A DNA stretch of 33,567 nucleotides, taken from a virus. The DNA lies in IMG/VR virus record IMGVR_UViG_3300029452_000005; one strand, written 5' to 3'. Within the stretch, counting starts at the first letter, position 1; every line of letters begins with the position of its first letter. Shown one piece after another: positions 1 through 33,567 of the stretch. The notes beneath the pieces are model-generated. The model did not search any database. It had not been told where the DNA came from and saw nothing but the letters and a program-made list of their open reading frames with translations. The translations under genes were made by a program, and so were the position numbers.

Positions 1-515
1 ACATATTGCGCATCGCTTAAATCGTCTTTCTTACATTCCGGATCTACAAACGCATCAAACGGAGAAACACGTTCAATTTGAATAGTGCCGTCTAACTTCG
101 TATAGTCAAATTCATACGACACCCAGTAATTAGCTAAACCACAAATAATCTTATCGCGGAAACATTTGCCCTTATTGCGTTGATAGTTCGCACGGTCTAA
201 ACAGTATTTTGTAATACCTTTCGCAACCCGGCTTATTCTATCATCTTCTTCGGAACGTGGTAAAAAGTCCGGTTCTGTTTCGTTCTGCGATGCATAACCA
301 CATAACAGATTAATTACAGGTCTAATTCTATTAATCGTAATTGCTGGTCGTCCAGCTTCGCGCATTTTCTTTAAATCACCGTCTTGCCATTGCTTGCCTT
401 GCATAAATGCAAAATCTTCGGCAGCGGCCTTGCGCCATTCTGACGTGGCGGCTAATGCACTTTTTACATTTTGTTTTGCTTCGTATATATCAAAGGTTGT
501 TTGTTCTATATCCAT
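1..515 (-). CDS. Portal protein, N-terminal segment (gene wraps across the contig ends and continues downward from 33468)
   Basis: My minus-strand translation from the ATG at 515-513 gives MDIEQTTFDIYEAKQNVKSALAATSEWRKAAAEDFAFMQGKQWQDGDLKKMREAGRPAITINRIRPVINLL..., a typical portal N-terminus. The frame stays open to base 1 and is continuous with 33567 downward (416 + 1564 nt = 1980 nt, 659 aa plus stop). The start overlaps the upstream stop as TAATG. Confidence 0.85.
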   Translation of the reverse strand, partial: MDIEQTTFDIYEAKQNVKSALAATSEWRKAAAEDFAFMQGKQWQDGDLKKMREAGRPAITINRIRPVINLLCGYASQNETEPDFLPRSEEDDRISRVAKGITKYCLDRANYQRNKGKCFRDKIICGLANYWVSYEFDYTKLDGTIQIERVSPFDAFVDPECKKDDLSDAQY

Positions 516-706
516 TACTCCACCATTTCAGAACCATAAATCATATCGTACATCTGTTCCAGCTGCCATTGTGGCATTGCTTTTGCAAATTCCGCCAGTT
601 CTGCATCTGTATATTTTGCCGGAATAATAACGCCCTTTTCCTCACGTTCGCCATATTCCGATTTAAGAACCTTAAAGGCGTAATCACGTAACGCCCTTTC
701 ACTCAT
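515..706 (-). CDS. Small hypothetical protein between terminase large subunit and portal (63 aa from the ATG at 706; the track start at 715 gives 66 aa)
   Basis: The ORF is coupled on both sides: its ATG at 706 overlaps the terL stop as ATGA, and its TAA overlaps the portal ATG. I recognise no motif. Confidence 0.5.
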   Translation of the reverse strand: MSERALRDYAFKVLKSEYGEREEKGVIIPAKYTDAELAEFAKAMPQWQLEQMYDMIYGSEMVE

Positions 707-2064
707 ACGCCCCATGCGCTTATATCTCCTTCGCTATCATCAACATATTTATAACCGTCATTAAACGGCTTATCTGGTTTAACTGATTTAACCGGCCGTG
801 CCATACACATATAACGCACCGCATCATACGCATGATCTTCTTGTTTTGTATCTACATCTTCGACTTTGATTTTATCGTATGTTAAAGCTGGCAGCGTGCG
901 TATTAGATGCACGCAATTACTGAATATCTTTAACTTACCTTCTTTTAATCGTTGATGTACTTGCATAAGTCCGGCTAGTCTATCATTATCAGCACGCACC
1001 CAGTAAACGCCCTCAGTTGCGAATATTTCCGCAATCGTTGGGCCGTCGTGGCCTGTTCGCTGCCATATTGCCGGGTCTGCCACTCCTTGATAGTCTTTTA
1101 AATGTTCTATCTTTTGTGCTACTTCCCTTGCGGTTTCCTGTGTACCAGTATCCGGCATGCCCGGCTTGCAGCCGTAAAACTCACCAGTAATATATAACAC
1201 GTCGTCATAATCAACGGCAGCGGAATAAACTGCATACGGTTTCGTATAACCCCAGTCCATTGAACGATACCGTTGCCAATGATGCGGTATTTCAAACGGT
1301 TCTATTACATGCTTATCGGTGCGGAATTCTGTAAACACTTGACCTTCAAATATGTTCCAGTCGCCTTCAAGATATGCTTTACGTAGTTTCTCCGGTAAGG
1401 TATTCAACGCATCTATATAATTCTGTGATAGATGCGGGTTATCGCTTGCCCTTGCTTGGATATATGCAATCTTATCGGCGAATGGTTGCATTTCTTTTGT
1501 GAAATTTCTATCAATGAATAAGTCTTTAACCCACATATGACCTTTACCGCCCGGGTTAGTTGCTGCGATTAATTTAGTATCACTTATACCAGTCCAGCGG
1601 AGCCGCATACGCAAGAAATCGAACACGTCTCGACTATTCAAGGTTAATTCATCAATAGCAATAGCAGCGAATTCACTAGATAGATATTTACTTGGCTTGT
1701 CTAAGTTACGGAAACAGATAACGCCGCCGCCTAATTCATCATTTAATGTAAATTCATGGTTACTTTCTTTATAGCTTCCTAGCCATTCTGGAAACTCCAT
1801 TTTGATTTTGGATATTTGACGATCATCTAAACTTGGATAGTCCTCACAGAATAACCCAACGCGTATGCCTTTAATTCCCGTTTGAATAAACCAATCAATT
1901 AAAAGCCACACTAAACCCCAACGGAGTATATACGATTTACCACCACCAGCAGCGCCGCCATATAGTGTATATATGTTTTGCTTAACCGCTCGCAAGAATT
2001 CTTTTTGCTTAGGCGTTGGCCGTATCACATCGCGAAACAGATTTGTTTTACTCATCTGTATCAC
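703..2064 (-). CDS. terL: Terminase large subunit
   Basis: It has the Walker A-like motif YGGAAGGGKS near the N-terminus, an ATPase half and a nuclease half at typical TerL length, and sits between terS and portal. The start is either the GTG at 2064 or the ATG at 2055, which overlaps the terS stop. Confidence 0.9.
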   Translation of the reverse strand: MIQMSKTNLFRDVIRPTPKQKEFLRAVKQNIYTLYGGAAGGGKSYILRWGLVWLLIDWFIQTGIKGIRVGLFCEDYPSLDDRQISKIKMEFPEWLGSYKESNHEFTLNDELGGGVICFRNLDKPSKYLSSEFAAIAIDELTLNSRDVFDFLRMRLRWTGISDTKLIAATNPGGKGHMWVKDLFIDRNFTKEMQPFADKIAYIQARASDNPHLSQNYIDALNTLPEKLRKAYLEGDWNIFEGQVFTEFRTDKHVIEPFEIPHHWQRYRSMDWGYTKPYAVYSAAVDYDDVLYITGEFYGCKPGMPDTGTQETAREVAQKIEHLKDYQGVADPAIWQRTGHDGPTIAEIFATEGVYWVRADNDRLAGLMQVHQRLKEGKLKIFSNCVHLIRTLPALTYDKIKVEDVDTKQEDHAYDAVRYMCMARPVKSVKPDKPFNDGYKYVDDSEGDISAWGV

Positions 2065-2419
2065 TCAATTCATTGTTATCAATAACCAACTTAACGGCGC
2101 TTTCTGTTGTGATTTCCTGTTGTATCTTATCGCGCCATTCTTTAGAACGTCGATTTTTAAGCCAGAAAATCATAGCCGTTGTATTTCCTTCGAGTGCTGC
2201 CTTGTAAAGTGCATTTTCAACTTGTATGTCTGCTTCGTCCTTGCCTATTTTTAGGGCGTTCGATATTTTGGGCGACTTCTTACGCCATTCCCATAAGGTA
2301 GAAACTGCAATTTCCATATTGCTGGCAATCTGTTCATTGGTTAAGCCATTACGCGCCCAGCCTTGTAAAAGCAAAATCTTTTCTTCTGCTTCCCAGTCTT
2401 TATATGTAGTTTTCGCCAT
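2048..2419 (-). CDS. terS: Terminase small subunit
   Basis: This 123-aa protein has an N-terminal HTH (GLTNEQIASNMEIAVSTLWEWRKK) and the C-terminal pattern AALEGNTTAMIFWLKNRRSKEWRDK common in small terminases. It lies directly upstream of terL and overlaps it. An SD (GGGGGTG) precedes the ATG. Confidence 0.75.
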   Translation of the reverse strand: MAKTTYKDWEAEEKILLLQGWARNGLTNEQIASNMEIAVSTLWEWRKKSPKISNALKIGKDEADIQVENALYKAALEGNTTAMIFWLKNRRSKEWRDKIQQEITTESAVKLVIDNNELSDTDE

Positions 2420-2430
2420 TGTTTCACCCC

Positions 2431-2619
2431 CTATCGTAGTATGTTGTTATCTTTGCTTTTCATTCTGCCATGTGATCGTTGGCATATTCCCGCGTGCTGC
2501 TTGCTGGCGTGTTGGCTAGTGCAATATGTTTGGCATAAGCCGTCATAGTATATTTCGTTGGCTGTGCATTTGCCGCCTTTGTTATTAAGACATTTCGATT
2601 TTGTACATATGATATTCAC
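2431..2619 (-). CDS. Small Cys-rich protein, DUF1540-like (62 aa from the GTG at 2619)
   Basis: An SD (GAAGGTGGTG) lies 8 nt upstream of the GTG. The N-terminal pattern IICTKSKCLNNKGGKCTANEIYY resembles the C-x4-C-x7-C-x-A repeat of DUF1540. It is the first ORF of the late operon, 11 nt before terS. The longer 88-aa track ORF lacks an SD. Confidence 0.35.
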   Translation of the reverse strand: MNIICTKSKCLNNKGGKCTANEIYYDGLCQTYCTSQHASKQHAGICQRSHGRMKSKDNNILR

Positions 2620-2724
2620 TAGCTTTTCACCACCTTCACAAACTTTTCGGTAAATTATTAAAAGAAGTTGAAGCCTAACAGGAAATTTAAAACGCATTTT
2701 CCATTAGCTTATACAAACAATAAA

Positions 2725-2750
2725 GGCCGCCTATACAAGGCGGCTTTTTT
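2725..2750. terminator. GC-rich hairpin with flanking A- and T-runs (bidirectional intrinsic terminator candidate)
   Basis: GCCGCC (2726-2731) pairs with GGCGGC (2739-2744) around a 7-nt loop. TTTTTT follows on the plus strand. On the minus strand the hairpin is followed by CTTTATTGTTTG. Confidence 0.5.
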
Positions 2751-2941
2751 AATTACTCAAAACCGAACACGCCGCACGAAAAGACATTAGAAACTATGAA
2801 GGTGATATCTCTTAAAATAAAAAAACGTGCATTATGTTCAGTTTTCAATAATCAAATGTTACTTTTATACAAAAAATGAGATATATCGCCGTGGATATAC
2901 CTCATATTCTGATAACTTTATTCATTTTTGTTGTATACTCT

Positions 2942-3086
2942 AAACCAATACCGATATGGATCACATGAAATTAGGTTTATTATGCTTATTGTTGTTGTGC
3001 TTGGTAGTACATATTTATATTTGATAGGATTGTTCTCAATGGCATTGTGTATGTTTGAAAGGAATTCTATGTATCGGTATCGGTTT
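2942..3086. repeat. Pair of 15-bp inverted repeats built from tandem CCRATA/TATCGG hexamers
   Basis: AAACCAATACCGATA (2942-2956) matches the reverse complement of TATCGGTATCGGTTT (3072-3086) at 14 of 15 positions. Each arm is itself a hexamer doublet. The arms flank about 115 bp of AT-rich DNA inside the non-coding late leader. Confidence 0.6.
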
Positions 3087-3098
3087 ACAATACACAAG

Positions 3099-3122
3099 AG
3101 GGGAACGGCCCAAAGTTCCCCT
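3099..3122 (-). terminator. Hairpin downstream of the late-activator gene (terminator candidate)
   Basis: An 8-bp stem AGGGGAAC/GTTCCCCT encloses an 8-nt loop. On the minus strand it is followed by CTTGTGTATTGT, which is only moderately U-rich. It lies 89 nt after the stop at 3211. Confidence 0.4.
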
Positions 3123-3210
3123 GTGCATTGTGTTCATATAGGAGAATTACGCCAATGACCTTTTAAGCATCATTTGACAATATAATTATACTATATATCG
3201 CTTTTCCGTA

Positions 3211-3714
3211 TTATTCCGATGTAGTTCGGTATAGTTCGACTTTTACCGCCTTAGCAGTATACATGCTAGGATAATACGTATTGTGTAAAAATTTACCTAC
3301 ATTAATAAGGCCTAGTGTTTTCAATTCGGCCGCTTGCGTTTTTCCTAAATCGGTGAAACTCTTCGCATATTTCGCGCTTTCGCCGTCTATATACTCACGC
3401 ATTAATAATATATTCGTTTTCCCTGTGGTGCATTGATTGATGATTTCCGCCGCCGTTTCGCGTTCATCAATTAATGCGCCTATTTCTTTATGTACCGCAT
3501 CGCGTTTACTTTCAAGGCGTACTATTTGACGGTCTAACCCGCCCGGCGTTCCGCCACCGCTTAAACGTTCCTTGCTATAATCAACTGCCCCTATCGTTGT
3601 TATATCGGATTGCAAATGCTTTAGATCTTCCTTCAATGATTTGATTTTCATTGATATTAATTTAATCGGTTCTAGGAATTCCTTGCCTATCTCTCTATAT
3701 TCTTTATCCGTCAT
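3211..3714 (-). CDS. Late transcriptional activator candidate, Ltr superfamily (DUF1492/LtrC-like)
   Basis: The layout matches DUF1492-type phage regulators: an N-terminal coiled segment (IKSLKEDLKHLQSDIT), a Gly-rich central loop (SGGGTPGG), then ILLMREYIDGES. It is the last gene before the packaging genes, the usual position for RinA/ArpU/LtrC-type activators. Confidence 0.55.
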   Translation of the reverse strand: MTDKEYREIGKEFLEPIKLISMKIKSLKEDLKHLQSDITTIGAVDYSKERLSGGGTPGGLDRQIVRLESKRDAVHKEIGALIDERETAAEIINQCTTGKTNILLMREYIDGESAKYAKSFTDLGKTQAAELKTLGLINVGKFLHNTYYPSMYTAKAVKVELYRTTSE

Positions 3715-3734
3715 TTATTCCCCCGTATGGTTCA

Positions 3735-4097
3735 TTATCTCATGTTCTTAACTGTTTCCCCTAACATGTTTAAATAGTCATGTAAATTAACTTTGATTAC
3801 ATCGTTTACAAGCTGGATATTATCAGTTGTTACATAATGCGCCAACAACATTTTATACATCGCATCTTTGGTAGGTACTAAAACCGCTATTAATCCGCTG
3901 CCAACAAAAACAATAAACAAAGCTATTACCTTTGACTTATTAGCTTGCATTTTTTCCCTAGCTTCATCTTCAACAAAATATAAAAACACTAGAAAACATA
4001 CAAGCATCATCAATACAAAAAACACAATTTGATTTAAAGCATCTATATTATGTAGTACCTCAATCAAGTACAGATACATCGGATCAATAATAGGCAT
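3735..4097 (-). CDS. Membrane protein (120 aa from the ATG at 4097)
   Basis: There are two clear hydrophobic segments (IVFFVLMMLVCFLVFLYFV and VIALFIVFVGSGLIAVLV). An SD (AAAGGGGA) precedes the internal ATG, whereas the upstream GTG at 4157 has none. Confidence 0.55.
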   Translation of the reverse strand: MPIIDPMYLYLIEVLHNIDALNQIVFFVLMMLVCFLVFLYFVEDEAREKMQANKSKVIALFIVFVGSGLIAVLVPTKDAMYKMLLAHYVTTDNIQLVNDVIKVNLHDYLNMLGETVKNMR

Positions 4098-4242
4098 TAC
4101 ACATTTCCCCTTTCGCTTATTCGTATCAAAGGGGCGTTTATATTGCCCCTTATCCACTACATCGTAAATACTGATACTAATTTTATTAATGCTATTACTA
4201 GCTAAAATACCAATGCAGCATCAAATAATAATTTAATCATGG

Positions 4243-4722
4243 TTATTTCCCTGTGCTACCAATACCACCGGAACCGCGTTCCGTTTCGGTTAATTGTGCA
4301 ACCTCTAACAGTTTTAATGCGCCTACTGGTACAAGAATACCCTGTACTAATCTATCGCCCTTTTGGATTAAATACGGCGTATCGCTGGTATTGTGCAAGA
4401 TTGCTTTAATTTCTCCCCTATAGTCCGCATCAATCACCCCGAATGAGTTCGGAATAATTAACGGCGTTTTGCTCACGCTAGATCGTGGCGCCAGCATCAA
4501 CATATACCCCTTTGGAATTTCTACCGCTAACCCCAGCGTTAAATATTGCGTTTGATGCGGTTCTATAACTACGCCTTCTGGTTGATAAAAATCCATGCCA
4601 GCAGCATCTACGCTGCCAACTTTTGGCAATAATACGCCCGGCATGCATCGTTTAACCTTGATAACGTCCGCATTATATCGTTTATATCCAAATATGCGTT
4701 TAATCCTGTTTAGTAGTTCCAT
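4243..4722 (-). CDS. dut: dUTP diphosphatase (trimeric dUTPase)
   Basis: Conserved dUTPase motifs are present: AAGMDFY, PRSS, GVIDADYRGEI, and the C-terminal RGSGGIGSTGK. Confidence 0.9.
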   Translation of the reverse strand: MELLNRIKRIFGYKRYNADVIKVKRCMPGVLLPKVGSVDAAGMDFYQPEGVVIEPHQTQYLTLGLAVEIPKGYMLMLAPRSSVSKTPLIIPNSFGVIDADYRGEIKAILHNTSDTPYLIQKGDRLVQGILVPVGALKLLEVAQLTETERGSGGIGSTGK

Positions 4723-4732
4723 TTATTGCCCC

Positions 4733-5134
4733 TCATTTCAATAACGCTTCCAATACTTTATTTTTTCTATCCATAATGCGTATTTCTGCCCTTGGGTTTT
4801 CTTTATCAATACCCGCTATGCAGCTTTCACCATATGAACATATCCATTTATCGTCGTCGATTACTTTCGCCTTCGTCAATATATCGCTAGTAGCTTGCAA
4901 CAATCCTATTAAGTCCGGCCAACTTCTTTTATTCGGCAAGTAGTATTTACAATCAACAACCACAATGCCAGATATATGCAGCTTCTTCCCAGCCAGTTGC
5001 CACATACAAGCATCTTCATAATTCTTATAGGCTTCTGACGGTATTATAATAGGCTTTCCATTTCTGGATATAATTCGTCCGCTATTCTTTTTGGTCGCTG
5101 GGCGGCCTTTTAACGTAATATCAATCACACTCAT
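4733..5134 (-). CDS. RusA-like Holliday junction resolvase (tentative)
   Basis: The size (133 aa) fits. The N-terminal pattern ITLKGRPATKKN and the later segment WPDLIGLLQATSDILTKAKVIDDDKWI resemble the RusA DxDN...D-x-L...DD pattern. It sits in the early region. The call rests on motif memory only. Confidence 0.4.
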   Translation of the reverse strand: MSVIDITLKGRPATKKNSGRIISRNGKPIIIPSEAYKNYEDACMWQLAGKKLHISGIVVVDCKYYLPNKRSWPDLIGLLQATSDILTKAKVIDDDKWICSYGESCIAGIDKENPRAEIRIMDRKNKVLEALLK

Positions 5135-5546
5135 TTAAAGCCCTTTCTGCCAATGTAACCTCATCTTTTGAATAGTACCAATAACAATCATCTGTTTTAC
5201 TCCATGACGTCTGGCCGCAAGCAAAGCAATATATACGCCCAATTTCGTATTTAGCAAAATAAAGTTTCTTTTTTTCAAATGCACTTTTTACAATAACCGG
5301 CGTATCAACTGGAACCTTTTCCCATTCCACGATACCCAATAGCGATGCAATAGAATATTTACGGGTATTAGGATTTAATCCCAGCACCTTGCATGGAATT
5401 CTTGGGGTGTGATCGCGCACTTTAAAATTCCCGCCGTTTTCAACAAATGTAGGATTTACGAAAAATGCGTAAACACCTTCAATCTTAATATCTCGATAAC
5501 CTTCGTTATACATTTCTTGTAATAACCATTTTTGCTCATTCTTCAT
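5121..5546 (-). CDS. Hypothetical protein (141 aa)
   Basis: The ORF is tightly packed in the same-strand operon and overlaps both neighbours. I recognise no motif. Confidence 0.6.
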   Translation of the reverse strand: MKNEQKWLLQEMYNEGYRDIKIEGVYAFFVNPTFVENGGNFKVRDHTPRIPCKVLGLNPNTRKYSIASLLGIVEWEKVPVDTPVIVKSAFEKKKLYFAKYEIGRIYCFACGQTSWSKTDDCYWYYSKDEVTLAERALNECD

Positions 5547-5829
5547 CGTATAATTCCCCTTTTACAATAATTACCTTTATATATTGCCGCACGTTGTAAA
5601 TGTACGCTTCAACCGTTCCGCCAAATGCTTTCATCATCATTTTAGAAAGCACTTGCCGTAATCGTTTCGTTTTGCCGTCCTTATGATATTTGTATTCAAG
5701 CGTAATCAAAAATTCATCTTGCGTTACCTTTGGTTTTAAAATCATGTTTTCAATAACCAACGTTAATGCGCTGGCTAGTTGCTCACATGTAAAAACTCTA
5801 CCGTTTCCCATGTCTACTTTTACATTCAT
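5536..5829 (-). CDS. Hypothetical protein (97 aa)
   Basis: The ORF overlaps the upstream stop and the downstream start. I recognise no motif. Confidence 0.6.
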   Translation of the reverse strand: MNVKVDMGNGRVFTCEQLASALTLVIENMILKPKVTQDEFLITLEYKYHKDGKTKRLRQVLSKMMMKAFGGTVEAYIYNVRQYIKVIIVKGELYDEE

Positions 5830-6338
5830 TTATCAATTTCCCTTTGATATTCATAGATAATTTCATTTCTAGGCGCATTTATTAGCATGATAATGCTATG
5901 ATGTGCGGGTGATTTTGTATGCTCGCCCGTTTCACTTATAAATTTAATGCGCTTAGTTGGTATATATACGCTTATATTCGTCTTGCTGAATAACTTATGC
6001 CTTTGTACCCCCCCCAATGCATCTATAGGCAGTACCAGTACACACGGGCGCCCTGTTTCGATACACCGCGCTATAATTTCATCTTTATTACTGTATGGCG
6101 GGTTAGTGATTAAATAGTCAAAGTCATATTCTTTGGTTAGAAAATCATTGATGCCGTATATAGCCAACGGATCATACTCACGCACAATAACTTTTGTAAA
6201 ATTGCTTTTATCTGTATCGAACGGCAATAAAATTTTATCGCCAGCCTTTGGCGGGAATACATTAAGCATCGTTTGAACGGTTTCTATAGGCGTATACCAT
6301 TCATCGCTTTTATCGCCCTTTATTAACGCGTGTTTCAT
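5826..6338 (-). CDS. Orphan DNA N6-adenine methyltransferase (phage Dam-like small MTase)
   Basis: It has the N-terminal DEWYTP motif and the catalytic motif IV TNPPYS at the 170-aa size typical of the phage Dam-like family. The ATG at 6338 overlaps the upstream stop as ATGA, preceded by the SD AAAGGTGGA. No restriction partner is present in the genome. Confidence 0.8.
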   Translation of the reverse strand: MKHALIKGDKSDEWYTPIETVQTMLNVFPPKAGDKILLPFDTDKSNFTKVIVREYDPLAIYGINDFLTKEYDFDYLITNPPYSNKDEIIARCIETGRPCVLVLPIDALGGVQRHKLFSKTNISVYIPTKRIKFISETGEHTKSPAHHSIIMLINAPRNEIIYEYQREIDK

Positions 6339-6604
6339 CGCTTCCACCTTTTAAGATTTACCCCGGCAGCTAACAGGCGATTTCTAATCAGCGTATACGA
6401 TGCGCCGCACGCTTCCGCGATTTCCCGAATTGCTAACCCTTCATTACGTAGTGCAATCAATATATTTACATCAACATCTGGGCGCATCGGATTTCTTTTG
6501 ATAGCTTTTCTTAAACCTAATGCGGCAAGCGCTGCATCTGCGGTTTTCCTACTGTATATGCAAGCACCTAGCGCAAGCCAATTCTCTATATATGCCATAT
6601 CCAC
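6335..6604 (-). CDS. Small HTH DNA-binding protein
   Basis: The C-terminal segment ALRNEGLAIREIAEACGASYTLIRNRL looks like a sigma-region-4 or resolvase-type helix-turn-helix. Confidence 0.5.
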   Translation of the reverse strand: MDMAYIENWLALGACIYSRKTADAALAALGLRKAIKRNPMRPDVDVNILIALRNEGLAIREIAEACGASYTLIRNRLLAAGVNLKRWKR

Positions 6605-6608
6605 CTTC

Positions 6609-6791
6609 CTAACATTTACCTATGCGCCGCTTGATGCGGTTGTTGCTTTCCTTTACATACCCGTACACATCGCCCTTGATATAACGGGTTTCTATCTCTT
6701 CTTTACGGTTGCAACTGTATTTTACATAGGCTGCGCATGTACTATGGCAGCCTATTGCCCTAAACTCACAACCTTTACATGGTGTTTTCAT
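6609..6791 (-). CDS. Cys-rich small protein (putative zinc-binding)
   Basis: It has 7 Cys in 60 aa, including CKGC...C..TC, and is packed tightly in the operon. Confidence 0.5.
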   Translation of the reverse strand: MKTPCKGCEFRAIGCHSTCAAYVKYSCNRKEEIETRYIKGDVYGYVKESNNRIKRRIGKC

Positions 6792-6794
6792 GTT

Positions 6795-7178
6795 TTACAC
6801 CTTGCTTTCAAAAGGGTTTATAGTTTCAAGCACTACAAAAGAAGTATTATTGTACCCGTGGCGTTTTTCCCATTTACGAAATACATCGGTTAATTCCTTT
6901 TGCAACTCGTCTATATGTTCCTGTTTTACATTCAAAAGATAATCTTCCGACCATTCCGCAATTTCATCGTCAAGATCACTATAAACAACGTCTTCAATTA
7001 CACGCTCCGCATCAACAGTAGGAATATAATAATACGGGTTCCCAACTCTAACTTTTGGTACTTCGTCGGCTGGATAAGTATCCGTAAATTCCTTAACCGC
7101 ATCTTCAATGCTTTTATGCGGATATCCTACATACTCATCAATGCACCAACACCATTCATTCTCATTTTTCACTAGCAT
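6795..7178 (-). CDS. Highly acidic hypothetical protein (127 aa)
   Basis: By my count it has 29 D/E against 13 K/R. It lies immediately downstream of ssb. Confidence 0.6.
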   Translation of the reverse strand: MLVKNENEWCWCIDEYVGYPHKSIEDAVKEFTDTYPADEVPKVRVGNPYYYIPTVDAERVIEDVVYSDLDDEIAEWSEDYLLNVKQEHIDELQKELTDVFRKWEKRHGYNNTSFVVLETINPFESKV

Positions 7179-7191
7179 TTTTTACCACCTA

Positions 7192-7584
7192 TCAGAACGG
7201 AACGTTTTCATCGTTCCCCTTATCATCTGCAAAATTATCGAAATTGCTGCCAGCTTCCGCATCATTTAACGCTGATACACCTACGAAACTTGCAATTACT
7301 TCCGTAACGTACCGTTTTTGGCCGTCTTGCGTTTCATAGCTTCTTGTTTGAATTCGGCCCTCTACAAATAAGCGATTTCCTTTTCTATAGTTGCCCACCG
7401 CTTCGCCTAGTTTTCCCCACGCTACACAATTTACGAACGCCGTTTGTTCTTTTGTTTCGTTTGTAGCACTATCGATATATGTATTAGATGCGGCTACTGT
7501 GAAAGTCGCAACCGCCTTGCCGGATTGTGTATAACGTACTTCCGGATCACGTGCAAGATTTCCTAATAATTGAACACTATTCAT
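7192..7584 (-). CDS. ssb: Single-stranded DNA-binding protein
   Basis: The N-terminus is an OB fold (MNSVQLLGNLARDPEVRYTQSGKAVATFTVA), and the acidic C-terminal tail ends DENVPF. Confidence 0.9.
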   Translation of the reverse strand: MNSVQLLGNLARDPEVRYTQSGKAVATFTVAASNTYIDSATNETKEQTAFVNCVAWGKLGEAVGNYRKGNRLFVEGRIQTRSYETQDGQKRYVTEVIASFVGVSALNDAEAGSNFDNFADDKGNDENVPF

Positions 7585-7700
7585 AATATAATTCCCTTCC
7601 TATTTTCTAATTCTATAGGGCAAATTCGCTCATTTTACCCCGTCTGCTACTCCGCCCTTATGATTTATCGTTAAGGCTTTAAAAATTCCATACAACGCAT

Positions 7701-7937
7701 TTAAACGATTTTTTCCATTCTAAACAATTCATCTAGTGTTAGATTTGTTTGTAATTCATCATTAACGTTTTCTTGAATTGCAAGCATTTCCGTTAATCTA
7801 AAATCAAACAAACCGCGTTCATGTTTCTTGTATGTTTCTGGTGATACCCCGGCAATATCCGCCATATCTGATTGTGTATACCCCAACAATTCCCTACATT
7901 CGATTAATTTCGGGAATAAATTATATTTTTTGTTCAT
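7701..7937 (-). CDS. XRE-family HTH transcriptional regulator
   Basis: The segment LLGYTQSDMADIAGVSPETYKKHERG is a classic HTH_3 pattern. Confidence 0.7.
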   Translation of the reverse strand: MNKKYNLFPKLIECRELLGYTQSDMADIAGVSPETYKKHERGLFDFRLTEMLAIQENVNDELQTNLTLDELFRMEKIV

Positions 7938-8590
7938 TCCAACACCCCCATAATTAACGCTTTCCCTTCTTTTGAAATATCCGCCTTTTCAACCATCCTT
8001 TTAAGGTCTACAGGCTCGTACTTTTCAACTTCAATCAAATGGCCGTTATCTAGCATCTTAATTTCTGTTTGACGTGGCATGTTAAGTTCTGCACGTTTCC
8101 GTGCTTCCATTAATAAGCCGTTATTTTTAATGCTTTCCGCAATTTCCATATTTCTTTGTTCACGTGCTGCCAATTGTTCATAGGCTTTACAAAACTGGCT
8201 CATTGCCGCGCTTTCGTTATAGCTTTGTGAATTTCTTGGATCAAAGAAACGCCATACCGTTTTAGCCGCAAGCCTTGTTATACCTTCCAGTTCATCAAGG
8301 CCTTTTTCATAACCTACGCTACTTGCTTTCTTTCTGACTACTTCCCATGCATCTTGCGCTATTAATCGCTCCTTTTTTCCGTTTACATATCCGGAAATTT
8401 CCGCCGCTTTCTTGCGAATGGTTGCAACGGCTGGAACGAATTCACATGTATTAATACATTGCTTAATTGCTTCGGCCAGCGTTACCGGGTTAATATCTTC
8501 CAGCATGTAGGCGTACATTTTAGCCTTCGCGCTATCGAATTTGTCATATATCAATAGTTGGCCCGTAGCTTTCAACGTTTCCGGTTTCAT
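7934..8590 (-). CDS. Replication accessory protein, G39P-like helicase-loader N-terminal domain (tentative)
   Basis: The segment KMYAYMLEDINPVTLAEAIKQCINTCEFVPAVATIRKKA resembles the SPP1 G39P loader pattern (W..mLeD....v..Al.....fpP..a.i). It lies directly downstream of the replisome organizer. Confidence 0.4.
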   Translation of the reverse strand: MKPETLKATGQLLIYDKFDSAKAKMYAYMLEDINPVTLAEAIKQCINTCEFVPAVATIRKKAAEISGYVNGKKERLIAQDAWEVVRKKASSVGYEKGLDELEGITRLAAKTVWRFFDPRNSQSYNESAAMSQFCKAYEQLAAREQRNMEIAESIKNNGLLMEARKRAELNMPRQTEIKMLDNGHLIEVEKYEPVDLKRMVEKADISKEGKALIMGVLE

Positions 8591-9380
8591 CTGTTCCCCT
8601 TTCTACCGCATCAATCAATGCGTTTAGTTCTGCAACCTTTCGTTCTGTATCCGTCATTGTTGCCGTTTCGTTTGAATTAAGGTATGTATCAAAATGGCTT
8701 GGCGCGAATAACGTTTTAGGCGTTAAGTACTTTTCTAACTTTGTACCTTGCCATTCACGGCATTTTTTATCAATAACGGTTTTAAAATCGTTTACCGTGT
8801 ACCCCTCTTTCAAGCGTGATCTAATCGCCTGTACGTATGGTTTAGTTGTAGGCTTGAATTTTGAACCAGTTTTAAGATTAAGATATTCGATAATCTCAAA
8901 GTGAGAATTATCTGTATCGTCATGTGAAACATGACATATTGTTTCTATTCTATTCTCTTCTTCTCTTATCTTATCTATTCTTATCTGTGTATCCAGATTG
9001 TATCCATTTTGTATACATTTTGTATCCATGTAGGTATTATCTGGGTTTATAGGTGTTTCAACCACTTCATAAATCTTGTTTTTCAACTCTACGCGTTGAG
9101 CTTCTGGTAATTCTGATTTTGAGTATCTATCACTTTGTACATAGTTATGTATCCGCCAATGTCTAATGACAATAACACCAGTTTCAAAACCAATCACAAA
9201 CCCCTTTGCGTTGAGTAGTTTTAAATCATCATCTTTACACCCGGTAATGCGCATGATGCTTTTCGGTGATTGAATAAAGCCGTCATCGTCCGCACGTAGC
9301 AGCAAGTGGAAATAAAGGCATTGTGTACTTTGTGGCATATCTAGAAAATTATCTGTATCAATAATTTTCTTTGACATCAT
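8544..9380 (-). CDS. Phage replisome organizer (N-terminal organizer domain plus DnaD-like conserved phage C-terminus)
   Basis: The N-terminus MMSKKIIDTDNFLDMPQSTQCLYFHLLLRADDDGF matches the replisome-organizer N domain. The C-terminal half (IIEYLNLKTGSKFKPTT...YTVNDFKTVIDKKCREWQGTKLEKYLTPKTLF) matches the Phg_2220_C/DnaD-like domain. The ATG at 9380 overlaps the HNH stop as ATGA. Confidence 0.8.
   Translation of the reverse strand: MMSKKIIDTDNFLDMPQSTQCLYFHLLLRADDDGFIQSPKSIMRITGCKDDDLKLLNAKGFVIGFETGVIVIRHWRIHNYVQSDRYSKSELPEAQRVELKNKIYEVVETPINPDNTYMDTKCIQNGYNLDTQIRIDKIREEENRIETICHVSHDDTDNSHFEIIEYLNLKTGSKFKPTTKPYVQAIRSRLKEGYTVNDFKTVIDKKCREWQGTKLEKYLTPKTLFAPSHFDTYLNSNETATMTDTERKVAELNALIDAVERGTDETGNVESYGPTIDI
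8944..9028. repeat. Candidate replication origin inside the organizer gene: G-free pyrimidine-rich tract plus four 11-bp-spaced iterons
   Basis: TGTATCCA occurs at 8988, 8999 and 9021, and TGTATACA at 9010, giving an exact 11-bp period. These are preceded by a roughly 43-nt plus-strand tract with no G (8944-8986, TCTAT/TCTTA-like pentamers). Confidence 0.5.
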
Positions 9381-9649
9381 TCGCCGTTCTGCCATTGTAT
9401 TTTTGAATTCCTTTCTTTTAAAATTTCCCGTATTTTCTTGGCATCGCTGCCATGTGCTTTTGTATGGCAATCACGGCATAAGCAAGCCAAATTATTAAGA
9501 TTTGATAAACCGCCGTGCGATCTAAACTCTATATGATGTACTTCGGTTGCCATTGCGCCACATAGAACGCATAGGCCTTCATCGCGTTCATACGCCCATT
9601 TTCTAGTGCGAGCGTATAGAACGTTATCTTGTTTCTTCCTTCTGTTCAT
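9377..9649 (-). CDS. HNH endonuclease
   Basis: The motifs CVLCG...EVHHIEFRSHGG...NLACLCRDCHTKAH give an HNH core with zinc-binding Cys pairs. Confidence 0.85.
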   Translation of the reverse strand: MNRRKKQDNVLYARTRKWAYERDEGLCVLCGAMATEVHHIEFRSHGGLSNLNNLACLCRDCHTKAHGSDAKKIREILKERNSKIQWQNGE

Positions 9650-10175
9650 TTCCCCATTCCTGTATTAACGAATTGATGTAATCATTGTTTTCAATCGGTA
9701 TATTTAATTGATTGCACTCATCTATAAGTGCATCAATCAAACGCCGCATTTCATCAACTGTATAAACGCTGCTTCCGTGGTATGCGCGGATAATTGTATA
9801 ACCTTCCGTTTTAGCTGGGCCGGCATCTTCTGCGTGCCACCCCAACCCGTGGCCTTGCCAAATTTCAATAAATCGGTCTACGGCATCGTTTTTGATTGGT
9901 AGATAGGTAAAAGTACCAGCTTCTTGAATAACTCGCTTGTACACGTCATTTTTTGAAATATACGCGTTCTTTGAAAGTTCATGTGCTATCTTTTCACATA
10001 AAACCCATGCATACGCGTTGGCGTTTAGCGAACGGCGTTTTACTTTCTTTTTGATTTCAACGATATATTCTGCTTCCGGATCTAACTTATTTAACGCTTC
10101 ATCTTTCGGCGCGGGTATCAAAATATTCCAGCCAATCGACTTGATTAAATTGATACCCTTTGTTACCCATTTCAT
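9624..10175 (-). CDS. NinB/Orf-like recombination mediator (tentative)
   Basis: RRSLNANAYAWVLCEKIA parallels lambda NinB RSLDQNRKLWACLGDV. The later segment YHGSSVYTVDEMRRLIDALIDE parallels NinB GQSTSRMRVGEFAELLELIQ. It is adjacent to the annealase. Confidence 0.5.
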   Translation of the reverse strand: MKWVTKGINLIKSIGWNILIPAPKDEALNKLDPEAEYIVEIKKKVKRRSLNANAYAWVLCEKIAHELSKNAYISKNDVYKRVIQEAGTFTYLPIKNDAVDRFIEIWQGHGLGWHAEDAGPAKTEGYTIIRAYHGSSVYTVDEMRRLIDALIDECNQLNIPIENNDYINSLIQEWGNEQKEETR

Positions 10176-10912
10176 TATTCGGCGCCCTGTTGTTCAATAA
10201 TCTTCTTTAACCAATCAAGCGCCGCAACCATTTCAAAGGCATCTAAAAGCGCTAACCGTGGTTTTTTAAATTCCGTTGCTATATACTTTGTTATTTCTGC
10301 TGGCGGTACATTGTTTTCTTTTGCAAGTTTACAAAATTCATCATAGCCAGCAACATGCGTTTCTTTCGGTTTTGTTTCTTTAGTAGGTGCTACACTTCCG
10401 CCCATTGTATATCGCACGCTTCCTTTACTATCAACTATGGTTAATTTATTGATATTTCGATTTTCGTCATATTCAATTTCTTTAACCGTGAATTTTGCGT
10501 ATGATTTAGGCTTTCCGTCTTTTCCTGTGTACCATTCGCCTTTTTGTAAATTGATATAGGTAAATGGTGCGGAGTATAATTCTCTACCAATACCCCAGTT
10601 AAAGCATGCACGCTTGAAACTATCCGATGCTTGGCCCTTTTCCTTTTCAGTGTTGCTTTCTGTGCCTACATCGGACTTGCCAACCCATTCGCCAGTATGC
10701 TCGTTATAAATAGAAACCGTGCAATATAATCTATCGCCTATGATCTCGTGTTCACGCTTCCAATTCATCGCACCTACTACTTCATCAAGTAGGCGCATAT
10801 CAACGCGTGCATCTTTATATAGCAGTACCACCGCGCCAATGCTGCCGTTCTTTTCGTTCAGTGATTGTATACGGCAATCTATTTCATTTGCTTTAAGTGT
10901 TCTAAATTCCAT
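10175..10912 (-). CDS. Rad52-family single-strand annealing protein (Sak-like)
   Basis: The segment KEKGQASDSFKRACFNWGIGRELY is the conserved Rad52/Sak core pattern, and the gene sits in an early recombination module. Confidence 0.8.
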   Translation of the reverse strand: MEFRTLKANEIDCRIQSLNEKNGSIGAVVLLYKDARVDMRLLDEVVGAMNWKREHEIIGDRLYCTVSIYNEHTGEWVGKSDVGTESNTEKEKGQASDSFKRACFNWGIGRELYSAPFTYINLQKGEWYTGKDGKPKSYAKFTVKEIEYDENRNINKLTIVDSKGSVRYTMGGSVAPTKETKPKETHVAGYDEFCKLAKENNVPPAEITKYIATEFKKPRLALLDAFEMVAALDWLKKIIEQQGAE

Positions 10913-10922
10913 ATTTCACCGC

Positions 10923-11411
10923 CTATTTGATGTAAAAATTCTGGTTCACTTTAATTTCTGCACCTTCCACCACTTCACCGGCTTTAATAGCTTTCTTAAT
11001 CGCTGTTTTATCGGCTTTAATTTCAACCTTTGTAAAGTCGGCTGGAATTACATCAAGATTGATAATTTCTACGCTTTCAGATTTTCTATAACCGGCTTTA
11101 AAGGTGCCAACTTCCATTTTTTCAATGCCTTTTTGCTGCATTGAATATTGGATATTATTTTTTAATGTTTCAATAGTGCTTTCCTTTGATTTTTTTACCT
11201 TGTTCAATCTATCAATTTCAGCCTTAATGCCTTGTATATCGGCTTCAACATTAACCATGTATTTTGCCGTATTCTCGATTTTCTCCTCAATGGATAAATC
11301 AAGCATTTCCAATGTGTTTTGAATTGCTTCAATTTCTTCCGGTGTTTCCGCTGCTTCAAGCATTGCGGAAAGTTCTGCATAATCTTTATTTAATTCGTAA
11401 ATACTAGCCAT
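10923..11411 (-). CDS. Siphovirus Gp157-like protein
   Basis: The N-terminus (MASIYELNKDYAELSAMLEAAETPEEIEAIQNTLEMLDLSIEEKIEN) and the coiled-coil organisation match the Gp157 family. It lies upstream of the annealase, as is typical. Confidence 0.7.
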   Translation of the reverse strand: MASIYELNKDYAELSAMLEAAETPEEIEAIQNTLEMLDLSIEEKIENTAKYMVNVEADIQGIKAEIDRLNKVKKSKESTIETLKNNIQYSMQQKGIEKMEVGTFKAGYRKSESVEIINLDVIPADFTKVEIKADKTAIKKAIKAGEVVEGAEIKVNQNFYIK

Positions 11412-11691
11412 TTTTTGTCCCCCCTAATACCTTTACAATATCTTCAAATGTTTCTATTTCAGATACAAGCGGTAAACCTTCAATACCTTTTATACTTACT
11501 AGGCATTGAACATCTTTCTTTACATCTTCCGCGAACAAATAATGATAAAACGTTCCGTATCTATTTACCCTTACGTTAAAGTCAAGATATATATTAGATT
11601 TCGCTGCGTTTCCCTGTTCTTTGATTTCCTCAAAACGTTCAAACGCCTTTATAATTTCATTTTTAATCACGTTTCCACCTTGCCACCTCAA
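11404..11691 (-). CDS. Hypothetical early protein (about 88-95 aa)
   Basis: The ORF is on the operon strand. A possible GTG start lies after the SD AAGGTGGA. I recognise no motif. Confidence 0.5.
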   Translation of the reverse strand: MRWQGGNVIKNEIIKAFERFEEIKEQGNAAKSNIYLDFNVRVNRYGTFYHYLFAEDVKKDVQCLVSIKGIEGLPLVSEIETFEDIVKVLGGTKNG

Positions 11692-11766
11692 CGCGCATAT
11701 GATATTATGCGGTTAAGATGCTTTCAAAACTCACTTTTCGCATCTGCCCTTTAGTAATTGCCGTTA

Positions 11767-11931
11767 CTATTGGGCCTTTTTTAATTTATCAATATAGATG
11801 CCACTATATAGCAGCGTAATGCCTAATAGGCCTTGTAGCATTGCTTCATAAAATGTTAGTACGTCAATCTCTAATGATCCCGGCGTACCTAACAACAATA
11901 CAAAACCTACAATTTTCATAATGCTAGTCAT
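11767..11931 (-). CDS. Small hydrophobic protein (54 aa from the ATG at 11931)
   Basis: The ATG overlaps the upstream TAG (ATGACTAG). Two hydrophobic stretches are present (IVGFVLLLGTPG and LLGITLLYSGIYI). Confidence 0.45.
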   Translation of the reverse strand: MTSIMKIVGFVLLLGTPGSLEIDVLTFYEAMLQGLLGITLLYSGIYIDKLKKAQ

Positions 11932-12223
11932 TGACAAATTCCCCCGTAATCGCCAGTACATCGCTGGTGATTTTTTTTATACTGTTTTTTAGTTTTGCGT
12001 TTTCTTTCGCCAATTCTTCATTTTCTGCTTTTAACGCCCGGTAATTAACCGCATTTATTTCGGTTTCTAATCCGGCTATTTCTTGAATTTCTCTGACTGA
12101 AAATAAAACGCCAGGTAATTTTGTTAGCTGGTGAATTGTGCCAGCGTTTCGCAAGTTGTATACAGAAGATTTTGATATACCTAGTACGTCGGCAACTTCT
12201 TCGACTGTATACGTCAGTTTCAT
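11924..12223 (-). CDS. Excisionase-family (MerR-like) HTH protein with C-terminal coiled coil
   Basis: From the ATG at 12223 the protein reads MKLTYTVEEVADVLGISKSSVYNLRNAG, an HTH_17/excisionase-type pattern, followed by a heptad-like ALKAENEELAKENAKLK. The start overlaps the Cro-like stop as ATGA. Its role (Xis, or an early regulator) is unresolved. Confidence 0.5.
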   Translation of the reverse strand: MKLTYTVEEVADVLGISKSSVYNLRNAGTIHQLTKLPGVLFSVREIQEIAGLETEINAVNYRALKAENEELAKENAKLKNSIKKITSDVLAITGEFVND

Positions 12224-12426
12224 TTCGTAACCCCTTTCATCAATTCCGATAAACCACAATTAAAGAAGTGCGCAACCTTTACAAGGCTGCTAAGGCTTGG
12301 CGATTGTTCACCACTACGCCAACGGGAAATAACACTTTCGGAAATTCCCGTTTCTTTGGATAGTTTATAAGCGGTAATACCATTGCTATCCATGAGTTTA
12401 AAAACATTTTTTGTTACTGTTTTTAT
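12220..12426 (-). CDS. Cro-like XRE HTH regulator (57 aa from the ATG at 12393, or 68 aa if initiation is at the ATA at 12426)
   Basis: This ORF is not in the track because it is under 60 aa from its ATG. My translation is (IKTVTKNVFKL)MDSNGITAYKLSKETGISESVISRWRSGEQSPSLSSLVKVAHFFNCGLSELMKGVTK. It is divergent from the repressor gene across the operator region. Confidence 0.6.
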   Translation of the reverse strand: MKTVTKNVFKLMDSNGITAYKLSKETGISESVISRWRSGEQSPSLSSLVKVAHFFNCGLSELMKGVTK

Positions 12427-12455
12427 GGTTTACACCCCGCTTTCTAAAATGGTAT

Positions 12456-12534
12456 ACTTGCGATATAGCAAGTGATGATTTTCGACGCCACACTTGCTAT
12501 ATCAAAACTTCAAGACACTTACGATTTCATAAGT
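12456..12534. promoter_or_regulatory. Lysis-lysogeny switch: three related 18-bp operator candidates between divergent cro-like and cI-like genes
   Basis: The three sites are ACTTGCGATATAGCAAGT (12456-12473, a palindrome with 6-bp arms), ACTTGCTATATCAAAACT (12492-12509) and ACTTACGATTTCATAAGT (12517-12534, a palindrome with ACTTA/TAAGT arms). The 12-mer ACTTGCTATATC is present in both orientations. Confidence 0.55.
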
Positions 12535-12630
12535 ACCTTATGGCTATATTGTACTTCCGTTTTAGTAAGTAGTCTAGTAAACACTTTTTAAAAATGTTAA
12601 ATAGTCTGTTTATATTTAGCGAGGTACATT

Positions 12631-12975
12631 ATGCTATACAACAAAATCGAGGAATTAATGCGAAAAACAGGCGTATCAGCATATCAAATTTCAAAAGATA
12701 CCAAAATTCCGCAAAGTGCATTTTCACGTTGGAAGAAAGGAGAAAGCAATCCTAGTTTAAAAAATATTAAAATATTATCGGAATATTTCGGTGTTCCAAT
12801 AGGTTATTTTACCGACGGCGTAGAGGGAGCGCCTAAAGTCAAAAAGCAAGAAATTTCTATTGATTTAAAGAAAATTACGGATAATGCTTTGATTTGTTAT
12901 TATGGTGATCGTGAATTAACGGCATCGCAAAAAGCTAAAATATCCAAAGTATTAAAAGCGGTATTAGACGATTAA
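12631..12975 (+). CDS. cI-like repressor, XRE HTH domain without a peptidase domain
   Basis: The segment MRKTGVSAYQISKDTKIPQSAFSRWKKGESNPSLKNIKILSEYFGV matches HTH_3. It is the first gene of the plus-strand lysogeny operon and is followed by an ImmA-like gene. Confidence 0.8.
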   Translation: MLYNKIEELMRKTGVSAYQISKDTKIPQSAFSRWKKGESNPSLKNIKILSEYFGVPIGYFTDGVEGAPKVKKQEISIDLKKITDNALICYYGDRELTASQKAKISKVLKAVLDD

Positions 12976-12999
12976 TAATATTCAAGGGGAATTGTTAGC

Positions 13000-13344
13000 A
13001 TGTTCAATATGTGTTCTTTTGTCTTAGATTTGATTAATTCGCACGGCTCAAACGAACCGCGCCACATAGCAAGTAAATTAAATATTAAAGTTATATATAA
13101 ACCATTGCCGGCTTGCGTTAGCGGCGTAATGATTAAACCGGAGATTAAAAAGGCTATTGTTATTAATAGCCGGTTAAGTAGGCGCCAGCAGCGCATGGCG
13201 CTTGCGCATCAATTAGGGCATATATTCCTTCATAAGGATTATGATTTATTTAAGGAAATAGATAACGATTTACGCATAAAGCTGGAACATGATGCGGATA
13301 CATTCGCGCATATATTGTTAAATAAAGGGGTATACCATGAGTAA
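13000..13344 (+). CDS. ImmA/IrrE-family metallopeptidase-like protein with an HQxxH variant motif
   Basis: The segment QQRMALAHQLGHIFLH...LEHDADTFAHILL aligns with the ImmA pattern tlaHElgHi.lh...E.eAn.FA..lL. The catalytic Glu codon reads CAA (Gln) at 13210-13212. Confidence 0.75.
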   Translation: MFNMCSFVLDLINSHGSNEPRHIASKLNIKVIYKPLPACVSGVMIKPEIKKAIVINSRLSRRQQRMALAHQLGHIFLHKDYDLFKEIDNDLRIKLEHDADTFAHILLNKGVYHE

Positions 13345-13549
13345 AAAAGATGCAATTAATGTAGCCTTTTATCAAAGTATCCTGTACCTTATTATTGGTA
13401 TGATATTAGGCCTTATGTCTTGGGAAGAACACCGATATATTTTATTGCTTTTAGTAGTTGCCTTAACTGTTGGCGCTCATTACATAGCAAGTTATTCATT
13501 AAAGGAATTAGACGATGCAATGCAATATAACCATAAGAAAAAAGGATAA
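13337..13549 (+). CDS. Small two-TM membrane protein in the lysogeny operon
   Basis: Two hydrophobic helices are present (ILYLIIGMILGLM and ILLLLVVALTVGAHYI). The ATG overlaps the ImmA-like stop. Confidence 0.55.
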   Translation: MSKKDAINVAFYQSILYLIIGMILGLMSWEEHRYILLLLVVALTVGAHYIASYSLKELDDAMQYNHKKKG

Positions 13550-14567
13550 AGGGTATCAATGTATCGTTTCATACAAGGACGGTAACCGCTGGCGCCAGAA
13601 ATCTAAACAGGGTTTTGAAACGCAAAAAGCGGCAAAAATCCACGCCCAAACGATCATTGATAAACTAAAAAAGACTATCACCGCAACCGATGATAGTCTT
13701 AGAAATATAACTCTTATTGATTTTTTTAACATTTATATGAAAGAGAATAAGCCGCGTACATTTAATACATTACAGGCCTATACACGTACATTTGATATAT
13801 TTAAGCCTATATTTAACGAAAAAATAGCGAATATAACGCCGTATCAAGTTAAAAGGGTATTGAATGATAGTTTATATTCAACTACCACAAAAAACCTTGC
13901 TTTGGGTACAATTCAGCGTTTATTTAACTATGCGGCGAACCAATACAAAATAATTCCTACAAACGAATTGAAAACAATACCACGTTTTAAGGATAATGAA
14001 CCTACAAAAATAAAGGTATTATCAGATACAGAAATAGAAACATTTTTAAAAGCATTAAAACCTAAAAATTATAAATACTATGTTATATTTTCTATTGCTG
14101 CTTATACCGGCATGAGATATGGCGAAATCATTGGCCTTACTTGGGGAAATGTCGATTTGAATAACAATATTATTAATGTAGTGCAGCAATTCGGGGCGAT
14201 TGATTACAATAAATATGCCTTGAAACCGTTGAAATCTAAAAATAGTTATAGGCAACTACCTATACCGCCAATATTAACCAATATTCTAAAAGAATACAAA
14301 GAAACATGTTCGACTGAACGCCTTTTCAATAATAAAGTTAGCGCCAGCTGGGGCGCATCACGAATAATGAAAAGATTTTTACCAGATAATTCTATTCATG
14401 ATCTACGCCATACATACGCAACTAAATTATTAGCAAATGGCGTAGACATAAAAACCGTATCCGCCCTATTAGGTGATAGTATACAAACGGTCTTAATAAC
14501 ATATGTTCATTTTTCGGACGATATGCGACTAAAGGCAGCTGACAAAGTTGCCAATATTTTTGGTTAA
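13515..14567 (+). CDS. int: Tyrosine recombinase / phage integrase
   Basis: The N-terminus looks like an arm-binding domain (ITIRKKDKGYQCIVSYKDGNRWRQKSKQGF). The catalytic residues are in context: TGMRYGEI (Arg), HDLRHT (HxxR) and LITYVHF (Tyr). Confidence 0.95.
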   Translation: MQCNITIRKKDKGYQCIVSYKDGNRWRQKSKQGFETQKAAKIHAQTIIDKLKKTITATDDSLRNITLIDFFNIYMKENKPRTFNTLQAYTRTFDIFKPIFNEKIANITPYQVKRVLNDSLYSTTTKNLALGTIQRLFNYAANQYKIIPTNELKTIPRFKDNEPTKIKVLSDTEIETFLKALKPKNYKYYVIFSIAAYTGMRYGEIIGLTWGNVDLNNNIINVVQQFGAIDYNKYALKPLKSKNSYRQLPIPPILTNILKEYKETCSTERLFNNKVSASWGASRIMKRFLPDNSIHDLRHTYATKLLANGVDIKTVSALLGDSIQTVLITYVHFSDDMRLKAADKVANIFG

Positions 14568-14797
14568 TTATTTTTGACGAATTTCTGCCGTTTTAATAAC
14601 AAACCCTATTAAACATGGTACTTTATATCCTGTATTTTATATCAATATATTATATCGTATACGATAATTTTTATCCATAAAATAGCATAGTGTAGTTTTT
14701 AACTGATTGGCCAAAACGTATTTTTCAAAAATACTTCCACAAAATTATATAGTTTATTATGAAATTTTTGCCGTATTTTTGCCGGCAAATAAAAAAG
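14568..14797. other. Candidate attP region
   Basis: This is a non-coding AT-rich stretch immediately 3' of int. It contains a 14-bp palindrome TATCGTATACGATA (14653-14666), the inverted repeat GTATTTTTCAAAAATAC (14718-14734), a tandem ATTTTTGCCG x2 (14765-14785) and the palindrome TTTGCCGGCAAA (14778-14789). The crossover core cannot be defined without a host sequence. Confidence 0.35.
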
Positions 14798-14820
14798 AGG
14801 GGTACCGCTATGGTACCCCT
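14798..14820. terminator. Bidirectional intrinsic terminator between the convergent int operon and the minus-strand late operon
   Basis: A perfect 9-bp stem AGGGGTACC/GGTACCCCT encloses a 5-nt loop. On the minus strand it is followed by CTTTTTTATTT, and on the plus strand by TTCTTATT. It lies 6 nt after the stop of the 14827 gene. Confidence 0.7.
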
Positions 14821-14826
14821 TTCTTA

Positions 14827-14988
14827 TTAATCTAATTCAACAAGGCGTTTCAATTCGCCGTTTACAAACCACATTTCACAACGTACGTTGTTATGGTCTG
14901 TTAAAGTTGCGGTATATAAACCGTCTTTCTTTGGTTCTACTTCTTCCGCGAACATATAAGTTTTGCCTTCAAATGTAAATGTTTTCAT
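14827..14988 (-). CDS. Small hypothetical protein (53 aa from the ATG at 14988), in moron position next to attP
   Basis: It is the last gene before the terminator, downstream of the lysis genes. I recognise no motif. The track start at 15024 is a GTG without an SD. Confidence 0.45.
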   Translation of the reverse strand: MKTFTFEGKTYMFAEEVEPKKDGLYTATLTDHNNVRCEMWFVNGELKRLVELD

Positions 14989-15058
14989 ATCATATACCCT
15001 TTCATTAAATGAATTACACTTCACCGTAAACCGTACGGCGCGGAGATAATCGGATCAC

Positions 15059-15631
15059 CTACCATTTCGCAAATGTATAAAGCGCGGTGGCTCCTTTAAA
15101 CTGCTTACCGTCAAAATGCGCTAAACCTTGAAAGTCGCCCGCTTGATACCCTATAGTTTCGTATACCTTTCCTGTTTCCAGTACTGTAACGCCGCCCATT
15201 ATGCGATGTGCTTTATTTAGATTAATTTTGTACACGTCAACTTTGTTTTCATCGGTATTTTCAACAACTGCGGTTCTATCGCTTTTTTCTATAGCTTCCT
15301 TCGGAATATTCGGCGATTTATCCTTGATAGCATTTTTTGTTATGACTGCCGCATCATGTAACGTTGGCGCCTGTGTATAATACGTTGCCACAGGTTCAGC
15401 ACTTTCCTTATAGGAAATAACTTCCGTTGCTTCCTTCGGCGTGATTTTTAATGTATCCGCCATTTTGTGCGGGTTCTTCGCTATGGTCTGATTGATAATA
15501 ACCGGTTCTTGTAGCTTTTTGGTATGCATCATATTATAGGCGAACAGGCCAGCGACTACCACCAACAACATAAGTAATGCTACTGTGATAACTGGCAAAT
15601 ACGCTTTTATGAATTGCTTGATAGTATCCAT
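15059..15631 (-). CDS. N-terminally membrane-anchored protein downstream of the endolysin (lysis-accessory candidate)
   Basis: It has a single N-terminal TM segment (LPVITVALLMLLVVVAGLFAY) and no Cys or lipobox. The C-terminal part looks beta-rich and ends ALYTFAKW. It lies 12 nt after the endolysin gene. Confidence 0.6.
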   Translation of the reverse strand: MDTIKQFIKAYLPVITVALLMLLVVVAGLFAYNMMHTKKLQEPVIINQTIAKNPHKMADTLKITPKEATEVISYKESAEPVATYYTQAPTLHDAAVITKNAIKDKSPNIPKEAIEKSDRTAVVENTDENKVDVYKINLNKAHRIMGGVTVLETGKVYETIGYQAGDFQGLAHFDGKQFKGATALYTFAKW

Positions 15632-15643
15632 ACAATACCCCCG

Positions 15644-16240
15644 TTAGATAGGCCAATTCAATACTAAATCCGCATCAAATTCCTTACCTTCAATATTTTC
15701 AGTAAATGTATATTGCCACAAATTAGCGCCTTCATAGTCGCATTGGCTATTTAATTGTGCGCACCAAATAGCGCAACCGCCTAACTGGTTAACGTCTAAT
15801 ACATTTACTAACCAGTCATAACTAGCATATAAGCCGGTATTTACATAACCAGCTTGCCATAACTTATTGATGAACACGCTGCAAATATTTGTTAATTGCT
15901 GATCCGTAGGCATGCCATGTTCTGCCTTGTAATCGTCAGCATCTTCCATGTCGAACCATACGCCCATTGGCAATTTATCCACAGTCAAGCCGGCATCATT
16001 AAGTGTATTTAATACAAATTCTGCTTCTTCTGCTGCATGTTCTTCGTTCATAGCATACGAATAATGGTATACGCCAACTGACAAACCGGCATTAATAGCG
16101 CCATTAATATTGTTATAGAATTCACTATCTAAATTACCGCGGCCATATCCGATGCGAATAATAGCAAAATCAAACCCATTAGCCTTGACCGCGCCCCAAT
16201 CAACTACACCGTTATTTTCGCTTACATCAATACCCCTCAT
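15644..16240 (-). CDS. Endolysin, GH25 muramidase, catalytic domain only
   Basis: The N-terminus MRGIDVSENNGVVDWGAVKANGFDFAIIRIGYG is the GH25 signature. At 198 aa there is no room for a cell-wall-binding domain. Confidence 0.9.
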   Translation of the reverse strand: MRGIDVSENNGVVDWGAVKANGFDFAIIRIGYGRGNLDSEFYNNINGAINAGLSVGVYHYSYAMNEEHAAEEAEFVLNTLNDAGLTVDKLPMGVWFDMEDADDYKAEHGMPTDQQLTNICSVFINKLWQAGYVNTGLYASYDWLVNVLDVNQLGGCAIWCAQLNSQCDYEGANLWQYTFTENIEGKEFDADLVLNWPI

Positions 16241-16248
16241 GGTACCCC

Positions 16249-16782
16249 CTATAATTTAACTTTGTTTTCAATTTTAGTTCTAATTAAATCTAAGAATTTA
16301 CCTAGCATAACGTTTCCGCCGTCGCGTAGGTTTTCCATAATAGATAGGAATTCACAGGAACCCAAATACAACCAAACCAACGATACCGCAAATTGCTTTT
16401 GACCGCTCATTTCATCGAATAATACGGCCGCCATTGTAGCCGCTACATACGTTAAAATTTTGAACACAAAACCTTTTCGCATATATCGGCTAGAAATTAG
16501 GCCCTTTTCAAACGCCAACGGTATTGCGCGGTACTTTTCCCATACGGCCATTTGGTCTTTATTGTATCCGTATTCATCAATTAACATTTGATAGGCAATA
16601 GCCGCCCATTTAGTGAAAAGGTCGATAAATACCAATAAAATAAACACGCCCAAAATCTGGACGTGTTTAATTCCAATTACCCATATGGCAACGGCAGCCG
16701 CACCGCTTAATATTGCTTTCAGTACAAAACTATCTGTTAAAGAGTTCCAACCCTCAACAAAAAACTTCAAAATAAACTCCAT
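16249..16782 (-). CDS. Holin (phage_holin_4 / LL-H-type family)
   Basis: It has several TM segments and the family-typical C-terminal motif GSCEFLSIMENL. It lies immediately upstream of the endolysin. Confidence 0.8.
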   Translation of the reverse strand: MEFILKFFVEGWNSLTDSFVLKAILSGAAAVAIWVIGIKHVQILGVFILLVFIDLFTKWAAIAYQMLIDEYGYNKDQMAVWEKYRAIPLAFEKGLISSRYMRKGFVFKILTYVAATMAAVLFDEMSGQKQFAVSLVWLYLGSCEFLSIMENLRDGGNVMLGKFLDLIRTKIENKVKL

Positions 16783-16793
16783 TATGCGCCCCT

Positions 16794-19700
16794 TTATTTA
16801 ACCTTACCTAAACCATAAACGCTGCGCGCTATATTGGCTTTTCTCATATTAATTTTGTCTAATTGTTCCCTCTTTTGTTCGCCGCTCATGCGTTCATTAT
16901 TAATGATCGCCTTAGATGCTTTGTTCAAACCTTTTAGGCTATCACTTGCATTTTTGAGTTTTGCGAATTCCTTGGCATCGTATCCTTCCGGCCGTTGCCC
17001 TGTTAATTTGAATTCATTATGTAGCTTTTCTTGCTCCTTATAATCATCATATACCCTCTGTACACTATCCGATGATTGATAAGGCGCCACCGTGAACCGT
17101 CTTATGCCCGGTGCTTCATACCATTTTTTAGATGCATTATTTTCTTTTGCGCCAGAAATAGCATCAATAATGCTCAAACCGGAACCAGCAAGCCCGCCGC
17201 CATACCCTCTTATTGTATTGTCTACAATATATGGCGAAACGTTAAATTTATCACCTACGAATTTTGCTAATTCGCTTGTATTAGCGCCGTATTGTAGGCG
17301 TGCCGGTAAATTTTCCTGTGATTGTGGAATGAGATTACGTTGTCTAAACAATGATTTATTAGTCATAGCTTCAAAGGCTGGTATCATTGCAGTAGGCATA
17401 AGGCTAGGTGTCATGCTATCAATAACACGTTCACCGAAACCGTCAAACCCAACGCTTTTGCGCCCGTTTTTCTTATCGTCCATGTATTGTAACATTCTTT
17501 CAAACGCCGTGCCGAATAAAATACCAGCTTCAAATGGCTTAGGAATACGATACATATTTTCTTTCCCCGGAATAATCCAGAATGTATCTTTTTCCCATTG
17601 CGGTATTTCTTGATATCGCGGATCATCTTTATTTATATTCCATAACATAATACTAGGAAGCGTGATATAAAGAAACGCCTTAATTGTTGTACCGCGCGGG
17701 TCTTCAATAAATGTACGCGCCATTTTGTCTGTGCCTTGAATTGCAGCATTGAAAAAGGCTATTATTTGATTTAATTTCTTTGTATGCGTACCTCTACGGC
17801 TGAAATCTAGCGTTATATCACGGCTTTCAAGTGCTGCTTCGCGTGTAGATAAAGGCGCCCTTTCCTTACTGAACAAACGGTTGCCAATACTTGTATAACC
17901 TTTTTTGGCGTTATCAAATTCAGCCAACCGCGTTGCCATTTCTGTTGCTTCGCTCATAGCACGCAATGCTTCAATAGGGTTTTTAATTAACTTCGTGAAT
18001 TTGCTTTCACGTCTAACAATATCGCGAACTTTACCGCCTAAATAATCACGGTCTAACGAAACCATTGCCGCATGTGCTGCGCCGGATTTTTGGTATTCCC
18101 AGAATAAATCGCCTTTTTTTAGGTATAACGCTAGTCCCTTAAAGGTATCAACAATAGGAATAAAACCATGTTTTGAGTAAACTGTAGCGCCTATCATATC
18201 GCGTACAGGGTTACTCAAAATAAATTCTAATGACAATGTAGCGCCAGCACGTAACCAGCTTGCCGGATAAGACAATATTTTAACAACCATGTTTGATTGT
18301 TCCTTATCTAACATGCGCATAGTTTGCACTAATTCCGGCGTTGTTTCATACGTTGTCTTTTTGCCGTTTTTCCAAACATTAAAGGTATTATCTGTTGCTG
18401 CTTTGTTCCCGTGTACACGTTCGACAATTCTCCCCATTCCCGGTTTATCGGCAAGTTTTGCGAATGTACGGCCAACGTGATTGCGTTCTATTGCATTAAC
18501 AAATTGGAAGGTATTCTTTATGATACTTTCCAACGGATCAATAATATCGCGCGTACTACCTTTAAAACGTTTAACCGGACTAGATACATCAATAAAGCCT
18601 TTACTACCAGATAAGAACGATTGCATGCCAACGTCTGACATTTCACGGAAGAATGGAATATAATGCGGGTACATTTTACGCATTGCGTGATATGCCTTAA
18701 CCGTCAACATTCCTTCTTTCACTAGCATTTGCAATAGATAATCTTGATATTTATAAATTTCTTTAGCCGCCTTTCGGAAATGTTCATTGCCCGCATGTTT
18801 ACCTACAACGGCAGCATCGTCTAAATAATCAAACGTTGCTTTTTGTTTATTGCGGTGTAAATCTAAATCATGCAATGCTACAAGGTATGCGGAAAAATCT
18901 TTATGTTCCTTTTTGCTAATAGTATTTACAATTTCTTCAAGTCCTTTTATGCCACGTTCTGGTGCACCGTGTTCAAGAAGTGCTTCAGCCTTACCGGCCC
19001 AGCCACGCGCTAACCACGCTTGAAAGAACACGTTATCTTCAAACGCTATTTTTTCGCCCGTTTCTTTTTCAATTTGATCCATTAATTCTTTTAACGGGTT
19101 TAACTCATCAACAAACGCGGTATATGCTTCGCTTTTTGCTTTGGCTATTGCATCTTTAACTTCGCCACGTTTAACCGCATCAATAGCTTGGCTAACTTTC
19201 CCCTTACTTTCAAAAGAAATGCTCCCTTTGATGCGTTCCGCGCCGCCTTGACGGTGCCATTCATGAACCAGCTTCGATAATTTATTGGTGATGCCGTTTA
19301 ATTCCGGTTCTTTTACAATCGCTTCCGTAAAGTGTTTATAGAATTCTGGGAATTCCCGTTTTGCTTTGGTGCGATCACTTACATAGTCCTTAAAGAATTC
19401 TGCGTAACCTTCGCCGCGTATACCGTCAATACCTAATTTATTGTATGCTTTACCGAAACGGTCTTGAATAACGCCGTTAAATTCGGTATTGAACCGTGCA
19501 TCTTTACTGAAACCGAAATAATTATCTACATAATGCCCCAATTCATGCATGATAACCGGAATTTCGCCATAATTACCGCTACGAATTACATCGGTTTTAG
19601 TATTATACCAGCCGCGTACATTATCACGGCCCAAACGGCCACTTTTAACGCGTTGATTAAATAGGTTATTTACCGCATCAAGAATTTCCTTGCGTGTAAC

Positions 19701-22052
19701 GCTTCGGCCTAACCGCTCTACTTCATCAATGCCAGTATGTGGCGTTTCGTTACTTTTAACGCTATATTGTAGCGGTTCCGTAGGTCTAACGCCTTTACTT
19801 TCTAAATAACGATTTGCCATTGCTTCGTTGCCGTCAAAGGCTTTCACCATAGCTTCGTGTACTTGCTCATGCGTTGCATTGTCTAATAGCTGGCTAGGTT
19901 GCTGCTCGTATTTGCTCACGCCACCTTCTACCGGTTCCGCTTGTAACGTTTTAAGTTCTTGCGTATCGGTGATTAATTCGGCAGCACGTTCACGTCTAAC
20001 ATGTTCCATGTATTCATGGTTCAATGCTTCAACTGGTACGTCTAACTTTTCTGATAATTTGACTTTTACCGTTTCCAATTCCGCTTTTGGAATATCCGGT
20101 TTTGTTGCCCGGTTCAAGTCTTGCAAAATTTCTGTATTAGAATGTACTTTGTTTTCTAATTCAGTAAATCGTGTTTCAGATGCATCATTTTTTAATTCGT
20201 TTATGATAGTTTCTTTTGCTTTTTGCGGTAAATCGTCAAGCGCATTTCGTAAACTTTCGTTTGGTGCATCTTCTTCATACCTAAATTGAGTACTTGCATC
20301 GTTTTCAAGTGCTTTTTCTTCAAATTTAGGTTTTTCACCCTCTACAAAGTCAGTATTTATGCGGTCTTTCGGTTGAAATTCATTTATTTCGCCTGTACGG
20401 GCCGTTTCGCCTTCGCCTTGATAGTTTATACCTAAATCGTCAGTTTTAACCTGTTTTTTATCGGTATTTTCTACAAAACTGTTTAAATCGGTATGTGTTT
20501 CTTCGCCGCTTACTGGTTTTTCGTTTTCTATAAACTCATCTTTAAACGGTTGTTCATTACCTCTATAGTTAGGGTCTAGCGTACTATCTTTAAACGATGT
20601 ATTATCACGTGGCCTATTTTCATATTTACCATAATTGCCGTCGAATGTTTCTTTAGCAATTTGCGCCCGTACATCATCATGTGCAACTGCTGGGTCTGGT
20701 CTTTCATAATTTTTTCGTATGATAACGGCCATTTCTTCCGGTGTTGCATCTGGGCGCGCGCGCATCGCTTCAAGTGCAGCGCTTTCGGTATTGTGTAATT
20801 CCCATACGCTGAAATCAACTTGCGTTCTCCAATCCCACGGATCTAATCCGCGACTTTCCGCAAATTTTAACAAACCTTTTTCGCCGTTCAATCTGTCGCC
20901 AGTAAATTGAACCAAACCACGGGAACCGTACCCGTCGCCACTTGTAACGGTCGTATTGAAACTACTTTCGGCTCCGATATTACCAGTCATGGCAGCCGCT
21001 TCAACGTCGCTTAACCCATTTTGACGATATCGGTTATATATATCCGCTTGGATATTACCGGTTTCACCTTCCATAGGTTGACCGTTCAAACCACCTTCGG
21101 AGTATTCGCGCGGTTCTACTGCTTTAGGTTCTTCCGGTACGGGTACATCATCAAACGCGTTATACATTACGCCTTCTTCCATTGTTGGCGCATCTTTTGT
21201 AAAACGTTCGCCAATATCTTCAAAGGCATTAGATGCTTTTTCTTTGATGTGTTCCGCTGCATGTCCTACACGCTCACCGATTGCCCCGGATACCTTTTTA
21301 GGTGTTGCCCCGTGTATCATGGCAGCCGGTAAAAATACGTCGCCCCATAAATTAGTAGGGTTCATGGCTATATTTTTAGCAAATTCCCCCGGGTCGTCAA
21401 TTAAGCGTTCTACTGGCTCGGCCACAGGGTCTACTATAAGATTTTTCGCCGTAGCTACATATTTATTCCCTAAAATTCCGTCTGGTGCCGTTCCGTCATT
21501 TTCTGCGGTTGCATTGGCGTTATACATATCAACCGTATCACTTGCAATCGTAGGCGCGGCAAGAACGCCAGCAGCTATTCGCACCGGTGGTGGAACATAC
21601 GGAGTAATTGCTAGATATCCAGCCGGCTTACCAACTGCGGCGTTATAGGTTTCAACGTGCGCTTTACCTAACCCCGGTGTAGCATATTCGTCGATAAACT
21701 CCCCATTATCATCAAATTTAGAAAAGTTATCGCCATTAGCATTAATCGCATTGGCAGCACTTTTAGAATACTCATTACCTAGATTGTTCGCTTTGTTTAC
21801 TACATCATCTTTCCAGTTGGTTAACGTATTGCCTACATTGTCGTTAATTTCTTTGCCGGTTTTATCAATCCATTCAATATTATTTTTAACACCATTAGCA
21901 ACATATTCGGCATTATTTTTAACGCTATCCCAAAACGTAGGCTTGGGCGCGTTGCCTACATCATAACCGTATTCGGTTGTTATATCTTCAAAGGCGTTAC
22001 CGTTTCCAGCTGCCTTGCCGTATTGGCTTGTAATATCATCAAACGCACCCAT
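16794..22052 (-). CDS. 1752-aa virion-associated polyvalent protein (ejection / internal-protein candidate) with a tail-lysozyme domain and an HELGH zincin motif
   Basis: Residues of about 335-455 (20688-21050) read AAAMTGNIGAESSFN...SRGLVQFTGDRL...QVDFSVWEL, matching the phage tail lysozyme (Phage_lysozyme2) pattern. IPVIMHELGHYVDNYFG lies at residues 831-847 (HELGH at 19533-19547). An acidic linker spans residues of about 480-760. The C-terminal region of about 850 aa is uncharacterised. It is the last structural gene before lysis. Confidence 0.8.
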   Translation of the reverse strand: MGAFDDITSQYGKAAGNGNAFEDITTEYGYDVGNAPKPTFWDSVKNNAEYVANGVKNNIEWIDKTGKEINDNVGNTLTNWKDDVVNKANNLGNEYSKSAANAINANGDNFSKFDDNGEFIDEYATPGLGKAHVETYNAAVGKPAGYLAITPYVPPPVRIAAGVLAAPTIASDTVDMYNANATAENDGTAPDGILGNKYVATAKNLIVDPVAEPVERLIDDPGEFAKNIAMNPTNLWGDVFLPAAMIHGATPKKVSGAIGERVGHAAEHIKEKASNAFEDIGERFTKDAPTMEEGVMYNAFDDVPVPEEPKAVEPREYSEGGLNGQPMEGETGNIQADIYNRYRQNGLSDVEAAAMTGNIGAESSFNTTVTSGDGYGSRGLVQFTGDRLNGEKGLLKFAESRGLDPWDWRTQVDFSVWELHNTESAALEAMRARPDATPEEMAVIIRKNYERPDPAVAHDDVRAQIAKETFDGNYGKYENRPRDNTSFKDSTLDPNYRGNEQPFKDEFIENEKPVSGEETHTDLNSFVENTDKKQVKTDDLGINYQGEGETARTGEINEFQPKDRINTDFVEGEKPKFEEKALENDASTQFRYEEDAPNESLRNALDDLPQKAKETIINELKNDASETRFTELENKVHSNTEILQDLNRATKPDIPKAELETVKVKLSEKLDVPVEALNHEYMEHVRRERAAELITDTQELKTLQAEPVEGGVSKYEQQPSQLLDNATHEQVHEAMVKAFDGNEAMANRYLESKGVRPTEPLQYSVKSNETPHTGIDEVERLGRSVTRKEILDAVNNLFNQRVKSGRLGRDNVRGWYNTKTDVIRSGNYGEIPVIMHELGHYVDNYFGFSKDARFNTEFNGVIQDRFGKAYNKLGIDGIRGEGYAEFFKDYVSDRTKAKREFPEFYKHFTEAIVKEPELNGITNKLSKLVHEWHRQGGAERIKGSISFESKGKVSQAIDAVKRGEVKDAIAKAKSEAYTAFVDELNPLKELMDQIEKETGEKIAFEDNVFFQAWLARGWAGKAEALLEHGAPERGIKGLEEIVNTISKKEHKDFSAYLVALHDLDLHRNKQKATFDYLDDAAVVGKHAGNEHFRKAAKEIYKYQDYLLQMLVKEGMLTVKAYHAMRKMYPHYIPFFREMSDVGMQSFLSGSKGFIDVSSPVKRFKGSTRDIIDPLESIIKNTFQFVNAIERNHVGRTFAKLADKPGMGRIVERVHGNKAATDNTFNVWKNGKKTTYETTPELVQTMRMLDKEQSNMVVKILSYPASWLRAGATLSLEFILSNPVRDMIGATVYSKHGFIPIVDTFKGLALYLKKGDLFWEYQKSGAAHAAMVSLDRDYLGGKVRDIVRRESKFTKLIKNPIEALRAMSEATEMATRLAEFDNAKKGYTSIGNRLFSKERAPLSTREAALESRDITLDFSRRGTHTKKLNQIIAFFNAAIQGTDKMARTFIEDPRGTTIKAFLYITLPSIMLWNINKDDPRYQEIPQWEKDTFWIIPGKENMYRIPKPFEAGILFGTAFERMLQYMDDKKNGRKSVGFDGFGERVIDSMTPSLMPTAMIPAFEAMTNKSLFRQRNLIPQSQENLPARLQYGANTSELAKFVGDKFNVSPYIVDNTIRGYGGGLAGSGLSIIDAISGAKENNASKKWYEAPGIRRFTVAPYQSSDSVQRVYDDYKEQEKLHNEFKLTGQRPEGYDAKEFAKLKNASDSLKGLNKASKAIINNERMSGEQKREQLDKINMRKANIARSVYGLGKVK

Positions 22053-22069
22053 AGTCTACCCCTTTATAT

Positions 22070-23731
22070 TTAATAAGACTTTAACCACGATTTATATTGA
22101 CCGTATCCGGCCGCATCAAGTTCCGCCGCAATCTGATCATCACTCCAGCCTTGCGCTGAAAGTTCATTCATTCGCTTGGAAATTGCTGCTTGTTCTTCGC
22201 TTGAATAAGTAGGTTGCCGTTTAACCGTTGGCGTTCCAGCAGCACCACCACCGCCAGCAGTAGGCGCACCACTTAACGCACTTTGTAATTGCCCGTAATA
22301 AGGACTTTCAGTTTCCGCTTTATCTGGGTTAGCTTTCACCCATGCGGTATGCTGCGCGGAAAGTGTACGTAATACTTGCGCATTATATCCGCTAGTGCCG
22401 GACTGTGTAGCCGTTGCCGGTTTAACGTGAGTACCTACATATTTCATGCTGCCGTCTGTTCCAACAATATACGTTTTACCGTCTGGCATAACTTTAATGT
22501 TTTTAGCCCCGAAATTACCGATATTTTTCATTTGGCCGTCTGGTGTCATAACAATAACTTGACCGTTCGCAAATTGTTTTGTTTCAACCTTGCCATAACC
22601 GCCCATATCTTGAATAGTACCGTCGCCCATGTTGTATCGTACAATATGGCCGTTTTGCGCACTACTGAATTTATAATCCGGTTTATCCAACGCCGCAATA
22701 GAATTCAAGTTATTCATATCAATAGTACCAGCGCCAATCTTACCGGCAAGGTAGTTGTATCTTGCAACGGCTGGCGCCAATCCTTTAACCCGTTTTGTGT
22801 TATAGGTATCTACAACCGGGTTGCCGTCTTTATCCTGTGTAAATACAAGATTGTTCATGATTTGCTGGCGCATTGGTTCAAGCACTTTTTCTTGATATTC
22901 GTTGACTTGCTGCATGTACATATTATTAACGTCAGTTTGATATTGTTCGCTGGCTAACCCTTGCGCCGTCTTAAAATCAAAACCGGCTTTAACTAGGGCC
23001 AACGTATTGGCCCCTAGTTGTTTACGTGCTTCGCTTGTTACGCTTGCTTTATCTGGTATAGAGTATTGGCCCGGCGCTTTATCCGCATCAGTATTACCAT
23101 TTTCTACCGATTTGGGCGCCCCATGAAAAGGTACGTTCGCCCGTTGTTGCATCATTTCTTGATATGATTGCGGTACCCCTGTATTAATACCAGTATTATT
23201 TAGATTTTGAAAATTCCATAACCCCGTGTTTTGTTGCGGTTGCGCTGGCGCCGCTGGCATTTGTGGTGCTTGCGCTGCCTGTGCTTGCAACTGCTTTTGT
23301 AATGTAGGGCTTGGCTCATTCATATAAGCGTTAAAGCGTTGATCAGTAACAGGGTTAGCCGGTGCATCTGTGTTAGCTTGCATCGGTTGTGCTGGTGCGG
23401 CTGGATTTTGACCGCCCCATAAACCGATATTATTCTTTTGCATCAAGTTATTGGCAAATGTGTTATTGGAATTAGATAATAACTGGTTGATTTGACCGGC
23501 GCTATTAGGTTGTTGCATACCCATTCCCGCCATGCGGTTATTATTATCCACAATTTGCGGCGTGTTCGGGTCTTGTTCGCCGCCAGCACCACCGCCACCG
23601 CCTAGCATTGCTTGATAGCCTTTAGCCATTTTGTTATTCTGCAATGCACCTAAACGATGTGAGAAATATTGACCAGCTAATTCGCCTAACGCCGCCCATG
23701 GTTCAAAATCTTTTACGTAGATAACGCCCAT
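22070..23731 (-). CDS. 553-aa N/Q/P/A-rich putative ejection (internal virion) protein
   Basis: The N-terminal half is low-complexity (poly-Gly, PQMPAAPAQPQQN, runs of N and Q). The C-terminal half has repeated DG-containing beta-hairpin-like units (VMTPDGQMKNIG, VMPDGKTYIVGTDGSMKYVG). The function is assigned by position only. Confidence 0.6.
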   Translation of the reverse strand: MGVIYVKDFEPWAALGELAGQYFSHRLGALQNNKMAKGYQAMLGGGGGAGGEQDPNTPQIVDNNNRMAGMGMQQPNSAGQINQLLSNSNNTFANNLMQKNNIGLWGGQNPAAPAQPMQANTDAPANPVTDQRFNAYMNEPSPTLQKQLQAQAAQAPQMPAAPAQPQQNTGLWNFQNLNNTGINTGVPQSYQEMMQQRANVPFHGAPKSVENGNTDADKAPGQYSIPDKASVTSEARKQLGANTLALVKAGFDFKTAQGLASEQYQTDVNNMYMQQVNEYQEKVLEPMRQQIMNNLVFTQDKDGNPVVDTYNTKRVKGLAPAVARYNYLAGKIGAGTIDMNNLNSIAALDKPDYKFSSAQNGHIVRYNMGDGTIQDMGGYGKVETKQFANGQVIVMTPDGQMKNIGNFGAKNIKVMPDGKTYIVGTDGSMKYVGTHVKPATATQSGTSGYNAQVLRTLSAQHTAWVKANPDKAETESPYYGQLQSALSGAPTAGGGGAAGTPTVKRQPTYSSEEQAAISKRMNELSAQGWSDDQIAAELDAAGYGQYKSWLKSY

Positions 23732-23735
23732 TGTG

Positions 23736-25295
23736 TTATTCCTCTACTTTCTTATTATCTTCGGTTGCTTCCTCTACTGGTTCATCTTTCTTGCTGGATT
23801 TTTTAGTTGTTTTTTTAGCTGGCTTTTCTTCCGCTGGCGCTTCTTCCGCTGCATCTGCAATAGCTTTCAATTCATCTTCGTTGATACCTTCGGCCATAAT
23901 ACCGTTAGCATAGAATAAATTATCGCCAGTACATTGCAATTCGTATACGTGTTCAGTATTGCCAGTTGCTTCGCTTAATGTAACCGGTTCATAAGCATTA
24001 ACCGTCATAATAACTTCGCCAACTACCAATTCACTAACTAATTTTAAGCCTTCCGGAGTTAATACCTTTTCTGTGCCTGTGGTTGTTACGCCAAAAGATA
24101 CAGTTTCAAGGCGATGTGTTTCTTTTTCGCCCATATCATGCAATGCAATTACATCATTAACCGCACCCAACGTGATAACAGTATCACCATTTACAAACGT
24201 TTCAATAACCTTGCCACCTTCTGGTGTTGCAATTTCAGTACCCGCTACAAAACAAAAACCTTTCATAAGTCCTCCAAAGAAACCGCCAGAACCTTGCTTA
24301 ACCATTGTTTGTGCTGGTTGTGCTAGTCCATAGCGTAATGACATAAATCTGTTAAGTAATTCTTCTTGATCCGCGTTATTTAACTGGCTCATAGAGTAGT
24401 AATCTTTGGCCGGTTGAATAGCTGCGCTTTGTGTTGTTGCGCCTGTATTAATAGGGTTTTGCGCTAACCCTTCGCGTTGACCTACCAAACCCGCTGCGGT
24501 GCCGGCGTTATTCATCTGATTTGCATAACCTTGGTTCATTAGATTTGCTTGATTGATGATGCCGTTTTGGTTGTTATTGTAGGTATTACCCCATAACCCC
24601 ATTTTTGCACCGATACCGCTTAAATTATTATTAAGCGCTTGCGTATTAAGTGCAGCCGCTTGGCCTAAATCATTTGAATATTGTGCCGCAAGTGTATTAG
24701 ATGCGTTCTTGCTAATATCATTTAATGCATTATCTGTAATAGATGAATTCACAATGCCGCGACTTGCTAGGCCAGAAACTGCATTGCCTACAGTTGCCTG
24801 TAAATCATTGTTTAACGCTTGCCGTCTAGCATCTGCATAGCCTGTTGGTAGTTGGCCGTTTGTGATGCTATTCATTGCGTTTTGATTATTAAGCAATGCG
24901 CCGTTATATTCGTTAGCCAGTTGGCTTGCGCCGTTGTTCATAGTATCAACGCTTGCCGCTAACTGATTTGCATACCGCGTGTTATCAGTTAAATTCTTGG
25001 CGCCGGCCGTAGAAACTTGATTTTGTAACGCGCCGATTGCATTTTGATTGCCGCGGTTAGCGCCTAAATACGAATTATACATATTACCGTATTCTGGCGT
25101 TATCACATTATTCAAGGCCGCATCGCCCATACCTTGCAAGGTGTTGGCGCTTCGATTGGTGTTATTAATCCAATCCATTTGGCCTTGTAATAGTTGCTTT
25201 TCGTCGGCCGTTGCCGTAGGCAATTTCGCATCAATGCTGCTTACCTTCGACTTTTTACCGCCGCCGCCAAATAATTGCAAGTCAAATTTAAACAT
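23736..25295 (-). CDS. 519-aa N/Q-rich protein with a C-terminal Hint (intein-like) domain and a charged tail; putative ejection protein
   Basis: The N-terminus is MFKFDLQLFGGGG. Residues of about 40-330 are N/Q/A/G-rich. Residues 348-469 read CFVAGTEIATPEG...TGTEKVLTPEGLKLVSELVVGEVI...VYELQCTGDNLFYANGIMAEG, a Hint-fold pattern. The last 50 aa are K/E-rich. Confidence 0.7.
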   Translation of the reverse strand: MFKFDLQLFGGGGKKSKVSSIDAKLPTATADEKQLLQGQMDWINNTNRSANTLQGMGDAALNNVITPEYGNMYNSYLGANRGNQNAIGALQNQVSTAGAKNLTDNTRYANQLAASVDTMNNGASQLANEYNGALLNNQNAMNSITNGQLPTGYADARRQALNNDLQATVGNAVSGLASRGIVNSSITDNALNDISKNASNTLAAQYSNDLGQAAALNTQALNNNLSGIGAKMGLWGNTYNNNQNGIINQANLMNQGYANQMNNAGTAAGLVGQREGLAQNPINTGATTQSAAIQPAKDYYSMSQLNNADQEELLNRFMSLRYGLAQPAQTMVKQGSGGFFGGLMKGFCFVAGTEIATPEGGKVIETFVNGDTVITLGAVNDVIALHDMGEKETHRLETVSFGVTTTGTEKVLTPEGLKLVSELVVGEVIMTVNAYEPVTLSEATGNTEHVYELQCTGDNLFYANGIMAEGINEDELKAIADAAEEAPAEEKPAKKTTKKSSKKDEPVEEATEDNKKVEE

Positions 25296-25306
25296 GCTTT
25301 TCCTTT

Positions 25307-25723
25307 CTACAAAGTTGCTTCAAGGTGTTTTCGCACCGTCTTTAGCACTTTGTAATTAAACCCATTATAGGTATAGTCCATAATTGGAACGCGTTCCATG
25401 TTCCACTTTTTAATGAAACCGCGCACGCTTCGATGTGTTGCCGTTACAATTACATCAAGATCATTCATCTTCATTACTTCCACGATGTACTTCCCTATTA
25501 CTTTCATATCACCGTATGTCTGCCAGATAGTAAAATACCGTTGGCCGTCATGTTCGTTGATAGTCCAGAACAAGAACCCAGCATTAGGAAACCATTTGAA
25601 ATAGTAATTGTATTTGTCTTTGTAGTTATTATTTTCATCGAAATAAAACCCCTCAAGACTAACACGTTCACCCGTGCGCCGTTCATAGTCTTTTATCATG
25701 CTTTCAAGGCTTTCAAGTTGCAT
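25307..25723 (-). CDS. Hypothetical protein (138 aa) inside the tail module
   Basis: The ORF is tightly packed. The sequence has a globular-enzyme look with a weak GNAT-like tail (HRSVRGFIKKWNMERV). No firm assignment is possible. Confidence 0.55.
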   Translation of the reverse strand: MQLESLESMIKDYERRTGERVSLEGFYFDENNNYKDKYNYYFKWFPNAGFLFWTINEHDGQRYFTIWQTYGDMKVIGKYIVEVMKMNDLDVIVTATHRSVRGFIKKWNMERVPIMDYTYNGFNYKVLKTVRKHLEATL

Positions 25724-25725
25724 TC

Positions 25726-26211
25726 TTAATCCCCTATCCGTTCAATCGTTACTTTATTCCAGTTATAACCAGATACGACGTAATCATTGAATACACCGCT
25801 TATGGAACATTCTAAACGCTTGTTATTCGTAGAACCCGGGAAACTGATTGATACGGTTCTATTCCCGCTATCATTAACATTGATATCCCAACTTCTGTTA
25901 TTTCTACCGTCAAGCGTTACGCGATACCGACCTTTAGGGAAAAATAAAGTTGTACCGTATCCGCTTGTATCACTTGCACGGCGTTCCCAATAATAGCGCG
26001 CAAATTCTATGGCATCATATTGGATATAACGTATCTGGCCGTTCACTTCGATTTTTAACGGTGTTACATCATTTCCATATCGTGCGTAGTAATCAACGCC
26101 GTTATATGGTACTGGTACTGCCTTACCATTTGTTACGGATTTATCTGTGTTAAGTCCGAAACGGTATGTTTGACCGTTTTTTTCTAATACGATATTAGGC
26201 ATATTATTCAA
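25726..26211 (-). CDS. Beta-rich hypothetical protein (161 aa), tail-fibre-associated candidate
   Basis: It overlaps the fibre gene stop by 8 nt. It is N/G/Y/R-rich and looks beta-rich. The role is assigned by position. Confidence 0.5.
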   Translation of the reverse strand: MNNMPNIVLEKNGQTYRFGLNTDKSVTNGKAVPVPYNGVDYYARYGNDVTPLKIEVNGQIRYIQYDAIEFARYYWERRASDTSGYGTTLFFPKGRYRVTLDGRNNRSWDINVNDSGNRTVSISFPGSTNNKRLECSISGVFNDYVVSGYNWNKVTIERIGD

Positions 26212-27454
26212 TCCTCAATTTAGCGCCATTCGGGAATGTCAACGTATTGTTATTTTCAAACGTGGCTATACGCTGCCATTCGTTCATGCCCTTGGTATTT
26301 GTATCAAAACGAATAAATGCCGCGTTACTGTTAGCAAAGTAAAGTTGAGTACCTAGTATGCGGTCTTGGCTTGTATACCACGGAAACATGGCGCCAATAC
26401 CCCAATAAGCAGTACCCCATATGTTGTAGTTATTTAATTCGCCAAACGTAAAGCCACTATAACCAGCCTTGTTGTTAGCAAGATAATCTAAATCAATCGA
26501 ATTACTGGAAAGGCCCGGAACCTTTAACGTACCCGTCATAGTATCGCCGGCCTTTTTAACGCACGTCGCAACGTTATCCGCCGTTGCGGCTGAACCGGCC
26601 CGCGTTGCCGTATCTGCACTAACCGCATGAGTTGCGTTGGCTACTGTATCAGTTTTGCGATAATATGTGCTACTCAATCCGTTTACCGTATCCGTGATAG
26701 TTTTTAATGTACGGCTTGGGTTATTTGTGAAACTAGCATCACCAGCTATCTTTTTAATAGCTTCCGCCATTTGATTAAGAATATCTGTTAATGCATACGC
26801 TTTACCGTCAACCGTACGTGTACCAATTACGGCATCTGTTGCGGTGTTTACGTTTGGATCATAATATTTGATTGACTTTACACGCGTTGCATCTGTAACG
26901 GCAATCGCTACCACTACGCGCAATATTTCTTTCCAATATGTGCCGGTGTACACATACATTTTTTCATTTGTAGTGTTGTAGTACATTTTATCCGTTGCCG
27001 CTGCTGGTGCATTTGGCTGGCGCATCGGTTCAAGCGTTGTACTGCCATAAGTTAGGCCGCCAGATGCTGAACGCTCAACGTATAAGTACGACGTATTATT
27101 GGCCGGTAAACTCCATGCGCTTTGCTTACGGTTAATCGTTTGGGTATAATCAACCGCGCCGTAATCGTTGAAACCGTCGGCGAATGATAACAATACAGGC
27201 GTTTGGCTGCCGTCAATCATTACGCTTAGGTTATCGCCTGTTAAGAATGAAAATTCACCATTGCTTACTTTACCACTCAACACTCTATTACGTAGGCCAC
27301 CAGTACCACCACCGCCACCAGTACCACCACCGCCGGCTTTGAGTTCTATTTGTTGCGCAACGTTCAATAATTCATCGCGGTTTTTCTTAATACTATCTTG
27401 TACAGTATCGCCCTGTGGCGTTATATCCAAAGGGTATTTTTCTTTATATGCCAT
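26204..27454 (-). CDS. Tail fibre protein
   Basis: It contains the widespread tail-fibre motif KKAGDTMTGTLKV, a Gly-rich hinge (GGGGTGGGGGTGG) after an N-terminal attachment segment, and a C-terminal beta-rich domain. Confidence 0.75.
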   Translation of the reverse strand: MAYKEKYPLDITPQGDTVQDSIKKNRDELLNVAQQIELKAGGGGTGGGGGTGGLRNRVLSGKVSNGEFSFLTGDNLSVMIDGSQTPVLLSFADGFNDYGAVDYTQTINRKQSAWSLPANNTSYLYVERSASGGLTYGSTTLEPMRQPNAPAAATDKMYYNTTNEKMYVYTGTYWKEILRVVVAIAVTDATRVKSIKYYDPNVNTATDAVIGTRTVDGKAYALTDILNQMAEAIKKIAGDASFTNNPSRTLKTITDTVNGLSSTYYRKTDTVANATHAVSADTATRAGSAATADNVATCVKKAGDTMTGTLKVPGLSSNSIDLDYLANNKAGYSGFTFGELNNYNIWGTAYWGIGAMFPWYTSQDRILGTQLYFANSNAAFIRFDTNTKGMNEWQRIATFENNNTLTFPNGAKLRIE

Positions 27455-27456
27455 GT

Positions 27457-28875
27457 TTAAACCTCTTCATACGTATAATCTAACTGGCGTAACGAAATAG
27501 CGCCCTTTTGAACATTGATTTTAAATTGTACATTACGATTTGCACCGCCGCCAATCTTATACGCCTTCGTGTACTCATTAATATTCATTAATGTTTTGGC
27601 TTCGTATAGCTTTTCATTCGCATAGTAGGTCTTTGTTGCCTTGCTTGAAAAATTAATTGGCTTAGGCTTCTTATTCGATATGCCAATAGTGCCATAACCG
27701 GGAATAAGATTATGCGTTACAAAATTATAGTTCATAATCAACACAAATTGACGTGTCGCCAATCTGTTGCCGCTGATAATTGATGTTTGGATTTGTTTCG
27801 TATCATCTGTATCTATTGTTTCGTCAAGAATACCAATCTTATTTCCGTACGCTATATATACTTCTTTATCCACATTCACCGCATCATTGATGTTATGCGT
27901 GAATTTTCTTGATGTGAAAACGCCCCTTCCGTCCTCATATCGTGGCAAGTAGTGATAGATAAATACCGTATCGCCGTTATATGGTTTAATCCAGATTTGT
28001 TTTCTACTGGATATGTGCCATACCTCGCAATCTTTCGTTATGTACTTCAACAAATAAGAGTTGATATTTAGGCCAGTTTCAAATGGTTGTATTTCTGCAT
28101 AGGTGTTAGTAGGCATGAAAGACATGAACCCTTGATTGCCTAAATAGTAACTACGATCATCAACGCTCACCGTTGCACCGCTACAATAACCGGTAGAGGA
28201 TAAAGGATATACGGTTAAATTCTGCGCATCTGGCGTTCCAATTACTTGATACACGCGCCCGTATTCTTTGTATACGATAATTGCACGTGATAAGAAATCA
28301 ATCGCAATGATGCTGCCTTGGTCTTTATAGCCAACGTCTACATATTGCGCGCTTGATGCATCATTTGAGTTGTGAGTCCATGCGTTGTAGTCGCCAACTG
28401 CCGACCAATTCAACCTATGCGAATGAGTTGATGCAATCAGTACACGGCCGGAATGACTTGATACTATATCACATACAGGACTTTCAATAGTGGATAACTT
28501 ACCAGCACCCGAAATGGCTTGCAATTTATCACCGCTGGCGATGAGAATATCACCACCAAACGCATGATATCTTGGGCGTTCGGTACCATTTAATGTGCCT
28601 AATAGTGTATTACCGCTAAAATCTGTTTCATACAAATTTCGGCCACTAGAAAAGTACCACTTATTACGGTACACATCATGGTATAGCGTTTCTATTGGTA
28701 GTCCAAAATCATACAATATACGAATACCCGGAACGGTACGGAGTGCGTTGTCTGTTCTATCGAATTCGCATTGTTGCGCCTGTGTTAGTGCTTGCACGTC
28801 GATATTTTCCGGCGGGTTGCTCCAATCAAGGCCCAGCCGGAACCCGTTTGTAGTTGCCACCTGTTTAACGCCCAT
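27457..28875 (-). CDS. Tail hub / tail tube protein (P22 gp10-like, tentative)
   Basis: It is 472 aa and follows the two adaptor-sized genes in P22 order. It has a repetitive beta-propeller-like sequence (for example RAIIVYKEYGRVYQVIGTPDAQNLTVYPLSSTGYC). The similarity to gp10 is judged from memory, not computed. Confidence 0.4.
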   Translation of the reverse strand: MGVKQVATTNGFRLGLDWSNPPENIDVQALTQAQQCEFDRTDNALRTVPGIRILYDFGLPIETLYHDVYRNKWYFSSGRNLYETDFSGNTLLGTLNGTERPRYHAFGGDILIASGDKLQAISGAGKLSTIESPVCDIVSSHSGRVLIASTHSHRLNWSAVGDYNAWTHNSNDASSAQYVDVGYKDQGSIIAIDFLSRAIIVYKEYGRVYQVIGTPDAQNLTVYPLSSTGYCSGATVSVDDRSYYLGNQGFMSFMPTNTYAEIQPFETGLNINSYLLKYITKDCEVWHISSRKQIWIKPYNGDTVFIYHYLPRYEDGRGVFTSRKFTHNINDAVNVDKEVYIAYGNKIGILDETIDTDDTKQIQTSIISGNRLATRQFVLIMNYNFVTHNLIPGYGTIGISNKKPKPINFSSKATKTYYANEKLYEAKTLMNINEYTKAYKIGGGANRNVQFKINVQKGAISLRQLDYTYEEV

Positions 28876-29348
28876 TATGCTATACCTCTTGCCGCCTTAA
28901 TCTGTTCCGTTATGTAGTCAATGAATTGTTTATCATATGCAGCATAATCCGTCATAAGCGACTTCTTTTTAACCATGAAAGATATAAGCTGCACTAAATA
29001 CTGATGAAAGAATTCAGAAAACGGAATAGGGTCGTCTAAATCATCAACGTGATTTTTACGAACACTATAAAATACTTCTTTAACCGTTTCCCCGTCATAG
29101 GTTTCAAAGGTTCCATTAATGATGCGAATAGGATAACCACTCTTAGGAACAAACCCCATAAAATCGGACGGTACGCCTTTTAGGTTAGGTATATCTGTAT
29201 TCTTAACTACTTCACGGTCTTTAATACTAACAAGGATAGTAGTTAGCCAATCAATAGCGGCGTTAATGTACTGGATATATTCCAATTGTTCGTCAAGTAT
29301 TTCGTTTGACTCTACATTAACAAGAGTAATCAATTCGCTTACAACCAT
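28875..29348 (-). CDS. Head-tail adaptor / head-completion candidate (157 aa from the ATG at 29348)
   Basis: Its size and position between the capsid gene and the tail hub resemble P22 gp4. The track start at 29369 is a TTG. Confidence 0.4.
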   Translation of the reverse strand: MVVSELITLVNVESNEILDEQLEYIQYINAAIDWLTTILVSIKDREVVKNTDIPNLKGVPSDFMGFVPKSGYPIRIINGTFETYDGETVKEVFYSVRKNHVDDLDDPIPFSEFFHQYLVQLISFMVKKKSLMTDYAAYDKQFIDYITEQIKAARGIA

Positions 29349-29874
29349 AACTCCAATACCCTTCCGCAATTACGCTTTCATTATTCCCCAAACCTTCATT
29401 AATGGATTGCAACGCATTAACCATATTCGCCGTTACGCCGGAAATATCAAGGTTCATAACCCTATATACGATGTAATCAACTAATAACGTCTCTAATTCT
29501 GCCGGTAGTCCGCTTTCATCATCTAGCTTCTTATATCCGGCAGTCATTATATAATCAACGGTTATTTTCTGCTCATGATCTGCATCAAATACTATCGTTT
29601 GTAAATTTAATACATGATAGGCCTGTACGTCCACATCATCTGCTTTGACATTTAACACGCTTATACATTGACCGGGCAGCGTAATCCGTCCGGTGCCGTT
29701 ATCTTCGTGCGTTGCCTGTGCCAAACTAGGGCAGTACTGACCGATAAGGGCATTTAATAGGTGATTGCCTTCGTTGTAATACTCCAATAATTGATATGGT
29801 GTATACGTTTCTTGCGATGTATCACCTATTTGCATGAACGCCCTATTTACTATTTGCTTTACGTTCATATTCAC
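29317..29874 (-). CDS. Head-tail connector / head-completion candidate (185 aa)
   Basis: It is the first gene after the major capsid terminator. The N-terminus VKQIVNRAFMQIGD...YTPYQLLEYYNEG resembles gp6-like connector proteins. The role is assigned by position. Confidence 0.4.
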   Translation of the reverse strand: MNMNVKQIVNRAFMQIGDTSQETYTPYQLLEYYNEGNHLLNALIGQYCPSLAQATHEDNGTGRITLPGQCISVLNVKADDVDVQAYHVLNLQTIVFDADHEQKITVDYIMTAGYKKLDDESGLPAELETLLVDYIVYRVMNLDISGVTANMVNALQSINEGLGNNESVIAEGYWSYGCKRIDYSC

Positions 29875-29890
29875 CCCATATAAGAATAAA

Positions 29891-29908
29891 GGCGGGTATT
29901 ACCCCGCC
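29891..29908 (-). terminator. Hairpin terminator candidate just after the major capsid gene
   Basis: GGCGGG (29891-29896) pairs with CCCGCC (29903-29908) around a 6-nt loop. On the minus strand it is followed by TTTATTCTTATAT. It starts 14 nt after the capsid stop. Confidence 0.55.
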
Positions 29909-29921
29909 CATAATTCAAAAA

Positions 29922-30905
29922 TTAGCTTTCTACAACGCCACCAGTTAATACTTGAATAGAGCCGTAGTCTTTATTATTGAATTTTGTTTTTTTAACTTCA
30001 CCATAGAACGCAATGCCGTTACCAGCAATGTTGCCGTAGTCGTCTGTTTGTTCAATGTGTTTAGCTGGTCTTGCTACTGCAAAACATGCCGCTTGTTTAC
30101 CCAATAATAAGTTATGGCATACATTCGCACTAGATGCGCCTGTATTATCGCATAATACGCGTTCATATTCATAAAGAATAACGCCGTCGTATTCGCCTAA
30201 TGCGCCTGTAAAGATAGGGTTTTTAGAACCGCGTACATTTGCGTTTTGTTGTGCTGCCAACCATTTTGGATCATCTTTCAAATCACGTGCCGCCCATGGG
30301 TGAACAAGCATGATGTATTTATCCATGCCGTCAACTTTAATCGGTTGTACTTTTGGCGCATGCATCATCGCTTTGCGTTTAGCACGGGAAATAATAGTTG
30401 TTGTTAATTTATCATTTGCCGTAATGCTGGCATATGTACCGGCGGCGCTTGCAGCTACCGCTTCTTTAGAAGAGGAAGGAGTTGAACATAATTCACTCAT
30501 CAATTTATTATCCAACCAATCGGCAAGCCATTGTTTCAATGCGCCTTTAATTTCTTTCAACATATCATATTGTGTTTTTTGGTCGTCCGCTTCATAACGA
30601 GATACCGCATTACGGATTAATTTAGTTTGTACCGTAAAGTCGTAAATGTTCAAAGTATCTTCGGCGCCAGCTAATTTTTGGTTACCTTCAACGCCCGGCC
30701 CGTTTAAATTCATCATCAAGCCGAATACTACGCTATCGCCTTTAACGTTTGTTAAGTCTTTGTTTTGGTGTACAACGTTAGAACCGTCCATTGCGGTAAA
30801 TTTATCAAAATAGCTGTCTTTTACGCCTTCATGCCATACTTTATTGGCCCATACTTTAGGCACTAAATTCGCTGGAATATTTACTTGGTTTCTTTGATCT
30901 GCCAT
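29922..30905 (-). CDS. Major capsid protein (N4-gp56-type, HK97 fold)
   Basis: The N-terminus MADQRNQVNIPANLVPKVWANKVWHEGVKDSYFDKFT, the 327-aa length and the position after the scaffold gene all fit. A strong SD precedes it and a terminator follows it. Confidence 0.85.
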   Translation of the reverse strand: MADQRNQVNIPANLVPKVWANKVWHEGVKDSYFDKFTAMDGSNVVHQNKDLTNVKGDSVVFGLMMNLNGPGVEGNQKLAGAEDTLNIYDFTVQTKLIRNAVSRYEADDQKTQYDMLKEIKGALKQWLADWLDNKLMSELCSTPSSSKEAVAASAAGTYASITANDKLTTTIISRAKRKAMMHAPKVQPIKVDGMDKYIMLVHPWAARDLKDDPKWLAAQQNANVRGSKNPIFTGALGEYDGVILYEYERVLCDNTGASSANVCHNLLLGKQAACFAVARPAKHIEQTDDYGNIAGNGIAFYGEVKKTKFNNKDYGSIQVLTGGVVES

Positions 30906-30915
30906 GTTTTACCTC

Positions 30916-31830
30916 TTATAATTCGTCAAAATATTTGCGTACATCGTCCGGCAATGCATCAAGGTTGCCCGTTTGGTACGCTTTCAAAATATCTTCTTCC
31001 GTTACCTTGTTAGGTGTAGGAACGCCACCATTTAACGCGCCAGCTTTTGGCAACGTCGCCGCAACTTGTAAAGGGTTGTTCGGTACTTCGGTACTTGTCG
31101 CCCGTTCATTTTGCAATTCTGTAACAAACTTTCTGATAGTTTCAAAATCGGCTTCCGTACCTTCGCCGATATCAACACGATAAAAAGCATCGTTAATCGG
31201 TTGTGCATCGCGCATCGTCATTCCGTTTAGCTTTTCTAAACCACGTTGATATAATTCCCCAAAGTTCGGCAATGATTTAATTTCATTTACGAAATTTAAG
31301 TTAGTTTGTCTTTGTTGATGTACCGCCATTTGCTGATTTGTAATTGTGTATTCTGCGTTGGCTTCAAAACGAATGAAATCGTTATACTTCTGTACATCTT
31401 CAAACATAAGACTTTCTAAATCTTCCGCCGTTAAATTAAAGCGTTTCAATGCTTCACGGCGTACAAAGTCGCGGATATCAGATACTTCACTATCTGGCAA
31501 TGTAATCGGTCTTTGTTGCGCTTCGAATTGTCTTGCGCGTTCCTCGGCCGCTTTACGTCTTGCGCGTTCCTGTGCAAGTGCCGCTTTTAGATTGTTATCG
31601 TTTGTATGGTTTTCTTCGTGTTCCGGTTCTTCTTCATTAGTGTTAGGCGTCGCTGCATCTACTTCCGCATCATTCGCATCACTTTCCGCCGCATCATCTG
31701 TAGAGGGTTCATCTGTTGCCGCTTCTGGTGTATCCGTTTCTTCGGTATGTTCATCAACGTTCACGCCCGCGTTTTCTAAATCTTCCGGAGTGAAACCAGC
31801 ATCTTCGATATTAACTAAATCTTTTTCCAT
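30916..31830 (-). CDS. Scaffolding protein
   Basis: It lies between portal and capsid. It has an extremely acidic N-terminal third followed by helical charged segments (KAALAQERARRKAAEERARQFEAQQ). An AAGGAG SD precedes it. Confidence 0.7.
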   Translation of the reverse strand: MEKDLVNIEDAGFTPEDLENAGVNVDEHTEETDTPEAATDEPSTDDAAESDANDAEVDAATPNTNEEEPEHEENHTNDNNLKAALAQERARRKAAEERARQFEAQQRPITLPDSEVSDIRDFVRREALKRFNLTAEDLESLMFEDVQKYNDFIRFEANAEYTITNQQMAVHQQRQTNLNFVNEIKSLPNFGELYQRGLEKLNGMTMRDAQPINDAFYRVDIGEGTEADFETIRKFVTELQNERATSTEVPNNPLQVAATLPKAGALNGGVPTPNKVTEEDILKAYQTGNLDALPDDVRKYFDEL

Positions 31831-31844
31831 ATCTAATACTCCTT

Positions 31845-31962
31845 AGCCTTTTAACGTCATTGCCGGACGAATAAAGAAATATGGCAGTTTAACGCCGTTG
31901 CCGGGCGATAATGTATAAGCAAGCCTTTTAACGCCGTTACTTAGGGCGAAATGTATAAAAAC
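31845..31962. repeat. Three tandem imperfect direct repeats of about 38 bp in the portal-scaffold intergenic region
   Basis: The copies start at 31845, 31886 and 31922. Each has the block TTTAACG(C/T)C, a 6-8 nt spacer, and then GG(G/A)CGA(A/T)AA. Copies 2 and 3 also share ATGTATAA. Each unit can fold as CGCC...GGCG, while copy 1 has CGTC...GACG. Confidence 0.7.
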
Positions 31963-31981
31963 GCCCCATTACGGAGCGTTT
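31949..31981 (-). terminator. Intrinsic terminator immediately after the portal gene
   Basis: The minus-strand RNA reads AAACGCUCC-GUAAU-GGGGCGUUU-UUAUACAUUU, giving a 9-bp stem with one G-U pair, a 5-nt loop and a U-rich tail. The stem starts 22 nt after the stop at 32004. Confidence 0.7.
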
Positions 31982-32003
31982 ATTATTGTGTTGATAGTTT
32001 ATA

Positions 32004-33567
32004 TTACATAGTGCCTAAATCGTTCATAGGCGGCATAATTTGCGGTGTATTTTGAATGTTTGGTTGTTTACCTTTCAAGGCTAACCGTTCCGCCATGATT
32101 TGTTGTGGTGAAATCTGCACGCCTAATGTTTGTAGGTACATACTTAATGCTTCCGCTGGCATATCATCAAGCGAACCACTTACACGCAATTCTGGTAACG
32201 CTGGTTTTTCTGCCGCTTCTTGCATGCGTTTCTTAACCGTTTCTTTTTCTGGGAAATCCATGAAATCAAGGATAATATCCATAGGAATATCAACGCCGGA
32301 TTTCTTAGCTTCCAATAATTGGTAAAGGTTAGCACGTCTTGCCGTTGCGCTGGCTTGGCTAGTAGTAATTACAATATCAAAATCAAAGGCGGATAGATCA
32401 TATAGTACTTGTTTAATCGGATTGCCTTCCGCATCACGCTGCGGCTGCCCTAGTGCATCAGTTAAAATCTGTTCTTGCATAGGTTGATTTAAACCCGGTG
32501 CAATCTGTACAAATTCCTTTTGCCCGTCGTCGCCCATAATTCGCATTGCTTTTTCTTGGTTGTAGAATTGCGGAATTAACCCCGGCGCGTTCTTTTCACC
32601 CCATAGCAATTTGACAATTTGGCGTTCTGCTTCTTTTGACTGTTCAAAGATACCAGCCGTTTGTACCGTTGTTACAGATTGCCGCAAGTCGATTGCCTTG
32701 CCACTCATAGCGCCAACGCTACCGGATAGACTTTCCGGAGTGATACCGCTAATAGAATAGAAATCATTGCTTGATTGTTGCTCAAGGCTGATATTAATAC
32801 CGCTATCCATTGCCGGCGTACCGTCCATAAAGGAAACGCCCGGCGGTAGGAATATATTTGCGCCCGGTTTTGTACTATCATTCTTGATAGTTTTCTTTAA
32901 TTGTTCCGTGAATTGACCTTGCCAGAATTTCACACCTAAAGATTGTTGATTAACAACGTGCATGCGTTGGCTTCGGTTTTTATTCAATTCCCTTTGTGCG
33001 TCTTTAATATCACGCACTACGCCAGCTGGTTCTAGTTCATCGTCTACCAATTCGCCGGTATAGTAACAATATTCACGCACCAGCGGAAATTTACCATGCT
33101 TATAAGGGCTTTCGCCTTCTTCAAGTAGTACATTATCGGCAAATGTCGCATATCTGATTTTAGTATCTGGAATACTTGTAGGTTTCTTGCCTGTAGCCAA
33201 CAATACAACAAATAGCGGGTTAGTTTCATCAATTAAACCCTCTTTTGTCATGAATACGTTTCGTTTACCGTATTCTTTATACCAATACTGCACTACACGA
33301 ATTTTATTGTAGTTGTTGTTGTACCATAACGCTTCACCGTCTACCGTTTCAACTATGCCGGCTTCCTGTTCGGTATCATCGTATTTATGTTTAAGCGCAT
33401 CAATTTCATTTACTTTTTCCGGATATACTTGTTTTAGTTTAGCGGAGCTTTCCCAGCTATAACGTCCAACATATTGCGCATCGCTTAAATCGTCTTTCTT
33501 ACATTCCGGATCTACAAACGCATCAAACGGAGAAACACGTTCAATTTGAATAGTGCCGTCTAACTTC
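32004..33567 (-). CDS. Portal protein, C-terminal segment (continuation of the ORF starting at 515 on the other contig end)
   Basis: The frame is open from 33567 to the stop at 32004. My translation upstream of the track start is in frame (...DAQYVGRYSWESSAKLKQVYPEKVNEIDALKHKYDDTEQEAGIVETVDGEALWYNNNYNKIRVVQYWYKE...). The M in the track is an internal GTG. Confidence 0.85.
   Translation of the reverse strand, partial: KLDGTIQIERVSPFDAFVDPECKKDDLSDAQYVGRYSWESSAKLKQVYPEKVNEIDALKHKYDDTEQEAGIVETVDGEALWYNNNYNKIRVVQYWYKEYGKRNVFMTKEGLIDETNPLFVVLLATGKKPTSIPDTKIRYATFADNVLLEEGESPYKHGKFPLVREYCYYTGELVDDELEPAGVVRDIKDAQRELNKNRSQRMHVVNQQSLGVKFWQGQFTEQLKKTIKNDSTKPGANIFLPPGVSFMDGTPAMDSGINISLEQQSSNDFYSISGITPESLSGSVGAMSGKAIDLRQSVTTVQTAGIFEQSKEAERQIVKLLWGEKNAPGLIPQFYNQEKAMRIMGDDGQKEFVQIAPGLNQPMQEQILTDALGQPQRDAEGNPIKQVLYDLSAFDFDIVITTSQASATARRANLYQLLEAKKSGVDIPMDIILDFMDFPEKETVKKRMQEAAEKPALPELRVSGSLDDMPAEALSMYLQTLGVQISPQQIMAERLALKGKQPNIQNTPQIMPPMNDLGTM
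33469..33567. repeat. 99-bp terminal overlap identical to bases 1-99 (circular closure of the contig)
   Basis: Direct comparison shows both copies read ACATATTGCGCATCGCTTAAATCG...GTGCCGTCTAACTTC. The overlap lies inside the portal ORF. Confidence 0.9.

Follow-up and report, generated by a model that had tools for sequence, protein, structure and literature searches.

In a Temperate Veillonella Phage, a Phage-Type Polyvalent Protein Joins a Predicted Lysozyme to a Conserved Module with a Predicted Zincin

Introduction

A single gene of 5259 nt takes up 15.7% of the circular genome of a temperate phage of Veillonella, which raises the question of what class of protein its 1752-aa product belongs to and where it acts during infection. 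The genome was analysed as a window of 33,567 nucleotides (the whole stretch of DNA, to which all positions refer), whose ends share an overlap of 99 bp and therefore close into a circle of 33,468 bp. A preliminary description of this DNA had proposed a polyvalent virion protein combining a tail lysozyme with a zincin-type metallopeptidase. On its domain architecture and gene position, the protein is assigned here to the phage-type polyvalent proteins, which were described, with their C-terminal LPD38 domain, by Iyer, Burroughs, Anand, de Souza, and Aravind in 2017 (PMC5512222).

Gene and Genomic Context

The ORF is uninterrupted from position 22052 to 16794 and begins with an ATG, with an AAAGGGG ribosome-binding site about 7 nt upstream. 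The single gene and its share of the genome, given earlier as 16%, are confirmed, and its strand (minus), previously unstated, can be added. The gene follows a 553-aa ORF after 17 nt and is separated from the holin gene by 11 nt, in a gene order, all on one strand, of terminase, P22-like portal, capsid protein, and then the 1752-aa gene, holin, and a GH25 endolysin. The scaffold is encoded at 30916-31830. Such a location, among the late virion genes of a portal–terminase phage, is a trait of the class.

Veillonella is a genus of bacteria with an outer membrane (diderm). Candidate lysogens of the phage include a V. parvula MAG and a record with an integrated copy. The capsid protein of the phage belongs to the Bcep22/PEp14/LASTA lineage, and the 1752-aa gene recurs in metagenomes in more than 120 clusters at 89–96% identity, all of them intact. 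Megablast against E. coli genomes gave no match. Among the neighbouring ORFs, those of 553, 472, and 416 aa had no match in PHROGs, Pfam, NCBIfam, or a tblastn search of 50,697 phage records, and the one of 519 aa showed only a weak Hint_2 (Hint-domain) match in PHROGs, Pfam, and NCBIfam. No tail, portal-plug, or other ejection protein could be identified among these neighbours. The features of the protein are collected in Table 1.

Table 1. Features of the 1752-aa protein and their positions in the window.
Feature	Residues	Window positions	Strand	Remarks
Phage-type polyvalent protein gene	1-1752	16794..22052	-	Closes the structural block
Tandem peptide motif pair 1 (AFDDIT ... AFEDIT)	3-25	21978..22046	-	Low confidence, probably flexible; AF2 pLDDT ~29
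Conserved N-terminal domain, helical	~30-275	21228..21965	-	Iterated HMM; AF2 pLDDT only 50-72
Tandem peptide motif pair 2 (AFEDIG ... AFDDVP)	276-305	21138..21227	-	Between N-terminal domain and lysozyme; pLDDT 26-38
Predicted lysozyme domain, Phage_lysozyme2 / phi29 gp13 N-domain type	335-471	20640..21050	-	Pfam, phmmer, Foldseek
Acidic linker	472-786	19695..20639	-	315 aa, 21.6% D+E, net -27
Predicted zincin metallopeptidase domain	787-935	19248..19694	-	HELGH at 19533-19547
Helical body of the C-terminal module	936-1752	16797..19247	-	LPD38 inside
Pfam LPD38 (PF18857)	1477-1648	17109-17624	-	7e-43, 147.3 bits (cut-off 27)

The Lysozyme Domain

The best-characterized part of the N-terminal half is a domain that matches Pfam PF18013 with an E-value of 4e-24 (85.8 bits, cut-off 28.2), and which holds the motifs GNIGAESSFN (357-366), GLVQFTG (379-385), and QVDFSVWEL (411-419), where a lysozyme pattern had already been noticed (approximately 335-455). 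In phmmer alignments to phi29 gp13 (PDB 3csr and 3csq), the predicted catalytic residue E362 aligns with E45, the catalytic Glu of gp13, and the domain model matches chain 3csq_D in Foldseek with a probability of 1.00 (E 0.02, 25% identity). By family profile, aligned Glu, and modelled fold, residues 335-471 are a lysozyme domain, for which muralytic activity is predicted.

Gp13 (tail morphogenesis protein 1) has the same lysozyme fold and family as the Veillonella protein, and each of them pairs the lysozyme with a metallopeptidase; the wall-penetrating virion role of gp13 would be shared by analogy. Gp13 is a 365-aa protein of the tail knob, and its peptidase is an M23/LytM murein endopeptidase. 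The 1752-aa protein, in contrast, holds a predicted HExxH zincin of the lethal-factor type within a module of 960 residues that has no counterpart in gp13.

The N-Terminal Domain, Peptide Motifs, and Linker

The lysozyme is preceded by a conserved N-terminal domain, which Pfam and NCBIfam searches left without a match. Its HMM is found in 32 of 150 family representatives (E 1e-39 to 1e-63), always starting between residues 12 and 134. Two pairs of lineage-specific peptide motifs flank this domain, and both vary in concert between lineages. Among 12 representatives that lack a zincin match, the tandem motif is rare (1 of 12). HTVC204P gp40, which has no HExxH, clearly carries it.

Between the lysozyme and the C-terminal module lies a linker that is acidic, as described before, and longer than the approximately 280 aa initially given to it. 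Pfam and NCBIfam yielded no assignment for this region, and its resemblance to the helical domain of TolA is only compositional. The AF2 model has a pLDDT below 50 at 476-625, followed by helices at 626-704. A second HExxH is found inside the linker, at residue 728. For the N-terminal 786 residues as a whole, mean pLDDT is 48, and the model is usable for the lysozyme alone; structure prediction, which had been suggested as a check, is thus informative for the C-terminal module (pLDDT about 90) and, apart from the lysozyme, not for the N-terminal half.

The C-Terminal Module

Residues 787-1752, comprising the zincin and the helical body, are predicted by AF2 to fold as one unit (pLDDT 89.9, pTM 0.86). 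About 850 residues of the protein had been left unassigned, but most of them belong to a known module: in addition to LPD38, PHROG 9854 (annotated as function unknown) covers residues 793-1744 with an E-value of 3e-154. Foldseek against the PDB found no solved-structure relative of the helical body (best E 0.55). Alignments of this body to membrane transporters were discarded as all-alpha noise, with probabilities of 0.07 or less. In profile searches of PDB sequences, only lethal factor was found, along with compositional matches to TolA and CFAP46. Among the viral models of BFVD, dozens match the module at TM 0.6–0.8.

This module of about 960 residues is found in 15,741 protein clusters, and its position is strongly constrained: the distance from its end to the C-terminus is at most 15 aa in 87% of 150 representatives and at most 40 aa in 94%, while the extension ahead of it ranges from 0 to 3030 aa. 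LPD38 is present in all 19 giant members of the family, whose N-terminal cargo includes ResIII, SNF2, and Sno helicases, ART-PolyVal, ddrB-ParB, SLT, PBECR1, and methyltransferase domains; for the family as a whole, the cargo can be summarised as helicases, ADP-ribosyltransferases, nucleases, and transglycosylases. Unrelated activities in one polypeptide (here, lysozyme and zincin) and domain swapping among homologues are further traits of the class. The zincin is invariant and keeps a fixed register with the body, including in proteins that carry no muralytic domain among their cargo. From these comparisons of sequences, the zincin is part of the constant C-terminal chassis and the lysozyme of the variable portion, contrary to the initial proposal that the zincin is an effector-like cargo coupled to a muralytic domain. 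Many polar residues of the helical body are also invariant, which would fit an enzymatic function as well, rather than a passive chassis.

The shape of the module also bears on whether the protein could be the tape measure of a long-tailed phage carrying a lysozyme domain. Its large size would suit such a role, and it matches two PHROG families annotated as tail length tape measure proteins (phrog_9570, 2e-13; phrog_19487, 0.008). However, both matches are confined to the lysozyme domain (residues 311-476), the C-terminal 983 residues are modelled as a compact globule with no extended helix, and the gene closes the structural block, with the holin and endolysin genes coming next instead of distal-tail genes. 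Furthermore, homologues occur in podophages, and no tube, sheath, or chaperone families were detected in the phage. A tape measure had been rejected in the preliminary description too, and its probability is now close to nil.

The Zincin Domain

The HELGH motif (836-840) lies within IPVIMHELGHYVDNYFG at residues 831-847, so that the signature first reported in the region of about 770-900, including its numbering of E837, is correct. In 133 homologue representatives with pairwise identities of at most 50%, H836, E837, H840, R824, E881, and P902 are invariant, and G839, E857, A884, and E885 are conserved at 97–99%. H836, H840, and E881 are the predicted zinc ligands and E837 the predicted catalytic base. 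The AF2 model shows a helix, three strands, the HExxH helix, and then more helices (H18-28, E33-35, E45-48, E53-56, H62-77, and H83-101 in model numbering; pLDDT 86-97), with the HExxH on the helix 62-77, which corresponds to residues 831-846. On the strength of its conservation, HELGH is a genuine zincin active site and not a chance HExxH, with protease activity being predicted.

No Pfam peptidase family was matched by residues 770-939 alone at E-values up to 10, nor by the whole protein at E-values up to 1, and NCBIfam gave no match for the domain. As judged by these profiles, it belongs to the zincin superfamily but falls outside every curated Pfam family, including MPTase-PolyVal, ATLF, and Peptidase_M78. 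The profile searches recommended at the outset have assigned the lysozyme region to a Pfam family, whereas the HELGH region is left without a Pfam peptidase model and with lethal factor as its best match.

Both profile and fold searches point to proteases of the anthrax lethal factor type. Against the PDB, the zincin profile matches lethal factor at 9e-4, Zmp1/PPEP-1 from C. difficile at 0.047, and MtfA at 0.1, values that are marginal. Foldseek gives local matches to lethal factor with probabilities of 0.90–0.91, where the E-values of about 0.7–0.9 result from the length of the query (983 aa). Lethal factor and Zmp1/PPEP-1, and more distantly MtfA and IrrE/PprI, likewise hold an HExxH helix and a Glu on a later helix. 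In the profile alignment, E881 pairs with E735 of lethal factor, its third zinc ligand, and both proteins have an Asp three residues past HExxH. The catalytic domain of lethal factor and Zmp1/PPEP-1 are members of MEROPS M34. Unlike these relatives, the zincin of the 1752-aa protein has an invariant Arg (R824) in the third strand and is packed on a large helical body.

These relatives are of importance in deciding on the substrate. Among solved structures, lethal factor, Zmp1/Pro-Pro endopeptidase, MtfA, and IrrE/PprI come closest in profile and fold; all of them act on proteins or peptides, and none is known to act on murein. In contrast, the preprint on phage phi24B (bioRxiv 10.64898/2026.04.10.717836) suggests that the metallopeptidase of gp47 degrades peptidoglycan, which would turn proteins of this type into bifunctional muralytic enzymes (glycosidase plus peptidase). 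The pairing of a lysozyme with a peptidase domain in gp13 of phi29 lends some weight to this proposal. Besides the nature of its relatives, the invariance of the zincin and its fixed register with the body, even where the cargo has no muralytic domain, argue against it, and we regard a peptidoglycan peptidase as improbable. Two homologues, Page gp20 and HTVC204P gp40, are entirely devoid of HExxH, which indicates that the protease is dispensable for the core function of the family.

Evidence from Homologues in Virions

The proposal of a virion protein draws its strength from homologues. JC1 gp69, with LPD38 at 4195-4401 of its 4515 residues, was detected in CsCl-purified virions by 51 unique peptides (PMC9144972). 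Virions of phi24B contain gp47 in abundance, yet their cryo-EM reconstruction does not show it (bioRxiv 10.64898/2026.04.10.717836). Both proteins carry the same C-terminal module or LPD38, and Bcep22 gp75 aligns collinearly with the module HMM over residues 3704-4596 (E 4.5e-36). Page, which is a podophage by electron microscopy (PMC3990757), encodes gp20 at the same place as the 1752-aa gene, directly before the lysis genes. In HTVC204P, the tail tubular genes and an annotated internal virion protein gene precede the gene for gp40, which is immediately followed by a putative tail fibre gene.

Bcep22 gp75, JC1 gp69, and phi24B gp47 resemble the Veillonella protein in having a C-terminal LPD38 with a zincin upstream of it. 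The phages of this group also share the placement of the gene at the end of the virion block before lysis, and their capsid proteins fall, like that of the Veillonella phage, in Pfam Phage_capsid_3. An N-terminal peptidoglycan hydrolase is likewise present in JC1 gp69 (LT-like domain at 80-192), although the hydrolases of this group are of the SLT/LT type instead of Phage_lysozyme2. The Veillonella protein is, however, much smaller (1752 vs. 2811–4602 aa), lacks the methyltransferase or helicase ("DarB-like") cargo, shares about 25–30% identity or less with the others, and comes from a phage of a Negativicute, whereas the hosts of the group are proteobacteria.

By analogy with these homologues, we infer that the 1752-aa protein is packaged and delivered at infection, in line with the original idea of a polyvalent virion protein. 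A late protein that stays unpackaged in the producing cell, serving in anti-defence or as a lysis aid such as an auxiliary murein hydrolase, would be consistent with the adjoining lysis cassette and with virion detection being limited to homologues. Nevertheless, these homologues are found in purified virions, the phage already encodes a holin and a GH25 endolysin, and a protein made so late could serve in anti-defence only if it were packaged for the next infection. Moreover, neither a signal peptide nor a transmembrane segment is evident in the protein, and this explanation is very unlikely.

Comparison with Known Ejection Proteins

The protein has no cysteine in 1752 residues, compared to 0.89% in the other proteins of the phage, and cysteine is absent from 114 of 150 family members, as well as from Bcep22 gp75 (0/4602). 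The same is true for proven ejected proteins, such as the N4 virion RNA polymerase (vRNAP; 0/3500), T7 gp15 (0/747) and gp16 (0/1318), and P22 gp7, gp20, and gp16. T7 gp16, the P22 proteins, and N4 vRNAP further share with the 1752-aa protein a comparable gene position, as seen for HTVC204P gp40, and the rank of largest product of the virion block in a short-tailed phage. T7 gp16 also holds a murein hydrolase (an N-terminal transglycosylase), but the hydrolase family and its place in the protein differ between the Veillonella protein and those of T7, P22, and N4.

In these ejection proteins, no zincin–LPD38 module is visible to the module HMM. T7 gp14–16 and P22 gp7, gp20, and gp16 have no sequence similarity to the protein (E 0.13 or worse for the module HMM with filters off, 0.4 or worse for BLASTP). 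A metallopeptidase was placed in the C-terminal region of N4 vRNAP by Iyer et al. (PMC5512222); a relationship of the module to this region was rejected at the sequence level (HMM with filters off, E 1; hhalign against N4 residues 2130-2448, probability 7%). The correspondence with T7 gp16 and the ejection proteins of P22, as first proposed, applies to position and function but not to sequence; support for the reading as an ejection protein comes from analogy and not from homology with proteins of T7 or P22. The maximum 19-residue Kyte–Doolittle mean is 1.22; no segment reaches transmembrane strength, and a role as a membrane channel is accordingly not indicated.

A different fate would be that of phi29 gp13, a structural tail-tip enzyme fixed at the distal tail that digests the wall from outside and never enters the cell. 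Within the N-terminal half, gp13 is the sole relative with a solved structure, the Pfam family bears the name "phage tail lysozyme", and PHROG tape-measure families have the same lysozyme domain. Contrary to this model, phi24B gp47 is plentiful in virions and still missing from the resolved tail and capsid density, and the methyltransferase, helicase, ADP-ribosyltransferase, and ParB nuclease cargo of the family needs cytoplasmic targets. A 195-kDa protein, half of it disordered, would also be an odd fixed part of a tail, and the absence of cysteine resembles that of proven ejected proteins. A tail-tip enzyme therefore appears a poor candidate, with little probability left to it.

Proposed Mechanism

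The preferred reading, to which we give a probability of about 0.65, is that of a polyvalent protein of a temperate Veillonella podophage that is packed in the capsid and leaves it through the portal and the tail channel, ahead of or together with the DNA. The constant chassis (787-1752) would allow the protein to enter the particle and to leave it again, while the N-terminal half, with the conserved N-terminal domain followed by the gp13-type lysozyme, would be the variable cargo. Upon infection, the lysozyme may cut the murein locally, so that the conduit of a short tail could reach the inner membrane of the diderm host. The zincin would most likely act on protein and not on peptidoglycan, with the flexible linkers of the giant protein itself or a host protein as candidate substrates.

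A more speculative extension, which we consider rather doubtful, treats the constant ends as a programmable delivery system, where the C-terminal module of about 960 residues would be the active machine and the peptide motifs its recognition sites. These motifs could be cleavage sites, where the protease acting in cis would cut the N-terminal domain and the cargo free once ejection has taken place, or they could dock the protein on the portal or capsid for loading. If true, a family of more than 15,000 clusters would share an undescribed targeting and release code for phage-injected proteins.

Significance

With its class on record since 2017, the protein is less of a novelty than first implied: it is a fresh example of this class and leaves the picture of phage biology unchanged. 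Its value lies in its compactness, since a member of 1752 aa with the lysozyme as sole recognisable cargo offers a tractable model for a module present in more than 15,000 clusters, which has no solved structure and has to date been labelled simply as "LPD38". The likeness of the zincin to lethal factor sets a protein-processing hypothesis against the peptidoglycan-peptidase idea of the phi24B preprint. The phage is an abundant temperate phage of Veillonella, a genus of the human mouth and gut. The absence of cysteine, together with the bracketing peptide motifs, could help to spot, in uncultured phages, proteins that are ejected and the sites for their targeting or processing.

Genome Organisation and Host

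The ends of the window overlap exactly over 99 bp (1–99 = 33469–33567), giving a circular assembly with 33,468 bp of unique sequence. The large single gene pointed out in the preliminary description is real, and its 1752 codons occupy 15.7% of the unique genome (16% in the original estimate). Public metagenomes contain more than 120 clusters of full-length proteins 89–96% identical to its product, most of them on contigs of ~34 kb, which shows that selection acts on the ORF and that the phage is common. This is a temperate phage, whose lysogeny module is listed in the table together with the minus-strand genes. The M78 protein of that module is a second zincin of the genome, unrelated to the zincin of the giant protein. 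As a further observation, the ORF listing gives just a 429-aa piece of the portal gene.

The genes flanking an integrated copy (L003) encode HU, MazG, and a glycosyltransferase identical to those of Veillonella, and a prophage in a V. parvula MAG encodes a full-length homologue of the giant protein (74% identical), which identifies Veillonella as the host. Since this Negativicute holds an outer membrane, a short-tailed phage has the outer membrane, the murein, and the inner membrane to cross. The relatives of the capsid protein belong to phages of the Bcep22, PEp14, and LASTA type, and the C1 podovirus morphotype has been described for JC1, a Bcep22-like phage (PMC9144972).

Next to nothing in the tail of this abundant Veillonella phage could be annotated: the six to seven structural ORFs in 22070–29369 (553, 519, 138, 161, 416, 472, and 164 aa) have no match in PHROGs, Pfam, or NCBIfam, except for a weak Hint_2 match in the 519-aa protein (23736–25295; N-terminus MFKFDLQLFGGGG), and tblastn of the 553- and 472-aa ORFs against 50,697 phage records gave zero matches. 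The 161-aa ORF (25726–26211) shares just 49% identity with its counterpart in closely related contigs, against 96–98% for its neighbours, and the 519-aa protein also diverges over its final ~47 aa; this ORF and the 3' end of the 519-aa gene probably represent a swapped host-recognition cassette. Within the giant gene, the allele of the window departs from the population majority by 11–29% over aa ~950–1650 (window ~17100–19200) and by 1–7% over aa 1–600, while the flanking genes match those of related contigs at 96–98% identity, a pattern suggestive of intragenic recombination.

Features of the giant protein and of the phage genome
Feature	Protein position (aa)	Window position	Strand	Remarks
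Giant-protein ORF		22052 to 16794	minus	1752 codons; real gene
Ribosome-binding site AAAGGGG		~7 nt 5' of the giant gene's ATG	minus	
Peptide pair 1 (AFDDIT + AFEDIT)	3–25	21978–22046	minus	
N-domain	~30–275	21228–21965	minus	helical; ~200 aa
Peptide pair 2	276–305	21138–21227	minus	same peptide twice
Lysozyme domain	335–471			Phage_lysozyme2 (Pfam, 4e-24)
Acidic linker	472–786			mostly low model confidence
Zincin domain	787–935			
Helical body	936–1752			includes LPD38 at 1477–1648
P22-like portal gene		crosses circular junction	minus	658 aa; intact
Large terminase subunit, Phage_capsid_3 capsid protein, unannotatable structural ORFs			minus	
Holin, GH25 endolysin, 190-aa ORF			minus	follow the giant gene
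HTH repressor		12631–12975	plus	lysogeny module
ImmA/IrrE-type M78 zincin		13000–13344	plus	lysogeny module
Integrase		13515–14567	plus	lysogeny module
Strong bidirectional terminator		14796–14822		between lysogeny module and late-operon end

Domain Architecture and Family

The tail-lysozyme domain recognised earlier is borne out by the Pfam match and by its fold: phi29 gp13 (3csq_D) is the sole real match of the N-terminal-half model in the PDB (probability 1.00, 25% identity), and E362 lies opposite gp13 E45 in a phmmer alignment. No matching Pfam model was found for the helical N-domain, which is present in 32 of the 150 family representatives, N-terminal in each; in this subfamily, both ends are thus constant and the middle varies. 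An AlphaFold2 model based on 76 diverse sequences renders aa 770–1752 as a single compact unit (mean pLDDT 89.9, pTM 0.86).

This C-terminal part, left as unassigned beyond the zincin motif in the preliminary description, is the hallmark module of the "phage-type polyvalent protein" class (Iyer et al. 2017, PMC5512222), to which the family belongs; the earlier interpretation was largely right, but what it described is a new example of a class already known. When aa 770–1752 served as the query of an exhaustive search, 15,741 clusters (defined at 50% identity) were retrieved at E ≤1e-3, and 6,170 at ≤1e-30. In 87% of the 150 top-ranked proteins, the module stops no more than 15 aa short of the C-terminus; the N-terminal extensions measure 0 to 3030 aa. 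LPD38 occurs in all 19 members examined from among the largest and most diverse, whose N-terminal cargo comprises helicases (Sno/SNF2/ResIII), transglycosylases (SLT and others), ART-PolyVal, ddrB-ParB, PBECR1, LPD3, a methyltransferase, and even a beta clamp. Among polyvalent proteins, LPD38 and lysozyme are confined to the phage type, and the zincin, the commonest domain, has been proposed to process the giant proteins (PMC5512222).

Two more distant relatives from cultured phages, Page gp20 from a Bacillus podophage (L001, 9364–14403) and gp40 from the Pelagibacter podophage HTVC204P (L002, 10987–14748), match the body only, from query aa ~940, and hold no HExxH anywhere, which makes the zincin dispensable for the core function of the family. 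Dozens of Arg, Asp, Asn, and Glu positions in the helical body never vary, which speaks against a pure chassis and might just as well be the mark of an unknown enzyme.

Close and distant homologues are publicly named "Type I restriction enzyme methylase" or "DNA methylase" (P0044, P0048; BFVD A0A8S5RE05; phage records H4, H18, H20, and H23). Pfam detects no methyltransferase domain in the window protein, and the name appears to be carried over from polyvalent proteins that truly hold one.

The Zincin Domain

The motifs quoted in the preliminary description lie where it placed them, with HELGH at 836–840 and the glutamate correctly numbered as E837, and the zincin signature that it proposed is strengthened by conservation. 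The zincin region is present in 138/150 representatives, with HExxH intact in all 133 aligned at the motif; across these 133 (pairwise identity at most 50%), H836, E837, H840, R824, E881, and P902 are invariant, G839, E857, A884, and E885 are 97–99% conserved, and D843 reaches 68%. The modelled core consists of a helix, three strands (the third bearing R824), the HExxH helix, and further helices.

None of the Pfam peptidase models matches this domain. Its profile matches anthrax lethal factor (LF) with E 9e-4 (catalytic fragment alone) and 0.012 (full length), followed by Zmp1/Pro-Pro endopeptidase (E 0.047) and MtfA (E 0.1). The alignment pairs HExxH with LF HEFGH, and E881 with LF E735, the glutamate that serves as third zinc ligand. 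Foldseek returns local LF matches at probability 0.9, with E-values that are poor since the query spans 983 residues, and weaker matches to Deinococcus PprI and to a regulator of M. tuberculosis (6cyj and related entries). Profile and model thus point to a genuine zincin of the LF kind, so far outside the curated families. A widespread phage-type metallopeptidase clade holds an Asp three residues past HExxH (Iyer et al. 2017, PMC5512222), which D843 fits, whereas the His that the clade conserves at the end of strand 2 has no evident counterpart. That the zincin is instead a peptidoglycan peptidase seems improbable, given its nearest relatives and given that it stays constant in proteins whose cargo is not muralytic.

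Proposed Packaging and Ejection

Association with the virion has been shown by others for homologues. JC1 gp69 (4515 aa; LT-like domain at 80–192, LPD38 at 4195–4401) yielded 51 unique peptides from CsCl-purified virions (PMC9144972), and the LPD38-bearing phi24B gp47 is plentiful in virions while missing from the cryo-EM density, its authors proposing an encapsidated ejection protein (bioRxiv 10.64898/2026.04.10.717836). Bcep22 gp75 matches the module HMM collinearly at 3704–4596 (E 4.5e-36), with HExxH at 3552. In HTVC204P, the homologue follows the tail tubular genes and an annotated internal virion protein, immediately 5' of a putative tail fibre, the same gene position as T7 gene 16. By gene order, fold, and homologue proteomics, a protein that is not packaged at all is very unlikely, and a tape measure, already dismissed in the preliminary description, is extremely unlikely.

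The giant protein holds no cysteine in 1752 residues, against ~16 expected at 0.89%, the rate of the other proteins of the phage. Cysteine is likewise absent from 114/150 family representatives (750–4034 aa), from Bcep22 gp75 (4602 aa), Page gp20, and HTVC204P gp40, and from every proven ejected protein checked: N4 vRNAP (0/3500), T7 gp15 and gp16, and P22 gp7, gp20, and gp16. This provides an independent, if circumstantial, argument for packaging and ejection.

The domains, the conserved catalytic residues, the division into module and cargo, the operon position, and the host are shown by the present data; for the phage of the window, we infer packaging, ejection, and substrates as follows. 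The protein would be packed in the capsid and leave via the tail during infection, the constant C-terminal module mediating both incorporation and exit; the lysozyme would open the murein locally, and the zincin would act on protein. To these steps jointly we assign a probability of about 0.65. A fixed tail-tip enzyme, like phi29 gp13, is an improbable reading: the phi24B data, the cytoplasmic character of the cargo in this family, and the lack of cysteine all speak against it.

Duplicated N-Terminal Peptides

At their extreme N-termini, family members show no sequence relationship to one another, yet 45.5% have a duplicated 6-mer beginning in residues 1–13, against 1.4% of internal windows and 2.3% of shuffled N-termini (Mann–Whitney p ~1e-32). 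Many members hold a second pair of their own lineage-specific peptide 200–400 aa downstream, as in AF[DE]DI at 3, 20, 276, and 299 in the giant protein, and FDDFSP (2, 14, 248, 261), NPF[FL]KY (3, 21, 245, 277), and ITDDPQ (2, 24, 200, 258) in others. At least two further copies of the own motif occur in residues 180–430 in 17.7%, against 0.42% for foreign motifs (p 3e-15), and a 6-mer is shared across both sides of the N-domain in 51.5% of the proteins bearing it, against 8.3% of controls (p 7e-7). Both pairs of the giant protein fall in low-confidence segments of the model, which are probably flexible.

The concerted change of all copies in each lineage implies that a co-evolving partner recognises them. 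This partner may be the in-cis protease, with the peptides as cleavage sites; however, HTVC204P gp40 holds the motif and lacks the zincin, so that docking to a virion component, with the peptides as docking or packaging signals, is no less probable. In Iyer et al. (2017), the words "cysteine", "tandem", and "N-terminal motif" are absent from the text, and "cleavage site" occurs in the reference list only.

The chief value of these findings lies in an unexplored module, an uncatalogued zincin, and two sequence signatures, the bracketing peptides and the absence of cysteine, the latter of which may be usable as a signature for proteins that pass the tail channel.

Follow-up and report, generated by a model that had tools for sequence, protein, structure and literature searches.

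How the ejection proteins of short-tailed phages are packaged, stored harmlessly and activated is poorly understood. A gene in a 33,567-nt stretch of viral DNA (IMG/VR virus record IMGVR_UViG_3300029452_000005; hereinafter designated the window) raises a specific form of this question, as it encodes a 519-aa putative ejection protein that carries an intein-like Hint domain lacking the canonical splicing residues. What such a domain could do in such a protein is the subject of this analysis. The gene lies at 23736..25295 on the minus strand (stop codon included), and the precursor read from the ORF list consists of a leader, a helical N-domain, a Gly-rich segment, the Hint domain and a charged tail.

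A putative ejection-type protein in a P22-like gene order

The genes of the window run in the order portal, scaffold, coat, ..., a 472-aa protein with a weak gp10 match, ..., a 138-aa protein, the Hint protein, a 553-aa protein, a 1752-aa protein with lysozyme and LPD38 domains, holin and GH25, which parallels P22 genes 1-8-5-4-10-26-14-7-20-16. The Hint gene is thereby syntenic with P22 gp7. The next gene (22070..23731, minus strand) encodes a G/Q/N-rich 553-aa protein at the gp20 position, putatively a second ejection protein; no family was matched by this protein in profile searches, and its synteny is conserved in five loci (L001, L006, L007, L008 and L009). The 1752-aa polyvalent protein at the gp16 position (16794..22052, minus strand) contains a phage tail lysozyme domain (Pfam Phage_lysozyme2, 4e-24) and an LPD38 domain (7e-43), and is likely a peptidoglycan-cutting ejected protein. 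The phage from which the window derives is best explained as a temperate P22-like podovirus of Veillonella.

The 519-aa protein itself has no PHROG match, and its N-domain matches no family in PHROGs, NCBIfam or Pfam. Comparison of the family profile with P22 gp7 and gp20 by hhalign gave probabilities of at most 1.3%, with no homology detected to either, and the N-domain of a distant relative (P0161) weakly matches phrog_4287, annotated 'DNA ejection protein' (E=9.8e-5). The P22-like gene order and this one weak PHROG match lead us to regard the 519-aa protein as a putative internal virion (ejection-type) protein. The label 'ejection protein', given to it in an earlier note on this DNA, is thus kept on the strength of gene order and the PHROG match, and not as a statement of demonstrated homology.

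The C-terminal part of the precursor has a predicted Hint fold

Residues 348-470 (23886..24254, minus strand) match Pfam Hint_2 (PF13403), for which the cut-off is 28.4 bits, with 32 bits in the context of the whole protein and 36 bits when taken by themselves. Hint_2 is also the best Pfam family for the domain in general, being matched by 34 of 48 family members, with PT-HINT matched by nine. When searched against the PDB, the family profile finds the gp41-1 intein (E=9.5e-17), the BIL domain of C. thermocellum (2lwy; E=6.9e-15) and Tetrahymena BIL2 (E=1e-14). In the AlphaFold2 model the pLDDT is 80-88 across the domain, and Foldseek retrieves more than 40 Hint structures at probability 1.00 with TM values up to 0.91; the top match is Tetrahymena BIL2 (E=4e-10), and the Cth BIL domain, DnaB mini-inteins and many other mini-inteins are also among the matches. 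Superimposition on gp41-1 (6qaz) yields a TM of 0.90 and an rmsd of 1.5 Å over 128 columns. Profile matches and the predicted structure together establish residues 348-470 as a genuine Hint domain of mini-intein size without an endonuclease, confirming the domain that the earlier note had recognised and the fold that it had proposed to check by structure prediction. Foldseek matches to the coiled coils of Rad50, F-BAR and EnvC outside the Hint part are generic (E ~0.1) and were set aside.

The regions on either side have the biased compositions described earlier. Asn and Gln make up 24% of residues 1-347, and the N-domain is modelled with long helices at residues 30-62, 67-145, 151-178 and 184-292. 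Its most conserved motif in the family is LASRGIVNSS (residues 176-185; 24741..24770, minus strand), in which L176, A177, R179, G180, I181, N183, S184 and S185 are invariant in alignment A1, and G180, S184 and S185 vary little or not at all in alignment A2 of 48 diverse members. The N-domain ends in a Gly-rich hydrophobic, glycine-zipper-like segment, GSGGFFGGLMKGF (residues 335-347; 24255..24293, minus strand), which is kept in kind family-wide and putatively forms the mature C-terminus; the junction with the Hint domain reads GSGGFFGGLMKGF|CFVAGTEIATPEG in the translation of ORF 23736..25295. Following the Hint domain is a K/E/A-rich tail (residues 471-519; 23739..23885, minus strand), of which Lys, Glu and Asp constitute 53%; it is predicted to be disordered (pLDDT <50 in the AlphaFold2 model) and ends in KVEE.

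Conservation and loss of catalytic residues

To judge by the cluster alignment, the predicted scissile bond is Phe347|Cys348 (24252..24257, minus strand), with Cys348 as the Hint position-1 nucleophile. The profile alignment agrees with the earlier note on this residue, whose codon lies exactly where it had been placed (24252-24254, minus strand). Among 84 aligned clusters (<=50% identity), which share ~33% identity within the Hint domain, position 1 is Cys without exception, position +2 is Phe in 80, and a small or hydrophobic residue stands at -1 (A40, F23, M6, L5). Block B (TTGTEKVLT; Thr406-Gly-Thr-Glu409 at 24069..24080, minus strand) retains Thr B:7 at position 406, with 82 Thr and 2 Ser across the clusters, and has Glu409 in place of the catalytic His B:10. 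Glu409 pairs with the block-B His of both 2lwy and Tetrahymena BIL2 (6tmm) in the profile alignments, and the position is occupied by Gln in 72 clusters, by Glu in 12 and by His in none. In block F (Val450-Tyr451-Glu452; 23940..23948, minus strand), Glu452 aligns with Asp107 of gp41-1 and retains the acidic character of F:4, which holds for 82/84 clusters (Asp 67, Glu 15); in gp41-1 the F:4 position is that of the block-F Cys in the class-3 WCT motif (PMC7664689).

The end of block F/G, Asn459...Glu469-Gly470 (NLFYANGIMAEG; 23886..23921, minus strand), was aligned with gp41-1 and BIL2; the C-terminal block as a whole reads VYELQCTGDNLFYANGIMAEG and is followed by Ile471. Glu469 (codon 23889-23891, minus strand) occupies the place of the penultimate His; the terminal Asn, at the N143A position of 6tmm/6y75, corresponds to Gly470. 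Every residue that serves C-terminal chemistry only is replaced: the F:13 His by Asn (position 459, Asn in 70/84 clusters), the G:6 His by Glu, Lys or Arg (position 469; E46, K14, R5, D5) and the G:7 Asn by Gly (position 470, Gly in 77/84 and Asn in none), with no Cys, Ser or Thr at +1. Because His B:10, the terminal His-Asn and the +1 nucleophile are all replaced, splicing and C-terminal cleavage are excluded for residues 348-470. [quoted passage not shown] The residue pattern supports Hint chemistry that is at most N-terminal, at Cys348. The earlier note had read Glu for the block-B His and Glu-Gly followed by Ile for the terminal His/Ser-Asn, and had concluded that the domain cannot splice and could at most react N-terminally; both the alignments and the family-wide survey of these positions that it had suggested are in accord with that view.

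The block-B His ordinarily matters for the N-S acyl shift, and no characterised Hint domain carrying Gln or Glu in its place is known to us. Without this His, catalysis by the domain may be slow, conditional or lost. Certain inteins are nevertheless active in its absence, Hh-C relies on the N-S acyl shift alone, and BIL domains mainly cleave (PMC7664689). We considered His386, His394 and His449 as substitute catalytic His residues, as well as a role for the second Cys, Cys455, and rejected them, since none is conserved outside the Veillonella clade. The invariant Cys could in principle have a different role, e.g. in metal binding or a redox function.

Family distribution, domain architecture and selection

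The family numbers more than 544 homologues when clustered at 90%, or 272 clusters at 50%, carried by P22-like and SU10-like podoviruses and present in hundreds of metagenomic phage lineages; relatives are already auto-labelled 'Hint' or 'hydrolase' in databases. Veillonella is the sole host identified for the family, with relatives in a Veillonella parvula prophage (NZ_DBFBTX010000005.1). Those relatives that were examined carry Prp-type leaders, holins, and GH25 or Amidase_3 lysins, which suggests a wider range of Firmicutes hosts. Searching 50,697 isolated-phage records by tblastn with the whole protein and with the distant relative P0128 returned no match, and the Hint domain alone returned only terminase inteins (E>=0.009); the family is carried by no cultured phage in that collection.

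The Hint domain had been described as embedded between two domains. Family-wide it is instead the C-terminal end of the protein, with a distance from Cys1 to the stop codon below 150 aa in 81/85 clusters and 1-10 residues after the domain in most members; one member has a HeH/Rho_N tail. The K/E-rich tail that follows the domain in the present protein evolves fast and is an addition confined to the Veillonella clade; it is absent from most of the family and varies in length and sequence, with a (K)KVEE ending in most close homologues.

Orthologues without the Hint domain form ~17 clusters dispersed across the N-domain tree, a count that leaves out P0159 and P0163 (split Hint matches) and P0240 (apparently garbled). 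They consist of the N-domain part alone and end in a Gly-rich hydrophobic segment (e.g. ...GGLLGGLATGLGAYAAKKF, ...GVGSYYGAKG and ...GGLFSGLMGGLF), stopping at the junction just before the Cys348 position with no continuation past it. Three of them are complete and syntenic (P0182/L007, P0192/L008 and P0134/L009), with the downstream gene beginning after 12 nt. At the level of gene content, these orthologues show the Hint domain to be dispensable, which does not in itself prove its removal where it is present.

The dN/dS is 0.09 for the N-domain, 0.11-0.16 for the Hint domain and 0.25-0.53 for the tail; the Hint domain is under purifying selection near the level of the N-domain, and selection on the tail is relaxed. 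Divergence of the Hint domain correlates with that of the N-domain (Spearman 0.60, reached by 0/500 permutations), and this co-divergence therefore indicates vertical inheritance and not intein-like mobility.

A predicted Prp-type leader at the N-terminus

The precursor begins with a predicted leader, MFKFDLQLF (residues 1-9; 25269..25295, minus strand), and the sequence MFKFDLQLF'GGGGKK fits the L27/Prp motif MLxx(D/N)LQ(F/L)F'A(S/H)KK (PMC9405229) with Gly for Ala at P1', predicting a cut by a Prp-type host protease at F9|G10. It is the sole Prp-type motif in the window. The motif is found in 43/83 family representatives, leaderless orthologues begin at the predicted mature N-terminus, and this N-terminus is Gly-rich throughout the family. 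The nine-residue leader is probably removed by the host Prp protease, and the mature protein would be approximately residues 10-347 (24255..25268, minus strand), the N/Q-rich helical domain with its Gly-rich hydrophobic end, supported by the AlphaFold2 helices, dN/dS and the Hint-less orthologues.

PMC9261936 describes Prps as essential in Firmicutes, the phylum of Veillonella. Because PMC9405229 makes no mention of Veillonella or Negativicutes, the Prp step in Veillonella is one that we infer. The protein resembles 80alpha CP/SP (Prp) in its Prp-motif N-terminus, and the host protease OpdA likewise trims an N-terminal leader from P22 gp7, the syntenic ejection protein (database record); unlike in these cases, the P1' residue here is Gly rather than Ala with respect to the Prp motif, and Prp cleavage of ejection-type proteins is not reported in the literature that we found.

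Proposed self-removal of the Hint domain

We consider it probable, at roughly 60%, that the Hint domain works as a C-terminal pro-domain of Hedgehog/BIL type, removing itself by a cut at Phe347|Cys348 of an ejection-type precursor, the leader of which would probably be removed too. Observed fold, residue equivalences, conservation, selection and domain-architecture pattern are the basis of this reading; from them we infer the occurrence, timing and purpose of the cleavage, and likewise the ejection of the protein. The residues for the first Hint reaction would be those retained here, namely Cys348, Thr406, Glu452 and the Glu/Gln that replaces the block-B His. Cys348 would attack the carbonyl of Phe347 (N-to-S acyl shift), the resulting thioester would be hydrolysed, and the helical N-domain ending ...GGFFGGLMKGF-COOH would be freed from the Hint-plus-tail fragment. 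Until then the Hint domain would probably mask the hydrophobic C-terminus or act as a tether during assembly or packaging, which is the most speculative step of the proposal. The precursor would in this manner be matured at both ends, N-terminally by a host protease and C-terminally by its built-in Hint domain.

The layout resembles that of Hedgehog Hog/Hh-C, in which the Hint domain likewise follows its cargo, employs Cys1 together with a block-B Thr and an acidic residue in block F, and has neither a C-terminal Asn nor a +1 nucleophile, so that the N-S acyl shift with release of the N-product is all that it can perform (PMC7664689). Unlike Hedgehog, the present domain has Gln/Glu for the block-B His and a charged disordered tail instead of a sterol-recognition extension, matches only marginally in sequence (1at0, E=0.44), is viral and not metazoan, and has no known lipid acceptor. 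It has the CF..GT start in common with BIL/Hint_2 domains (2lwy), which cleave more than they splice (PMC7664689), and like them has no +1 nucleophile; an N-terminal nucleophile, a non-conserved position and presence or absence varying among orthologues are further BIL-like traits found here. By contrast, in BIL domains of solved structure the block-B His is retained along with a C-terminal His-Asn, and cleavage is possible at both ends, whereas here both elements are lost, with Glu-Gly in place of the latter, and BIL hosts are secreted or variable bacterial proteins rather than a putative phage virion protein. The cyanophage-like mini-intein gp41-1 (6qaz) is the closest solved structure and is alike in its compact size and LFYAN motif, yet it splices as a true intein, possessing the block-B His, a terminal Asn and a +1 nucleophile and lying within a conserved host protein.

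Among phage proteins, tailspikes and endosialidases (peptidase S74) carry a self-cleaving C-terminal intramolecular chaperone domain that is removed after its role in assembly, and an auto-proteolytic processing mechanism of phage tail-spike proteins is reportedly the subject of a paper of that title. The S74 domains offer a functional analogy only, as they differ in fold and chemistry (a Ser-Lys dyad versus the Hint thioester) and reside in tail fibres, not internal proteins.

Alternative readings

It is unlikely, in our assessment, that the Hint domain has lost catalysis altogether and remains part of the protein as a folded C-terminal plug or docking module, for instance at the portal, the capsid interior or the scaffold, the KVEE-ended tail providing a handle. 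In favour of this, the domain lacks all three conserved intein His residues, the conserved short motif at the end of the tail suggests binding, and non-catalytic reuse of old enzyme folds is common. A pure binding module would, however, not be expected to keep Cys1, Thr B:7 and an acidic F:4 almost without exception at ~30% overall identity, and the junction between the N-domain and the Hint domain is the exact natural end of the Hint-less orthologues.

Somewhat more doubtful is a cleavage that begins in the same way but in which the Phe347 thioester passes to a nucleophile that is not water, as in Hedgehog (cholesterol) or BUBL/BIL2 (a lysine isopeptide), joining the C-terminus covalently to a lipid, a peptidoglycan amine or a virion protein. 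Tetrahymena BUBL BIL2 (6y75/6tmm) has the same fold, is among the closest structural matches, and transfers its upstream domain by thioester to another protein through an isopeptide bond (PMC8616854). The Hedgehog-like order of cargo, hydrophobic end and C-terminal Hint domain would suit such chemistry, and the Gly-rich predicted mature N-terminus across the family supplies a candidate acceptor in the oligoglycine N-terminus GGGGKK that leader removal would expose. BIL2, however, has a catalytic His69 and a terminal Asn and sits between ubiquitin-like domains, with no sign of transfer in the present case. Syntenic Hint-less orthologues have an ordinary carboxyl end at the same place, from which it follows that covalent attachment is not essential; no partner is identified, nothing resembling a sterol-recognition extension is found, and most members stop 1-10 residues past the Hint domain. 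An extension of this idea, improbable at present, is that the C-terminal thioester of the injected protein is used for ATP-independent covalent ligation to a membrane lipid, a peptidoglycan amine or the oligoglycine of a neighbouring subunit, producing an anchored or concatenated ejection conduit.

PT-HINT domains directly precede toxin domains in polymorphic toxins (PMC3482391), and the PT-HINT matches of 9/48 members together with the one HeH/Rho_N tail would fit a releasing peptidase that frees a C-terminal effector, be it the K/E-rich tail here or a DNA-binding tail elsewhere, in the capsid or the host. We regard this as very unlikely and rejected toxin release of the PT-HINT style, given that most members have no C-terminal cargo, that the C-terminal junction offers no Asn, Gln or Asp for cleavage, and that the tail here is no folded domain but 49 low-complexity, fast-evolving residues.

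Phage genes often contain inteins, and the resemblance to gp41-1 and the terminase inteins as sole isolated-phage tblastn matches could suggest a functionless, decaying remnant of a mobile mini-intein, a reading effectively refuted by the low dN/dS (0.11-0.16), the conservation of the nucleophile over hundreds of lineages, the co-divergence with the host protein, the terminal position without a C-extein, and the lack of a homing endonuclease or any trace thereof.

Implications for ejection-protein maturation

The proposed self-removing Hint tail looks like a previously undescribed maturation route for putative ejection proteins. According to the earlier note, no role had been described for such a module in podovirus ejection proteins, and we too found none in the literature: no paper on a Hint module in ejection proteins was retrieved, searches on ejection and structural proteins yielded only terminase and helicase inteins and work on polymorphic toxins, and a review of ejection proteins lists no autoprocessing module (PMC8954989).

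The family provides hundreds of natural Hint domains in which the three classical His residues are replaced (by Gln/Glu, Asn and Glu/Lys) and the nucleophile is kept, and with them a test of what the first acyl-shift step needs; compact N-cleaving tags for protein engineering might also be drawn from it. For the phages that carry it, the domain belongs to a large uncharacterised family in which a putative ejection protein is apparently matured at both ends.

Fold and placement of the Hint domain

Residues 348-470 of the protein encoded by the 519-codon minus-strand ORF at 23736-25295 belong to the Hint superfamily by fold, profile and nucleophile alike. Pfam Hint_2 (PF13403; curated cut-off 28.4 bits) scores 32 bits against the whole protein and 36 bits against the domain alone, and phmmer against PDB sequences matches the gp41-1 mini-intein over residues 352-468. 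A family profile built from 48 diverse relatives matches, in the PDB, gp41-1 (E=9.5e-17), the C. thermocellum bacterial intein-like (BIL) domain (E=6.9e-15) and Tetrahymena BIL2 (E=1e-14). The AlphaFold2 model, a check proposed in an earlier note on this DNA, is all-beta across residues 348-470 (pLDDT 80-88), with long helices in the N-terminal part (pLDDT 60-80) and disorder at residues 283-346 and 479-519. Foldseek against the PDB retrieves more than 40 Hint structures at probability 1.00, headed by gp41-1 (TM 0.90, rmsd 1.5 Å), bearing out the Hint domain that the note had proposed. Its coordinates for the minus-strand codons of Cys348 (24252-24254) and Glu469 (23889-23891) are exact. The junction between the upstream N-domain and the Hint domain reads GSGGFFGGLMKGF before and CFVAGTEIATPEG after the boundary. 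Asn and Gln make up 24% of residues 1-347, and Lys, Glu and Asp 53% of the tail (residues 471-519). The protein contains only two cysteines (348 and 455) and three histidines (386, 394 and 449).

Genomic context and ejection-protein position

The window begins and ends with the same 99 bp, an exact direct repeat (1-99 and 33469-33567) that indicates a circular assembly and a complete temperate phage genome of ~33.5 kb. The plus strand encodes an HTH repressor (12631-12975), an M78 peptidase (13000-13344) and an integrase (13515-14567); TerL, a P22-type portal and a Phage_capsid_3 coat are also present. Integrated copies of this phage occur in genomes of Veillonella parvula, one copy being 81% identical (L003) and another, carrying the relative P0014, lying on a 730-kb scaffold.

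The late genes run portal, scaffold, coat, two small genes and proteins of 472, 416, 161 and 138 aa, followed by the Hint protein, proteins of 553 and 1752 aa, holin and a GH25 lysin. This order parallels P22 genes 1-8-5-4-10-26-14-7-20-16 and puts the Hint protein at an ejection-protein position. The 472-aa protein (27457-28875, minus) has the same length as P22 gp10 and a weak colinear match to its N-terminus (E=0.003, residues 1-127), which speaks for a P22-like, syntenic tail hub in this phage of a diderm Firmicute. The 553-aa protein (22070-23731, minus) is rich in Gly, Gln, Asn and Ala, has a poly-Gly stretch near each end and falls into none of the Pfam, PHROGs or NCBIfam families; in relatives a gene of 387-553 aa always lies 3' of the Hint protein gene. 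The 1752-aa polyvalent protein (16794-22052, minus), with a tail lysozyme domain (Phage_lysozyme2, residues 335-471) and LPD38 (residues 1477-1648), is probably a peptidoglycan-cutting ejected protein; its relatives swap N-terminal modules, for example PBECR3 for lysozyme in contig L007.

Direct homology to P22 gp7 or gp20 is undetectable; the gene order, together with a match of one relative's N-domain (P0161) to phrog_4287 'DNA ejection protein' (E=9.8e-5), makes the putative ejection-protein label of the earlier note a reasonable inference. A distant relative (P0138) occupies the equivalent place in an SU10-type podovirus. In a related podovirus (L008, with the Hint-less orthologue P0192), a diversity-generating retroelement (bAvd and RVT_1, 4012-5677) sits within the tail genes and immediately upstream of the genes for the ejection proteins.

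A predicted N-terminal leader

Residues 1-9 (25269-25295, minus; MFKFDLQLF, followed by GGGGKK) fit the Firmicutes cleavage motif of Prp, a host protease that trims N-terminal leaders, published for L27 as MLxx(D/N)LQ(F/L)F'A(S/H)KK (PMC9405229). Prp also trims the capsid and scaffolding proteins of 80alpha, and its motif occurs on further, non-homologous virion proteins (PMC5744158). No second motif of this kind occurs in the window. The motif is found in 43 of 83 family representatives, a (F/Y)-K-G-G variant behind a longer leader in ~25 of the 83, and several leaderless members start MGKK... or MSKGG..., precisely where the mature protein is predicted to begin. A host protease likewise removes 20 residues from the N-terminus of the syntenic P22 ejection protein gp7 (record note). 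Judged from sequence, the Hint protein probably loses residues from both ends; predicted leader removal combined with predicted Hint cleavage would leave a mature protein of approximately residues 10-347.

Family architecture and Hint-less orthologues

Relatives number more than 544 at 90% clustering and form 272 clusters at 50% identity (E<=1e-3). Nearly all are unnamed, the exceptions being 'MAG TPA: hydrolase [Caudoviricetes sp.]' and two BFVD entries called 'Hint'. Among the best 150 representatives the Hint domain is present in 105, and across the family it forms the C-terminus, the distance from Cys1 to the stop being <150 residues in 81/85 clusters. Typically 1-10 residues follow it (...FFANGFAVEGWW, ...FANDVAAEGYGD). 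The K/E-rich tail is a trait of the Veillonella clade, variable in length and sequence (dN/dS 0.25-0.53), and terminates in nearly all homologues of that clade in KVEE or K-G-E-A (residues 516-519, 23739-23750, minus). The conserved KVEE end of a variable tail under relaxed selection suggests a short docking signal. In a few other clades a HeH/Rho_N-like tail takes its place; in P0123 and P0228 the last ~40 residues match Pfam HeH (1e-3) and Rho_N (2e-3), a putative DNA-binding module on the Hint fragment that would be released.

About 17 clusters have no Hint domain and stop in the Gly-rich hydrophobic segment that precedes Cys348 (...GGLLGGLATGLGAYAAKKF, ...GVGSYYGAKG, ...GGLFSGLMGGLF). The three inspected on their contigs (P0182 on L007, P0192 on L008 and P0134 on L009) are complete genes whose neighbours keep the same order, the downstream gene beginning 12 nt on. 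These orthologues mark the end of the functional protein and argue for the Hint domain being an accessory, removable module. In a neighbor-joining tree of N-domains, rough and only indicative given the low-complexity sequence, Hint-less forms are scattered (~12-15 parsimony changes). Hint and N-domain divergence are correlated (Spearman 0.60; 0/500 label permutations as high), indicating an old fusion, vertically inherited and repeatedly lost, and leading us to reject a mobile element. Three Veillonella-phage alleles, compared with one another, give the Hint domain a dN/dS of 0.11-0.16 and the N-domain one of 0.09.

Active-site residues and their conservation

Profile-to-structure alignments (2lwy, BIL2, gp41-1, 6tmm/6y75) reproduce the block A, block B and terminal assignments of the earlier note. 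The block-B Thr corresponds to the conserved Thr406, and the block-B His of 2lwy and BIL2 to Glu409, three positions on. Asp107 of gp41-1 (block F, position 4) aligns with Glu452, its block-F His with Asn459, the penultimate His with Glu469 and the terminal Asn (Ala in 6tmm/6y75) with Gly470, which is followed by Ile471. The N-terminal reaction set thus keeps Cys, Thr and an acidic residue, with His replaced by Glu.

Across the 84 representatives that align over the entire domain, mean pairwise identity is 33%, low enough to make residue conservation meaningful. Position 1 is Cys in 84/84 clusters and position +2 Phe in 80/84; position 406 is Thr (82) or Ser (2), position 409 Gln (72) or Glu (12) and never His, and position 452 Asp (67) or Glu (15). 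At position 470 Gly occurs in 77/84 and Asn in none; position 469 is variable (Glu 46, Lys 14, Arg 5, Asp 5).

A model for single-step autoprocessing

Cleavage by hydrolysis, a single-step autoprocessing like that of Hedgehog and BIL domains, is the most economical reading, to which we assign a probability of roughly 0.6. Through an N-S acyl shift, Cys348 would turn the Phe347-Cys348 bond into a thioester, whose hydrolysis would release the N-domain with its Gly-rich hydrophobic end. The Hedgehog Hint domain (Hh-C) performs the first Hint step only, BIL domains mostly cleave, and several inteins work without the block-B His through compensating residues (PMC7664689). Speculatively, the module may shield a membrane-active C-terminus inside the cell that makes the phage, or hold the protein in place while procapsids assemble, the KVEE tail providing a handle.

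We consider it unlikely that the domain is non-catalytic and retained. Slightly less probable is transfer of the thioester, once formed at Cys348, to a nucleophile other than water. That cleavage frees a C-terminal effector is improbable, most members ending 1-10 residues after the domain. Least credible is a decaying intein. Intein identity itself was rejected: a block-B His, a terminal Asn, a +1 nucleophile and continuity of the extein were each looked for, and none was found. All residues for branch resolution and Asn cyclisation in canonical inteins are absent, in keeping with the earlier view that the domain does not splice.

Relation to known Hint systems

The phage domain has a Hog-like architecture and a sequence like that of BIL/Hint_2 domains; unlike either group, it has all three conserved His replaced. 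In the open-access papers searched, we found no such module described in ejection or internal virion proteins, in agreement with the earlier note. Two metagenome-derived proteins, P0177 (1064 aa) and P0222 (955 aa), contain three or four fully canonical Hint units in tandem (TAEHPF ... FAVHN), with KGG-C linking each head to tail to the next, ahead of a membrane-associated C-terminal region. This poly-Hint arrangement is unusual and shares nothing with the phage family but the Hint domain. In several other uncultured-phage proteins in BFVD, Hint is joined to a partner with no replicative role (Fibronectin type III, PASTA, 'putative gp62'), suggesting that Hint modules at protein termini may recur more widely among structural or surface proteins of phages.
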